A DNA stretch of 60,862 nucleotides, the filler included, from Jimgerdemannia flammicorona (Eukaryota): assembly GCA_003990765.1 (NCBI GenBank). It is 3 parts of 3 records of this genome, joined end to end, with 100 filler letters (N's around TTAATTAATTAA, not from the genome) between each part and the next. Parts side by side here need not be neighbours in the genome. Positions count along the whole stretch, not along the records: positions 20,326 to 40,544 come from RBNJ01001733.1; positions 40,645 to 60,862 come from RBNJ01001734.1; 1 more part is not named here. The stretch is one strand, 5' to 3'. Position numbers and translations under genes: made by a program. How positions within the stretch are numbered: the stretch's first letter is position 1; the number at the start of each line of letters is the position of its first letter. Of the stretch, positions 1 to 60,862 are shown one piece after another. Under the pieces are notes generated by a model. It searched no databases. It was not told the DNA's origin and saw only the letters and a list, made by a program, of their open reading frames with translations.

Positions 1-2293
1 TTTTTTTGGGGGCCAAAAGTGGTCAAAAGATTTTTTGGTATAGGTTTTGTGGCCGTCCTCCCCTCTTCGTGCAAACTCCGTCACATGTTTTTCCTATTGA
101 TCGGAAAAAACACAACGATGATCGCGCGAGCCTGTAATCATGTCGATCAGTTCTTTTGAACAGGAGGTCCATTAGTCAGCTGCTGTCGTTTAAACCGACT
201 CCATATCACTGATGTCGTTGTAGTTTGATAAATCCGGCCCAGCTTCCGAATCGCCTTGGTTTCACTAACCACATGAAATGCAGGTTATTTCCAGAGGATA
301 GATAAGAGGTTAAAATCGTGGTCGGGGGGAAAAATGGGCATTTTTCCAAATACTTATCTGTACATGTGCACTGTCCATGGGTGACGTTTGCACACAAACT
401 GCATCGTTTCGTTTTTGGTAGTATTACCTCTCTTGCAAGTGTAACCTCTTGGCGGTGGCACATACGAACAGCAGGTATCGTGCGCGTGATGTCGCAAATG
501 ATTTGGCTGAAAATTATTCAAGGGTCTCAGCCCTGGTTTATCTCACATCCAGTAGTTTAAAGGTTCCGCGGCTATCCAGATGAACTTGCTCGGTATTTTA
601 AATGACAAATGGCCCACCGTTACCGGAAAAAGAAAACAAGGGGAAAAAAGGAAAAAAAAGGAATGTGAAAACGACGTTTATGTCATCCAGATCTACGAGT
701 TAATTACCCATTGATATGTACACTTTGACATGGCAGAAAGCCAATCGTTTTTGTGAGACATGGGGGGCGTCAAACTCCTGTATGTCTTTTGCTTTGCAGC
801 ACTGTCGATCATTTTTTATCATACTCTATTGGACCATAACGTAAGTGTCAGTGATCACTGGTCCTCATTTCGGAACGTTTCAAGATTGACCAAACAATTG
901 ATAAGTGGAGCCGAGTCCAAGGGGGGAAAAAACAAAAAAAAAAAAAACACGCCACCTAGATTTTATTATTTCTCCTCTTCAAATCGTGTCCGTTCCGCTC
1001 TCAAAAATATATATCTTCTGGTCTCTGTACCAGCGTGTCCACGTTCTCGCATTCCATCGGCGGAAAGTTGAGTCCGAAATCTGGCTCAGGATCCATTGTG
1101 GCGCACCCAAAAGAGGATGTGTTTGGCTGTACCCGATCTTGAGTCCTAAAAAGGTTAGGTCACGGCTGAGGTGGCGCGTGGCGTCGTGGCGTATGCCAAA
1201 GCCTTAGAATAACGCCGAAAAAAAAAAAAAAAAGGGAGAGAGAGAGAAGATGGGATAAAAAAATCATTGGCCAAGTCGTAAATTAACAAGGGACCAGAAA
1301 TATATTGAAAATTTCAAAACAATTCAGCGTCATTATGGTTATCTCGGCCAGGAAAGTAATTGACACGGAGATTGAACACATCGTCGAGAACTCATTTTAG
1401 CAAAACAATTTATTTATTGTAGAAAGGTGCATGGGCCACATTTGAGGCATTTATAAAGAAAATGACGAAAACGTGGGAAACGTGCACAACGCCAGTGTTG
1501 TATAGACCAATTAGAACATCGGATCGTTGCGGTAAGGTGAAATATTATGAGCCGTCTTTCGTAATCAAAAATATATCAAGATGAAAGATGATTCGCACCC
1601 CCCCTTCCTCCCCCCTCCCCCCAAACTCTCTTCAGCCCCACCACAGTCCAATTTCGTCGTTTCCAAATGCGCCTCACAAAGTATCTTAGCATTAGCAAAG
1701 CTGGGTGTGGGGGGACTGATTATTTCAACGTGCTACAATAAGAACGAGTCACGGATTGCGGATCTATTCGCGAGCCCGTCGGTTCGCATCGGAAAAACAA
1801 ACCCGCAGATTGATGGCAACACAGATGTGAATGGAGCTACTCGGCTCACGTCGGCAAACCAGATTCGGTAAGGGCAATATGTACGCGAGGTAGCCTGGTA
1901 ATACGTGAGTTGCTTCGGCTAGATTATGATGGGACCGCGGATGCTCGTAAAGACGGGAGGTGAGAACAACCGCAAATTTCCGTACCTCGGAAGCGGGAAC
2001 ACCTCGATTTCCACAGGAATGGCGTGGCCAATTACCGGTTTTTTTTTTTGGGAGGTAGGAGGAATAATTGAGGCACTGTATAATAAACAAACATCAAGTT
2101 CGAAACTTCCGTCGAGGTTTGCAACGTAATCATAATAAAAATTCACAACAGGGAACACCACGAACCCAAACCTTGACATCTGAAGGGCGTGTGAATCCAT
2201 CAAAATTCGCCGTAATGATTTTTTTTTTTATCTGTATTGCTTATCTAATTGCTATTTAGGTATCCCAACTAACCCAGTCATAGAAATTCAGAA

Positions 2294-3516
<1,223 letters not shown>

Positions 3517-3689
3517 TTGGGTTTCTGGAGGTGGTGACTGTTGTAAGTCCATACAATAAACAACACCTTGGGTTGACTGTGTGACGTCACCATAGGCTGA
3601 CATCACCCACAGCCCAACAGTCTACCTCATAGCCATCCTACGGCTGTTACACTGCTCTTCCTTTTCCTTCCATTCTTGAACGGTTTACC
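3517..3689. promoter_or_regulatory. Compact bidirectional promoter between NDUFS8 and RPS26, with palindromic GTGACGTCAC (CRE/ATF-type site) at 3581-3590
   Basis: The two ATGs diverge 173 bp apart. The perfect 10-bp palindrome and a pyrimidine tract before the RPS26 ATG are seen directly; factor binding is inferred. Confidence 0.65.
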
Positions 3690-4707
3690 ATGGTATGTCG
3701 CCCAAAAATCCATCCATCCGTCCATCCGTTCATCCATTCATCCTCCATCCATTCCGTCCTAATCCCCGTTCGACGACCAAAAACCGGGTTTCACACCATT
3801 CACCATCAACACTACCATCAACCTCTCGACAAACGCACACCCTATGGGTGTTTGTATTGGCCTTTTAGACCACCAAGAGAAGAAACAACGGACGTAACAA
3901 GCACGGTCGCGGCCACACCAAGCCTGTCCGCTGCTCCAACTGCGCTCGCTGTGTGCCCAAGGTTCGTAGTGTAATGGCGCGTGTATGGTGATCACTGCTG
4001 GTTAGGACGGGTGGCGCAAGTTGTATACCTTGGTGTGTTGGAGTGACGCGCTGACTGTGTCGGGTTTCTGGCTGTCACAGGACAAGGCCATCAAGCGCTT
4101 CACCGTCCGCAACATGGTCGAAACCGCCGCCGTCCGTGACATTGAGGAGGCCTCTGTTTATGAAGGTTCGTAAACAGTCTTGCCTTAGCGCGATTCTTGC
4201 GGAGGTGCGGCGAGGGACAGGACAAAGTGGGCGGAGGCGGTGGACGGAAAGGGGGGAGGGGGAAGGAGAGGAGGAACGAAGGGGGAGACGAGACGAGGGT
4301 AGAGGAAGAGTATAGTGTGTGGCATCAATTTGGGAGAGGGTAAAGAAAGAACAAAAGGTTGCACCTTATGCTAGAAGGTTGTTCGATGTTTTTTAACGTG
4401 TCACTCAATTTTACAGTGTACAGTATTCCCAAGCTGTATATCAAACTGCATTACTGCATCTCGTGTGCCATCCACTCGCACGTTGTCCGCGCCCGTTCCG
4501 CCGAGGCCCGCCGCATCCGTGCACCGCCGCCGAGGTTCCGCTTCAACAAGGTACGTGTTACCCTCGAAACGGACACTGCATACTCTCTTGCTCTTCGATT
4601 TGTGCATTGTCTGATGCTCTCCGAGATGTTTACGTTGTCAAATCATCTTGGGCTTACAGGACGGCAAGAAGATCAATCCTGCCACTCAGCAGAAGGCTGC
4701 CGTCTAA
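3690..4707 (+). CDS. RPS26: 40S ribosomal protein eS26, 120 aa; exons 3690-3692, 3869-3961, 4081-4165, 4417-4550, 4660-4707
   Basis: Spliced product [46 protein letters not shown]...[24 protein letters not shown]...[20 protein letters not shown] introns; 363 nt including TAA. Confidence 0.97.
3708..3755 (+). repeat. Imperfect (CATC)n microsatellite in RPS26 intron 1
   Basis: atccatccatccgtccatccgttcatccattcatcctccatccattcc. Confidence 0.7.
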
Positions 4708-4750
4708 ACGAGAGACATGTATCTTTGGTCAGAATTTGTTACGGGGTTTC

Positions 4751-4756
4751 AATAAA
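4751..4756 (+). terminator. Candidate polyadenylation signal of RPS26
   Basis: AATAAA about 45 nt after the stop codon. Confidence 0.5.
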
Positions 4757-5149
4757 ACTGTTCCTTACCTTCTCTTCAGCCAATGACATAGGGTAGGGCT
4801 CGATGAAGAATAGAAGATCTTGGTAATATTATTGGGGGATGGAAAAGTGAGAGATTGGTCCACGGATCGAATTGATGTGAGCATGAATCTTAATTTGACA
4901 CTGTGAAAGACCTGGAGAAACGTAGGAACTCTACAAAATAATAATAGATGTAATGGGAAACTGGTGTCGTGGTCGTCTAGGAAGAGAAAGCGAATCGGAC
5001 GAATAGATTATATGCCATTGGTTTGGTAACTATTGCGGTATAGCGTACGTCGTACTTTGGAGCATCTCTCTTCCAAACTTTCTTAAAAAAGGTGATTTGG
5101 TAATGGCATCAAAGTATATATCTATCTAAGGATACCTGATTTATTGCAT

Positions 5150-5905
5150 ATATATCATCATTAACAATATTGATAAAATTGATTTCTTAAAAAATACTTA
5201 TTAATAAATTTACTTAGTAATATAAATATAAAAATATCTAAGAGAGTTATATAAATATGTAAGCAAAAGTATACATTATTTTATAAATAAATATTTTTAC
5301 ATTTTTCTCTTATATTATATTATCATCTATTTAATTTAATAAATATAATATTATTGTTATTATTAAGATTTTAATTAATAATTATAAATAAATCTTATTA
5401 ACTTTATTTATAAAAATAATCTAAATATATTTTTAATATATTTATCTATTTTATATTATAATAATACTATAGTTTAATCATTTAAATAATTTTAAGCTTT
5501 AGTTATTTAAAGTTAATATTAAAGCCAATAAAAATATTATAAAGATAAATACTAAAAATATATATATTAATAGTTTATTTATTTATTTAAACTAATAGTA
5601 TAAGATATTTTAATAAAATATTAAGCCTTTTATTATTTAATATATTAATATTTATAAATTAATTTTATTAAATAAACATTACTATTTATATATTATACTT
5701 AAATATTAATACTTAAATATAGTTTTAATATTATTTTAAAATTATTTATTAATAAAAATAATTAAATTAGATATTATTATATTAAATATTATTATATTAT
5801 TTTATTATTTTATAAAGATAAATATATTTTAGTTTATATTAAATTTATAAGTAATTATAAATTAATATATTTATATCTATATATATTATTCTATATAATA
5901 TAATA
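5150..5905. repeat. Extremely AT/TpA-rich terminally mutated repeat relic at the gene/TE boundary
   Basis: Roughly nine in ten bases are A/T by eye; no CpG and almost no CpA/TpG; no ORFs. Confidence 0.6.
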
Positions 5906-7363
5906 GTTAAGGATGAGCAGAATGAGAAGAGGTTGGAAATTAAGTATAACTTAGAAAATTACCAACTGATCTAACTGAAGTAATTACTTGAAGTCTTTCT
6001 CAATTATTACTATTAAATTAGAGACTATAAAGTCTATTATCAACTTCACAATAATATTATTATATATTTGTAGAAGAGAGAAAGAAATATATAAATTGAT
6101 TGATTATTTATAGTTGATTATATTGTTAATATAGTTTTTATAAATAAATCTGATTTATATATAGTTATAATGTTTTTATAAAAAATAAAAATAAAAACTC
6201 CTCAATCAAAGATATCTATCTTTCTATATAATCCTCTTCTACTTGGTCAGAATTATCTTTCTCTATAGATTATAGAACTCTTTTTGATCTTTATTCATTC
6301 TTGAGATAAATTTTAATATGATCAACTCATCTATAGTTTAATCTAGAGTTTCAAACTTATAGCAGATCTCCTTTGCTATCAAATCTCTATTATTTACTAC
6401 TCTCTATAATACTTCTTCTATTCTCTCTCTCTTTCTCTTATTTTTCTCTTTTACAGTCTTCTTACTTATTAAATACTCTTCTCTCTCCTTACCTATTACT
6501 TCAGAATTATCAAACTTTTTAAAGTTCTTAGAAACCTCTTTATATATAAAAGTTATTCTATTTCTTAGCATTCTTGAGAATATTTTAGCAGTGGTTGAGT
6601 AAAAAGACAGAATTAATAGTAGTAAGATAGAGATACTTTATATCTTAAATCTAAAAATATTTAGAAAATTAGATAAAATATACTCTTATCTCAGACTATC
6701 TTTCTACTCTATCTCATTCTTCTCTTTACAAACAACATACCTTATTTAGGATTATCTTCTTACATTTCTCACAACTCTCAATTTAAGCTATAATATTTCA
6801 AAATTTGCTAACTACTTTTGAGATAAAATCCCAGCAATTAGAGAGTAAGTTTTCTATATATTCTATCTCTATCTCCTTGAACTTATTGTAGTATTAGTAG
6901 ATCTTCTATCAGAATATCATAGTCTTCTATCTGATATCAGTTACTAGATTTTGCAAGATATGTATTTAGCTAAGAGTAATAGAGTTACTTATTCTTTAAG
7001 ATAGAGAAATTCTTTCTCTTTCTTTTCTTAAGATCAGAGAGTAGAGATAAAGAGAGATATATATAAGAAGATCATTAAGAAGAGGCTAGTAAAATTAGTA
7101 GAGAAATATAACAAGTTATCTAGTCATACTTAGGAAGTAAGAAATGAGAGATTATAAAATACACTCATTTTATATATTTATCTCTACTACTATATTTAGG
7201 AGAACTGATGTATATTTTACTCTATATTAGATTTAATACTTTAAAAATCAATAATATTTTAATGAAAATTTTAACAGATCTATTGAAGATACTCTAAGTA
7301 GTATATAAGATATATATTATCTTTATTAAAATTGGTAGTCTTAATGATATATATACTATATAT
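5906..7363. other. Unassigned degenerate CpG-free repeat relic
   Basis: Same erosion signature as the neighbouring TEs; I could not recognise a domain. Confidence 0.35.
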
Positions 7364-10037
7364 TATGATAGTTGATCTGAATTAAGAATATGAATCAGAG
7401 AAATTAGATATTTGATTATGATATCTGAATCCAATTCCTGATATAGTATAGCCTTATAAATAGCAATTATTGTTATTTCACAACTGTTAAAGTTTTTGAA
7501 AATGTTGAACTCTTTGTAGATATTGAAGATTTTGCAGATATTAAAAGATTCAACACTTGCAAAAAGTGACTTATAACATAGTCATAACTTAGCTATCTTA
7601 TAGCTAACAAATTTGTATAAATAACCCAGTATCTTAGAATAAATAAACCTTAGATTGAAATAGTTCAAAGTAAAGAGAAAGTAAAGAAAATAGTAAGCCT
7701 GTGGGCAGATATACTTTGAACTCACCCACCTCTATATTTGAGGACTCTACAGAGTTAAAGAAGATCAAGTTTTCAAGATACAGAAATCTGACATACTTCC
7801 AAGGTTAAGCATCTGCTACATTATAACTTGGTGCCTATTAGTTGGTAATTTAAGATGAATCTCTCACTTTCAAGCTGAACAATGAATAACTACTACTATC
7901 CAAACAACTGTATGTATAACGAGACATCTAGACAAGATAGATATGAGACCACCAGTATTCCACAGTTATACTTTAGATAAATCAATCATCACCTTTATCA
8001 ATAATTTTGAGCAATATACTACTGTAAGAGGTCTGACAGCAAGGCAGCAAGTAACTCTCATGCTTTTTAGTCTGTAAGGACTAGCAAGAGTAGCATTCAC
8101 AGTAGCAATCTATATAGGAAATGTATGATACTATACTAGCAGCATAGAAGACCTGGCTCTGGACCACATACTATATAAATAAGATCAAGTAGGCACTGAA
8201 GGATTAGCTCAATACAACATATCAAGGAATGAGTAAGGATCCAAATATATTCTATACCAGAATCTGATATTAGATAATTCTTGCAGATTATGCTATCACC
8301 ATTAGAGACCAAGTAGTTGAAGTAATCTTTATGAAAGAAATCCACTCATAAATAGCTCTGGTCATCCACTCATCACCAATAGTCTTAGATCTGATACAGA
8401 AGATCACCTATGCTTAGCAATACTAGATAGCTAGACACTTATAAGACCATATAATAGAGAGAGTAACTGGAGTTAGAATCAAAACACCCAAGACAACTAG
8501 TATGATCTTTATCATAGTGATTAATTAAAATATACCTCAACTAAGAGCTACTGAATAACAGAGAAATAGTGACCCCATAGAGGAACTCATAAAGCATTTT
8601 GCTAAAATAACTGCCCACCTAGGAGATGTGATCAAGGAAATCAAAAGAAGAGACTGCCACCTAGTTCAGAAATTTACTGCTATCTCAGACAAAAAGAGAG
8701 ATACCTGTTACACCTGTGGAGAAGAGAACCACTACTTATATAAATGTATGAGTGAAACTAAGTACAAGGCACAGTCAAGCAATACTACTTAAAATAAGAA
8801 ACAGGCTAATATCATCATCTTCAAAAAGATTGGAGAATCAGATGAAGAGAAATGAGAGACCTATTCTGTACAGACCACTAAGAAGGATGTCTGCAAAGAA
8901 CCCTACAAGAGACCACCAGGGAGACTCAAGAAGAACTCTGTGAAAAAGCAGATAGAGACTGCTACAGAAAGTCAAGGTGAAAAAATGGATCAAGATATGG
9001 AGTTAGAATAGGCTGTTCAAGATATTATCCAAGAAACTACTCTAGCTAGTGAAGGAGAAAAGAAGAAGAAGCTTTGCAAAACCAAGACCTTTAAGTATAA
9101 TATCTTCAAGAATCTCAGTTAATAAAAGATCAATACAACCTTTGGTCAGCTTATAAAAATATCTACATTTAGATAGCAAATGAGATATAGACTTGCTGAA
9201 ACAACCAAGAAGTAAGAATGAAAGATAACTGAGACCAACAATGTTCAAGAAGACTCAGGAGAAGAAAGTAAAGATAACCATAAAACCTCTACCTATACAA
9301 CTTGTCAAATTAAAGATAGAGTCTTCAAGGCTATTATTAATACAGGAGCAGGAGAATGCCTCCTCAGTAAGAAAGTAACAAACCACCTAGATTGGGAAGT
9401 TGAAGAAGCAATCAAATTGGTATTTATCATAGCAGATGGTATAAGAGCCACATCTCTAGAAAAGATCTAAGATGTCTCCATCAAGTTCAGAAGAGCAACC
9501 ATCTCAGTAGATGTAATCATGACCAATACAACTAACTATAACATTCTCATTAGCAATCAATGGCTTCACAAAGCCAAGGTAATAATTGATCTAAATGCCT
9601 AGAAGATATAGATCATCTACTATAGACAGAAGATATAAATTCCCATCAATGTCAATAAAGGAGTTCTGCCCAAGATGGAGGAAGAAGAGAGTGAACAAAA
9701 GGAAGCCTATATAGTGACAACCCAGAAAAAGAAGAAAATCAGATAGGTGAGCAAAGAAGACTAGTGTAAGAAAATTATAGAAGGATATACACCACAAGAA
9801 GTCTGCCCCCATAGAATCTGAATATACTATATAGAGTATGTCAATGAATGTTACTAATGTATTGACAAAATCAAGGAAATCTACTACCAAAAAAGAGAGA
9901 AGGCCCTTGAGAAACAGGTAAGAGAAGAAAAGATAATAAAAGAAGAGGAGGAAGAGGATGATGAACCACTAGCTTTCCTTGAAGATAGTAATGATGAAGA
10001 GAAAATCAAGATCAAGATTTAGAAGATTCACTCTGAT
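7364..10037 (+). mobile_element. Ty3/gypsy family A, 5' portion (A1): LTR 7364-7825, PBS-like TGG at 7829, decayed gag, Zn knuckle and protease, ending at the start of the dUTPase
   Basis: Collinear with the reverse complement of 28670-31330; CYTCGEENHYLYKC near 8706; protease-like IINTGAGECLLS near 9335; cut at 10037 by a family B LTR. Confidence 0.88.
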
Positions 10038-11408
10038 TATAAGAGAGTTGCTTTTTAGAGTAACCATTACATAGTTCTGAAAGGGTTTTCTGGAAGTTCT
10101 GGATATTCTGGAAGACTATTTTCTTTAAGGTCAAGATCAATTTTATATGGAGTACATCCTCTATACTTATTGATTTTAAGATCAGGTTGATGTAAGAGGG
10201 TTGCTTTTTAGGGTAACCATTACATAGTTTTGGAAGTGTTTTCTGGAAGTTCTGGATGTTCTGGAAGACTGTTTTCTTATGGTCAAGATCAATTTTGTAT
10301 GGAGTACATCCTCTATACTTATTGATTTTAAGATCAGGTTGATGTCTCAACCAAAGTCCTTTTTCAGACTAGTTCTAGATATTTAGGATTTTCTGTATTT
10401 CAGGAAGTTCAAAAAACTAAGACCAGCTTAGTTGAATTGGCATATCACTGCAGACAATACCCAATTAGGAAATTTTGTAATGGAGTTAGGAGTAGGACCT
10501 AATAGAGAGCAGATTTACTTAAGAGTGGTTTATGGGTTAATAAATAGGTTTATTCACTATTCATGATATTACTATACTAGGAGTAGTTATATAAAGAGAT
10601 ATTGTGGGAAAGTATTCAGGAGTTGTATTCAGATTGTTCAAGTATTCAAGTCTGAGATTCTGAGATCTGGGGGAAGAGGTATTTATACTAGTGAGGGGCT
10701 ATCTAAGCTATACTAGATATAGATGTAGTACTTAGTGCTTTGCTGAGTTGGAATGCAATCATATAGGACAAGTGTGATCTGATATATCAAGAGATCATCT
10801 GACTGCTGAGTCAATTCACAGTTATATTATATAAGGCTAATCTAACTATACTATGACTGCTAAACTATTTATAGATTTAGATGCTGTCTGGATAGTCCTT
10901 GATGACATCACTATTGATGGCATCATCTTTGATGATGTAGTCATCTAGAAAGAGTTGTTTGCAGATTAATTCTTCTTATTTGCTAAGATAGTAATACATT
11001 GGAACTTCATCACCATCCCACAGGATAGTATCATTTGTCTCATATGCTGAATATGGAGTTGGTGGGTAAAGGAGTGGTACATCATCTTCACTTTCATCAG
11101 ATTCACTGTCTATATATCTTTTATAGGTTATAGTACTATGAGTCATAGAGTTGTAGTAAGCTGGCAACTGTAGTTCATATCACTCATACTCAAGTGGTAG
11201 AGTGGTTGGTTTGATCCCAAGGATTGTCTGAAGGTATAGGTTGTATTCTCTGGTCTCTTCATTATAGTTAAAGTAATCAGGGGTAAATGTGGGCTAGTAT
11301 TTATGCCAGTAGTCATTATCCTAATAAGTCTCATATATGGTTATGAACTGTTGTAAATTCATCAGCAAGGTTGATGATATGATCAGGGTTGGCAGAGATC
11401 CTTGGCTT
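10038..11408 (-). mobile_element. Family B LTR, 3' portion (B0), with its terminal ~153 bp duplicated (10038-10190 and 10191-10343)
   Basis: Matches 47077-48291 throughout, including the C-terminal part of the LTR ORF (..DSESDESEDDVPLLYPPTPY..WDGDEVPMYYYLSK*); truncated by LINE C1. Confidence 0.88.
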
Positions 11409-11409
11409 G

Positions 11410-14371
11410 TCATTTCTTCTTTTCTCCTATACAATTCATATTACACAAACTTCAAGCAACAGTTTTCAACACAACTCAGAGAAAAGGTACTATAAGAATA
11501 TTATTGAGCAAGAGTTCTGAAGGGTGTACTGGATCAGGTGGACCTAGGGCTTTTGGCTGACAGCATGTGGAGAGAGGTTATGGATTAGGGATGGGAGCTT
11601 TTGGAGGATCAAAGGGTGGAGAAGGCTCTGGAAGAGGACCAGTATCAGGTGGATCTGAGGGAAGGCCTGGTCCCTCCAGCTTTGCTGACAAGATAAAGGC
11701 AAGTGGATGGTCTGCTGGAACCAGGACTGGTACTGCTGAGGGGAAGGGCAAGGCTAGCATCAGGAGAGGGAGTGGCCCTCAGGTGGGAGATGTGAGTATA
11801 GGGGCTAGAGGGGCTGTGGCTGGGGGTGTAACTATTGATGGGAGTGTGATAGAGAATCAGGAAAAAAAAAGAGATGTGACAGCTGATGGCCAGGGAGTGC
11901 AGGGGTTCCTGATGTGGAAGAGGGACCTGACAGATGGTGTAACAGGGCTGGCAGTAGCCCTGTTGCTCAAGAAGTCAATCTCAGAGTTTGTGGCTACCTT
12001 GTGCTTCTGGGGCTTAGTGGTGATGGCAAGAATGGTCCTAGGGCTTATTTTGAAGTAGGTGGCTGGGGCAGCCTTGGTGAAGTTCCTGAAGGGTCTAAAG
12101 GGAGTTGAGGTGGGCTTTGAGGAAGTGGGCCCACTGGACAAGGCCCTGAAGACTAGAGTAGTGGTAGGGGAAGTAGTGGTCCCCATGATGCAGGACTTGA
12201 GGTGGGACCCCAGGGTGGTGCAGCTTCTGGTGAGGGGGGTGTCTATGGTGATGAGAGAGAAGACTAGGAGGAGGGTAGAGGAGATGATGGTAGAGTATGG
12301 CAATATGGTGAATATTGGCTTTCAGATGTGAGAGGGGACCACATTCAGGATAGGCAATGTCAATGTCAGGATTCAGCTAGCAGGGAAGGAGGTTACAGAG
12401 AAGATAAGTAACTGGCCCTTGGTGCTGATGTGGGGGGCTTTTGTCTGTAAGGTGTCGAGGGTGAAAGGGAGTGAAGAGGAGGAGGAGGACTTGTTAGAGA
12501 CTCTAGAGAAGTTGAGTGGTGCTGTAGAGAGGAGGACAAAAGCCTGGAAGCTATATGAAGAGTTGATGTATCTGGAGATTGTGGATGGGAAATATATCCA
12601 TCTGACAGGAGGCAGTGGGAGTGGGCCCAGGGGTACAAGAGGCAGAGGGAGCTTTTGGCTAGTATGAAAGGAGGAATGAAGAAGAAGGTGGATGGGACTG
12701 AGGAGTCTAGAGGTATCAAAGCTAGCATCTGGGCTAGCAAAGGAGGAGAGGAGGTGGAGGCAAATGAGGAAGGGGCTGGGAAGATACTGGGCAAGAATCT
12801 CTATACTGATGGTATATTCAAAGTTTGGGAGCAGGATTTGGATGACACCCTCTCCCCACTTATCAGGAGGGGCCTGGTTGGGAAGAGAGGGGCAGCAGAG
12901 GATGTGCTGATACAGGGGGCCCAGTAAGTTTACTTTGGGGTCCCAGATGTGGCAAAAGGGGGCCAGGTGGTGGCAGTTGAGGAGGACGAGCTAGTGGATG
13001 TCCCAGAGGAGAAGTGGGATGAGGCTGCTAGTGTGGGAGCAGATACCATGATGCTGGATGCGGGGCAGCCAGGGACTCCTGGAGAGAAGGAGGTGGAGAA
13101 CCTGCTGTGGATGAGCAAGGTGATGGATAACCTTGTAGCTGAGGAGTTGGGAGATGTTGACTTGCATGTGATGCTAGAGGAGCATTGGGCACAGATTCTG
13201 TGGGGGGAGGGAGTGGTGGAGACACTGAAGGTGGAGATTCTTGCTATTTTCATAGAGGAGAAGAAATATGAGGTTAATAAGGTGAGAGAGGCAGAGCTGG
13301 CAGTAGTTGCTAGTGAGCAAGTAGCCTATTGTTGAGCAGAGCATTATAGTTTGCAACTCTGACAAGAGGTGTGCCTAGAGTATTATGAGGACTTCAAGGA
13401 AAAGGAGGATGGGGCAATGGCTGAACTTCTGAAAGAGTTGGAGGCATGGGCAGCTGAGGAGAAGGTGCTGGCTGCTAAACATGACTTAGACTTGGTACAG
13501 GAGGAGTTGAATGTGGATTTGTAGAGGCTGTGACTGATAAATCAACATTATTCCTAATGAATAGTATAACTAACATTTTCTCTCTGAATGTGAATGGATT
13601 GCAGAGTTCTGGGTGATATAAGAACATTTTTACTTGGCTTAAGAGATTGGAGGCTGATCTCTTTTTACTGCAAGATGTATAGTATGAGAATGAGATAGAT
13701 CAAGTGGAGTGGACTAGAGAATAGAGAGGAGCCTCTGCTTGGAATAGCAAAGTGGTGATTCTGGTGAGAAAGGGCAGAGGGGACTTGAGTGGGATTTAGA
13801 GCTGGAGTGACTATTTGGTCTAGGGAGAATGGTATTAACCTGGGTGGGAATTAGTAAAGGTTGGCTCCTGCTACTGCCCTGTGGTTAGGGGTGAGTGGAT
13901 TGAGTAGATTAGGGATCTGTTAGAAGAGGATGTCTTCTTGGAGGAAGGTGTCAATGTTCTGGGGGGTGACTTTAATATAGTGTGGGATCTACAGCTGAAT
14001 CAAACTGATGGAGAGAGGAGTGCAGGTGGAAGGAGTGGTGGATTAGATAAGTGAGAGGAGGTGGAGACCCTTAGCTCCTTAGAGGATATGGGCAGAACAC
14101 AGTAGGGTGACAAGAGGGTCTACATATATATACTGGGTGAATGGATTGGAGACAATAATTGACTAGATTCTAATGACTGAATGTTGGGGTATTGATGTTT
14201 GAAGGATATTGGCAGTAGAGTAGTGCCCTTGGTCTAACCACTGGGGGCTATTGGGGCAGAGACAGTTTGGGGGGAGTGGAGATGGACCTAGACATTGGTG
14301 CCTTAACTCCTCCTTGCTGGCCAAGCAGGGTTTGTGAGACCTATGGGTAGCAGATATCCAAGTGAAGATTG
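11410..14371 (+). mobile_element. L1/Tx1-like LINE piece C1: 5' UTR, decayed ORF1 (stop 13522-13524), APE endonuclease part of ORF2 (ATG 13557)
   Basis: ORF2 starts MNSITNIFSLNVNGL..LFLLQD and has GGDFN and IDxIL..SNHW APE motifs; homologous to 14372-17300 and 55120-58050. Confidence 0.88.
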
Positions 14372-17300
14372 TCACCATCTCTCTCTGGTACTACTTGGGT
14401 TATATAACCTTTGGAAAGTAACTACAATATCATTTTTGGAGAAAAGAGACTAGCAACAAGGCAACTGACAGACAATCTGAGGTACATACTGAGCAGAGTG
14501 GCCCAAGTGCATTCAACTGGCAGCAGGTGGGAAGAGGCTCTGGCCTGGGGGGAGGTATGAGGGGGCTGCTGGCAGATGAATGCAGAAGGAGAGGAGGCAG
14601 TAGTGGAGGACAGAGATCTAGGAGGGTGAGCTTTGCTGAGATGGTGAAGGGGAGAAGGCAGATATTGGGGCTGGAGGATTGGCTAAGGAAGAGCAAGGAA
14701 ACAGAGAAGATAGCAGTACAGGGGGGAGTAGCCCTTGGCAGGGGGGGTGGTAGGGCTGGAGGTGTAGTGGCTGGGGGGGTGTGACAGCTGATAGAGACAG
14801 GACTGCTAATCTGGAAAAAAATCCAGATATGACTGTGGATGGTATAGCTGAGTGACTGGGGCTTAGAAGACAAGGAGATTTGGCAGATGGTGTGACAGAC
14901 CTGGCGGTAGTGCCATTACTCAAGAAATTGATCTCAGCATTCATAGTGACACTGTGCTTCTAGGGTCTAGTAGTGATAGTGAAAATGGTGCTGGGGCTGA
15001 TTGCTAAGCAGATGGCTGGAGCAGTGTCTGTAAAGTTTTTGAAGGAACTGGAGGGAGTGGAGGTGGGCTTTGAGGAGACTGAGCCCTTAGAGGAGGCACT
15101 GAAGATTAGATTGATTGTTGGGGAGGTATATGTTCCAATAGCACACTACCTGAAATGGGATCCCAGGATGGTCCAATTGCTGGTAAAAGGGGTGCCCATA
15201 GTGATGGCAGTGGAGACTAGAAGGAGAGTCAAGGAGGTCATGGCAGAGTATGAAGAGGTGGTGGATATTGGATTCAGAGTCTGGGAGGGGACCTTGCTTA
15301 GGACTGGGGATGTAGATGTGAGGATTCAGCTGGTAGAGAAAGAAGCCACTGGGAAGACAAGGAACTAGTCTTCCAGAATAGTCTGGGGGGTGATCTTGTG
15401 TAAGATGATGAGGGTAAAGGGGAGTGAGGAGGAGGAAGAGGACTTATTGGAAGCATTGGAAGAGTTGAGTGGTGTGGTAGAGTGGTAGATGAAGGCTTGG
15501 AAGGTCTTTGAGGAGACAATGCACTTGAAGGTAGTAGATGGGAGGCAGATTCAAGTGAACAAGGAGTAGTGGAAATGAGATCAGAGATGTAAGAGACAGA
15601 AGGAACTGCTGGCAAAGATGGCAGACAGGTCTCCAAAGGATATGAGTGAAATGGTGGACATGGGGGGGGCCAAAGCAAGTGTTTGGGCAGGCAAGAGTAG
15701 TAGGAGTGCTGGGAAGAGAATTGGCGAGAACAGGGAGGCAACTGGTAATGATCCATATGCTGATGGTATGCTAGAGGTTTGGGAGGAGGCATGAGAGGAC
15801 TCTTCTACCCCTACTTCCCTTATCAGGTGAGGACCAGCTTCCTGAAGCAGAGTGGTAGAGGATGTGTCAATGCAGGGGGCCCAGCAAGTGCAATTTGGAG
15901 TTCCAGAGGTGGCAAAAGGGGGACAAGTGGTGGCAGCTGGTGAGGAGAAATTGGTGAATGTCTCAGAGGAGTGGGATGAGGCTGTGAGTGCTGGGGCTGA
16001 CACCACAATACTGGATGGCAGGAGGCTGGTGATCCTTGGAGGAAAGAAGATGGGGAACCTACTTTAGATATACAGGATGATGAACAATCTGGTGGCCAAG
16101 GAGCTGGGAGAGGTGGATTTGAGGGTAATGAGTAATGAGCATTGGGTACAGATCCTGCAGAGAGATGGGGTGGTGATGGCATTGAAGGTGGAAATTCTTG
16201 CAGTATATCTAGAGGAGGAAGGCTATGAGGTAGATAAGGAGCAGGAGGTAGAGATGGCAAGAGTCACTGGAGAGAGGGCTGAATACTGCTGGACCAAGCA
16301 TCATAGATTGTAGCTCTGGCAGGAAGTCTGTCTGGAGTACTAAGAGGAATTCAAGAAGAAGACAGATGGGGAGATGAATGAGCTGTTGGCTGGATTGGAG
16401 GCTCAGAGGGCTGAAGAGGAGATAGTGACTACAGAATATAATCTGGACTTGGTGCAGGAAGAGATGAATATGGAGCAGTAGGGAAAGACTTGATAACATA
16501 CTATTCTTTATTATGAATAGTACAACTAATATTTTTTCTTTGAATGTGAATGGGTTATAGGGTACTTATTAACATAAGAACATTTTTACTTGGCTGAAGG
16601 GATTGGAGGCCAATCTCTTCCTCTTGCAGGATTTCAGGTGTAAGGATGATTTGGATAGACTGAAATAGACAAAGGAATGGAAAGATGAGACAATTTGGAA
16701 GAGCAAGGTTGGGATTCTGGTATGGAAAGGCAGAGGAGAGATAAGAGATATGCAGAGCTGGGGGATAGATTGGTATAGGGAGAGTAGATACATATAGGTT
16801 GGAAGCCAGTCATAGTGGGCTCCTGTTACTGCCCTGCAGTATGGTGAGTGCATGGATTGGGTGAAGGACCTATAAGAGAGTGGAATTCTTGTGGATATTG
16901 GGGTGGATATGCTCAGTGGAAACTTCAATATAGTCTAGAATGTATTGATGGATAGAACTGATGGAGGATGGAGAGCTGAGGGTCAGAGTGGAGGACTGGC
17001 AGTATGGGAGGAAGTGGAAAGACTGAGTGCTCTAGTGGATGTAGGTAGAGAGTGTTGGGGGGATAGGAGGGTATATATACATTGGGCTGGGGGTCTGGAG
17101 ATGAGAATTGATTGGATTTTGACAGCCAGCTGCTGGGGCTTGGATGTTTGGAAGTCACTAGAGATAGAATGGTATCCTTGGTTGGATCATTGGAAGCTTT
17201 TAGGGCAGGGACATTTTGGGGGAAGTGGGGATGGACCTGGACATTAGTGTCTCAACTTCTCCTTATTAGATGATAAGATCTGGTGAGATGAGTGGGCTGA

Positions 17301-20225
17301 AGACATTTAACTGAGAGTGAAGTGCTGGAGGCAGGAAGGTGCCCCAGTTGATATTCAGTAGATGAGAATAAAGAAGATGGCCAGGACTTACTGGAGTGAG
17401 GCTGGTAAGGAGGCTGGGAAACAGAGGAGGTGATGGGTGTAATGGGCTTCTAGTTGACTGTCTAGACTCTTGGAGGACTGGGTGAGACTGGGGACATTGG
17501 AGGGAAAGGAGGATTGGAGATTGATAAGGGCAAAAATAGAGATTGATGAATTACAACAGGTGTTGTGGAAAGATGAAGAGGCAAGAGTACAGAGTCTGAT
17601 AGTGCAGCTTCATTGGTAGGGATTGGAAGAAGGGAAGAGACCCTCTAAGCTTCTCATGAAAACCCTTCAGGCAAGAAGGGTGCAACAAAGGTGGAAGGGG
17701 GTGCTTAATATTGGTACATGGTATATAAGACATTCTTAGATCATTAAAGAAGTGTTGAAATAGATTGTAGAGTGAGGAGGAGGGTGGGGCAGATGCTGAA
17801 GCCATTGACCAAGCATTGGAGGATTGGTAACCTATATGAGTAGATGAGCTGAGTGACTTAGTGCAGCCAGTACAAGAGGAGGAGATCTACCAGATTCTTG
17901 CTGTGACAATACTGGGTATGGCATCTGGGGAGGATGGTCTGCCCTGGAACTTCTGGAAGAAGATAGTGGGAGTTCCAGGAGTACTGGGTGAGATGATGGC
18001 ACTGTATGATTGGATTCTATAGATGGGGAGATGGGTGGGGGAACAGGATCTGGGGCTGGTGGCACTGCTTTACAAGAATAAAGGAAAGTGAGAGGACTGG
18101 AAGAACTGGAGGCCGATTATGTTGCTGGATATGGACAGGAAGTTGGTTACCAAGGTGGTGGTCACAAGGCTGCAAAAGGTGGCCCAGCAAGTCTTGGGTG
18201 ATAAGCAGAGGGGCTTTGTAGGAGGCTGGCTCATTAGGGATGGCACAGTCTGGGTTCATGGAGTTATTGAAGGGGCACAAACCAGTGGACTGGATGGGCA
18301 ACTGGTCTTTCTGGACCAGGAGAAGGCCTATGACTGGGTGTGATGGGTCTGGCTGGTAAAAGTATTGGATAGAATTGGGGTCCTGCACTAGTTCAGATTA
18401 GTTATGGTTGGCCTACTGAAAGGAAGTAGGGCTGTGCTCATGTGCAATAGACACAGAGGGGTAGTGTTTCCCCTGGGTAGGGGGGTACCCCAGGGGGACC
18501 CACTGTCCCCCATTTTGTATACTCTTTCCCTGGAGCTCTTCATAGACAGAATCAGGCAGAAGATAGTGGGGCTCTCTATCTTTGGCATTGGGTGGAAAGT
18601 AGGGGCCTTTGCAGATAACATAGTGGTTGGCCTGGGATCAATTGCAGATGTTGAGAAGCTCAAGATAGCAGTGAAGTAGTATGAGGAGAACTCAGAGGAT
18701 AAGCTTAATTGGCATAAGTATGAAACAATAGTATTAGGCAATAGTCTGGTGGGAGGGGAGATTATTGGAACCATTGTCTCTGCTGGTGAGATGGTGCAGT
18801 ACTTGGGTATTTATCTATCAGTATATAGGTCAGTTTTACCCAGACTTTGGTGAGAATAGCAGGTTGGAATCTGGGAGGAGGCCCTGCAGAGTTGGGGGGG
18901 TCACCAATTATCTCTGGCAGAGCGTGTTTCAATTCTGAACATCTATTGGCTGCCAAAGTTGTGGTATCTGACTTATTATCTAGACTTCTCAGCTTGGGTG
19001 GTGAAGTGATTGATGAAACTGGCCAAGAGGTAGATCTGGGCTGAAAGATAGAGTCAGATCAGCTGGGAGATCTTGTTCTTACTGGTGGCAAGTGGTGGAC
19101 TTGGGCTGGTTGACTTTCCTAAGAGGCTGTACTGCTTGAGAGTATGGTGGCTGAAGAAAGTGGTAGAGTTGAGAGGGGGAGATTGGATCTCCCTATTGCA
19201 AAAAGTCTGGGAGATGAGGTCCTCACCTAAAGGTTCAACTGGCAATCTCCTAGCATTTTTTGGCCTTTAGAGCACTGAACAATTGCAATACAAAGGCTTC
19301 TGATGGGGGGTGGTAGAGGGGGTGTACTGCATTGAAATTTAGTAGCAGGGAAATAAAGGGGAGGCAGCTTGGGACCTGGCAATGTAGAGATGAGATTGAG
19401 TATTGCTGGGTGACATTTCCTTAATTGAGTTTGACATTAGTGATGGGATTGAATGCCAATGGGGACCAGGCCAGAATCTGTAGTCTAGCAGTTGACAAGG
19501 AGTAGGTATTAGTGAGAAGTGGGACTGATATAGCATTTGGGCCTGGAGTGCTGAGGTGAGGAGGTGGATGCTGCCAAAGTACTGGGTGGTCTGGTGATAT
19601 ATGTTGAGATGGAATGTCATGCTCAACTTCTGCTCAGATCACCTTATTGAGGGAGGTTACTTCGACTGTGAAGAGTGTTATAATGTAGGGCAGGAAGGGA
19701 GATATGTGTAGATGTCTGAACATTGGCTAGAAGAGTATGAGGTACTTAGTACCTTTTGGCAGAATGTCAGAGATTATTTGGGGGCAGTGGGTGGGGGAGC
19801 TGGTATGCAGGGGTGGTGGGAGGATTTGAGGGATAGATTGGTGGGGGGGGGGTGGAGAAGGAATGGCTTACATTAGGCTGGGCTTTGGCCATTTGAGTGG
19901 GGCTGGCCAGTTACTGGTTATTTGTTTTTGAGGATGGGAGAAGACTAGGCTTAGAGGTTAGGCTGCTGTGGTGGTGTAGTCTTATGGAAGACACCTTGAC
20001 AGGCTGGTGGCTTGGTTGGGGATTGCAGGGTGGTCAAAGATGTCATTTGGTGGAGAAGATCTGTAGGCAGAGTGGGAGGAGAGTTGGAGTCATAGGTGAG
20101 AGAGTGGTCTTTATTTGTGAGAGTGTGGGGAGTGCCCCCCCTATGGGGATCAGATAGTGGGAGGATATACTGTAAACTTATTAATAGACTGGTAATAAAT
20201 GGTAGAGTCTAAGTGACTATAAAAA
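14372..20225 (+). mobile_element. Full-length decayed L1/Tx1-like LINE C2 (ORF1 stop 16479-16481; ORF2 ~16513-20157; A-tail running into the gap)
   Basis: APE motifs; RT motifs NWRPIMLLDMDRKLVTK, FLDQEKAYD, GVPQGDPLSP, AFADN; GGLGLVD; C-terminal CEEC..HW zinc motif; AATAAA and terminal A run. Confidence 0.92.
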
Positions 20226-20325
20226 NNNNNNNNNNNNNNNNNNNNNNNNNNNNNNNNNNNNNNNNNNNNTTAATTAATTAANNNNNNNNNNNNNNNNNNN
20301 NNNNNNNNNNNNNNNNNNNNNNNNN
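20226..20325. other. Scaffold gap containing the artificial linker TTAATTAATTAA (20270-20281)
   Basis: 44 N + linker + 44 N; the same construct occurs at 40545-40644. Confidence 0.95.
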
Positions 20326-21484
20326 AAAAAAAAGAGAGTTCAGCTTGGTGTATAAGATGGTAGGCAGAGAAAACATGCCAGTGTTTGCAGCCCCTCATCA
20401 GTCCAAGTGGGGTGGGCATTGGCAGAGGAAGTATACAAAATTTGTAGCCCTCTACTAGTGGTAAGGAGTGACCCCAAACTGCAAATTAGTATTGAAGTCT
20501 AAGTCAGAGAGAGTATGCAGAATTTTCAGTTCTCTGTCAGTAAGGGGCAGCCCTAAGCTACAAGTTAGTATGAGAGTCTGGGTTGGAGGGTACATGCAGA
20601 ATTTGCAGTCCAATAACCCACTACAAGAAGTAACTTCAAGCAGTCAGATGCTAGTACAGATTAGACTCTGGTGCAGATTCAGGCCCCATGGACACCCTGG
20701 CTCTGTACTGTAGTGCTGCACTAGTGGCACTATAAAGCAGGGCCAAGGGGTCAGTAGAGCCCAGCAAAAAGCTGAAAACTAGTACTACAAAACAAGGAGA
20801 CATCTGACTATTTAACTTTTACAAAAGACTACCTAATCTTCACAAAAGACTATCTAGTCTAACTGCCCACCCACTAGTCCCAGGCCTTGATGAGCCTATC
20901 ATCTATTGTGAGTACAATAAATATAGTGTCTGAGCTCTCCTCAAAGATAATGGTGCTGTAGAGGTTATGTAGTTAGAATAGGATGACTGTGGTGGCTATA
21001 AACAGAACCCTGAAACTATAAGTGAGGTCATATCAGATGCTACCACTATCTTCTCAAGTTGGGCCCTTCTTTTCTAGAATATAAAATATTACCAAAGTGA
21101 CATTATTGTCTATGTGTATGGATAAAGAAATATTGTGTCTGACAGACCTCAATGTAATGTGAGCATATGATTAAGTGAACTCTTGGTCCAGGACCTCTTA
21201 TTACCAGACAGTACTGAAGGATACCTGCTTTTTATCCAGCCCAGGGAGCCCTGGCTTGGAAACCTACCAAAATGGACAATATCTGATCAAATCCTTTCTT
21301 TTTATATAGAGAGAACAGAAACCCTTGAACTGTACCAAAAAAAATATCAAGCTTCACACCTCATATAGTATGCTAAATTGCATGAAAATGTACAAACAAC
21401 TATACCAAGAGCACCACTAAGCTGGTCTGCTGTTCAGTTAAGCAATCTGCTCAAAGAATCTCAGATCATAGTCATCATTACTAT
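20326..21484. other. Unassigned CpG-free repeat relic (target of solo LTR D1)
   Basis: CpG absent; short direct duplication near 20820-20860; no recognised domain. Confidence 0.35.
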
Positions 21485-22888
21485 TGTGACAAACCAAAAC
21501 ATACCACCCAAATTATAACTTAACCAGATGATATAAACACATAGTATAGTAACCAGTAACCATTGCTGCAGAAAACTGTATAAATAGCCAGACTATCAGA
21601 TAAGGTATACCTGTATAAGATCTGCACACCTATGCAAGACCTGCACACCTATACAAGACCTGCACACCCATGCAAGACTTGCATACTTACCATAGATAGC
21701 AATCTATAATTAGCAATATAGTAATCAGATAGCAACCACAACTATATAAAATACCCCAGAGACAAGAGTGAATAAACCTCAGTCTGAAATACAAATACCA
21801 AAGAAGCCTCTAAAGATTGAGCATCGGTCCCCTTTCCACTCTTGTCTACTTTTCAATACAAAGCTGAAGATTTGCCATCAAGTTTGAGGAAGAACTTCAC
21901 TGCCTTTTGAAGAGAAACCCACTGCTTAAGGAATAAGTCACCCTATTGGTTCACTTGCCAGATAAGCCTGAAGAATCTGAGTTTGCTGCCATGTTCAAGT
22001 GAAGGACTTCACTGCTGTTTCCAAGTTATTTGCATTTTTAGAAGTCTAAGAGAAAGCTACCTTACTCAAGCCAGTTTCTGATGCAACTTCACAGTGAATC
22101 TATTCATGCAAACAAAGCCAGTCTTTGATGCAACTTTGCCAAAAGACTCTTTTCCAAAAGCTGCCTGTTTTATTTCCTAGTTGAAGCCACCGATTCAGAA
22201 AGAATCCATACCATCTAAGTTATTTCCCAGAAGCCCACTGATTTAAGAAGAATCTGCACTACCCAAGTAGTATTCCCAGAGAGTGTGCTGATTCAGAAAG
22301 AATCCATAATATCTGAGTTATTCATTGTTCCTAGTGAGCCCAAGTTATTGAGTAACCTACAATCAGTACAATTCTCAGTAAGAAGAATCTATACTATCTT
22401 CTATTTCCAAACTGCCAATTCAGGAGAATTCATGCCAAACCAAGTCATCTGCCAAAACTGCATAAGGAAACTGCCAATTACCAGATCCTACTGTATAAGG
22501 AACCCTTTTGTACTATACAGAGATCACTATACAGAAATTGCATACTTTTGGAGATCACCACCCAAGAAGAAGAACTACTAAATTACTAGACCATTACACA
22601 CAGAGATCTTCATGCTATATATGAAATTCTATTAATTCCCAGATTGACCCAAGAAGGAAACTCATTCATACACAAATCACTGCTATACTCAGAGAATTGT
22701 CCAAATTAGAAAATTGACATACAAATCACTCACAGATATCCAGCTTTGACTATTATATCACTAAACACTAACAAGGACCTCAGGAATCTTAGAATATTTG
22801 TTGCTTTTAACAAAGTAACTGGGGCTCAAGCCAAACTACATCAACTTCCAACCTTGTAATTTGCCTCTATTGAGCCCAGCACATTATA
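21485..22888 (+). mobile_element. Solo LTR, family D (D1, 1404 bp), 4-bp TSD CTAT
   Basis: Starts TGTGAC and ends ATTATA (decayed ATTACA); CTAT on both sides; TATA-like TATATAAAA near 21743 and AATAAA at 21771; homologous to the reverse complement of 31902-33226. Confidence 0.85.
21609..21684 (+). repeat. 19-bp tandem repeat x4 in the U3 region of D1
   Basis: acctgtataagatctgcac / acctatgcaagacctgcac / acctatacaagacctgcac / acccatgcaagacttgcat. Confidence 0.85.
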
Positions 22889-22919
22889 CTATACAGACTA
22901 TATCATGCTCATACATAGC

Positions 22920-23245
22920 TAGTACTCTCAAACAAATCAAATCAATTTGAATTAAATCAAATTGAGAGTCATTTGAATTGAATTAAATTGGGGTTTTTTT
23001 TATTTGAATCAAGTTTAAATCAAATTGAATCCAAATTGAATTGAGGATCCAATTTGAACCCTATTTTTAGAAATGTAATAACTTGATGAAAACATATCCA
23101 AAATTAATAAACTTTAGCCTGTTAGATTCCTCTTATATAGGGGAATCTATTAAGCAAAACATTATTAAATTTGGACATAACTTTATCAAGTTATTACATT
23201 TCAAAAAATAGAGTTTGAAGTAAATCTCAAATTGAATTGGACCTT
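22920..23245. repeat. Pentamer-repeat tract plus ~210-bp imperfect palindrome (23030-23241); probable DNA-transposon or foldback end
   Basis: The arms pair directly (ctatttttagaaatgtaataacttgat / atcaagttattacatttcaaaaaatag; tagattcc..ggaatcta), centre ~23136; mixed AATCA/AATTG units. Confidence 0.7.
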
Positions 23246-24628
23246 TTATTTAATTTGTTGGGAGTACTAATAAGTAGAGAATCATTTTTAGTAAGCTATT
23301 ATATATATATTATATGGTATCTGATTCAATATATAAGCCATATATTATTATTATCAGCTGTAATGATATATACTTTACTTATATTATTGCTTTTTACTGG
23401 CCTGAACATTATGGCTTAGGCATTGTCTTTTCCAGATACTTGGTATATATTGCTTATATATAGAATATACCTTCATCTTAATTATTGTCAATTTCAGAAG
23501 TATTTGTATTATATTGCTCTTTGCCAACACATTTTTTTCTATGACTCCTATGCTATTAATACTGACTTTCATGCTTATTTTTATTATTCTTCTTATTTTT
23601 ATAATAGTAATCATTTTGTATATATCCATACTTACTATTATAACAGTAGTTTCTATTGAACTTAATAGACTCAAATTTTTTATCTTATTGATATTTCTTG
23701 CCTCATTGGTATAATCTGTAGAATATTTTCTCATCATCATTATTATCAAAGTTTTTTTGATATATCTCTTCATTGATAAGACTAATTGTTACATGAATAT
23801 AGTCTATAAGTTTCCCACTCTTATATATAGCTGTCATGATAATATTGAACACTTTAGGAAGATCTCTTATAAAGATAAGAACTTTGTCTTTATTACTGAT
23901 ATACACTACTAATATACTTAGGGAATTTACTTAAGTCACTAGATCATTAATATGTATAATTAGTATATTTGTAGACACTCTCTTTAAATTTCATTTATAG
24001 ATTGAATAGCTGAGATTTCAGACAGAATTGATTAAATGAGAATGCTTACATATGATAAATATATAGAGTCTCTCACATATTATGTACTGTTATACTATAT
24101 ATTATAAGCTTTATTTACTGATTTGATTATATAAAGATAATCTCTCATAATGGTTAGTAAGTATTTATAGCATTATAATTTTGAATCTATATCTACAGTT
24201 TTATATACTCTGCTAAGCCATACTCTTCTAGAAAATTGCTTATATTGAATACTCAAATAATATAATCCTTACTATTAAAGATAGAAATCAACTTCTTGAC
24301 TATATTTATATTTACTATAGAGGCTATAACTATTATATCTATTCTGAAGATATCTATGCCTACTGTGACTAGTGTTCTTATACTAGCTCTTTAATTTATT
24401 GATACTGATATCTTGATATAGAGTAGTATACAGTCTTAGAGAGGTGTTTCTTATTAGCTACTAAGCAGGGCTTATAATCTTTATTGTATCTAAGTTGGAA
24501 ATATAGAGGAAGGAGCTATGTTTATTATTGCAGATAGTATGAATTTATATGTTGAGTAATATAGCTCAAAGATAAATTAGTTATATAAGCCACATTATTG
24601 AGATATTAAATAATAGAAATTTCAATAG
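23246..24628. other. Highly eroded AT-rich relic, left flank of element A2
   Basis: TpA-rich, CpG-free; ORFs here are compositional artefacts. Confidence 0.35.
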
Positions 24629-25083
24629 TATAACATAGCAGATGCTTACTCTTGAAAGTACATCAGATTTCTATATCTTGAATACTTGATCTTTTTGACT
24701 CCTCAGAGTTCTTGGGATGCAGGGGTAGATGAGTTCGAAGTGTATCTGCTCATAGGCTTACTAGTTCCTTTGCTATCTCTTTGCTTTTGAACTATTTCAA
24801 TCTGAGGTTTATTTACTCTAAGATACTGGGTTATTCATACAAGTCTTGCTAGCTATAAGGTGGTTAAGTAATGGCTCATTCTGCAAGTATTGAATCTTTT
24901 AACATCTGCTAAGATTTCACTAATTGTGAAGATTCTAACATCTCCAAATGTTAAAGTTTCTGCACTTTGTAGAATATGGCTGCTATTTTATGAGGCTAAG
25001 CTATATTGGGAATTAGATTCAGATATTGGAATAAAATGTCTAATTTTCCTGTTTCATGTTACTAATTCAGATCAGCCATCACA
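24629..25083 (-). repeat. 3' LTR of A2
   Basis: Direct repeat of 30865-31330; begins TGTGA on the minus strand right after the PPT. Confidence 0.92.
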
Positions 25084-25489
25084 TCTTCCTTCTGAATAGG
25101 TGATTTGTCTCAGGAGTATCCTATTCACTTGAATTTCCAGGCTTCTATGATTGTATTTCCTTATACTGTGCGATTTGTATCATTACATTCTTCCAATGTT
25201 ATCTCTTGATATATCCAAAGTCTTCTGGGGTTACTCTTCAGAAATGGGCTAAGGCTAACTTGTTGTCTTTGAATAACTTATACACTCTTTTTGCAATTGT
25301 GACCTGAGTGTAGGAGAGCTGATATTCTCTGATCCAGTCTTCTTTTCCCATCTTTGGTTTTGAATTCAGTAGCTGTCTCAACTTGAAGTATTCCTGGTAC
25401 TCGATTTGGTTCTAGTAGGCCTTGAAATGTGAGATTTGTGACAGGTGTGTTTGCACTATACTTTGGATGCTGTCAAAGGATTCTTCCAT
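25079..25489 (-). pseudogene. Extra ~136-codon ORF between integrase and the 3' LTR of A2, function unknown
   Basis: MEESFDSIQSIVQTHLSQ..EYFKLRQLL..TIAKRVYKLFKDNKLALAHF*RVTPEDFGYIK..; the internal stops are all explicable as C-to-T changes of Gln/Arg codons. Confidence 0.55.
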
Positions 25490-25579
25490 TATTGGTGGCT
25501 CAGTAGAACACCACTATCTTTCTATGGCTTGCTGGGCAGCACTAGTAATTCTGAGGGCAGTAGTATTACTTCTGACTAG

Positions 25580-28500
25580 TCATAATTCTTCTTGAGTCAG
25601 TTTCAGTAGATGGTAGTGGGGATGATTGTGCCTGAGAGTTTTTGTAGCCAAAAGGTGGTCCCTTTTATATTTTGCACAAGGTAAGGTCCTTCCTACTTGG
25701 GCTCCAGTTTTCATGATCATTTGGCTTCTACTATATTCTGATATACCAGAACTTTGTCTCCTATCTTGATAATCTCCAGAGGTTTGTGGGTCTTTTCTGC
25801 ATTCTTCCATTGTAGTACCTGTGACTTTGTTATATAATCCTCAGCCTTCTTCCTGATTTGGTGTAGTCTCCATATTTCTCCATTCACATGTTTCCATATA
25901 GTATCTCTATTGGATAATAGGGTTTCTCAGGAACTTTCTTCTCTGAACAGTATTTCTCAAGAGGTAAAGTGGGTACTTTGTGATCTGATATTCCAGAGAG
26001 CAGATAATACTATTGGCAGATAGTGATACCAGTTTTCATAGTTATCACAGATCTTAGTAATAATATTCTTGAGGGTCTTATTAGTCCTTTCTGCTAGTTC
26101 ATTTACTTGAGGGTGATAGGCTGTGGTCTAAATGTGCTGGATCTTATACTTCTTATAGAGAACCTTGAAGTACTGGTTCACAAATTCTGTTCCTCTATCT
26201 GTAGTTACTTGTGTTGGGGTCTTGAACTGGCAGATTATTTCTTTGTGGAAGAAATTGGTGATTGACTGTGCATTGGCTTGCTTGAGAGGTCCTGCTTCTA
26301 TCCATTTTGTAAAAAGGTCTACGATAACAATGATATATTAGTTGCTAGTCAAGATCAAGGGTAGAAGGCTAATTACATCCATTGCTATGTGGGTGAATGA
26401 TACTGGTTCTATGTGTGCTGATCCTGGGGCTTGGTTTCGTTGGTCTTGTTTCTGTTTCTGGCATTTGTCACAGGTTTTGAAAAATTGTCTGATATCTTCC
26501 TCTATTCCTGGCCACCATATCATTCATCTTGCCTTGTCGTATGTATTCATTCCTCCTAGATGACCAAGTTCATTTACTGAATTCATTGCTTGCTCCTTCT
26601 TGTATTCTGGTATGACTAGTAGTTTTCCTTTCTTCAGTATTTCTCCATCAGTTTCGAATTGTTTCCATGTTCTGTTGATAATCATTTGTATCCATTCCTC
26701 CAGATGTTGGGGCATCTTTCACTGTCCCAGATATGTGATGATTCCATAGTAGAGCTCTTTATTCATATTTGATTTATTGGTTGGAGGTGTTTTGAAGTGT
26801 CTGTGAGAGAGCATCTGCATTGGAATTTGTTCTTCCAGGGCAGTGTACAATGGTTACATCATAGGCTTGTAACTTCATTATCCATCTGGTGTAGATTCCT
26901 TTGGATGGTCCAGTTGTCAGTAGCCAGGTGAGAGCTGAGTGGTCCATCTGAATGGTGAAGTGTCTTCCAGTCAGATAGTAGTGGAATGTTTCCACAGCCC
27001 AGATGACTGCAAGGTATTCTAACTTGTAGGATTCATATTCTTTTTCAGCTCCTTGGGTTCTGTGGCTAAGGTATGCAATGACATACTCTTTTTTGTCTTT
27101 CTTTTGAGCTAGGACCACTCCTAGTCCCTGTGCACTTGCATCTATCTAAAGGATAAACTCTTGAGTCCAATTGGGTCATCTGAGGATGGGTATCTGGGTC
27201 AGTCTGTCCTTGAGTTCATTAAATGCTTTTTGTTGTCTGCCAGTCCACTGGAACTTGGTGTCCTTCTTGTTGAGTTTGTAGATTAGACCTGCAATGTTGG
27301 AGAATCCTCTAATAAATCTATGATAGTAGGAGGACAGTCCCATGAAGGCTTGGGCTTCTATAACAGTGGTGGGCCTTGGGTATGCTGCTACTGCTTGTAT
27401 CTTGAGGGGGTCTGTGTATGTTCCATCTCGATTGATAATATGGCCAAGATAGGAGATCTCGATTTATGCAAATTTGCATTTCTTGGACTTGATGTACAGA
27501 CCATACTTTCTTAGTCTTTTCATTATCTGCTGTATGTGCTGCAGATGTTCCTCAGGTGTCTTGCTGTAGATAATTATATTGTCAACATAAACCATCATCT
27601 ATCTTCCCATGTCATAGTGGAAGATTTTGTTCATCATTCACTGGAAGCTTGCTGGTGCATTGTACATCCTGAATGGCATTTGTAGGTAGATGTAGGTTCC
27701 ATCTGAGGTGATGAAGGCTGACTTTTCACTTGCCATTTCTGTGAGTCCGATTTGGTGGAATTCTGAGTATAAGTCTAAGGTGCTGTAGTATTATACTTCG
27801 TCTCCCAGTGTTATAAGGATGTCACTGATGAGGGGAAGTGGTTGGCAATCCTTCTTGGTAACTGCATTGAGCTTGCTGTAGTCAACACAGAGTCTTGGGG
27901 TGAATTCTCCAGGCTTGCTTCCTTTTTTCAGAGCTAGTACAACTGGTGAAGACCAGGGGCTGCTGGCTTCTTTGATAATACCGACTTCTTCCATCTGCTT
28001 GATTTCTTCTCTGAGCCATTCTCAGTAGGCTGGCGGAACAGGTCTTGCCTTTTGGTAAATTGGTTTGGTGTCTCCAGTATCTACCTCATGATAGTAGTGT
28101 GGAGTCTTTCCTTTGATATCCTTGAAATCCATCACAAGGACATCCTCAAATTCATGGAGTATTTTCTTGAGTTCCTCCTTAAGTAGAAATTTATTTCCAA
28201 TAGTGTAACGGTGCTTATTTGTGGTTTTCTCCTTCTTATGCTCCAGTTCAGTGATCTTGGTACTGGCAGATACTCCTCTTTCTGTAGATCTGAATTCTTT
28301 CTTTCCTCTTTTCATTTCCTCCAAATTCTTGACTTCTATGATCCTTGGTTGTAGGATCAGAAAGATCAACATCTGTGCCAATCAGTCCTTCTTCTTGACT
28401 AGGAATGGGATTGTAGGATTGTGATTCCTAGTAATGAGCAGGATTTCTCCAGTATAGTCAGAATCAATGACTTCTCCTTCAATAGTAATTTTGCTTCTGG

Positions 28501-30800
28501 CCAGACTGCTTCTTGTCTTGAGGATCCTGATATGATCCTTTGGGATAGTCATCTCTAGTCCAGTTGTGAGTAGGGTGGTTGTCTGGGGTTCCAGTACAGC
28601 TTCTTCTACTATGGCAATGTCCATTCTGGCTGCATTTTCCGACTTGTATTCTGGCAAGACTGCATCAATCAGAGTAGGTCCTTCGAATCTTGACATTAAT
28701 TTCTTCTTCATCATCACTATCCTCTAGGAGGGCTGGTGGTTCATCATCTTCCTCCTCCTTCTCTTCTTTAATCTGTTTTTTGAGAGCTTTCTGTCTTCTT
28801 TCCTGGGGGCCTTCTTGATTCTGATGGTGCACTGGTAGTAATTATTGATATACTCCATACAGTACATCTTGATCCCATGAGGACAGACTCCTTATGGTGC
28901 ATAGCCTTCTGCAATCTTCTTATACCATTTTTCTTCACTCATCCATCCAACTTTCTTCTTCAGAGTAATCACCATATAAGCTTCCTCTTGCTCACTCTCT
29001 TCTTCCTCCATGTCAGGCAAGACTCCTTTGTTGATATTGATGAAAATTCATATCTTCTGTCCCCAGTAGGTAATTTGCATCTTCTGAGTATTGAGATTGA
29101 TTACTGCCCTGGCTTTGTGAAGCCATTGATTGCTGATGAGGATGTCATAGTTGGTGGCATTGGTTATGATTATATCTACTGGGATAGTTGCTCCTCCAAT
29201 CTTGATGGAGATATCTCAGATCTTTCCCAGAGGGGTGGCTCTTGTGCTGTCTGCTATAACAAACACCAACCTGGTTACTTCTTCAATCTCCCAACCTAGG
29301 TGGTCTGCTGCTTTCTTGCTGAGGAGACATTCTCCTGCTCCAGTATCAATGATGACTTCAAAGACTCTATCTTTGATTTGGTATGTTGCATAGGCAGAGG
29401 TTTTGCAATTGTCTTTACTTTCTTCTCCTAAGTCCTCTTGAACATTGTTGGCCTCAGTTATCTTCCATCCTTGTTCTTTGGTTGTTATGGTAAGTCTGAA
29501 CCTCATTTGCTGTCTGAATGTTAGAATTTCTGTGAGCTAACTGAAGGTTGCATTGACCTTTTATTGGCTAAGGTTCTTGAAGATATCATACTTGAAAGTC
29601 TTGGTCTTGCGAAGTTTCTTTTCTTTTTCTCCTTCACTGGCTAGAGTGGTTCCTCAGATAATATCTTAAACTGCTTGCTCCAGCTCCATATCTTGGTCTG
29701 TCTCTTTGACTTGGCTTTCTGTGGCAGTTTCCATCTACTTTTCTATTGGATTCTTCTTGGGTCTTCCTGGCAGTCTCTTGTAGGGTTCCTTGTGAACATC
29801 CTTCTTGGTAGTCTGAGCAGGATAGGCCTCACATTCTTTTCATCAGAATCTCCAATTTCTTCAAAAGTAATTGTATTGGCCTACTTCTTGTTTCATGCAG
29901 CATTGCTTGGTTGGGCCTTGTGCTTGGTTTTTCTCATACATTCATAGGAGTAGTGGCCTTCTTCTCCACAGGTATAGCAGGTACCTTTCTTCTTATCCGA
30001 GGTGGCAGCAAACTTCTGAACTGGGTGGCAGTTTCTTCCTTGGATTTTCTTTACCACATCTCCCAGGTGGGTGGTCATTTCAGCAAACCTCTTGACAAGT
30101 TCCTCCATAGGGTTGCTGTTCTTTTGCTGCTCTGTAGCTTTGGGCTGAGGTGTGTTTCAATTGATTATTATAGTAGAGATTACACTGGTTGCCTTGAGTG
30201 CTTCAATTCTGACTCCTGTGACTCTCTCCATTGTGTGGTCTTGTGGATGTCTGGCTATCCAGTATCACTGAGGATAGATAACCTTCTGTGGCAGATCCAG
30301 AATTACTGGTGATAAGCAGATAGCCATGGCTATTTTGGAGTAGACTCCTTTCATGAAGGTTGCTTTGGCTACTTGGTCTTGGATAGTATCAGCATAATCT
30401 GCAAGGATTATCTGGTATCAGATTCTTGTATAGAATGTGTTTGGATCTTCACTCATTCCTTGGCATATTGTATTGAGTTGATCCTTTAGAGCTTGCTTGA
30501 TCTCATCTGTATAGTAGGTAGTTTGAAGCCAGGTCTTCTGTACTGTCAGTGTAGCTTCAGCATCATTTCCTGTATGAGTTACAGATGTGAATGCTGCTCT
30601 TACAGGGTTTTGTAGGCTAAAGAGCATAAGGGCTACTTGCTGTGCTGCTGTCAGGGTCCTTACAGTGGCATACTGCTTGAAATTATCAATAAAGGTGATG
30701 ATTGATTCATCTGAGATATATCTGTAGAATACTGGTGGTCTCATATCCATCTTATCTAAGTATTGGGGCTTGGTTTGTATAGTTGTTCAGATAGTGGCAG
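25580..30800 (-). pseudogene. A2 gag-pol pseudogene
   Basis: CYTCGEEGHYSYEC; IIDTGAGECLLS; RT SPWSSPVVL..RLCVDYSKLN and YVDNIII; RNase H KLEYLAVIWAVETFHYYL..MDHSAL; integrase GHLGG..CDKCQ..AMDVI; many stops from C-to-T changes. Confidence 0.92.
28280..28710 (-). pseudogene. dUTPase domain of A2 (between protease and RT)
   Basis: Motifs 1-5: AARMDI, TRSSLA, EGEVIDSDYTGEI, LAQMLI, RGKKEFRST. Confidence 0.88.
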
Positions 30801-30864
30801 TTGTTTATTGTTCAGCTTGAAAGTGAGGGATTTGTCTTGAATCATCAGTCAATGGGCACCAAGT

Positions 30865-31330
30865 TGTAATGTAGCAGATGCTTACTCTTAAAAGTACATC
30901 AGATTTCTGTATCTTGAATACTTGATTTTTTTGACTCCTCAGAGTTCTTGGGATGCAGGGGTGGGTGAGTTCGAAGTGTATCTGCTCACAGGCTTACTAG
31001 TTCCTTTACTATCTCTTTGCTTTTAAACTCTTTCGATCTGAGGTTTATTCACTCTAAGATACTGGATTATTTATACAAGTCTTGCTAGCTATAAGGTGGC
31101 TAAGTAATGGCTCATTCTGCAAGTATTGAATCGTTTAACATCTGCTAAGATTTCACTGATTACAAAGATTCTAATATCTCCTAAATCTTTGCAAATGTTA
31201 AAGTTTCTGTACTTTGTGGAATATGGCTACTATTTTATGAGACTAAGCTATATTGGGAATCAGATTCAGGTACCATGATCAAATGTCTAATTCCCCTGTT
31301 TCATGTTACTAATTTGGATAAGCTGTTACA
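30865..31330 (-). repeat. 5' LTR of A2
   Basis: TGTAAC...ATTACA termini; followed by the PBS-like sequence. Confidence 0.92.
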
Positions 31331-31901
31331 ATAGCTATATTTTGGTTCACTTATAAATAATGATCAAGATATTGGTAATTTACATTGGGAAAACTTTAGA
31401 CCATTTTGTTAGATATTCTATAAATACTAAGATATAATTATTTCTTTTAGTATAACTGGCCAGTGTCTGATAATGTCTATTTCTTATCTTTAGAAGATAT
31501 AGACTAGTGGTATAATTGATTGTATTAGTACCTGATAGTTCTTCTTTTCTTAATACTTCTGATAGGTATTTATTTCTTGAGTATATATCTAACTTATATT
31601 CAGAGGTTAGATAAGTATTAGTATATTATTCTTAGCTTTTATTCTATATTTGTCTGTCCTTAGTGGGCCTTCTGGTGTTCTTATCAGATAAGGTCTTCTT
31701 GTACTTTGATAGCTATGAGAACTTCTTTTAGAGTTTAGTACTAGGGTAAACTCTTCTTCTAATTTATTAGAGTTGGTATGAAAGTATGTCAATATTGTTG
31801 TAGAATTTCTCTGCTTTGCAGATAATAGTCCTATAGGATCAGAATCCAGTAGATAAGAATTTCAATTAGTTCATTATAGTTAAATAGTCATTTGAGAGTA
31901 G

Positions 31902-33226
31902 TGTAATGTACTTGGCTCAATGGAGGCAAATTATAAGGTTAGGGGTTAATGTAGTTTGGCTTAAGCCCCTAGTTACTTTGTTAAAAGCAACAAAATGTTC
32001 TTAGTATTTAGTGGTATAATAGTCAAAACGGAATATCTGTGAGTATTTTCCTTATTGGGATGGTTCTCTGGATGCAGCAGCAATTTGTGTGTAAATGGAT
32101 TTCCTTCTTGGGAAAACTGAGAATTGGTGGAATTTATATGTAGCATGATAATCTCTGTATGGCATGGTAGATTCCTTATGTAATTTCTGGGTGACAATCT
32201 TGTGTAGTATGATGAGTTCCTTATATGTGATTATCTGGCAATTTGGCAGTTCTTCTTATACAGTTTCTGCATGACAATCTTGGTAGACTTCTTTATGCAG
32301 ATTTGGCAGATAACTTGATTTGGTGCAGATTTACTGAAGCAGCAGCTTACTGAGAATTATACTGGTGGCAGATAACTCAATAACTCAGGTTCACTGGGAA
32401 CAATGAATAACTTGAATAACTCAGATTTCATGGACTTCTTCTGAATTGACAGGGTTCTAGAATAATAACTCAGGTGGTACAGGTTCTCTTGAAATGCAGA
32501 TAACTTGAAAACAGCAGATGATATGAATTCTCCTAAGTCAGCAGGCTTCTGGGAAATAACTCAGATAGCACGAATCCTTCCTGAATTGGTGGCTTCAACT
32601 GGGAAACATGCTGGCAGCTTCTTAGAAAGGGTCTTTTGGCAAAGTTGCATCAAAGACTGGCTTCATTTGTACAAACAGATCACTGTGAAGTTGTATTAGA
32701 AACTGGCTTGAGCAAGGCAGCTTTCTCTTAGGTGGTAGAAACTTGGGTTCTTCAGGCTTATCTGGCAAGTATACTAATAACAATAATTCCAAAGGTAGCG
32801 AAGTTCTTTCTCAGACTTGGTGGCAAAATCTTCAAGCTTTGTATCAGAAAGTAGACCAGGGTGAGAATAAGGGAACCAATGCTCAATCTTTAGAGACTTC
32901 TTTGGTTTGCACTTCAATTTGGACTGAGGTTTATTCACTCTTATCTCTGGGGTAATTTATATAGTTGTGGTTGCTATGGGTTACTATGTTGCTAACTATA
33001 GATTGCTAACTATGGCAAGTATTCCTTGAGAGTACAGTATACCTTGAGGGTATAGTATACCTTGAGGGTATAGTATACCTTGAGGGTATAGGTAAACATA
33101 CTGTTTCTGGTATCTCTGGCTAAATATATAGATTGGTGCAGTAAAGCAGTCTTGGTTGCTTAGTGCACTAGATATAGTATGTGGCTAATTTATGATTTCA
33201 GCAGTACAATTCTGTTGCTTATTATA
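31902..33226 (-). mobile_element. Solo LTR family D (D2) inserted in pol of E; TSD GTAG/GTGG
   Basis: Reverse-complement homolog of D1 along its length; flanks differ by one transition. Confidence 0.8.
33024..33091 (+). repeat. 18-bp tandem repeat x~4 in the U3 region of D2
   Basis: (ccttgagggtatagtata)n. Confidence 0.88.
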
Positions 33227-34889
33227 GTGGTACAATCAGTTATCAGAGTGAATTTTTTCTAATAAAGTAGGGCTTAAACAGAGTGACTGTCCATATGACT
33301 ACAAGATATTTCAATTTGATGATATCATAGTTAGCTTACAGATTGTTGGTAGCTCTTCTTGCATAAGCTATCATATAGTACTACAAATCAGATTCTTCTT
33401 AAACTAAAACTACTCTGAGACTATTTTTAGAAATATCTTTATATAAATGAATAGCTTCTGTAGACTGAGTTGTATAAGAACTGATACTGTAGTTATATAA
33501 TATTTGAGTTCTTTGAAGGCTAGTTCTTAAAACTTCTTTTATTTATATAATACTTCTTTCTGAGAAAGATTTAAATTAGTATATCAATTTGGATACAATT
33601 CTTAAAATCTTTGATAGTAAGATACTAGCATTAAGAAGGATAGTACTTCTTTTAGAGTTTTAGATACTGGCCAGTTATTGATCTTCTCAGTTTTTTTTAG
33701 ATCTATATGAGTTTCTCCTTCAGAGACTACAAATCTAAGAATTTTAAGGTTCTATTTTTTAAAGTAGTATTTCTTAATATTGAGTCTCAGATTGTTATTT
33801 TAAGTAAGATGGCAGAACTATTTAGATATTGTAAATATTTTCCAAAGTTGGCTGAATAAATGTTGGAGCCATCTATATAGACAATCAGACAAGCAGAATA
33901 TGAATTAAGTTCATTATCTTTTAGAAGTTTAGGAATATATTGCAGAGTTTAAAGAGTAGTTGAAAATATTCAAATAGTTTTTCTAGAGCAAGAAACACTG
34001 TCTTTTGAATGTCATTAGGGTCTATAGAGATCTTATAGAATTCTATAAAAAGATCTATACTACTAAAGTATTTCACATTCTGTAATTAGTCTAGGTAATT
34101 ATCAATTTAGAGCAGAAGATATATAGATAATCTTATCTATTATTGAGTTGAGTTTTCTATAATCTACACAGAGTCTCCATTCTTCTTTCTTGGGTAAAAT
34201 AAGTATGAGCTGATCCAGAGACTGAAAGAGGGTCAGATAACTCTATTATCCAAGAGTTCTTAAATAGATTCTTTCTCAAACATCTTTAGATAGTAAAATA
34301 TTCTATAAGGCTTCTGTTAGATGAGTGTTGCATTTTCTGTATTTATGCTATAGTAGTATAGTGGGTTATATGGTAGATTGCCATAGTTTATAGTAAAGAT
34401 ATTCTAATATTTATAAAAGAGTTCTACTAGTTGCTGCTGTTACTGAGGTATCAGTTTTTCTCCAATGTTAGTGAATGGCTTCACTTTCTCCTGAGTCACA
34501 GAGAGGTCTTTTCTTTTTTCTGAGACCTTTGGCCATTTCTCAATAGATTCAGTTCATAGACTTCTCTGTGTATCTGATAGAGATAGAGCACCAGATGGTC
34601 TATAATAGTTCCTTTTGGTAGAATGAGGCTGTCCTAGCTCCAATTGATTGCTCAAGAATGTATAGGGTTTATCTTATTGAAAAATATGTATCCTTCTATA
34701 TCAAGGTTTCTGAGATCTTCATTTGATTTGAAGAAGAGGTTTCTGGAATCTAGTATTATGAAGATTTTGAAGATGGTCTGTTCTCTTAATTCTAAGATGA
34801 GATTCTTGAAGAGTTTGACTGGTTGGCAGTATACTTATTAAAGTACATTCTTTTTGAAGTGATTGACTTAATGAAGATATATCTCCTTT

Positions 34890-35245
34890 TTGTCAAAGTA
34901 TCTAAATCCTTTAGTCATTCTTATATCTTATATCAATTTAGGAACTTCTGAAGTTAGAGTGTCTTACTCTTTATAAAGACAGCTTGGAAAATTTTCTCTC
35001 CTCTATAGATTTAGATCTATTCAGTACTACTATTCTTCAGAATGACCTGGATTTTACCTATATATCTGGGGTCTATTGTTTCTCCTTCTATAGTGACTTC
35101 TTATATTACACGTCCAGATCTTGAGGTCAGTTGAATGTAAGTTCCTTTGGGTGACTACATGGGAAGTCTTGTACTTAGAATTACTATACTTTCAGAACTG
35201 GTAGTTTTATCTCAGAAACTGCAAAGATTATAGTCTATATTTTCC
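34890..35245 (-). pseudogene. dUTPase domain of element E
   Basis: DYNLCS; PKGTYIQLTSRSG; TIEGETIDPRYIGKIQVILKN; RGEKIFQAVF; RMTKGF. Confidence 0.8.
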
Positions 35246-37610
35246 TTATAGACTTTATTTAGAATTCTAGTATCAGAGTATAGCAAGATATACTGTATTA
35301 TTTCTTTACTAAGTATAAGTTGTCCTTGGACTATGGCTCCTGTAGTTGTAAGTCTCTATACTTGATATTATAATATAGCTATCTGACTCTAGTAGAGATA
35401 TCTCAGAGATAATTAATTTCTCTCTTTTCAGAAAGATCTAGGGCTTTAATAACATTGATGGCATTCTTCATCTACCTCTGATAAGTTGTATGTCTAATTA
35501 GAGTTAGGATATCATCTCTCAGATTATAGATCTTGAAGATCTTTTTTGTAGGTTTCTTGGCTTAGTTTTTTAAATCCTGGCTCTGCCAACTCCTCTCTTA
35601 AGTATATACTTTGTTATCTTAGCTGAGGTATATCTTATCATACTAGTAGGTTTAGCAGCTTGGGTTTTTTCCATAGTAATAGTATCCTATTGCTTAGAAA
35701 TACTGTTTTTAGTTATCAATTTCTTACTATCTTAGAAATCAGTAACTCTCTCTATCCTAGGTAGAGAGAAGGATAGCTAAGAGCTATTCTTCTATATAGA
35801 TGAAGTGATCTCTTCTATAGAATCATTTTATCAATATTATGATTATTTCTTAAAATATAATTATCTATATAATATTACTAGAGATACTGATTCATAGTTT
35901 CTTTATCTTTCTTATAAATCCTATAGATAGCACTAATAGCAATAGTCTTGGGAGAAATAGAAGACCATTTGAAGCTGATATCTTCTTAGCTAAAAGACTC
36001 TTTTCAGGTTCATTTCTTTTTTGAAACAATAGTGACTATACTTGATCTTTCTTCAGTATTTCAGAGATTATTATCTTCTGATAATATATATTTAGTAAGA
36101 ATCATCTTAAGAGATTAGCTCAGAAAGTCTTCTGGTTTAAGAACTTCTTCATTAGTTATTTTTTGTCTCCAGATTGCTTTTACTTCTACTGCTTCAGTTA
36201 TAGGTATCTTTAGTGAGTAATTGCATTTCTTCTTCCTTCTTCTATATTTTGAGCATTCTGAACTAGGAGAGGTTTTTGTGCTGATGATCTTAGAGAAGTG
36301 TTTAGAGTATTTATATCTTTTAAGAAAAGTGGAGCATTCTTTAGATTGTCCAGCAATGGCTCTAATTATAATAGAGATAGTATCTTATATCCATATATTA
36401 TCTTCTGATCTGTTATCTATTATATTGTTTTGCAGATAAAGTCTAGAGTTATTTTTATCTTCAGGTTCTTCCTCTTCCTTTATAGTTAATTCTTCACTAC
36501 TCACATATTCTTCTTAGATGATAACTTTTTACTTCTTTTTAGATTACTTAGAGCTATTTATCTTGATTTGGTACACTTTTTCTCTAGAGTTGAATTTGAG
36601 CACCTATTGATTATTATTATTGACTATATTCATTTCTTTCATCTAGTTGATATCAAGATTATTTATAAGTAATAGCTTTAGTAACAACAGTCTTTAGAAT
36701 AGAGAACTGGATGTATCTGAGAATAATAGTGATATTTTGCACTTCTCCTAAGGGTTGAGTTTGAGCTCTATCTGCTACTCTGATATTGAGGTTAGATATT
36801 CTATCAATGAGTTACTGAAGGAGTTCTATGAATCTTTTAATAATAATATAGATAGCTGCTCCTATATCAAAAAGGATTTTTACCTTCTTTTCTTTAATAT
36901 CTCTATGTAGGTATATATTGATATTTATATCTCTTAGTAGTTTAGATGATAATAGTTGATATAGGTTCTTATTGTAGAATTGAGACTCAGCCAGTACTAG
37001 ATCTAGTAGTTCTCAGTAGTATATTTCAAACTCCAGCAGCTATAAATTGTAAAATTACAAAAGAGGAACTTCTATCTTAGCTTTTGAATCTTTTTTTAGA
37101 CTTTATTGTAGATGTCTTAAGATATAGTCTTCAAAGTATACTTTTCTTAATTTTTGAGATTATTGACTCTTGTCTTTCTTGCTCCATCTCTTTAACTTCA
37201 GGTAAAGATATCTTTTATAAGCTGTAGTTTTAGAGATAAATGGTGAAGAAGATTGGAGAGGTATTTAGATCTGCTCTTTCTTATCTTCTCTATCTTCTTT
37301 CCAAATAGTTCTTCTGCCAACTATTCTAGATAGCCATCCTACTGGTCTTTTTCTTTATTCAATAGAGTAGACTTTTTTCTTAGAGAAAATCTTGATCAGA
37401 TATAGGTCTAAATTACTGTAGTTTTTACTATTAGTTTCTTCAAAGTCTTCTACAGAGTAGGTATCAGTCTTCTTATACTGAGTTACATTCTTTTAATTTT
37501 GTGGTTCTGAGTATCTTTGGTTACTTATTCCATTATTATATTCTGTAGTATAGTATCTGAACTATCTACAGTAGAAGTATTAAACTTGTGCTCTATCTTG
37601 GAATAGATAT

Positions 37611-37710
37611 TGTAACATGCCTGGCTCAATACAGATAAATTAAAAGGTTGAGAGTTGGTATAGTTTGGCTTGAGCCCCCAGTTACTTTGTCAAAATGTAA
37701 TAAAATATTC
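37611..37710 (-). mobile_element. Terminal 100 bp of a family D LTR (D3), inserted in gag of E and truncated at LINE C3
   Basis: tgtaacatgcctggctcaat..tttggcttgagcccccagttactttg matches 31902-32000. Confidence 0.8.
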
Positions 37711-40544
37711 TCTCTCTGGAGGCAGGAGGGTTTGTCTGTGGGTGTCCATTGGATGAGATTGAAGGAGGCTGTGAGGGTCTACTGGGGAGGAGCTGGTAGA
37801 GAGGCTGGGAGACGGAGGAGGAGGCAAGTACAGTGTGCCTCAAATAGGCTGAGAAGATTGCAGTTGGAGTGGGCTGATTTGCTTACATTCAATGAGATGG
37901 AGGATTGGAGGTTAGAGAGGGCGAAATTGGAGGTAGTAGAACTGCAATGGGTGTCAATGGAGGAGGAGGAGACTCTTATGTGAGGAATGGCTGCTAGGCT
38001 CCAGTGGCAGGGACTTGAGGAGAGAGAGCAGCCTACTAGGTACTTGTCTAGGCTCCTGAAGGCCAGGAGGGTGAGGTATTGGTGGGATGGGGTCTTTGAT
38101 GCTGAGGGAGAGTTGGTGTATGGCACACAGCAGATCCTGGGGGTATTGAAGGAGAAATGGCAGGGTCTGTGGAGTGAGGAAGAAGGGGGTGCTGATGCAG
38201 AGGCAATTGACAACATGCTGGAGAAGTGGAAGCCACCACAGGTAGAGGGACTGGGTGATTTGATCTTACCAGTCCAGGAGGAGGAGATTCAAGGAGTCCT
38301 GGTGGCAACTAAGCTTGGGATAGCACCAGGGGAGGATGGATTACTGTGGGACTTCTGGAAGAAGATGGCAAAAGTTCCTGGAGTACTGGGAGAGTTGGCT
38401 GCCCTCTGTGACCATGTTATTCTAAATGGCATGTGGGTTGGAGAGCAGGACTTAGAGCTGGTGGCCCTTTTGTACAAAGACAAGGGCAGGCACAAGGATT
38501 GGAAGAACTGGGGGCCAATCATGCTTCTGGATATGGACCGGAAGTTGGTGACTAAGGTGATTGTTGTGAGGCTACAGAAGGTTGCTCAACAGGTGTTGGG
38601 TGAGGAGCAGCAGAGCTTTGTAGGAGGTAGACCTATCAGAGATGGGACTGCCTGAGTGCATGGCATTATTGAAGGAGCCAGAGCCTGTGGACTGGATGGT
38701 AGACTGGTCTTTTTGGACCAGAAGAAGGCCTATGACTGTGTTCAGTGGGTTTGGCTGGGCAAGGTGCTGGACAGAATTGGTGTTCCACCATAGTTTCAGG
38801 CTTCTATGTTGAGTTTGTTGGAGGGGAGTAGAGTGGTGCTAATGTGTAATGGTCACAGGTGTTTGGCATTTCCCTTAGGGAGAGGAGTCCCTCAAGGAGA
38901 CCTGCTGTCTCCTATTATTTATGCCCTCTCCCTAGAATCTTTGATGGACAGGATCCATAGGAAGATGACTGGACTCTCTGTGTATGGTGTGGAGTGGAAG
39001 GTGGGGGCCTTTGCAGATGATATGGTAGTTGGACTTGGGTCAGTTGCAGATGTCGAGACTCTTCAGGAAATAGTGGAATAGTATGAGGCATACTCTGGAG
39101 CTAAGCTCAACTGGCATAAGTGTGAGATGATGGTGTTGGGGAATGGGCTCATGAGAGGGGACATCATCGGAACAATTGTCCCCACAGGAGAGGTGGTGCA
39201 GTATCTAGGTATCTTCCTTTCTGTATATGGATCAGTACTGCCACAAGTATGGTGGGAGAGGAGGGTGGTCATTTGGGGGGAGGCTCTAAAAGGTTGGGGG
39301 GGTCATCACATCTCCCTGGTAGGGTGGGTGATGATTCTGAATGGTTACTGGTTCCCCAAGCTGTAGTATGTAGCATATCACTTAGACTTTCCAGCTTGGA
39401 TGGTGAAGAGGCTGACGAAACTGGCTAGGGGTTGGATTTGGGCAGGTAAAAGGGCCCAGATCAGTTGGGATACCCTTGTAGAGCCAGTACTTAGGGGAGG
39501 CCTGGGCCTTGTTGATTTCCCTAAGTGATTACACTACCTGTGAGCTTGATGGTTGAGAAGAGCTGTTGATCTACAGGGTGGAGGCTGGGTACTGCTGATA
39601 CAGAAGGTGTGGGAGATGAGATTTTCCCCCCGGGGGTCCTTAGGGGATCTACTCTCTTTGGTGGGTCTGAATGGGAGCTGACGGATATGGTATAAGGGCT
39701 TCTGGTGGGGTGTGGTAGATGGAGCACACCAGATAGGCCTGCACTGGTATGGCAATGAGGGAGAGGTGGTATGGGGCCCAGCTATGTGGCAATGCGACTA
39801 TCTGCTTCTAGGGAGAGTTCCACTTACTGAGTTTGATATTGGGAATAGAGTGGAGTGTCAGCAGAGAATTGGCCAGGATCTTTGGCTGAGGAGTTGGCAG
39901 GCAGTGCAGATTGGTGAGGAGTGGAACTGGGCAGGGATTTGGTCTTGGGGTGCAGAGGTGCAGTGGTGGCTTCCTCCCAAGTTCTGGGTAGTGTGGTGGT
40001 AGATGCTGCGGAGGAATGTTATGTTGAATTTCTGGGCTGGGCATCTGGTGGATGGTGGTTGGCTGGATTGTGAGAGTGATATAATGTAGGGCAAGCTGGT
40101 GGATTTGTACAGATACTGGATCATTGGCTGGGCGAGTGTGAGGTTCTGGGGGACTTTTGGATAGCTATAGGGGACTGACTAGGGGTTGAAAGAAGACCAG
40201 ATGGACAGAGGGGTCAATGGGAAGATTTGGAATCTAGACTTGTGGGAGGTGTCAGCAATAGGTTGCTTACTGTAGGGTGGGTTATCGCAGTGTGGGTGGG
40301 GTTGGCTGGACATTGGCTCTTTGTTTTTGAGGAGGGACGACAGATAGAGGATATGGGAGAAGTTGCCGAGGTGGGAGGAGTTGGTGGAGGATCTGCTGAC
40401 TGGGTGGTGGATTGGATTGGGACCCCAAGGTGGGTGTCATTGCCATCTGGTGGTCAGGATCTGTGAACAGAGTGGTGGGTGGGTGGAGGTAGTGTTTGAT
40501 AGAGTAGTATTTCATCAAGAAGGGGTAGAGGGGGGGATAGAGAG
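37711..40544 (+). mobile_element. LINE piece C3: RT and C-terminal part of ORF2, running into the gap
   Basis: APGEDGL, NWGPIMLLDMDRKLVTK, GVPQGDLLSP, AFADDMVV, YLGI. Confidence 0.92.
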
Positions 40545-40644
40545 NNNNNNNNNNNNNNNNNNNNNNNNNNNNNNNNNNNNNNNNNNNNTTAATTAATTAA
40601 NNNNNNNNNNNNNNNNNNNNNNNNNNNNNNNNNNNNNNNNNNNN
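40545..40644. other. Scaffold gap containing the artificial linker TTAATTAATTAA (40589-40600)
   Basis: 44 N + linker + 44 N. Confidence 0.95.
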
Positions 40645-41008
40645 TTCAGTTTGACTCAGCTTCATGATCAAGCAGGTGATTTCCAGATTTGTTCAGAGGT
40701 CGCGTGTGATTTCAGTGGCTTGTTCAGAGGGTGACATGTAATTTCGGTGGCTTGGAGGTTGTGCGCTTACAACTCTCCCCTTCTTAGCTTTTGATATTCT
40801 CATCGGAGCCTTCTAATTTTGTTCAGTGGTACAGAGACAATAGGCTTGCTTTCAGTTTTGCCATTTTTCCAGAGGATCAGTATTCTTGTCTTGGTTTGCT
40901 GAGTTCTTGATTTGGTTTGTGATAATTATACTTGTTCGGGAGGATAATATATAGTATGTTCAGATAGGTGTGGAGTATTTGGTTCTAGTTGTTCAAGGAA
41001 TCATATTC

Positions 41009-44000
41009 CTAAACTAGGTCAGTAGCATTCTGGAGATTGGTCTTGGGTTCCCAGGTTGCATCATGGATTGGGTAACCTTTCCATTTGACAAGGTACTCAG
41101 GATGGTTCTTGTTGCCACATTTGTTGAGGATTTGTTCAACTTCGTACTCTTCTTGGTCATTAATGATGACAGGTACAGGTGGTTTGGTGGTCCGGTTTGG
41201 AAATAGCTTGTCATCATTCTCATTATATCGCTTGAGATGTTGAACATTAAAGACTGGGTGAATCTTAATGGTGTTCAGTAGCACCAGTTTGTAGGAGGTT
41301 GGAGAGACTTGTGTGATGACTTCAAATGGTCCAATGAACTTGCTGTTTAGCTTAGTAGATGGTCTGTGCTTGAGGTTGTCAACTTGGTATCCTCTGATGT
41401 CTAGTAGGACTTTTTCTCCAATATCAAAAGTTTCTTCTCAGCGGTGTTGGTTAATATACTGTGATTGTTATTCTTGAGCTTATGATAAATTCTCGATGGC
41501 AATCTGGCTTAAATTGCGCATTTGGAGTAAGAATTCTTCAACAGCTTCAACTGTGGAGGGTTCTTCAGTGGTTTGGATAAGTGTCAAAGGGGTGTTTGGA
41601 TTTTGTCTCATGTTGGTGAAGAATGGGGTCATTCCAAGAGAGGCTTGTTTGCTATTGTTGTAGGCAAACTCAACTGTAGTGAGGTGTTCATGCCAATCAT
41701 CTTGTTTGTAGGAAACATAGTTCCTTAGTATTTATTCCAGAGTTCGGTTCATTCTTTCAGTTTGGCCATCAGTTTCTAGATGAAAGGCTGTGGATAGTGC
41801 AAGTTTTGTTCCAAGGTGTGTATGGAGGGCTTTCCAAAAGTAGCTGGTGAATTTCGGATCTCGGTCACTAACAATGATCTTAGGAAGACCATGATAGCGG
41901 AAGATGTTGTCAAACAAGAGTGTGGCTATGTCTGGTGCTATTGCAGTAGTGGTAGTAGGCACAAAGTGGGCTTGTTTGCTGAGATAGTCTATAAAGACAA
42001 CAATTGCATCTTTCCCATTCTTGGTTCGGGGTAGTTGTACAATGAAGTCCATAGAGATTTGTTCCCAATTTGCAGATGGTACTGGGATAGGGTGAAGTAA
42101 GCCGGGTTTTGCTAGTGTTGAGAACTTGTTTTGTTGGCAGGCATCACAGGAAGTGATATAGGTTTTGAGTTGATCTGCCATATAGGGCCAATAGAAGTTC
42201 CGGGAGATAACTTCATAGCATTTGTCAAATCCTAAATGTCCAGCTGTAGGGGTATCATGACATTCGAATAGGATAGTCCTTCAGAGGTCTCGGTTGTTTG
42301 GGACATACAATCTGTCCTTGTAGTAGATAGCATTGTCCTTAAGTTGGTATTGATTGTACATACCAGGTATGCTTGTCAGCATCATTATTGTTCAGGATTT
42401 CTTGGAGTACCTGAGCTTTCTTATCATCAGTACATACTGCAATGATTTGTTCCATGATAGTGTTGGTAACCAAGGTCAGAGTTTGGATAACCTCTTCGAT
42501 TGGTGGTCTGGAGATTGCATCAGCAACAATATTTTCCTTGCCAGGGTGGTACTGGATTTCGTAGTCAAAGTTGGTGAGGATTTTCATCCATCTGGCTTGC
42601 TTTTGGGAAAGGGTAGCCTGTGTCTTGATATTGACTAATGACTTGTGGTCAGTCAATATGGTGAAGTGTGCTCTTTCTAGATATGGTCACCATTTGATCA
42701 GAGTGTCTACGATGGCTAGCATTTTCTTCTTGTGAGTTGCGTAGTTGATTTTGGCATCATTGAACTTGTGGGAGTGATAGGCCACAGGGTGTCCTTCTTG
42801 CATGAGCACTGCTCTAAGAGCTAGGTCAGAGGCATTAGTAGTGACTTCATATGGTAGGGCAGGGTTTGCTGCTTGAAGTACTGGTGTGGTTATCAGGGCA
42901 TCTTTCAGTGCTTGAAAGGCAGTATCTTGCTCGGGTCCCCAATTTACAAGATTGTTGAAGTCTTTCTCTTGTTTCATGGTCCAGGGTTGTTCTTGTTTCT
43001 TGCTGTGCTTGGTCATTTGGGTGAGGGCAGTAGCGATTTTAGCAAAGTTGGCAACAAATCGCCTATAATAGTTTGCTAATCCCAGGAATGACTGGAGGTC
43101 TTTCAGCTTCTTGGATCTGGGCCAATCCTTGATTGCAGAGATTTTGCTGGAGTCTACTTTGATTCCATTTGGGGTGACAATGTGTCCAAGGAATTGAATT
43201 TCTTTCAGGAGAAATTCGCACTTGCTGAGTTTTGCAAAGAGTCAGTTTTCTTGGAGTTTCAGTAGGACTAGTTCAAGGTGTTCAAGATGTTCCTCCAGGG
43301 TTTTGCTGAAGACTAGGATGTTGTCAATGTAGACAACAACAAATTTGTCCAGATATGGGTGCAGAATAGTATTCATCAATGTCTGGAAGGTTGCTGGGGC
43401 ATTAGTTAAGCCAAAGGGCATAACTAGGAACTCGAAGTATTCATAGTGAGTTCGGAAAGCTGTCTTGTAGATGTCTTCTTCTTTCATGACAATTTGCCAG
43501 TAACCATTTCACAGGTCAAAAGAGCTCATGAATTGTGGGTTGGTGAGCCTATCAAATATTTCATCAATCCTCGGTAGTGGGCAACAGTTCTTGATGGTCT
43601 GTTCATTGAGATCGCGGTAGTCAATGCACATTTGCAGGTCTCCTCCTTTCTTGACAACAAAGAGGACTGGTGCACTATAGGGTGATATGCTGGGTCTGAT
43701 GAATTCTTGTTCTAGGAGTTCATCAATTTCTTTCTTGAGTGCATTGATTTCTCTCGGAGACATGTGGTAGATTGACTTGAAGGCTGGTTTGGCATCTGGA
43801 ATAGTCTTGATTGCATAGTCTACTGCTCATTTGAGAGGTAGGCCTTTCAGGAGCTTCTTTGGGAATATGTCTCGGAATTTCTGGAGTAGTGGTCTGACAT
43901 GGCTGTCAACTTTGGAAAAATCTTCTTCAGAGTTCTCGGGTTCTCCTTTGGATGGTCGGATGGAGATGGCAAAGAGAGGGCATTTCTTGGCCAATTTCTT

Positions 44001-47000
44001 GAGTTGTAGCTTGTTGATGTGGGTGATCTTTAGTCCAGGGTCACTAGAGTTGAGTGAGTCCTTTTCACCTTATAGTTTGAAGTTGTGGCGTCCTTTCTTG
44101 ATGGTCAGAGAATGGTTTACCCAATCAATCATGGGGTTTTCTTGTTTTAACCATAGAGTCCCAAGGATGATTTCATTGTCAGAAAGTGGTACGATTTGGA
44201 GAGTAACATGTACTCAGTAGTCGCCAATTTGGAAGAGTAGATTGTGGACTTCTTTGCAAATAACATGTGAGGTTCCATCAGCTGTAGCAACTGCTTGAGT
44301 TTGCTGTACTGGAGAGGTGAAGACCTTGAGTCTGTTGGTTGTCTCTTCATTGATGAAGTTGCCTGAGGTGCCACTCTCTATCATAATCTTGACAGGTGCT
44401 CTGTTGACAAAAGCCTTAAGGGTGAGCAGTTTGTCTGATCCAATGGTGGTGATTTCAGTTGTAGGAGCCTTTCTTCTGTTGGTTCTTCTTTGAGCCAGTT
44501 CGTTGACACAAGTGAAGCAATCGTCAATCATTCGGGAAGAGTACATTCTAATACCATGAGGGCATCAGCCACTTGGTACATATCCATCTTCAATCTTCTT
44601 GTAGAATTGTTCTTCTTTGTTTATAGTAGGTTGGGCTGGGGCTTTGTTTGATGAGCCAAATCCTTTGGATCCTCGGATGGTGGGCAGTAGTTCAGGGACT
44701 TCCTTGACTATCAGGGTTGACTCAATTTTTTCGAATAGGATCTGGGTGATGCAGAAGCCAATAGGGATCTTGAAGGATGTCTAACTGTGGTTTCGAATGA
44801 GGACAATAATTTCGCCTGTGTAATCCTCATCAATGACTCCTCCTTCTACTGAGAGTTCTTTTAATGCTAGGCTGCTGCGACAGCATATTCTTCCAACATG
44901 TCCTTCAGGGATTTGGATACTGATTCCTGTATAGACTTATTTGACTTCTCGGTTGGAAACTATAGCTTCTTCGGCTACATACAGGTCATATCCGGCTGCT
45001 TTTTGACTTCCTTTGGTTGGGGCCTTAGCAGTTTGTCTTAACTTGACAAAGTCTAGTGTTCTGGTGGTCAGGTTGTTGAGGTGGTGAAGAGTGGTAACAG
45101 TTGCTCGTATTGCTGTTCGGGGTTTTCGGTTGGAGCAGGCACTGGCTATGTGTCCTGTCTTTCAGCAATAAAAGCATGCTCCACTTCTTCAAAGTTCATT
45201 CCTTTCGCCTTCAGTAAGTTTCTTGAAGGTACTGGGCTGGGTGGGTTCAGGATTTCTGGGTGTCCATGAGGTGGATGTGGAGGGAGCTCGGGATGCTTCA
45301 TGCTTGGGTTCTTCTTTCTTGGTCCAAGTCCTTTCCTTGTTGTTAAATTGTCTTCAGGGCAGAATTGGTCCAGCTGTTAGGATTCGCTTGACCATAGTCT
45401 TGATTCTTGCCAGGCACCATTGTTGGTGGTCACAACCAACTGGACAGCCTTGCTCTCAGATTTTTCTAGTAAGCCATTCAGGCAGGGCATCAAATAAATG
45501 TTCTGCTCTTGTACCATTTCGTACTTCATCATTGGTAATGTATCCTAGGCCAACAGTGTTCAGGAGTGACTCAAGTTTTGTACAGAAGGTTTCGAATTCT
45601 TCTTTGCCATGTACATCAAATTTGAGGTTGCGGAGTTTTACTCGAGATTCAGCAATCATGGTTTCACTGCAGTATTGGGCAATCATGAGTTGTTTGAGTC
45701 CAGGGGCTGCAGGATGGGCTCCATATCCTGGGGCATTGTTTGCTGCATTCTGAGCAACTACTGCAGGTCGGGTATCCCATGTGAGGGGTTTTTCAGAAAG
45801 GGTTCGCCACCATTCTTTGGCAGGTCCTTGGAAGAATGTAACAACTCAGTGGACAAAGGCTGTAGTGGTAGTAAAGACTTGTTCCAGGGTGTGGTCTTGA
45901 TTGTTTGTCAGAACGCGGTCAGCAACTCACTCATTGGTCCATTGATTGGCTTCAAAGTTGGTATCAACTACACTAATAAAGCTTTGGACTTCTTGTGCAG
46001 TTCCATTGAAGGTAGGTAGGCTCAGATTTTTGGTAGGTCAGGTCTGTTCAGCTAGGGCAGTGATGGTTGCTGCCATTATATGTAGCTACTTGGGCTGTGA
46101 GGGCTAGAATCTGTTGGTTCGCCATGTTGTTTACTGGAGGCGGTTGGACTGCAGATAGTGGTGTTACTGGTACTACTTGAGGTACTGGTGCAGAGTGTGA
46201 TGGGGTTCATTGGGTCTGTGTAAGTTGCTGGAGTAGTAGTTGTGGATCTGGAGTAAGGGCTTGATAGATAACTGTTTGTTGCTGTGTAGGTGTATTCTGT
46301 CCTGATGGAGGTGCTTCTCCTTCGGTAGTATATCTGAGATCGAATTCAGTGAGATACTCCTCCTCTTCTTCGGTTTGGTCCCCATGTAATTGGGTTTACT
46401 CAGCATCAAAGTATATGGAATCAGTTATATATCTGATTTCAGATGGACTTAATTCAAAGTCAAGTTCAGGTTCGGTATTGGTTTCAGATTCAGGTGGGCT
46501 GTAGCAGGTCCTGCTTGTCAGGTAGTTGGTGAAGGGTTTCTCTTGCTTCTTCCTTAAGGATATGGCAGGCCTTACTGTTCTGGAATCGGTAGTATAAGGC
46601 AGTCTTGGTCCTGGTACAGTGAAAGTCGGTAGAGTTGAGCTACTTGGCTACAGAGGCTTGGGCTTCGTGAGGAACTAAGGCTAGAAAGACTGCTGCTGGT
46701 TGTCCTAGGTCGCTCAGATTTGTGGAGCTGACAAAACTCTTGTTGAGAAGAGTAAAGAAGGCTTCAATAAGACCTTCTTCATCCTGACTTGCTGGGTGTA
46801 GTGCAAGGAGTTCAGTGAATAGGGATTCGCCTATTTGCTGGTTTAACTAGAGTACTTCTTTCTTTGAATAAAGTTTATCCCACTTGTTGCAGGTGTAGAG
46901 GTCAAATTGTCCTTGTACATCAGATTCAATTCTCTCCAGATTGTCAGATAGTTCAAGATAAATTCCAGTTCAGAGGTTGGGCTTTATACCAACTTATAGG
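41009..47000 (-). pseudogene. B1 gag-pol pseudogene: gag, CCHC knuckle, dUTPase, CPHG module, protease, RT, RNase H, integrase, chromodomain
   Basis: [96 protein letters not shown]. The gag start is approximate. Confidence 0.93.
44655..45060 (-). pseudogene. dUTPase domain of B1 (between the nucleocapsid knuckle and the protease)
   Basis: KAAGYDLY; TGISIQIPEGHVGRI; RSSLA; EGGVIDEDYTGEI; ITQILF; RGSKGFGSS. Confidence 0.93.
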
Positions 47001-47076
47001 AATTCTCAGAGGAGTTTGTAGTGGGGTGAGGAAGCGTCTTGAAGTGGAATTGGATTGTAAACCGCTGCTACTAAGT

Positions 47077-49119
47077 TGTAAGAGGGTTACTTTTTAGGGT
47101 AACTGTTACATAGTTCTGGAAAGGTTTTCTGGATATTCTAGATGTTCTGGAAGACTGTTTTCTTATGGTCAAGATCAATTTCGTATGGAGTACATCCTCT
47201 ATGCTTATTGATTTCAAGATCAGGTTGATGTCTCAACCAAAGTCCTTTTTTAGACTAGTTCTGGATGTTCAGGATTTTCTATATTTCGGAAGTTCAAGAA
47301 ACTAAGACCAGCTTAGTTGAATCGGCGTATTGCTGCAGACAATACCCAATTAGGAAATTTCGTGACAGGGTTAGGAGTAGGACCTAACAGGAAGTAGATT
47401 TACTTAAGAGTGGTTTGTGGGTTATGGAATAGGTTTATTTGCTATTCATGATATTGCTATACTAGGAGTAGTTGTGTAAAGGGGTATTGTGGGGAAGTAT
47501 TCAGGAATGTTCTTGTGTGTTTGAGTCTGTTCAAGTCTGAGATTTTGAGGTCTGGGGGAGGGGGTATTTATACTAGTGATGGGCTATCTGGACTATGCTA
47601 AATATGGATGTAGCACTAAGTGCTTTGCTGAGTCAGAATGCAGTCACGTAGTACAAGTGTGATCTGATATGTCAAGAGATTGTCTGACTGCTGAGTCAGT
47701 TCACAGTCACATTGTACAAGGCTAATCTAACTATACTATGACTGCTAGGCTATTTATGGGTTCAGGCGCTGTCTGGGTAGTCCTTGATGATATCACCATC
47801 GATTGCATCATCTCTGATGAAGTAGTCATCTAGAAATAATGGTTCGCAGATTACTTCTCCTTATTCGCTGAGGTAATAGTACATTGGAACTTCATCTCCG
47901 TCCCACAGAATAGCATCATCTGTCTCATATGCTGGATAAGGTGTTGGTGGGTGGAGGAGGGGTGCATCATCTTCGCTTTCGTCAGATTCACTGTCTGCAT
48001 ACCTTCTATAGGTTATGGCACTGTAAGTTGCAGGGTTATAGTATGCTGGCAGCTGTGGTTCATATCATTCATACTCAGGTGGTGGAGTGGTTGGTTCAAT
48101 CTTGAGGGTTGTCTGGAGGTACAGGTTGTGTTCTCCGGTCTCTTCATTGTAGTTGAAGTAATCGGGGGTGAATGCGGGTTGGTATTCATGCCAGTGGTCA
48201 TTGTCCCAATAAGTCTCGTATGTGGTTATGAACTGTTGTAAGTTCATCGGCAAGGTTGGCAGTGTGATCAGAGTTGGCAGAGATACTTGGCTAGAGGTCA
48301 TGTTAGTGTCAGAGGGATCATTGTCTTCTGCTTCATCTTTATCGAAGTGGATTATACATATCATAGACATCCTTCATGGCATATCCAACTTGAGGTATTT
48401 GCAGGATTTGATCATTGGAGTGTGGGAAGGTTCTATCTGTGGTTTCGATGTACTCAAGGTACTTGTGGTTGAGTTCTTGTATCATGTCATCGATTTGGCC
48501 ATAGGACAGGGTAGCAACCATTTCGCTGGTAGTGACTCGGAGGTGGGGAATAATGGTACTGTACTCATAGAAGAGTTCTCGATGTTTGCGGGCAATGAGC
48601 TTCTGGTGTTGAGACATCTGGGTAATGTCTGTATCATGGTGGTGATTGACCATGTCTTCCAGGAGGCAGCTGATCTGGTAGTAGCTTGAGATTTGTCCGA
48701 TTCGGTGGGCCTCGCTAAGCATGTTCAGAGTGTTCCATCGGGCTTCCACGAAGTAGAGGGGTGCCAGGCTATGGATATTCATGAGGGGCAGAGGGGGTGT
48801 GGCTTGGTTGACAATGGCATTCCAAATGTCAGCGCGGATATGGTTGTAGATCTCAGTGGTCATGTTTGTGTATTTGGAAGTTGTGGTTGTTGTTTGTTTT
48901 GGTTCTCTGATTCGACGCATCTCGGTGCTCGGTATATATGCATTTGGTCCTGATTGGTAAGATTCTGTTTGTGTAATTCTTGTGTTCTGTGACTTCGTAT
49001 TGACTCAGCTTTGTGCGCTGTGACTTCAGTTTGACTCAGCTTCATGATCGAGCAGGTGATTTCCAGATTTGTTCAGAGGTCATGTGTAATTTTGGTAGCT
49101 TGGAGGTTGTGCACTTATA
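47077..49119 (-). repeat. 5' LTR of B1, 2043 bp
   Basis: T(G>A)TAAG...CTTACA inverted termini; homologous segments at 10038-11408, 40645-40771, 49120-49461 and 51801-52927. Confidence 0.9.
47861..48920 (-). pseudogene. LTR-encoded ORF of family B (~350 codons reconstructed), function unknown
   Basis: ORFs 48339-48920 and 48065-48370 plus the downstream frame join after removing a 4-bp duplication at 48353-48360; the paralog near 52520-52545 is in frame there; one internal TGA at 48065-48067. Confidence 0.7.
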
Positions 49120-49461
49120 AAACCACTCTTAAGTAAATCCGCTCCCTGTTAGGTCCTACTCCTAACCCCATTACGAAATTTCCTAATTGGGTATTGTCTG
49201 TAGCGATATTCCAATTCAACTAAGCTGGCCTTAGTTTCTTAAACTTCCTGAAATATGGAAAATCCTGAACATCTAGAACTAGTCTGAAAAAAGGACTTTG
49301 GTTGAGATGTCAACCTGATCTTGAAATCAATAAGCATAGAGGACATACTCCATATGATATTGATCTTGACCATAAGAAAACAGTCTTCCAGAATATCCAG
49401 AACCTCTAGAAAACCCTTCCAGAACTATGTAATGGTTACCCTAAAAAGCAACCCTCTTACA
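49120..49461 (+). mobile_element. 3' end of another family B LTR (B2), into which B1 inserted in the opposite orientation
   Basis: Reverse complement of ~47077-47416, ending CCCTCTTACA; no PBS follows. Confidence 0.88.
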
Positions 49462-52400
49462 TTCAGTCTTTCTTAAGACTAGCAAACGATTATTGATAAT
49501 TTGTTACAAACTTTATCAAGATCACTACTATCCTTATCTAACTGATCAAGTATAGTAAAAAAAAAGAACAGCCCTGAACCACAAAGTAAGAAAACGACTT
49601 CAACAATCTTGTAAATTGGGAACCTAAACAAGATATAGGCTTTTAAGCTTAAATAATATCCTAATAACTATCTCAGCTCTTCAAGTAGTAAACTCTGTCT
49701 AACTTATGAAATTATCACTAATGTCTCTGACCTAGCTCTTGGAGTAGTACTTATGTAAGAAGGACATCATATAGTCTATTATTCTTCTAAGTTTAATAAT
49801 ACTGAATCAACTATAATGTATAAGAAAGAAATATTAGCCATTATAGACACTCTGATTAAATGACATCCATGCTTTATATCTCCAGATCACTAATTAAAGA
49901 AGTTATACAAACTCTCACCTTAGTTATCAACTCAATCATAGAATAAATTATTACAGCATACACTAATGATAAAGAAGCTTAAGTATTCTGAGAAATCCTA
50001 AGTAGTAATGATATCAATAAGTACTCTTAATATCATCAATAATATTTGATGGACAGTACTATCTATTATAAGAATAGATTATATATTCCTAATAATTGAG
50101 ACCTCTAAAGGACCATTCTATTTAAATATCATAATCCCCCTATAGCTGGACATTTAGAATTCAATAAATGTTATATAGTTATTTCTCAAAACTTTTATTA
50201 ACTCTGAATGGCAGACTAGTTAAAGACCTATATCATTTCCTATGATATCTACTAATATAATAAGTCCTCAACTCTAGCAAAATCTAAATTACTCTATACC
50301 TTCTGCTAATTGAGAACAAATCTCTATAGACTTCATTATACAACTACCCTGAACCAAGAATAGAAAAGATGCAATTGTTGTCTTTATAGATTACTATAGT
50401 AAATATGCCTACTTTATACCTACTATTACTATCACAACTCTATCTAAAATTACTATACTCTTATTTTACAATATCTTCTACTATTATGATCTTTCTAAAT
50501 TATCAGTAACTGAGATACAAAATTTACCAGCTATTTTTGGAAAGCTCTATATATATACCTTGAAACAAAACTTATACTATCTATAGCCTTTTATCTTGAA
50601 ACTGAAATTCAAACTGAAAGGATGAACTGATGTGTTTCCTATAGACAAGATGATGGCATGAATACCTTACTGCTATTAAGTTTGCCTATAATAATAGAAA
50701 CAAGCATCTCTTGGAATAATCCCATTCTTTACCAATATAGAATAAAATCTGAACACCCCTCTGATCATTATCAGAATTATTAATAAACTCTCCACTGTTG
50801 AAGCTATTGAAGAATTCCACTCTAAATGTGCCACTTAAGCCAGATTGCAATTGAGAATTTATCTTGAGCTCAAGAGCAATAATCATAGTATATCAACTAG
50901 TATTACCAAGAAGAAACTTTTGATATTAGAGAAAAAGTTCTATTAGATATCTGAGGATATTAAGTTGAAAACCTCAAGCATAGACCCTCAATAAAACTGA
51001 ACAGTAAGGTCATTTGGACCATTCAAAGTTATAGTATAAGTCTTTCTAATATTTTACAAATTAGTATTATCTAATACTATCAAGATTTGCCCTATCTTTA
51101 ATATTCAATATCTTGAGTGATATAATGAAAATGATGATAAACTATTTCCAAATTAAACTACAAAACCAACAGTACCTATTATTGTTAATGATTAAGAAAA
51201 ATAAGAAACTGAACAAATTCTCAACAAATATAGCCACAAGATCTATCCAGAATACTTAAACAAATGGAAAGATTACTTAATCCATAATGCTATATAGGAA
51301 TCCAAAGAATATTGTTGACTTAGTTCAAGAATATAACTTCTTAAACAATTGGTTGAATATTTCAATATCAATTATCTCTATATAATATATTACTCCTCTC
51401 TAATACTATTAAATACACACTTACCTAAAATTATTATGAACAAAATTGAGGACTCAGCAAGTTAAGATAAAAAGAAATACTAACTCTTTAAAAAATAGTA
51501 AAACTGAAAGACAGCCTATCTCTCTATATTACCAGTAGGATATAGGGTATAAATATTTAAGAAGATTTCTTAAAGAAAATTATTCTACAGTAAATAACAT
51601 CAGAATCACTTCTGGAATATAGTATTGAACTTATAACTCTTTAATATATAAATCCAATATATTAGGCAACTATACTATGAGCATACTACTTTCTGAGAAA
51701 AGAAAATATTACTGAACTTTTAACCATTCAAATAGTGTAACAATACTTGATAAAATTAGAAGACTTTGATGAGAATATCAAAAACTAAGTAGAGGAGAGT
51801 TGTAAGTACAAAATCTTCTAGTTATCAAAATTACACATTACTCTCAGAACAAACTTAGAAATCACATACAAGATTATGAAGCTGAGTCAAACCAAAGTCA
51901 TAGATTATAAAGCTAAGTTAACTCAAAGTAATAGAATATAAGATATACAGAAATGGAATCTTACCAATTAAGACTAGAAGTATCTATACTAAATATATAA
52001 TATGTTAAAATAAAGAACTACAATAAACAATAACAATAACTCTCAAATATATATCCAACCATAACAACTAAAGTCAATAACTACATCTATACTAATATTT
52101 GAAATTCTATTATAAACCAAGCTGCAGTACTCCTATCCCTCATGAATATTTATAGTCTAATACTCCTTCATTTTATAATGTTCAATGGAATACTCTGAAC
52201 ATATTTAGTGAGACCCACCAAATTAGACAAATCTCAAGCTACTACTAGATAAGCTATCTCTTAGAAGATATAGTTAACTCTTAATACTAGAAACTCATCT
52301 CTTATAAATACTGAGAACTTTTTATGAGTACAGTATCTTTATTCTCTATTTCCAAGTTACTACTGCTGAAATAGTTGCTATACTGACCTATAACCAAATC

Positions 52401-52927
52401 AATAATATGGTACAAGAACCTAACCACAAATATATTGAGTATACCTAAACTACAGACAGATTCTTCTTACATCCAGATAACCATATCCTGCAAATTCCCT
52501 AAGTTGGATATACTATGAAAGATGTCTTTGATATAATTCAGTTTAACAATAATGAAGCAGAAGACAATAATCTCTCTGATACTGATATGATCTCTAGCTA
52601 AGAATCTCTGCCAAAACTGATCACCCTGTCAACCTTGCTAATAAACTTACAATAGTTTATAATTATATATAAGATCTATTAGAATAATGACTATTGAAAC
52701 AAGTACTAGCCTACATTTATATCTAACTATTTTAACTACAATAAAGAGATTAAAGAACATAATCTATATCTCCAGACAATCCTAGAGATAGAATCCACAA
52801 CCCAACCTTCTGAGTATGAGTGAAATGATTAACAGCTGCTAGCATATTATAACCCTACAACATATAGTATTATAATCTACTCAAGGTATGCTAACAGTAA
52901 ATCTGATAAAAAAGAAGATAATATACT
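49462..52927 (+). mobile_element. Older family B element (B3): end of RT, RNase H, integrase, chromodomain, PPT, 3' LTR from 51801 (truncated by LINE C4)
   Basis: Collinear with the reverse complement of B1 from ~43100; PPT agaggagagt then TGTAAG at 51801; heavy C-to-T and G-to-A decay. Confidence 0.88.
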
Positions 52928-55115
52928 GAGGAGGAGGGTGGGGCTGATACTACTGTCATTTATCATACTTTGGAGGATTGGCACCCACTACAGGTAGAAG
53001 AGCTGGGCAGCCTGGTGCTGCCAGTATAGGAGGAGGAGATTTGTCAGATTCTTGCTGTGACTATACTATATATAGCACTAGGGGAGGATTGCCTGCTCTG
53101 GGATTTTTGGAAGAAAATGGTGGGTGTCTCTAGTATATTGTGAGAGCTGATGGTACTTTGTGACTTAGTACTATAGTCTAGAAGATGGGCAGGTGAGCAG
53201 GATCTTAGGCTGGTGGTACTGCTTTATAAGAATAAGAGTAGAAGAGAGAACTGAAAGAACTGGAGGCTGATCATACTACTGAACATAGACAGAAAGTTAG
53301 TTACTAAGGTAGTAGTAGTGAGGCTGTAGAAGGTGGCCCAATAGATCTTAGGAGAGGAGTAGCAGGGCTTTATAGAGGGCTAGCTTATTAGAGATAGCAT
53401 AGCTTGGGTATATGGTATTATTGAAGAGGTACAAGTCTGTAGACTAAATTTGTACCTGGTCTTCCTAGATCAGGAAAAGGTATATAACCATGTTAAGTAA
53501 GTCTAGATAGCAAAGTTACTGAATTGGATTGACACCCCTCAGTAGTTCTGAGTAGTAATAGTTAGTCTACTGGAAGAGAGTAGAGCTATGCTCATGTATA
53601 ATAAATATTGAGAGGTGGCTTTCTCTCTATGTAGGGGTGTTTCTCAGAGAGACCCACTGTCTTTCATTCTATATACTCTCTTCTTGAAGTATTTAATGGA
53701 TAGGATTTCATAGAGGATAGTAGGGCTTTTAGTATAGAATATTGAATGAAAAGTTAGTGCCTCTACAGATAATATAGTGGTCAGGCTGAGTTTGATTGCT
53801 GATATTGATGAGCTCAGAGAGACTTAGTATAGAGTATACTCTGGGGCTGAACTCAGTTGAGTAATAGTCTGGTGGAGGGGGATGTCATCAGAACAATTAT
53901 CCCTACTGGGGAGGTAGTGAGCTACTTAGATATATATCTCTTAGTATATGAGTTAGTCCTACTAAGGCTGTGGTGGAAGTAGTGGGTTACAATCTGAAGA
54001 GAGACCCTGTAGAGTTGGAGAGGCCACCACTTGTCTCTGGCAGAGTATGTTTCAATTTTGAATATTTACTGGCTATCAAATTTGTAATATTTGGCTTATT
54101 ATCTAAAATTTCTGATATGTGTAGTAAAGAGATTATTGAAATTGGCCAAGGAATAGATCTGGGCTAAGAGGAAGATTAGCTGAAAAATCTTGTCTTTGCC
54201 AGCAGCTAGAAGGAGACTCAGACTGGTTGACTTTCTGAAGGGGTTATACTATCTGAGAGCATGGTGGCTAAAGAGAGTGATAGAGCTGAGAGGCAGTAGC
54301 TGGGTTCCTCTGATGAAGAAGATTTGGAAGATAAGGTCCTCATCAAGAGGTTCTACAGGAGATCTGCTGTCCTTAGTTGGGCTTCAGAACAATGAGTGCA
54401 TGCAGTTTAAGAGCTTCTGGTAGGAAGTAGTGGTTGGGGTACACTATATTGAGATTCAATGGTGGGGAGATGAAGGAGAGATACCTTGGGGCCCAGCAAT
54501 GTAAAGATGGGACCAAGTGTTGTTGGAGGGCATCCCCTTAGATAACTTCAATATTATTAATAGAGTCAAGTACCAGCAGGAGTTAGGGCAGGATCTGTGG
54601 TCCAGCAGATGGCAGTTGGTGGATATTAGAGAAGAGTGGAACTGAAATAGGGTCTGGGCTTAGAGTGCTGAGGTTAGGTAATAGCTGCCACTAAAGTATT
54701 GGGTGGTCTGATGGTATATATTGAGAAAGAATATTATGCTCAACTTTTACTCAGGCCACCTTATAGAGAGTGAAAGCTTTGACTATGAGGAGTGCTATAA
54801 TGTTAGACAGGAAGGAGGTTTTGTATGGATGACAAAACATTGACTAGGAGAGTGTGAGGTGCTTAGTGATTTCTGGATAGTAGTTTGGAAATGATTGGGT
54901 ATTGTGTATAGAGAGGATGGTGTGAGGGGTCAGTGGAAGGATTAGCAGGATAGATTGGTGGAAAGGTTGGGAATGAGTGGCTTACTTTAGGATGGGTACT
55001 GACTGTTTGGATGGGGTTTGTAGATCACTGATTGTTTGTTTTTGAGAAAGGGAGGTAACTGGGTTTAGAAGTGCAGCTGTTAAGATGGGAAGAGTTATTG
55101 GAAGATACTCTGATG
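52928..55115 (+). mobile_element. LINE piece C4 (ORF2 RT region, 5'-truncated, interrupted near its 3' end by C5)
   Basis: Homologous to ~17773-20000. Confidence 0.88.
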
Positions 55116-55119
55116 CAGA

Positions 55120-58100
55120 GACAATATATAGTATCTTTCTCTGATAATATTCAGGTTATACAATATTTGGCAGTACTTCCAACATAGCTTCTAGAGAAAA
55201 GCTACTAGTATCATGGCAATCATTGGATATCTCAAGGTGTGTACTGGGCAGAGTAGCCCAGGTGCTTTTGACTAGCAGTATGTGGAGAGAGGCCCTGGCT
55301 TGGGGGATCTGCTGGTGGGAGGATGTGATAGGGGAGAGGGTAGTGCTGGAGGCCAGGGGACAGGAAGGGTGAGCTTCATGGAGAAGATGAAGGGGGGTCA
55401 GCAGGGAGCAGAGTTAGAGAGTTAGCTGAAGGGGGAAAAGGCAATAGTGAAGACTACTGAGCAGTGGCCTCCTGGGAAAGTCTCTCTGGGGGGTGGGGCT
55501 GGGGATATAGGAGCTGAAGGGGTGACTGCTGATGGGAGAGTGACTGGTGATCAGGAAAAAAATCTAGATGAGACTGCTGATAGTGGACCAAGTAGTGGGA
55601 AATGTACAGGGCCTAGTGATCTAGTAGATGGTATAATGAGACTGGTAGTGGCTCCATTACTCAAGAAGTTGATCTTAGAGTTCGCAGTTACCTTGTGCTT
55701 CTGAGGCTTAGTAGTGACTGCAAAAATGATCTTGGGGCTGATTGCTAAGCAGGTAGCTGGAGCAGCATTCATGAAGTTCTTAAAGGGGCAGAAAGGAGTA
55801 GAGGTGGACTTTGAGGAAACTAGAGCATTGGAGGAGGCACTGAAGGCAGAGTTGTCAGTTGGAGAGGTGTGTGTTTTGATGGTGTGCTATCTGAGATTAG
55901 ACCCCAGGGTAGTGCAATTGCTGTTGAAGGGGGTATCTATGATGACACCTGAGAAGATGAGGAAGAGGGTTGTGGATCTCATAGTAGAATATAGCAAGGT
56001 AGTAGATATTGGGTTCCAGGTCTGGGAGGGGACCTCTTTTAGGACTACAGATATTGATAATCAAATTCAGTTAGCAGGGAAGAAAGCTACTGGAAAAGCT
56101 AGAGACTGGCCTTCAGTAATGGTCTGGAGAGCTTTCCAGTGCAAGGTGATGAGGGTGAAGGGGAGTGAGGAGGAGAAAGAGGATCTGCTGGAAGTGCTAG
56201 AAGAGCTGAGCAGTACTGTAGAGCAGAGGACTAAGGCTTGAAAGATGTATGTCAAGTTGATACATTTGGAAGTAGTAAATAGAAAGAGGATTCAGATTAA
56301 TAAGGGGTGGTGGAAGAGGTCCCAAGATCACAAGAGATAGAGAGAGCTGTTGGCAAAGCTGAAAAGCAGAGCAAAAGCAGATATTAGTTGTGTCAAAATT
56401 GTGAGAAGAGTCAAGGAGAGTGTCAGGGCTGGCAAGGATAGAGAGAATGCATAGAAGGGGCCAGGAGGGGGAGAGGAGGTGAAGCATAATGAGCCTTATG
56501 CAGATGGTACCTTTGAGGTCTGGAAGTCATCCCTAATTCCTATACTACTTATTAGATAAGTTCCAGCTTCAAGGGGTAGGGTGGCAGAGGATATATCTAT
56601 ATGGAGAGTCTAGAGGGTACACTTTGTGGTTCCTGAGGTAGCAAAGGGGGTGCAGGTAGTTGCAGTAGGTGAGAATGAACTGGTGGATATTCAGGAGGAG
56701 GAGTGATATGAGGCTGCAAGCATGGGGGCTGATATCTCTATGCTGGATAGAGAGAGGCCAGCAACTTCTAGAGGGAAGGAAGTGGGTAATCTGCTATAGA
56801 TGTACAAGATGATGACCAACTTTGTGGCAGAGGAACTTAGGGAGGTGGACCTGCAAGTGATGAGTGACAAGCATTGGGCTCATGTCCGGTAAGGTGAGAG
56901 AGTGGTGGAGGTGTTGAAGGCAGAGATACTTGTAATTTACCTGGAGGAGGGAGGGTATGAGATAGATAAGGAGAGGGAGGTGGGGCTGGCAGTTATTGCT
57001 AGTGAAAGAGCTAATTTCTGTTGGGCTGAGCAGCATGGGTTGCAGTTATGGAAGGAGGCCTGCCTGAAGTATTATGATGAATTTGAGGAGAAGGAAGATG
57101 GGAAGCTTAAGGAACTCCTGGCTGGATTAAAGGAAAAGATGATTGTAGAAGAGGAGGAAGCTATGGAGTATAACTTAGACCTGGCTCAGAATGAGAGAAA
57201 TATGGAGCAATAGAGAAAGTACTTACTTTTATATATTATTTATTATGAACAGTATAACCAATATTTTTTTGCTGAATGTGAATAGGCTCTGTAGTTCTTT
57301 TTATAGATGGAACTTTCTTACTTGGCTGAAGAGATTAGAGGTCAATTTCTTTCTTTTGCAAGATATCAGGTATAAGGATGATTTAGATAGACTAGAATAG
57401 ATGAAAGAATAGAGAGTAGAAGCAGTTTGGAAAGGCATGGTTAGGATAATGGTCAGGAAGGGCAGAGGAGAAGTCCAGTTTGTACAGAACTGGTGAGACA
57501 GGCTGGTTTGGGGTGAGTGGATTCACACTGGTTGGGAACCAGTTATGGTTGGATCCTGCTACTGTCCTATAGTGAGAAGTGAGTGTGTAGAGTGGGTGAA
57601 GGGTCTCCAGAAGGAAGGGATGCTAGTAGAGGCTGGAGTGGATGTGCTTTGAGGGACTTTAATATGATCAGGGATGCACAGTTGGATAGGACTGATGGAG
57701 GGCAGGAGACAGAGGAAAGGAGTGGCAGTTTGGAGATATGGGAGGAAGTTGAGAGGCTGAGTGCTTTGGTGAATGCTGACAGGGAGTTATGGAGTAACAG
57801 AAGGGTGTATACTCACCGGGCAAGTGGTCTGGGGATAAGGATTGACTGGATATTGACAGTGGACTGCTGAGGTCGGAATATTTGGAGATCACTAGAGGTG
57901 GAATGGTATCTGGGGTCAGATCATTGGAGACTGTTGAGACATAGCCATTTTGGAGGGAGTGGTAATGGACCCAGACATTGGCATCTCAACTTCTCTCTGG
58001 TAGACAATATAGTTTTGTGTGACAGGTGTGCTGAGGATATTCAGCAGTAGGTAGAAGAGTGGATATAGAAAGATATCTCAGTTGGTATTCAATGAGTGAG

Positions 58101-60862
58101 ACTGAAGGAGGCTGGTAGGATTTTTTGGAGAGAGGCAGGTGCAGTAGCTGGAAAACAGAGAAGGAAGAAGAGATTGTGGGCCACTACAAGGCTGACATAA
58201 TTGTTGGAAGATTGGATGGATTGGGTGACCCTGGAGGGGGTGGAGAATTAGAGATCATGATGGATGAAGAAAGAGAATGGAGAGTTGTAACAGATATTAT
58301 AGGTGGAAGAGGAAGCATAGGTGCAGGATATGAAAGTGTGGCTCTATTGGCAGAGACTAGAGGAAGAGGAGAGGCCCTCTAAATTTCTCATAAGGGTCCT
58401 TCCAGCGAGGAAGGTTCAGCAGAGATGAGAGGGGGTTCTTGATTCTGAAGGGAAATTGGTTTATGGTATATAAGATATTCTAAGGTCATTAAAGGAGCAG
58501 TAGAGTGGTTTGTGGAGTAAGAAGGAGGGCGGGGCAGATAATAAATATATTGAAGATTTGATACCTACTATAGATAGAAGAACTGGACAATATGGTGATA
58601 CTAGTGCAAGAGGAGGAGATTTTCCAGGTTCTTGCTATGACTATGCTAAGAATAGCTCTGGGTGAGAATGGTCTGCTCTGGGCTTTCTGAAAGAAGATGG
58701 TGGATGTTCCTGGTATACTGAGAGAGATGAGGGTGCTCTGTGACTTGGTACTGAAGTCCAGGAGATAGATAGAGGAGCAGGATCTGGGGCTATTTATACT
58801 GCTGTATAAGAATAAGAACAGGAGGGAGGACTGGAGGAACTGGAGGCTGATTATGCTACTGAACATAGACAGGAAGTTGAATATTAAGGTAGTGGTAGCA
58901 AGGCTGTAGAAGGTAGCTCAGCAGATCTTAGGAGTGGAACAATGGAGATTTGTAGGTGGACAACTTATTAGAGATGGCACAGCTTGGGAGCATGGTGTTA
59001 TTGAAGAGGCATGGGCCTGTGGATTAGATAGATACCTAGTTTTCTTAGATCAGGAGAAGGTTTATGACTGTGTCCAGAGAGGCAGGTTGTCTAAGGTACT
59101 AGTCAGAATTGGAGTCCCTCATCAGTTCCAAGGTCAGCCTGCTGGAAGGGAGCAGAGCTGCACTTACATATAAAGGATATTGAGGGGGGGCCTTTTCTCT
59201 GTAGAAGTGTTCTCTAGAGGGATCCACTATCTCCCATTTTGTATGCTCTCTCTCTAGAGCCCTTAATGGATAAGATTTAGCAGAAAATTGGAAAGCTCTC
59301 AGTTTATGGTATTGAGTAGAAAGTTGGGGCCTTTGTAATTGATATGATAGTCAGCCTGGGTTCAATTGCTGATATTGTACAGCTCAAGAAAACTGTGGAG
59401 TGGTATGAGATCTACTCTGGGGCTAAACTCAATTAGCATAAGTATAAAACAATGGTGCTGGGTAATGGGCTGGTAGAGGGGGAGGTTATTGGAACAATTG
59501 TCTCTTCTGGTGAGGCACTGAGGTACTTGGGCATCTATATATCAGTGTATGGGTCTGTTCTTCCAAATCTCTAGTGGGAACAGTGGGTGGTAATCTGGAG
59601 AGAGGTCTTGTAAAGCTAGAGAGACTGCTACTTGTTGCTGGCAGGGCATGTTTCTGTATTGAATACTTACTGACTGCCAAAGGTATAGTATCTAGTCTAT
59701 TACCTGGACTTTCTAGTCTAGATAGTGAAGAGACTGTTGAAACTGGCCAAGGGATAGATCTGGGCATAGAGAAGGAGTCAGATTAGCTGGGAAATTCTGT
59801 CCCTACTGATGACTAAAGGGGGCCATGAACTGGTTGACTTCCTGAAGAGACTATACTGCTTAAGAGCACAATAGCTGAAGAGAGCTATTGAGCTGTGGGG
59901 TGGCAGCTGGGTCTCTCTATTGAAGAAGATCCAAGAGATGAGATTCTTACTAAGAGGGTCTACAGAGGATCTTCTGGTCTTAGTTGGGCTGTGAAACATT
60001 GGCCATATGCAGTATAATGGTTTTTGATTGTGAGTTGTTGATGGGGTATACTGTATTGACATTCATTAGTAAGGGAATGAGGGTGAAATACCTTGGGGCT
60101 CAGCAATATTGAGGTGGGACTGAGTGTTGCTGGGAGGCATCCCCCTTAGTGACTTTGATATTTGTTATGGGGTTGAGTGCCAGAGGGGGTTGGGGCAGGA
60201 TCTGTGGCCCAGCAGATAGCAGTTGGTAGGTATTGGTGAAGAGTTGGACTAGAATAGAATCTGGAGCTAGTGAGCTGAGGTTTGGCAGTAGATGCTACTG
60301 AAGTACTGGATGGTCTGGTAGCACATGTTGCAGAGGAATGTTATGCTCAACTTCCACTCTGGCCACCTGGTAGAAGGGGGAAATTTTGACTGTGAGGAGT
60401 ACTATAATGTGGGACAGGAAGAGGGTTTCATACAGATGCCTGAACACTGGCTAGGAGAGTATGAGATACTTAGTGACTTTTAGATAGAGGTTGGAAAGAG
60501 GTTGGGTGTCATATGGTGGGGGGATGGTGTGAGGAATTAGGTAGAGGATCTCCAAGATAGATTGGTAGAAGGGATTGAGAGTGAATAGCTTATATTAGGA
60601 TGGGTGCTAGCTATATGGGTAGGGCTAGCAGGATACTAGTTATATATATTTGAGGATGAGAGATACCTGGGCTTAGAAATATAGCTGGTGTGATAAGAGG
60701 ATCTGGTGGAGGATACTCTGAAGGGCTGGTGGCTTAGGTGGGGACTACAAAGTGGTTGGCAGTATTATCTGGTGGAGAAGATCTGTGGCCAAGATGGGGG
60801 GAGGGTTAGAGTTGTGTAAGACAGAGTGATTTTCAAGCATGAAGGGGTGAGGGGGTGAGGGG
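55120..60862 (+). mobile_element. Near full-length decayed LINE C5 (ORF1 ~55213-57213; ORF2 from 57245 to the window end)
   Basis: Collinear with C2: MNSITNIFLLNVN, DFNMI, IRIDWIL, SDHW, FLDQEKVYD, CEEY..HWLGE. Confidence 0.9.

Follow-up and report, generated by a model that had tools for sequence, protein, structure and literature searches.

Among fungal gypsy elements, Tmt1 of Tuber melanosporum is said to carry a dUTPase (reportedly described by Riccioni and colleagues in 2008), as are Metaviridae of Phanerochaete chrysosporium (reportedly from work by Novikova and Blinov in 2008). As described by Novikova et al. (2010; PMC2864245), gypsy families of a single fungal genome, that of Postia placenta, have the dUTPase in three Pol positions, so that variable dUTPase position among the gypsy families of one fungal genome is already a published pattern and is not new. 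Rodriguez et al. (2017; PMC5408684) cite placement between protease (PR) and reverse transcriptase (RT) for Tuber Tmt1, describe the same PR-dUTPase-RT order in the rotifer LTR elements Juno, Vesta, and TelKA, and note an extra zinc knuckle after the dUTPase of Juno. In the account of Hizi and Herzig (2015; PMC4531489), the betaretroviruses MPMV and MMTV have NC-dUTPase upstream of PR, made as a gag/pro trans-frame product. Enrichment of the dUTPase Pfam domain alongside retroelement domains is reported for Entomophthora muscae (bioRxiv 10.1101/2023.09.13.557621).

We analyzed a stretch of 60,862 nucleotides from Jimgerdemannia flammicorona (GCA_003990765.1; here called the window). The reading that we favor, and consider likely, is that it holds a nest of dead Ty3/gypsy elements in which three families have a dUTPase, that the layouts mark old lineages, and that their co-occurrence reflects such lineages populating the genome, not fresh captures. 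A soil fungus as host fits the element type, the short introns of the neighboring gene, and the small shares of soil and root metagenomes among the sources of matching sequences.

Three decayed gypsy elements with a dUTPase

In minus-strand translations, where X was written for each stop, hmmscan against Pfam gave three PF00692 (trimeric-type dUTPase) domains, all above the curated cut-off of 22 bits. The initial annotation had called a dUTPase in each of three gypsy families and in two polyprotein positions, and both calls hold: the matches score 41–110 bits at coordinates within ~50 nt of those first given, and the order is PR-dUTPase-RT in elements A and E and zinc knuckle-dUTPase-PR-RT in element B. 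No fourth dUTPase better than i-E 0.1 was found in the whole window when six frames were scanned with a local HMM that included the A, B, and E rows. The families are distinct, as had been proposed, with no A-B, A-E, or B-E nucleotide match in a self-blastn of the window (E ≤ 1e-10, ≥100 bp).

Element A (24629–31331, minus strand) is a complete but decayed Ty3/gypsy element, with the full PR-RT-RH-IN order, LTRs, and a target duplication. Its LTRs (~24629–25081 and 30872–31331) are 91.6% identical over 441 aligned nt and have the 4 bp duplication CTAT at both sides; the ends are of the TG..CA type, and there are a PBS-like TGGTGCCC and a purine tract. The domain order is CCHC, PR, Z motif, dUTPase, RT, RH, IN, and Pfam found no chromodomain. 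On the minus strand, the CCHC lies at 29985–29935 in a differing frame, the aspartic protease at 29063–29410 (PF08284/PF13975), the Z motif (..WYKKIAEGYAP.GVCPHGIKMY..C; local HMM match) in the PR/dUTPase interval at 28787–28948, the dUTPase between PR and RT at 28283–28660 (65.4 bits, E = 5.7e-18), and RT plus RNase H at 26861–27910 (PF00078, E = 1.1e-24; PF17919/PF17917), with RT at 27910–27434. The 1120 aa pol reading has 25 stops.

Element E (31899–37711, minus strand), assembled from self-blastn and tblastn pieces, is a gypsy element in an advanced state of decay, and its ends are uncertain. Self-blastn found no more than ~100 bp remnants of its LTRs (31899–32001 and 37608–37711); its GC content is 31%, and its CpG observed/expected ratio is 0.03. 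The tblastn pieces give the order PR-like, ~450 aa, dUTPase, RT, RH, with the PR, RT, and RH remnants in Ty3/gypsy order. All on the minus strand, the PR-like segment is at 36967–36665 (tblastn E = 4e-7 to the PR of public polyprotein P0279), the dUTPase, between this segment with its ~450 aa spacer and RT, at 34945–35268 (41.5 bits, E = 1.4e-10), RT at 34508–33446, and RH at 33467–33255.

Element B (40705–49120, minus strand; Pfam and self-blastn) is a chromovirus-type gypsy element with the order gag/NC knuckle, dUTPase, Z motif, PR, RT, RH, IN, SH3, chromodomain; the chromodomain (PF00385, E = 8e-15) places it with the chromoviruses. Its 5′ LTR is at ~47077–49120, and no 3′ LTR is seen because the sequence runs into the N run at 40545–40644. 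The CCHC NC knuckle (45135–45176, minus; C..C....H....C, with one stop) immediately precedes the dUTPase, with which it shares a frame. The dUTPase (44649–45029, minus; 109.7 bits, E = 1.1e-31) lies between the knuckle and PR, and the Z motif (..FYKKIEDGYVPSG.CPHGIRMY..C..C; local HMM) lies in the dUTPase/PR interval at 44466–44627 on the same strand. Pfam matches for PR, RT, RNase H, integrase, Tf2-type SH3, and chromodomain follow at 41000–44438 (minus), with PR at 44438–44088 and RT at 43652–43176. From gag to RH there is a single frame (1245 aa reading, 16 stops, 13 of them TGA), and one frame change falls between RH and IN.

Families A and B each have a second, partial copy. A2 (7361–10038, plus strand) comprises 5′ LTR, gag, PR, and a Z motif at 9747–9896 (i-E 6e-12) and has 75% nucleotide identity to A 31333–28667; a B-type LTR (10040–11407) truncates it where A has nt 28667, right at the expected start of the dUTPase. 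B2 (49120–52922, plus strand) is internally deleted, with an LTR end joined to mid-RT followed by RH, IN, and part of an LTR, and is without the gag-dUTPase-PR region.

These layouts resemble described ones. PosPlaTy3-3, -4, and -5 of P. placenta, gypsy and chromovirus families as presented in PMC2864245, have the dUTPase at the Pol N-terminus, as in B, or in the PR-RT interval, as in A and E, whereas the C-terminal position described there was not seen in the window. The annotation had likened PR-dUTPase-RT to Tmt1, and this agrees with the placement cited in PMC5408684; the likeness to Tmt1 and to PosPlaTy3-3/-5 is one of layout only. Tmt1 and the Phanerochaete dUTPase-bearing Metaviridae are like A in being fungal gypsy elements with a dUTPase, a comparison by description only. 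Juno, Vesta, and TelKA, as described in PMC5408684, differ from the window elements in their animal host and belong to other lineages. The knuckle-dUTPase-PR order of B does parallel the betaretroviral layout (PMC4531489), as had been pointed out, and would put the dUTPase next to a nucleic-acid-binding knuckle. In contrast to the betaretroviral trans-frame product, gag to RH of B is in one frame; B's RT falls among chromoviruses (RT tree, 41 rows), and its dUTPase has eukaryotic cellular dUTPases as best PDB matches (88–96 bits versus 55–60 bits for FIV/EIAV). The single frame and the chromovirus RT rule out B as a betaretrovirus; domain order alone matches.

Condition and possible role of the dUTPases

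We compared the columns of the five conserved dUTPase motifs with 90 free-standing rows. All five motifs are intact and near consensus in B, which has two stops in the domain. The A domain, which scores best in the PDB against dUTPases of cells and chloroviruses, has five recognizable motifs, with one stop and G-to-R/E changes in motifs 1, 3, and 5 that are transition-type substitutions. In E, motifs 1–4 are decayed but recognizable, motif 5 is gone, and there are 9 stops in 143 codons. With 1–9 stops in the domain per copy, A, B, and E are all dead (pseudogenes), and their decay is dominated by transitions. The fold was modeled on P0025, an intact B-type relative, in place of the window's broken copies: the prediction is a dUTPase (pLDDT 92–98 over the domain), with TM-scores normalized to target of 0.85–0.95 against the human, yeast, and Arabidopsis enzymes.

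By analogy with retroviral dUTPase biology as reviewed in PMC4531489, the intact ancestors may have been active, to the benefit of transposition. The dUTPase would have been produced within Gag-Pol or Pol and would have formed a homotrimer via the five motifs. In the particle it would hydrolyze dUTP to dUMP and pyrophosphate and so keep RT from building uracil into the cDNA; where host dUTPase is low, cDNA with uracil might otherwise fall prey to repair by the host uracil-DNA glycosylase, or mutate. A non-catalytic role in the particle, structural or signaling, has a precedent in the BIV and HERV-K dUTPases, for which Hizi and Herzig discuss functions beyond catalysis (PMC4531489), but it is highly improbable here, as the catalytic motifs stay near consensus in B and in all 12 of the public gypsy relatives that were examined.

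Public relatives and the age of the two layouts

Both layouts occur in public polyproteins and are widespread in environmental sequence data: dUTPase-PR-RT in P0158, P0159, P0167, and P0197, and PR-dUTPase-RT in P0242, P0252, P0253, P0268, P0270, P0277, P0278, and P0279. As these polyproteins are 38–46% identical to A or B, the acquisitions are older than the A and B families, the layouts represent established older lineages, and their co-occurrence is not a sign of fresh capture within this genome. The window adds three more, dead, members to the known dUTPase-bearing fungal gypsy elements.

In the 41-row RT tree, A clusters with P0277–P0279 within a set of nine rows (SH-aLRT 95); E falls in this set too, on a long branch and with an unsure placement. 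The nearest RT neighbor of B is P0229 (SH-aLRT 94), which is without a dUTPase, so that B connects to other dUTPase-PR-RT elements only indirectly, by way of gains or losses in the lineage; the tree requires a minimum of four dUTPase gain/loss changes. The domain is a minority trait (~5–20%) among relatives, found in 12 of 240. In the B-query list it lies between PR and RT in 5 of the 94 matches with both seen and upstream of PR in 4 of the 30 with >160 aa there, and in the A-query list it is present in 3 of 15. All three window families with a surviving PR-RT region have it, above the frequency predicted from relatives. This suggests that dUTPase-bearing lineages thrived in the genome, and the excess is left unaccounted for by the explanation that we favor.

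The same excess speaks for the process put forward in the initial annotation, namely repeated capture or inter-family exchange in the host lineage, driven by uracil (dUTP/UNG) restriction of reverse transcription. The Z motif of A, which is nearer to those of the B lineage than to those of its own RT relatives, likewise hints at past inter-lineage exchange. The claim fares badly against other results, and we regard it as improbable: both layouts are present in distant public relatives, the A and B dUTPases (34–35% identical) are no closer to each other than the RT-RH regions (33–34%) and no closer than to free-standing dUTPases (up to 48–52% for B), and nucleotide identity between the Z cores is no more than 63%.

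The Z motif and the origin of the dUTPases

In the dUTPase and RT trees, suggested earlier as a check on repeated acquisition, dUTPase clades follow shallow RT clades (SH-aLRT 96 for the P0242 group, 98 for P0158 with P0025, and only 76 for A with P0277), and the dUTPase tree is otherwise without resolution. This agreement, together with the differing insertion sites, is what would be left if different gypsy lineages had captured cellular dUTPase genes independently, each lineage at a polyprotein site of its own. So too is the B dUTPase, 44–52% identical to free-standing dUTPases and nearer to cellular than to retroviral enzymes, and independent sources were the conclusion published for P. placenta (PMC2864245). 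The "free-standing" rows are, however, metagenome proteins, some of which may be pieces of elements, as turned out for P0025 and P0049, and separate captures of cellular genes would hardly leave a Z motif next to the dUTPase in each of the two lineages. Independent capture is plausible, though short of an even chance.

The Z motif (CPH-x12-13-C-x2-C) is the only fresh lead here. It adjoins the dUTPase in A and B, on either side of it, and has no Pfam match and no structural match. With a local HMM trained solely on the A and B motifs, it was found in 3–6 of 14 public dUTPase-bearing proteins (P0025, P0049, and P0159 at E = 1e-9 to 2.5e-20; weaker in P0279, P0167, and P0277) and in none of 228 dUTPase-less polyproteins.

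The restriction of the motif to dUTPase-bearing proteins would fit a single ancient acquisition, in which a gypsy ancestor gained dUTPase and Z a single time; the pair would then have shifted position in the polyprotein (to before or after PR, with Z on either side) and been lost many times. A constraint uniting all 16 gypsy-borne dUTPases in one clade was not rejected by the AU test (delta lnL 49, p-AU 0.112), but non-rejection is no support, and unconstrained trees scatter the gypsy rows, weakly supported, among the free-standing ones. Carriage in so few relatives would require many losses, no Z was seen by the local HMM in the clade of P0242, P0252, P0253, P0268, and P0270 or in P0158, P0197, and P0278, and the published view from Postia is again contrary (PMC2864245). 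A single origin is possible, although somewhat unlikely.

More doubtful, and offered tentatively, is the idea that dUTPase and a zinc-binding Z module form a portable unit that can stand before or after PR, with the module before or after the dUTPase, has been exchanged among gypsy lineages that are not related, and tethers the enzyme to nucleic acid or RT. If so, tethering by Z would match in function the NC-dUTPase fusion of betaretroviruses and, by analogy, the extra knuckle that follows the dUTPase in Juno (PMC5408684). The motif would offer a handle both on a single origin of element-borne dUTPases and on the placement of the enzyme within the particle. The A and B cores share 19 of 34 residues; against B-lineage motifs the A motif is identical at 19/34 and 21/35 positions, versus 8/32 and 9/30 against the weak motif found in the RT relatives of A. 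Ahead of the CPH core, this reading places a conserved helix, [FW]Y[KQ][KR]I.DG[YF].P.

Three gypsy elements and their dUTPase domains

The window contains three Ty3/gypsy retrotransposons, A, B, and E, all on the minus strand. Element A (24629-31331) is complete: its LTRs are 91.6% identical across 441 aligned nt, a PBS-like TGGTGCCC and a purine tract are present, and CTAT is duplicated over 4 bp. Its domain order is CCHC knuckle (in a different frame), protease (PR), dUTPase, reverse transcriptase (RT), RNase H (RH), and integrase (IN). Element B (about 40705-49120), with a 5' LTR at about 47077-49120, encodes gag, a CCHC knuckle, dUTPase, PR, RT, and RH in a single frame and, past one frame change, IN, a Tf2-type SH3 domain, and a chromodomain; its 3' end reaches two N runs at 40545-40644, where its 3' LTR is missing. 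Element E (about 31.9-37.7 kb, 31% GC) is badly decayed and consists of a PR-like piece (36967-36665) followed by about 450 codons, a dUTPase, and RT and RH remnants. Each of two further copies is uninformative on the dUTPase: A2 (7361-10038, plus strand) is interrupted by a B-type LTR at 10038-10040, exactly where the first codons of the dUTPase lie in A, and B2 (49120-52922, plus strand) lacks everything from gag to mid-RT through an internal deletion.

We scanned minus-strand translations of 24-50 kb of the window, with stops written as X, against Pfam, and covered the rest by local tblastn and HMM scans. The dUTPase family PF00692 scored 65.4 bits in A (28660-28283), 109.7 bits in B (45029-44649), and 41.5 bits in E (35268-34945), against a curated cut-off of 22 bits. 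The initial annotation had proposed three gypsy families with a dUTPase in two polyprotein positions, and these results confirm the identity of all three domains at positions that agree with Pfam to about 50 nt. A local dUTPase HMM, built with the three window rows included, found no fourth dUTPase with an i-E better than 0.1 in six frames of all 60,862 bases. All five dUTPase motifs are kept in B, motifs 1, 3, and 5 carry G-to-R/E substitutions in A, and motif 5 is gone from E.

The distinctness of the families and the two layouts also held. A self-blastn of the window (E<=1e-10, at least 100 bp) gave no nucleotide match between A and B, A and E, or B and E; amino acid identity between A and B is 33-34% across RT-RH and 34-35% across the dUTPase. 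We placed the three elements in an RT tree of 41 rows (quick IQ-TREE search, LG+G4), which also held 12 dUTPase-bearing public proteins (P handles) and 26 dUTPase-less ones selected for full coverage upstream of PR. A clusters with P0277-P0279 within a nine-row set (SH-aLRT 95) that also includes E and two proteins without dUTPase, P0280 and P0282. B falls among chromoviruses, where P0229, also without dUTPase, adjoins it (SH-aLRT 94). The placement of E is unsure, given its very long branch of 2.6 changes per column. The elements thus represent three families and two layouts: A and B belong to clearly distinct lineages, and E stands only tentatively beside A.

The A, B, and E copies are all dead. 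The dUTPase stretch alone contains one stop in A, two in B, and nine in E; across the 1245-codon reading of B (42342-46076, minus strand) there are 16 stops, TGA in 13 cases, and the 1120-codon reading of A has 25, of which 12 are TGA. Transitions outnumber transversions between copies by about 4-6:1 and are chiefly CA>TA and TG>TA, and CpG observed/expected is 0.03-0.27 in the elements versus 0.98 across the first 4.5 kb, which carries a gene. The decay looks like repeat-targeted C-to-T change, which on our own reading may be RIP-like or methylation-driven. The gene-bearing segment holds a nuclear NDUFS8/TYKY gene for the 23-kDa 4Fe-4S subunit of complex I (about 2470-3300, minus strand, short introns), whose identity was confirmed by matches of the exon at 2954-2814 to PDB NDUFS8 chains (E about 1e-25).

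The window also contains a G-rich repeat family on the plus strand (11802-20090, 37997-40537, and 52916-60812) with tandem units of roughly 2.95 kb (11802-14315 and 14753-17264 match at 68%), an extreme GC skew of +0.4 to +0.5, and a CpG observed/expected of 0.02. One unit searched in six frames gave no Pfam domain. The repeat adjoins B-type LTR sequence at several places, and a copy directly precedes each of two identical-looking patterns of 44 N, 12 bases, and 44 N (20226-20325 and 40545-40644). Among sequencing runs, no RNA match was listed, and the best DNA matches were soil and root metagenomes and a coded organism, with shares of at most 0.28.

dUTPases in related elements

Although the dUTPase-bearing elements are real, they exemplify an already known kind of phenomenon. 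Novikova et al. (2010; PMC2864245) describe several Postia placenta gypsy families with dUTPase at the Pol N terminus, at the Pol C terminus, or between PR and RT; they cite prior cases from Phanerochaete chrysosporium and Tuber melanosporum and infer independent acquisition of the dUTPase. In Rodriguez et al. (2017; PMC5408684), rotifer elements have the order PR-dUTPase-RT, with an extra knuckle in Juno, and an Entomophthora preprint (bioRxiv 10.1101/2023.09.13.557621) reports dUTPase Pfam domains enriched alongside retroelement domains. The order NC-dUTPase-PR is that of betaretroviruses, according to Hizi and Herzig (2015; PMC4531489).

Among the 120 matches listed for each polyprotein, PF00692 was present in 9 with B as the query and in 3 with A. 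Pfam and local domain mapping gave the layout dUTPase-PR-RT for P0158, P0159, P0167, and P0197, and PR-dUTPase-RT for P0242, P0252, P0253, P0268, P0270, and the A-like P0277-P0279. The gap between PR and dUTPase in the latter three is 275-617 aa and resembles the E spacer (35307-36665, about 450 codons); no Pfam family was listed for the spacer in these proteins or in E. Counting only matches that cover the interval concerned, we found dUTPase between PR and RT in 5/94 and upstream of PR in 4/30 of the B-query matches listed, and between PR and RT in 3 of the 15 A-query matches listed, a set in which PR probes detect few proteases. dUTPase is thus a minority trait in relatives (about 5-20% of the matches listed), though it occurs in three of three window families, a disparity worth carrying forward. 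The trait also extends beyond gypsy elements, as a copia-type polyprotein (P0149, RVT_2) carries a PF00692 dUTPase and P0005, judged by eye, is an apparent fusion of an RNase H tail with dUTPase.

One dUTPase capture or several

With the dUTPase of B as the query, HMMER found 25,546 matches at E<=1e-3 among 1.84 billion representatives, and the top single-domain matches, most of them 140-250 aa long, were 44-52% identical to the query. A word-indexed search among long proteins with the same region gave one match, a non-gypsy fusion. For both A and B, eukaryotic cellular and chlorovirus dUTPases ranked above those of FIV and EIAV in PDB.

The initial annotation had also proposed that families repeatedly captured or exchanged the domain because the host in this lineage restricts reverse transcription through uracil; Hizi and Herzig (PMC4531489) give non-dividing cells and UNG as the rationale for retroviral dUTPase. 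The present data support neither the repeated capture in this lineage nor the restriction. The 135-row dUTPase tree (149 columns) resolves poorly: 73 of its 132 inner branches score below 80. Its A, B, and E rows lie mutually apart: A pairs with P0277 (SH-aLRT 76), and B falls among free-standing rows, which are metagenome proteins (2 of 10 close representatives are annotated as 'dUTP pyrophosphatase'). When the 16 gypsy-borne dUTPases were forced into one clade, the cost was 49 log-likelihood units with a p-AU of 0.112, in a set of 63 rows that kept every second free-standing row (45/90) and omitted E. A single clade of gypsy-borne dUTPases is neither rejected nor established by this test. 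The layout, treated as a character on the RT tree, requires at least four changes.

A Cys/His motif linked to the dUTPase

The second feature worth carrying forward is a dUTPase-linked motif of about 40 residues, which we call Z and which lies between PR and dUTPase in A and between dUTPase and PR in B. It follows the pattern ee[FW]Y[KQ][KR]I.DG[YF].P.G.CPH.I.MY, 4-7 residues, and C..C, giving the Cys/His arrangement C-P-H-x12-13-C-x2-C. A Z HMM derived from only the A and B sequences and run on the 396 proteins gathered for the analysis clearly matched P0025 (2.5e-20), P0049 (7.4e-20), and P0159 (1e-9) and more weakly matched P0279 (2e-4), P0167 (0.015), and P0277 (0.12); the following match had an E of 2.6. 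All six proteins contain a dUTPase. In the same search Z was found in none of 228 dUTPase-less polyproteins and in no short free-standing dUTPase, nor was it found in the P0242 clade, P0158, P0197, or P0278; a local HMM did not find it in E.

The order is dUTPase-Z in B, P0025, P0049, P0159, and a metagenome copy (L001), Z-dUTPase in A, A2, P0279, and P0277, and gag-Z-dUTPase-PR in P0167. P0025 and P0049 are B-type fragments arranged knuckle-dUTPase-Z(-PR). The Z core of A is identical to that of B at 19/34 positions and to that of P0049 at 21/35, but to the weak motifs of A's own RT relatives at only 8/32 and 9/30. Nucleotide identity between the cores of A and B is 63%, so that any exchange between them would be old.

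Z matched no Pfam family, gave no significant structural match (best Foldseek PDB E 1.6; best VIA-align Z 3.4) and no usable match in the ESM Atlas, and literature searches found no description of it. AlphaFold predicts a hairpin flanked by two helices, with a low-confidence linker connecting the motif to the dUTPase; mean pLDDT was 84.5 and pTM 0.62 for the motif alone (six sequences), and pLDDT was 82-92 in context (P0025 residues 211-270). A metagenome scan with the Z alignment recovered one locus, L001, a 1345-bp soil-metagenome contig that holds another stop-ridden B-family copy with the order dUTPase-Z-PR.

What the first reader, a model, noticed from the sequence alone, without database searches (positions are those of the whole stretch)
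44505..44605. Shared unrecognised Cys/His module (KIxxGYxPxGxCPHGIxMY..C-x-x-C) travelling with the dUTPase
Seen: B1 has YKKIEDGYVPSG*CPHGIRMYSSRMIDDCFTC after its dUTPase. A2 (~28828-28918) has KIAEGYAP*GVCPHGIKMYCMEYINNYYQC and A1 (~9772-9861) has IIEGYTPQEVCPHRI*IYYIEYVNECY*C, both before the dUTPase. E has a weaker match (YPNSN*TYNLSEVDEECHQC, ~35452-35511) also upstream of its dUTPase. A and B otherwise differ in gag, LTR and integrase tail. Inference: a small CHCC zinc-binding domain shuffled between families together with dUTPase, in swapped order. I do not recognise it as a named domain.
Basis: partly seen in the sequence, partly recalled or inferred. Interest (0 to 1): 0.78.

Follow-up and report, generated by a model that had tools for sequence, protein, structure and literature searches.

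The report
Unnamed zinc module beside retrotransposon dUTPase
Two distantly related, dead jumping-gene families of a fungus share a small, unnamed cysteine/histidine domain that lies between their protease and their dUTP-destroying enzyme; it is real, conserved and probably binds zinc, but it is a modest addition to the known parts of such elements.

Summary
The module is real. B1, A2 and A1 score 70, 55 and 34 bits against at most 0.7 in 20 shuffled windows. It is about 50 residues, C-x-H-x12-C-x2-C between two helices, under purifying selection, folds confidently and has no Pfam, PDB or fold match. It always lies between protease and dUTPase: DUT-module-PR in chromovirus B, PR-module-DUT in non-chromoviral A. 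It is the most similar part of A2 and B1 (43%, against RT 40%, dUTPase 36%, protease 18%), which points to lateral exchange. The link to dUTPase is one-way: 14 of 19 module proteins carry dUTPase, but 0 of 19 other long dUTPase proteins and 0 of 28 family-C loci carry the module. Joint transfer with dUTPase is not shown. The scan found this module before, elsewhere in this genome.

The parts
44475..44621 (-). B1 copy of the Cys/His module (core 44508-44603), one in-frame stop; between dUTPase and protease
   Evidence: 69.7 bits
44649..45029 (-). B1 dUTPase, in frame with gag and upstream of the module
   Evidence: Pfam PF00692 E 2e-32; frame
45135..45176 (-). B1 gag CCHC knuckle
   Evidence: Pfam zf-CCHC E 0.005, under its cut-off
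44088..44438 (-). B1 aspartic protease, directly after the module
   Evidence: Pfam RVP_2 E 1e-8
42567..43652 (-). B1 reverse transcriptase and RNase H
   Evidence: Pfam RVT_1, RT_RNaseH
41000..42295 (-). B1 integrase (H2C2, core, SH3) with C-terminal chromodomain at 41000-41146
   Evidence: Pfam
28808..28942 (-). A2 copy of the module, decayed (one Cys read as Tyr, one stop); between protease and dUTPase
   Evidence: 55.2 bits
29063..29410 (-). A2 aspartic protease, upstream of the module
   Evidence: Pfam RVP_2 E 2.5e-8
28283..28660 (-). A2 dUTPase, downstream of the module and an acidic linker
   Evidence: Pfam PF00692 E 2e-18
25400..27910 (-). A2 reverse transcriptase, RNase H and integrase; no chromodomain
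   Evidence: Pfam
29938..29979 (-). A2 gag CCHC knuckle
24636..25076 (.). A2 terminal repeat (one copy; 89% identical to 30872-31323)
   Evidence: self-BLAST
30872..31323 (.). A2 terminal repeat (other copy)
   Evidence: self-BLAST
9756..9893 (+). A1 copy of the module, strongly decayed; the element breaks at about 10038, a few codons into the dUTPase
   Evidence: 34.4 bits
35930..35986 (-). Decayed candidate of a distant, shorter relative of the module core in element E, in the protease-dUTPase linker
   Evidence: better-kept relatives L166-L184; hhalign probability 87% over 22 columns
35452..35511 (-).

Best explanation
A zinc-stabilised mini-domain of about 50 residues (helix, knuckle hairpin, C-x2-C helix) inside the single Gag-Pol reading frame of some fungal Ty3/gypsy elements. 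It probably arose in the non-chromoviral lineage, whose protease-dUTPase linkers hold arrays of small Cys/His clusters. It then passed by recombination into a chromoviral lineage, where it sits right behind the dUTPase. Most likely job: after the protease cuts the polyprotein, the module stays on the dUTPase and tethers or positions the trimer inside the particle by protein contact, so that dUTP is removed where reverse transcription runs. It is helpful, not essential. Shown: conservation, selection, position, single frame, patchy spread over the RT tree. Inferred: zinc binding (about 0.85), lateral exchange (about 0.7), tether function (about 0.4).
For: Ligand pattern: C, C, C invariant in 14 of 14 rows and H in 13 of 14, at pairwise identities of 14-69%. 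In own-genome copies the only changes at the four ligand sites are to Tyr, as in the gag knuckle control. Selection: A versus A' module pN 0.27 / pS 0.89, like the dUTPase (0.245 / 0.685) and below the flanking linkers (pN 0.32-0.36); within A' pN 0.009 / pS 0.198. Model pLDDT 88.9, pTM 0.69. Module identity A2 versus B1 is 43%, above RT 40, dUTPase 36, RNase H 31, integrase 24 and protease 18; B groups with module-less C and P0033-P0035 (99/99), apart from A and A'. 14 of 19 module proteins hold a dUTPase; in the 10 with dUTPase first the gap is only 1-24 residues. Gag and pol share a frame in 15 of 15 B loci and 4 of 6 A loci. Charge is near neutral in most rows, which fits protein contact better than nucleic acid binding. 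Precedent for a zinc domain fused to a dUTPase: betaretroviral NC-dUTPase (PMC4531489, passages; PMC1802613, abstract).
Against: No binding or cleavage data. The dUTPase works without the module in family C (0 of 28 loci, same gag-DUT-PR position), in the host gene L091 and in 0 of 19 other long dUTPase proteins. The module lies next to the protease as constantly as next to the dUTPase. In the 4 proteins with module first the gap is 37-89 residues. L122 has the module with no dUTPase within about 110 residues upstream or 215 downstream. The A, A' and B dUTPases do not form a clade in the best tree. High identity over 50 residues can come from strong constraint rather than transfer.
Confidence: 0.4

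Rival explanations
1. The module serves the protease or polyprotein processing: a folded spacer or regulator between a trimer-forming dUTPase and a dimer-forming protease (oligomer states recalled), which times protease activation or prevents a symmetry clash.
For: It lies between protease and dUTPase in both orders; about 30 residues separate it from the B protease.
Against: Family C and P0033-P0036 join dUTPase and protease directly with no module. The A and B proteases are only 18% alike, a poor fit for one conserved partner surface.
Confidence: 0.22
2. The module binds nucleic acid, as a second nucleocapsid-like finger that anchors the dUTPase to the RNA or cDNA.
For: A basic helix follows the last Cys in A and B. 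NC-dUTPase precedent (PMC1802613, abstract). An extra Zn knuckle follows the dUTPase in rotifer Juno elements (PMC5408684, passage).
Against: Charge is near neutral in most of the 14 rows. The spacing is not CCHC. B already has its gag knuckle in frame just upstream of the dUTPase.
Confidence: 0.18
3. The module has nothing to do with the dUTPase. It is one of several Cys/His cassettes that pile up in a permissive linker and act on a host protein (for example in silencing or degradation); it rides beside the dUTPase by linkage.
For: The E lineage and L122 hold arrays of three or four Cys clusters in this linker, one pair shared between them (blastp E 4e-9). L122 ends in a stretch like the start of P0017, which leads into another module (E 1.5e-11), so the module may be repeated. 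4 short proteins (P0009, P0011, P0012, P0019) show it without dUTPase.
Against: No full-length element with the module and without a dUTPase was found. In 10 proteins it follows the dUTPase within 24 residues.
Confidence: 0.18
4. Chance likeness or an artefact of decayed sequence.
Against: Scores of 34-70 bits against 0.7 in shuffles; 14 genuine outside hits among 18; purifying selection.
Confidence: 0.02

Closest known systems
dUTPase-carrying fungal Ty3/gypsy elements (PosPlaTy3-3, -4 and -5 of Postia placenta; Phanerochaete elements; Tuber Tmt1), from PMC2864245 (passages read)
   Same: dUTPase inside pol at variable positions, including the N-terminus of Pol and between PR and RT; independent captures are proposed there.
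   Different: The passages name no Cys/His domain beside the dUTPase. Its supplements (structure table, dUTPase tree; old .doc files) were not read and may bear on this.
Juno LTR retrotransposons of bdelloid rotifers, PMC5408684 (passages read; supplement searched, 694 characters of text, no hit)
   Same: dUTPase between PR and RT 'followed by an extra Zn knuckle': a zinc motif next to a retrotransposon dUTPase.
   Different: Order PR-DUT-knuckle, not seen here. 'Knuckle' usually means CCHC (recalled), which this module is not.
Betaretroviral NC-dUTPase fusion (M-PMV, MMTV), PMC4531489 (passages) and PMC1802613 (abstract and outline)
   Same: A zinc-finger domain covalently joined to a trimeric dUTPase in a retroelement particle: the model for what the module may work like.
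   Different: There the partner is the gag nucleocapsid itself, joined by frameshift. Here it is a separate non-CCHC domain, on either side of the dUTPase, in a single gag-pol frame.
Small CHCC or treble-clef zinc fingers (Pfam zf-CHCC and the treble-clef class; names and features recalled)
   Same: Four ligands C, H, C, C; a knuckle hairpin followed by a C-x2-C helix in the model.
   Different: No zf-CHCC match at E up to 10. No structural match above Z 3.4. An extra N-terminal helix and a G-Y-x-P turn.

Membership tests
Ty3/gypsy LTR retrotransposon (host elements A2, B1) | pol order protease, RT, RNase H, integrase | tested here: met
   Pfam on both elements
Ty3/gypsy LTR retrotransposon (host elements A2, B1) | Long terminal repeats | tested here: inconclusive
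   A2 has direct repeats at 89% identity; the ends of B1 were not resolved
Chromovirus (B1) | Chromodomain at the integrase C-terminus | tested here: met
   PF00385 E 6.5e-16
Chromovirus (A2) | Chromodomain at the integrase C-terminus | tested here: not met
   No chromodomain in the integrase frame; RT apart from B and C
Retroviral-type CCHC zinc knuckle (module) | C-x2-C-x4-H-x4-C spacing | tested here: not met
   Spacing is C-x-H-x12-C-x2-C; no zf-CCHC match
Pfam zf-CHCC and other named zinc fingers (module) | Profile match over the curated cut-off | tested here: not met
   Only scattered weak matches (best zf-C5HC2 E 0.005 in 3 of 11 rows; VMAP-M14 E 0.0009 in 1 of 14); no family hits more than 3 rows
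Treble-clef zinc finger fold (module) | Knuckle plus helix binding one zinc, superimposable on known members | tested here: inconclusive
   Secondary structure fits; Foldseek and VIA-align give no match, best Z 3.4; ligand geometry could not be read from the model
Zinc-binding domain (module) | Binds zinc | not testable with these tools
   Inferred from four conserved ligands
NC-dUTPase fusion of betaretroviruses | The fused zinc domain is the gag nucleocapsid | tested here: not met
   The gag knuckle is separate and lies upstream in both A and B
Juno extra Zn knuckle | Sequence homology to the Juno knuckle | not tested
   No Juno sequence was available from the tools; supplement search empty

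The most novel reading that the evidence does not exclude
The module founds a family of portable C-x-H/C-x2-C adaptors that binds and switches the retroelement dUTPase trimer, or couples it to protease activation. It has been swapped between chromoviral and non-chromoviral Ty3/gypsy lineages independently of the enzymes on either side, giving retrotransposons a regulated uracil-control step that has not been described.
Probability: 0.15. Interest if true: 0.65.

Novelty: new variant of a known kind. Interest (0 to 1): 0.35.

Why it matters
It adds an unnamed domain to the Ty3/gypsy parts list. It also gives a case in which a small non-enzymatic domain is the best-kept part shared by two distant lineages, in mirrored order. 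If it tethers or regulates the dUTPase, it would help explain why some retrotransposons keep a dUTPase although the host has one, a point PMC2864245 calls unclear. The domain is small and easy to express, so zinc binding and partners can be tested at once. The elements here are dead and the function is unproven, so the gain is modest.

Tried and rejected
Named-family searches found nothing consistent: Pfam, PHROGs, PDB sequences, Foldseek against PDB and viral models, VIA-align over 48,161 chains, best Z 3.4, and the ESM Atlas, best 0.79 and 0.78. These blanks do not prove a new fold.

4 of 18 profile hits (P0010, P0016, P0018, P0020) were dropped as repeat or propeller matches without the C-x2-C. 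Pattern hits in 10 bacterial loci, 3 viral loci and 1 metagenome locus (L123, L124, L185-L196) are chance, with no C-x2-C after the CPH.

Co-capture with the dUTPase was neither shown nor rejected. That tree holds no outside module-bearing dUTPases, leaves out family E and three near-duplicates (P0029, P0040, P0041), and does not hold P0042, which fell under the script's length filter. The question stays open.

The first two own-genome searches were read in a wrong frame. They still fetched true A and B copies, but their scores say nothing on the module. The second structure job was not used.

Paper searches for a prior description found none; one search gave 0 papers. The library lacks most subscription journals, and Repbase and GyDB were not searched.

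Full report
Setting. The window joins three contigs of a 231-Mb genome. A complex I NUIM exon near 3000 matches fungal entries best. CpG falls from about 107 per 2 kb in the gene region to 0-31 in the repeats, so the elements are decayed. B1 (minus strand) reads gag knuckle, dUTPase, module, protease, RT, RNase H, integrase, chromodomain. A2 reads gag knuckle, protease, module, dUTPase, RT, RNase H, integrase, with no chromodomain. A1 is a more decayed A copy that breaks at about 10038, a few codons into the dUTPase.

The observation. A profile made from outside proteins alone finds them at 69.7, 55.2 and 34.4 bits, against at most 0.7 in 20 shuffled windows. Better-kept relatives of E (L166-L184) show a C-x-H-x10-C-x2-C core further upstream in that linker. 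It aligns with the module core at hhalign probability 87%, E 4e-6, over 22 columns. It beats shuffles of its linker in 500, 500, 499 and 492 of 500 tries for four copies. I chose that site after seeing it, and it lacks the N-terminal helix, so I call it a probable distant relative. Its window remnant is at about 35930-35986.

Spread. A profile of 11 open A and B copies found 18 proteins among 1.84 billion representatives; 14 are genuine and 4 are repeat artefacts. Two word-based searches added five more. Of these 19 module proteins, 14 hold a dUTPase: 10 with dUTPase first (gap 1-24 residues) and 4 with module first (gap 37-89). The other 5 are short: P0003 ends inside the module, and P0009, P0011, P0012 and P0019 show no dUTPase. 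Wherever a protease is also visible, the module lies between it and the dUTPase. A third own-genome family, A', has the A order (26 of the 30 loci). No genuine copy turned up in bacterial or viral collections; these scans use short exact patterns and are not sensitive.

The link to dUTPase is one-way. Of the 30 best own-genome dUTPase loci, 28 belong to family C (gag-dUTPase-protease), one is a host-type gene and one is B; only the B locus has the module. Of 20 long proteins nearest the B dUTPase, only the B-family P0001 has it; 0 of the other 19 do, among them four PR-DUT-RT gypsy proteins. Metagenome contig L122 has the module with no dUTPase in its 373-residue frame, followed by further Cys clusters. 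One pair of these clusters is shared with the E linker (E 4e-9), and the contig ends in a stretch like the start of P0017, which leads into a module and a dUTPase. So in the non-chromoviral lineage the module is one of several Cys/His cassettes in this linker and may be repeated. That makes this lineage the likelier source (inference).

Constraint and history. The three Cys are invariant in 14 of 14 rows and the His is kept in 13 of 14. In own-genome copies, changes at the four sites go only to Tyr, as in the gag knuckle control. Between A and A' (234 of 252 copy pairs kept after a filter for frame breaks) the module has pN 0.27 and pS 0.89, the dUTPase 0.245 and 0.685, and the linkers pN 0.32-0.36. 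Between A2 and B1 the module is the most similar part: 43%, against RT 40, dUTPase 36, RNase H 31, integrase 24 and protease 18. On the RT tree B joins module-less C and P0033-P0035 (99/99), apart from A and A'. Lateral exchange explains this best; strong constraint with repeated loss is the alternative. Whether the dUTPase moved with it is open. A-B identity is 38%, B-C 39% and B-host 41%. The best tree separates A and A' from B, but holding them together is not rejected (p-AU 0.285). That tree lacks the outside module-bearing dUTPases.

Structure. AlphaFold2 on the 14-row alignment gives pLDDT 88.9 and pTM 0.69: helix 7-16, a short hairpin around the C-x-H, helices 34-39 and 41-55. No fold match was found, nor any consistent family match. 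Zinc binding is inferred from the ligand set.

Mechanism. Gag and pol share one frame in 15 of 15 B loci and 4 of 6 A loci, so the module is made as part of the polyprotein. I favour a zinc-stabilised tether that stays on the dUTPase after processing and positions it in the particle (0.4). The grounds are the short gap behind the dUTPase, selection as strong as on the enzyme, near-neutral charge, and the NC-dUTPase precedent (PMC4531489, passages; PMC1802613, abstract and outline). Rivals: a regulator or spacer for the protease (0.22), a nucleic-acid finger (0.18), a host-facing passenger (0.18). None was tested directly.

Known work. dUTPase at variable positions in fungal gypsy elements is in print (PMC2864245, passages). 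An extra Zn knuckle after the dUTPase is reported for rotifer Juno elements (PMC5408684, passages and an empty supplement search). PMC3248453 (passages) has no mention of dUTP or zinc in its main text. Searches found no description of this module; supplements of PMC2864245 were not read. Earlier notes of this scan report the same module on other pieces of this genome; they are not independent support.

Verdict. A real, unnamed, selected Cys/His domain shared by distant gypsy lineages in mirrored order. 'Travelling with the dUTPase' holds as an association, not as a shown joint transfer. New variant of a known kind; interest 0.35.

Noticed in passing
L180, L183 and other E relatives (L166-L184); window about 35700-36400 minus: The E protease-dUTPase linker (about 400 residues) holds four Cys/His clusters: two C-x2-C...C-x(1-2)-H, the module-like core and a C-x-H-x5-C-x2-C. 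The first pair is shared with metagenome contig L122.
   Followed up: partly
L122:2-1120 and P0009, P0017: A short W-C-x-C-x2-C motif follows the module in both L122 and P0009, and a 'GW...W-x-R' stretch occurs twice in L122 and at the start of P0017, which suggests tandem repeat units.
   Followed up: partly
window about 45410-45450 minus (B1 gag) and P0008: A second Cys/His cluster (G-C-x-H-x2-W-C) in the B-type gag, upstream of the knuckle, is kept between B1 and P0008 (seen by eye).
   Followed up: no
P0026, P0029, P0041: dUTPase fused behind a stretch that looks like a copia-type RNase H end (recalled likeness, not tested).
   Followed up: no
window 48339-49004 minus: A 221-residue open frame inside a repeat (47077-49120) with further copies at 10191-11407 and 51800-52926; possibly an accessory gene in or near a terminal repeat.
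   Followed up: no
window 11800-20090, 37700-40540, 52900-60860: Several decayed copies of another repeat family at 64-71% identity, with a frame (37984-38655) that looks like a non-LTR reverse transcriptase (recalled likeness).
   Followed up: no
window 2941-3621 minus: Exon of the complex I NUIM (TYKY) subunit; best matches are fungal.
   Followed up: partly
whole window: Sharp CpG loss in repeats (0-31 per 2 kb against about 107 in the gene region), with many stops and Cys-to-Tyr changes, pointing to C-to-T decay of repeats.
   Followed up: no
L091 (G000:C6287): A stand-alone, host-type dUTPase gene, open and without the module.
   Followed up: partly

Follow-up and report, generated by a model that had tools for sequence, protein, structure and literature searches.

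Retrotransposon long terminal repeats (LTRs) are handled as non-coding control regions and masked by annotation pipelines, and those of fungal gypsy elements are usually short, a few hundred bp. The window analyzed here, 60,862 nucleotides from Jimgerdemannia flammicorona, consists of three contigs separated by linkers of the form N44-TTAATTAATTAA-N44. It contains one element with LTRs of approximately 450 bp and, on the minus strand at 47077–49119, a segment of 2,043 bp that the initial annotation had described as the LTR of a chromovirus encoding an accessory protein. Is this segment an LTR, and is the reading frame inside it a gene? The reading that we consider likely answers both parts of the question positively: a chromovirus LTR of 2,043 bp would carry a genuine extra gene of approximately 384 codons in its U3 part.

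The internal region of the element (copy A) lies on the same strand and comprises a gag region (45192–46650) and pol with protease, RT, RNase H, integrase and chromodomain (41009–45161); pol has 12 or more in-frame stops and one or more frameshifts. Retrotrans_gag matched weakly, short of the cut-off (E 0.0014 and 0.032), in a region interrupted by stops and by a frameshift near 46080. Within pol, Pfam profiles located on the minus strand an aspartyl protease at 44546–44214, RVT_1 at 43487–43242 (E 1e-16), RT_RNaseH_2 at 43016–42687 (E 2e-25) and rve at 42181–41732 (E 2e-7, slightly short of the curated cut-off), and PF00385 Chromo at 41284–41009 (E 1.3e-15, 57 bits) was found immediately 3' of the integrase core. 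Judged by the order of the pol domains and by the chromodomain at the integrase C-terminus, the element is a chromovirus. It has in common with chromoviruses a putative gag followed by protease-RT-RNase H-integrase, the C-terminal chromodomain, TG...CA LTRs, a primer-binding site (PBS), a polypurine tract (PPT) and copies nested in copies of the same family, whereas an LTR of 2,043 bp with a gene of approximately 384 codons sets it apart.

The limits of the LTR were derived from alignment, BLAST and contig termini. The start at 49119 aligned with the sequence that follows the PPT at two other places, 40771, where the 3' LTR of copy A itself begins, and 51801, in a second copy (copy B). All three starts read T(G/A)TAAG, that of the copy A 5' LTR being TATAAG (from TGTAAG), and AAGAAGGGGAGAG-type purine tracts immediately precede the starts at 40771 and 51801; the tract of copy A, AAGAAGGGGAGAG at 40773–40785 (minus strand), adjoins its 3' LTR. 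At the other end CTTACA closes the LTR at 47077, and beyond it lies a PBS-like site, TAGTAGCAGCGG, at 47062–47073 on the minus strand. Position 47072 has another base in nearly all metagenome contigs (T>C, 1162.7 of 1172.4 depth in run X1), which restores the TGG-type PBS TGGTAGCAGCGG read in most related contigs. The searches for tRNA genes and Rfam families gave none across the window, so the PBS is reported without a tRNA match. The metagenome contigs showed joints and loose ends at 40769–40772 and at 47077, which identifies both positions as termini of the element. The segment 47077–49119 is the 5' LTR of a Ty3/gypsy chromovirus on the minus strand, and its boundaries are those first proposed.

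Could the true LTR nevertheless be short, with the ORF either in the internal region, as an ORF3 that separates pol from the LTR, or in a nested insertion confined to one copy? Such a mistake is conceivable because no single element of the window has two full LTRs: the 3' LTR of copy A is cut by the contig end and linker after its first ~127 nt (40645–40771, minus strand), a stub with one additional 32-nt repeat unit, and the LTR pair is a composite of copies A, B and a third copy, C. The usual size of fungal gypsy LTRs and the ~450 bp of the other element in the window point the same way. The arrangement of the copies makes the mistake very improbable. The ORF precedes the PBS and gag in copy A but follows pol and the PPT in copy B, an order that only a location inside the LTR allows. 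According to BLAST, the ORF and the LTR start form one continuous match in copies A and B, as do the ORF and the LTR end in copies A and C, copy C joining the 3' half of the ORF to that end. Moreover, the ORF is bounded by the same TGTAAG start after the PPT and CTTACA end before the PBS, and the metagenome contigs break exactly at the LTR termini. With the ORF 5' of gag in one copy and 3' of pol in another, the proposal that the 2-kb segment is an LTR, neither internal nor demonstrably a foreign insert, was borne out.

Two further signals were read from the sequence of the LTR, both on the minus strand: the likely promoter TATA box TATAAATA at 47565–47572 and AATAAA, the likely polyadenylation signal, at 47434–47439. 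The U3/R border was set from motifs, and the R/U5 border probably falls at approximately 47410–47420. The ORF starts 200 nt past the LTR start and ends approximately 190 nt before the TATA box; with the TATA box downstream of it, the ORF would lie wholly in U3 and thus be 3'-terminal on the genomic RNA, downstream of pol and the PPT. From a U3 position 3' of the PPT, reverse transcription places copies of the ORF in both LTRs.

In copy A the ORF occupies 47762–48920 on the minus strand, ancestrally with approximately 384 codons, and is interrupted by three breaks. Its first frame runs from 48920 to 48339 (193 aa) and is closed by the TAA at 48341–48339, after a 4-nt insertion of ambiguous placement (48354–48361) has shifted the frame. 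Reading continues in a second frame, which contains an in-frame TGA at 48067–48065 and a premature TAA at 47863–47861, to the natural stop TGA at 47764–47762. The sense ORF had been annotated as 48920–47861; the frame is real, but 47861 marks the premature TAA and the true end is at 47762. The second frame can be reached by a +1 shift anywhere within the 20 nt preceding the TAA at 48341–48339. It is a speculative possibility that a +1 ribosomal shift before this codon still reads through the frameshifted form; no sign of a programmed shift was seen at the 4-nt insertion. The ORF, with two stops and one frameshift in 1.16 kb, is decayed no more than pol of the same element (at least 12 stops and one frameshift in ~4.15 kb). 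The antisense strand also has open frames, of 96–155 aa.

The protein had been described as having a helical N-terminal half and an acidic, Tyr/Pro-rich tail. The tail was confirmed by composition, the C-terminal 196 aa having a net charge of -37 with 22% D/E, 10% Y and 11% P. The helices were modelled at low confidence: AF2 built the N-terminal half entirely of helices (mean pLDDT 44), and its model of the relative P0002 reached a mean pLDDT of 29, both models being too poor for a fold search. Pfam gave nothing for the ORF product (best DUF6869, E 0.07), and no PDB sequence matched with E below 0.3. The ESM Atlas provided no usable match, its own model of P0002 having a pLDDT of 0.39.

Two credible homologues were found in libraries of 5.8 and 1.84 billion proteins. 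In the latter, phmmer over the 1.84 billion representatives returned five matches at E<=0.001. P0001 (128 aa) is 91% identical to the ORF product (E 4e-70), and P0002 (247 aa) matches the N-terminal query with 64% identity where the two overlap, and the read-through C-terminal half with 67% identity. Both are fragments from contigs of ~1 kb, and the protein listing favors open frames. P0002 reads open across all three breaks of copy A, the 4-nt insertion, the TGA and the TAA, with Q at the TGA and N at the TAA; it differs from copy A by two in-frame 2-aa indels and ends in ...YPDSI, against ...YPDSA-stop in copy A. One of 20 candidates was confirmed in the near-length protein search with the N-terminal half as the query and none of 59 in the shorter-length search, and P0002 as the query retrieved only itself among 81 candidates. 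P0003–P0005 (E 3e-9 to 5e-4) were rejected as spurious, being internally repetitive and matching in several short stretches.

When the ORF was searched by tblastn throughout the window, no paralogues turned up beyond copies A, B and C, and the ORF is open in none of the three. Copy B lies on the plus strand in a nested arrangement: the final 342 nt of its 5' LTR (49120–49461) abut the start of the copy A 5' LTR, and its 3' LTR is kept from the start to the equivalent of 47966 (51801–52927), where a LINE-like element cuts it off. Copy C, on the minus strand, is an LTR fragment equivalent to 47077–48292 (10191–11407) with the 3' 177 codons of the ORF, and the last ~155 nt of its LTR are tandemly duplicated at 10037–10193, as detected by BLAST. 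The frameshift of copy A had been said to be missing from the copy near 52.5 kb, and copy B indeed lacks the 4-nt insertion. The statement that homologous frames persist in the other copies did not survive: the copy B remnant has 16 stops in 305 comparable codons together with 1-nt and 30-nt deletions, and the copy C part has 4 premature stops in 177 codons. Nor was retention in solo LTRs upheld, copy C being a truncated LTR fragment with those same four stops.

Most of this decay is C>T/G>A mutation, strong in copy B. All copy A CpG sites that could be aligned, 28 against copy B and 17 against copy C, are altered, neither copy B nor copy C retains a CpG, and TA has replaced CA at 59 of 128 sites in copy B. 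Some stops recur between copies: the TGA at 48067 is common to all three, the TAA at 47863 to both copies that reach the site, and copies B and C have two further parallel stops in common. Stops common to copies may be inherited, which would mean that a subfamily spread with a dead ORF; parallel CpG decay can, though it need not, produce the shared TGA.

Selection was assessed with transversions, a check that the initial annotation had proposed. Transversions at codon positions 1/2/3 numbered 13/9/24 between copies A and B and 2/2/7 between copies A and C, and the synonymous ones were 18 of 46 (7.8 expected, P=0.0004) and 6 of 11 (1.6 expected, P=0.002), respectively; these 57 transversions come from two comparisons with the A branch in common, and substitutions were polarised arbitrarily from A. 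The check thus came out in favor of coding: the synonymous excess was 2–4 times the expectation in this frame only, the other two frames having none, and the third position was favored. The integrase-chromodomain region, as the positive control, gave 29 synonymous transversions of 53 (9.3 expected), so that the excess in the ORF is about as strong as in integrase; the transversion counts yield an omega of ~0.32 in the ORF, compared with ~0.18 in integrase. As far as transversions can tell, these data show that, during diversification of the family, purifying selection acted on the ORF as a protein-coding gene. We take the ORF to be, or to have been, a real gene.

The same counts bear on the suggestion that the frame is a chance opening in non-coding LTR DNA, a reading that is disfavored and that we hold to be barely credible. 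It would fit the lack of any domain or fold found, the low confidence of structure prediction and the antisense frames of 96–155 aa. It fits neither the frame-specific synonymous excess nor the transversions favoring the third codon position, and in the lineage that is only 67% identical the indels are in frame and a frame of 247 aa stays open.

A real gene might still be a passenger that a master copy once acquired in its LTR, whether from a gene of the host or from a different element. Under this reading, the ORF was kept for a time but is now expendable, plays no part in the life cycle and decays throughout the family. Besides the stops common to the window copies, this is suggested by the frameshift in the young copy A, by the occurrence of both indel forms among the metagenome contigs and by the flanking of the ORF by two promoter-like modules with the same motif, as might result from insertion into an older, short U3. 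We nevertheless regard it as quite improbable. The protein libraries searched contain no cellular or other source homologue, and the synonymous excess, similar in strength to that of integrase, arose between element copies and thus after any capture. Furthermore, an open 247-codon frame persists in a lineage whose protein differs by 33%, and the shared TGA can be explained by parallel CpG decay.

The two indel forms, one without the 4-nt insertion and the other frameshifted as in the window, were both found in soil-metagenome contigs. Contigs without the insertion summed to 77.5 of 468.7 depth in run X1, 34.4 of 87.4 in X2 and 8.88 of 47.3 in X3, where contig depth is not copy number and the depth shares give no frequency. 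The ORF segment had approximately twice the depth of gag-pol in X1–X3, although contig depth cannot rank parts of the stretch. Should the frameshift be present in most copies, the element has no requirement in cis for the intact protein. The product is probably dispensable in cis. Among JGI metagenome contigs (390 and 375 pattern matches) and IMG/VR (550) no relative was confirmed. In run X13, whose RNA nature is only a guess, no splice-like joint was seen.

How would such a gene be expressed, and for what purpose? Ahead of the ORF, the initial 200 nt of the LTR contain two copies of a 31-nt tandem repeat (48980–49042, minus strand), the core of which is kept in the copy A 3' stub and in copy B. 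Each repeat copy includes TGASTCA (49001–49007 and 49032–49038), which we take to be an AP-1/Gcn4-type site, and TATATA occurs ~20 nt upstream of the ATG of the ORF. A second TGASTCA pair (47629–47635 and 47692–47698, minus strand) lies past the ORF stop and ahead of the TATA box, so that the 2,043-nt LTR has four sites, as two pairs, where ~0.4 would be expected from the window-wide rate. The ORF could thus be transcribed from its own promoter in the first 200 nt, formed by the repeat, its TGASTCA pair and TATATA, or be expressed from a subgenomic RNA.

Returning to the reading of the ORF as a genuine LTR-borne gene, its protein might be a trans-acting regulator or adaptor for the element, a possibility that we raise tentatively. 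It would combine a helical N-terminal half of ~190 aa with a conserved, strongly acidic, aromatic/proline-rich and apparently disordered tail of ~195 aa, comparable to acidic activation domains, and would boost expression of the element as the 3'-end, U3-overlapping transactivators of complex retroviruses do. A broader version, which we offer as speculative, envisages a 'complex' retrotransposon in which each LTR is a gene cassette with a promoter module, the 384-codon ORF and a polyadenylation signal. A trans-acting factor could then be expressed by complete elements and by solo LTRs alike, and it would transactivate the LTRs of the family via the paired motifs or blunt repeat-silencing, as a fungal analogue of Tas/Tax/Nef-type genes.

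The evidence of selection and location applies equally to a real LTR-borne gene with a role in counter-defence, the idea of the initial annotation, as a suppressor of RNA silencing, of DNA methylation/heterochromatin or of repeat-induced mutation. The host mutates repeats heavily, as the alteration of all aligned copy A CpG sites in copies B and C and the CA to TA changes in copy B illustrate, and counter-defence would therefore pay; acidic disordered tails are also found in chromatin-binding proteins. We see this role as unlikely, since no known suppressor resembled the ORF product in the Pfam, PDB-sequence and Atlas searches, and the heavy mutation of the family itself means that whatever protection existed failed in the window copies. 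The sequence does not separate counter-defence from other trans-acting roles.

Retroviruses have genes in or overlapping U3, namely MMTV sag, HIV/SIV nef and foamy-virus tas/bel. The window ORF resembles sag, nef and tas in lying 3' of pol and the PPT, in U3 and in both LTRs, and is like them accessory by position; foamy-virus Tas also has an acidic C-terminal region, as has the window ORF product. No sequence or structural likeness to sag, nef or tas/bel was found in the Pfam, PDB-sequence or Atlas searches, and the present case differs in its fungal host, the lack of env and the position of the ORF wholly inside U3 instead of overlapping its edge. If the gene is genuine, accessory genes in the nef/sag/tas position are not confined to vertebrate retroviruses, every LTR, scattered solo LTRs included, is a potential protein source, and the ORF becomes a concrete candidate for self-regulation of a fungal retroelement or for countering repeat-directed mutation or silencing.

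Among fungal gypsy-type elements, the Boty-like elements of Botrytis cinerea have an additional gene as well, brtn, which in PMC8365987 is described as being of unknown function and absent from the standard genome annotation. According to a title cited there (Zhao et al. 2011, in PMC8365987), brtn is antisense, whereas the window ORF is sense and inside the LTR. The plant element Retrosat2 is similar in having unusually long LTRs, over 3.2 kb, and an extra, lineage-specific ORF0 without homologues elsewhere; the portion of PMC3485330 consulted presents ORF0 as an ORF in its own right, distinct from the LTR, in contrast to the window ORF. The sections of PMC11302176, PMC4031123 and PMC2774666 that were retrieved have no bearing on in-LTR ORFs, and full-text literature searches gave no description of a protein-coding ORF inside a fungal retrotransposon LTR. 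The chromovirus family itself occurs as many contigs in several soil metagenomes.

Copy A, the minus-strand chromovirus bounded by a 5′ LTR at 47077-49119 and a 3′ LTR stub at 40645-40771, carried a pol region (41009-45161, minus strand) encoding an aspartyl protease, RVT_1, RT_RNaseH_2, an integrase core and a C-terminal chromodomain (Chromo, E 1.3e-15), a domain set that assigns it to the Ty3/gypsy chromoviruses; the gag match upstream of pol was weak. The pol of copy A was interrupted by nine single in-frame stops (45161-42342), then by a frameshift and at least three more stops, and the copy is therefore dead. About 1 kb (46073-47076, minus strand) separated the PBS from the clearest gag start. 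The frame 46647-46051 may represent an N-terminal extension of gag, joined via a frameshift near 46080, where related metagenome contigs had 2- and 4-nt deletions.

The LTR limits proposed in the initial annotation (a start common to 49119, 40771 and 51801, and a CTTACA end followed by the PBS) were right. The three sequences co-aligned from T(G/A)TAAG on, at 49119 (leftward), 40771 and 51801. At 40771, the 3′ end of copy A itself, the LTR started directly after the purine tract AAGAAGGGGAGAG, and at 51801 (plus strand), in the second chromovirus copy, B, it followed an equivalent tract; upstream of the start, the PPT was common to both 3′ copies and the 5′ copy adjoined unrelated DNA. The LTR ended with ...CTTACA at 47077, with TAGTAGCAGCGG three bases further on. 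In contigs from the soil-metagenome run X1, the other base occupied position 47072 for 1162.7 of the 1172.4 depth units, runs X2 and X3 being similar, and that base gives a canonical TGG-starting primer-binding site. Independent support for the limits comes from metagenome contigs in which joints or loose ends coincide with 40769-40772 and 47077: copies of the family elsewhere break at exactly the two LTR termini.

No single element in the window has two full LTRs, the 3′ LTR of copy A being cut by the contig end after ~127 nt. The ORF within the LTR (LTR ORF) was contiguous with the LTR start in copies A and B (47966-49120 matching 52922-51800, 71% identity) and with the LTR end in copy A and the LTR fragment C (47077-48292 matching 10191-11407, 86% identity). 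Since the ORF precedes the PBS and gag in copy A and follows pol and the PPT in copy B, only a position inside the LTR fits both.

Frame 1 of the LTR ORF in copy A opened with the ATG at 48920 and, after 193 aa, met a TAA at 48339. Four extra bases within 48354-48361 were absent from copy B, which confirms that the 52.5-kb copy lacks this frameshift, and without them the frame continued through a TGA (48067-48065) and a TAA (47863-47861) to a TGA at 47764-47762. The last is shown to be the natural end by P0002, a database relative of the ORF protein whose C-terminus matches there (...EYPDSI vs ...DYPDSA-stop in copy A), and the ancestral ORF thus had ~384 codons. The sense frame annotated at 48920-47861 was confirmed, but 47861 belongs to a premature TAA and the frame reaches 47762. 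With three breaks in 1.16 kb, the break density of the ORF in copy A was like that of pol (~13 in 4.15 kb). The claim that homologous reading frames persist in the other copies did not hold: only the sequence persists. Across the 305 codons of copy B that can be compared there were 16 stops, and this copy had also lost 30 nt at one place and a single nucleotide at each of three others; copy C had four premature stops in 177 codons.

Database relatives, codon position and synonymous excess argue that the LTR ORF is a gene. P0001 (128 aa) covers residues 20-147 with 91% identity (E 4e-70). Of its 12 differences from copy A, seven are explained by one C>T or G>A change in A, and six of these seven lie at CpG; copy A is thus a P0001-like sequence that has decayed. 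P0002, 247 aa long and encoded on a 998-nt contig, begins at residue 134 of the frame; identity was 64% where it overlaps the N-terminal query and 67% against the read-through C-terminal half. It was open across all three breaks of copy A, with Q at the TGA and N at the TAA, and the two indels that separate it from A, each of 2 aa, keep the frame, though database-listed proteins such as P0001 and P0002 are pre-selected for open frames. Independently of P0002, a loose end in run X2 contained DNA translating to ...EYEQHE... at the place of the TGA.

Transversions were biased towards the third codon position (13/9/24 at positions 1/2/3 for A-B; 2/2/7 for A-C), as expected from the initial annotation. 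In a context-matched permutation, 18 of 46 A-B transversions (7.8 ± 2.5 expected, P=0.0004) and 6 of 11 A-C transversions (1.6 ± 1.2 expected, P=0.002) were synonymous; this test comprised 57 transversions, shared the A branch between both pairs and polarised substitutions from A. Synonymous transitions showed a small excess (82 vs 70.9 and 33 vs 26.1 expected, P about 0.05), and the same permutation gave no synonymous excess in the two shifted frames of the ORF. In the positive control, the integrase-chromodomain region, 29 of 53 A-B transversions were synonymous vs 9.3 expected. Omega, calculated by hand from transversion counts, was ~0.32 for the LTR ORF, i.e., below 1, and ~0.18 for integrase, both values being inflated by neutral decay after insertion. 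Altogether, the open relatives, the third-position bias and the frame-specific synonymous excess support the proposal of an LTR-borne accessory gene.

Pointing the other way, the TGA occurred in every one of the three copies in the window, and the TAA in both copies reaching that place. These stops may have arisen by parallel CpG decay instead of being inherited: an ancestral CGA codon would become TGA through a change on one strand or CAA, the Q of P0002, through a change on the other. Copies B and C shared two further stops at places open in copy A, which shows that parallel hits are common. All aligned CpG sites of copy A were changed in B (28/28) and in C (17/17); no CpG remained in B or C (21 and 35 expected from composition), and A retained 39 vs 88 expected. 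CA had become TA at 59 of 128 sites in copy B. The decay of the three copies follows a CpG-plus-CpA spectrum, with CpG hit at least as hard as CpA; the classic RIP pattern is CpA-only.

The form without the 4-nt insertion was found in eight (X1), four (X2) and two (X3) contigs, with summed depths of 77.5/468.7, 34.4/87.4 and 8.88/47.3, respectively, depth not being equivalent to copy number. A frameshifted subfamily may have spread with a split LTR ORF and, if so, the intact protein would be dispensable in cis. That the ORF is a dispensable passenger, one of the main rivals to a regulatory role, we consider improbable.

The putative TATA box TATAAATA (47572-47565, minus strand), read from sequence downstream of the ORF, together with AATAAA (47439-47434, minus strand), suggests U3 at ~49119-47540, R at ~47540-47415 and U5 at ~47415-47077. 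The LTR ORF would then lie wholly in U3; the genomic RNA would lack it at its 5′ end and carry it as a 3′-terminal ORF after pol and the PPT. Its translation would call for either a promoter of its own or a spliced, subgenomic RNA. TATATA occurs ~20 nt ahead of the ATG. A 31-nt tandem repeat (48980-49042), within the initial 200 nt of the LTR, contains TGASTCA, an AP-1/Gcn4-type site, in each unit, and another pair of these sites (47629-47698) lies ahead of the putative main TATA box. The 2,043-nt LTR thus has four sites vs ~0.4 expected from the window-wide rate; across the whole window the motif was not enriched (12 vs 12.6 expected).

Searches with the ORF protein returned no Pfam family, no relative of solved structure and no neighbour in the Atlas. 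AF2 modelled six or seven helices in the first 187 aa with a mean pLDDT of 44, and the models of P0002 had low scores (AF2 pLDDT 29; Atlas 0.39). The C-terminal 196 aa had a net charge of -37 (22% D/E, 10% Tyr, 11% Pro) and contained the best-conserved block, LQQFITTYETYW...YQPAFTPDYFNYNE.TGEHNLYLQTT, nearly invariant between the two lineages. A helical-looking N-terminal half and an acidic, Tyr/Pro-rich tail had been described initially; the composition bears out the tail, and the low-confidence model is in line with the helices. Acidic activation or adaptor regions combine a helical domain with a conserved acidic, aromatic-rich disordered tail. This architecture, together with the 3′-end/U3 position, makes a trans-acting regulator of the element the favoured, though still tentative, role. 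A counter-defence factor, another main rival, we consider unlikely.

The retroviral U3 genes include MMTV sag, nef and foamy-virus tas/bel. The LTR ORF resembles them in position but is not a member of these families, as homology was looked for and not found. A full-text literature search, with most subscription journals outside its reach, gave no precedent for a fungal LTR that contains a coding ORF. Extra ORFs are already known in LTR retrotransposons, e.g., the antisense brtn of Boty-like elements of Botrytis (PMC8365987) and ORF0 of the long-LTR rice element Retrosat2 (PMC3485330); in the portions of these reports consulted neither is placed inside the LTR, unlike the ORF described here, which lies within the LTR itself of a fungal chromovirus.

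At the 49119/49120 joint the start of the copy A 5′ LTR met the last 342 nt of the copy B 5′ LTR in opposite orientation; the break in copy B is equivalent to 47416, near the R/U5 border as predicted. In several metagenome contigs, too, an LTR start was joined to internal sequence of this family, which suggests frequent nesting into its own copies. Copy C had a tandem duplication of the last ~155 nt of the LTR (10037-10193). Copies B and C were truncated by two of the LINE-like (non-LTR) retroelement copies (11407-20225, 37700-40544 and 52927-60862; RVT_1 match at 38806-39081), which were mutually 62-76% alike and whose coding strand is unusually rich in G relative to C (GC skew 0.4-0.5). A different LTR retrotransposon (24629-31333) had ordinary LTRs of ~450 bp (24636-25076 and 30872-31323, 89% alike); its inverted partial copy (7361-10038, 75% alike) adjoined fragment C.

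The two N44-TTAATTAATTAA-N44 linkers (20226-20325 and 40545-40644), with stops in all six frames, show that the window is three contigs stitched together and not continuous; the contig ends all lie at a roughly equivalent point of a LINE-like element or of the chromovirus LTR. Transposon debris made up the bulk of the window, heavily decayed through C>T/G>A changes and with a GC content that falls to 14-30%. Two host genes lay at the left edge of this repeat-rich region: an exon of a complex I NDUFS8/TYKY-type subunit (2941-3606, minus strand), whose top PDB match was 7zm7_I (E 8.5e-26), from a filamentous ascomycete, followed among solved structures by Yarrowia-type NUIM chains, and a frame at 4359-4796 (plus strand) that we named RPS26-like from its translation. 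These genes point to a likely fungal host, probably an ascomycete. The adjacent 5001-6000 block was extremely AT-rich (GC 14%), with internal direct repeats at 5159-5902.
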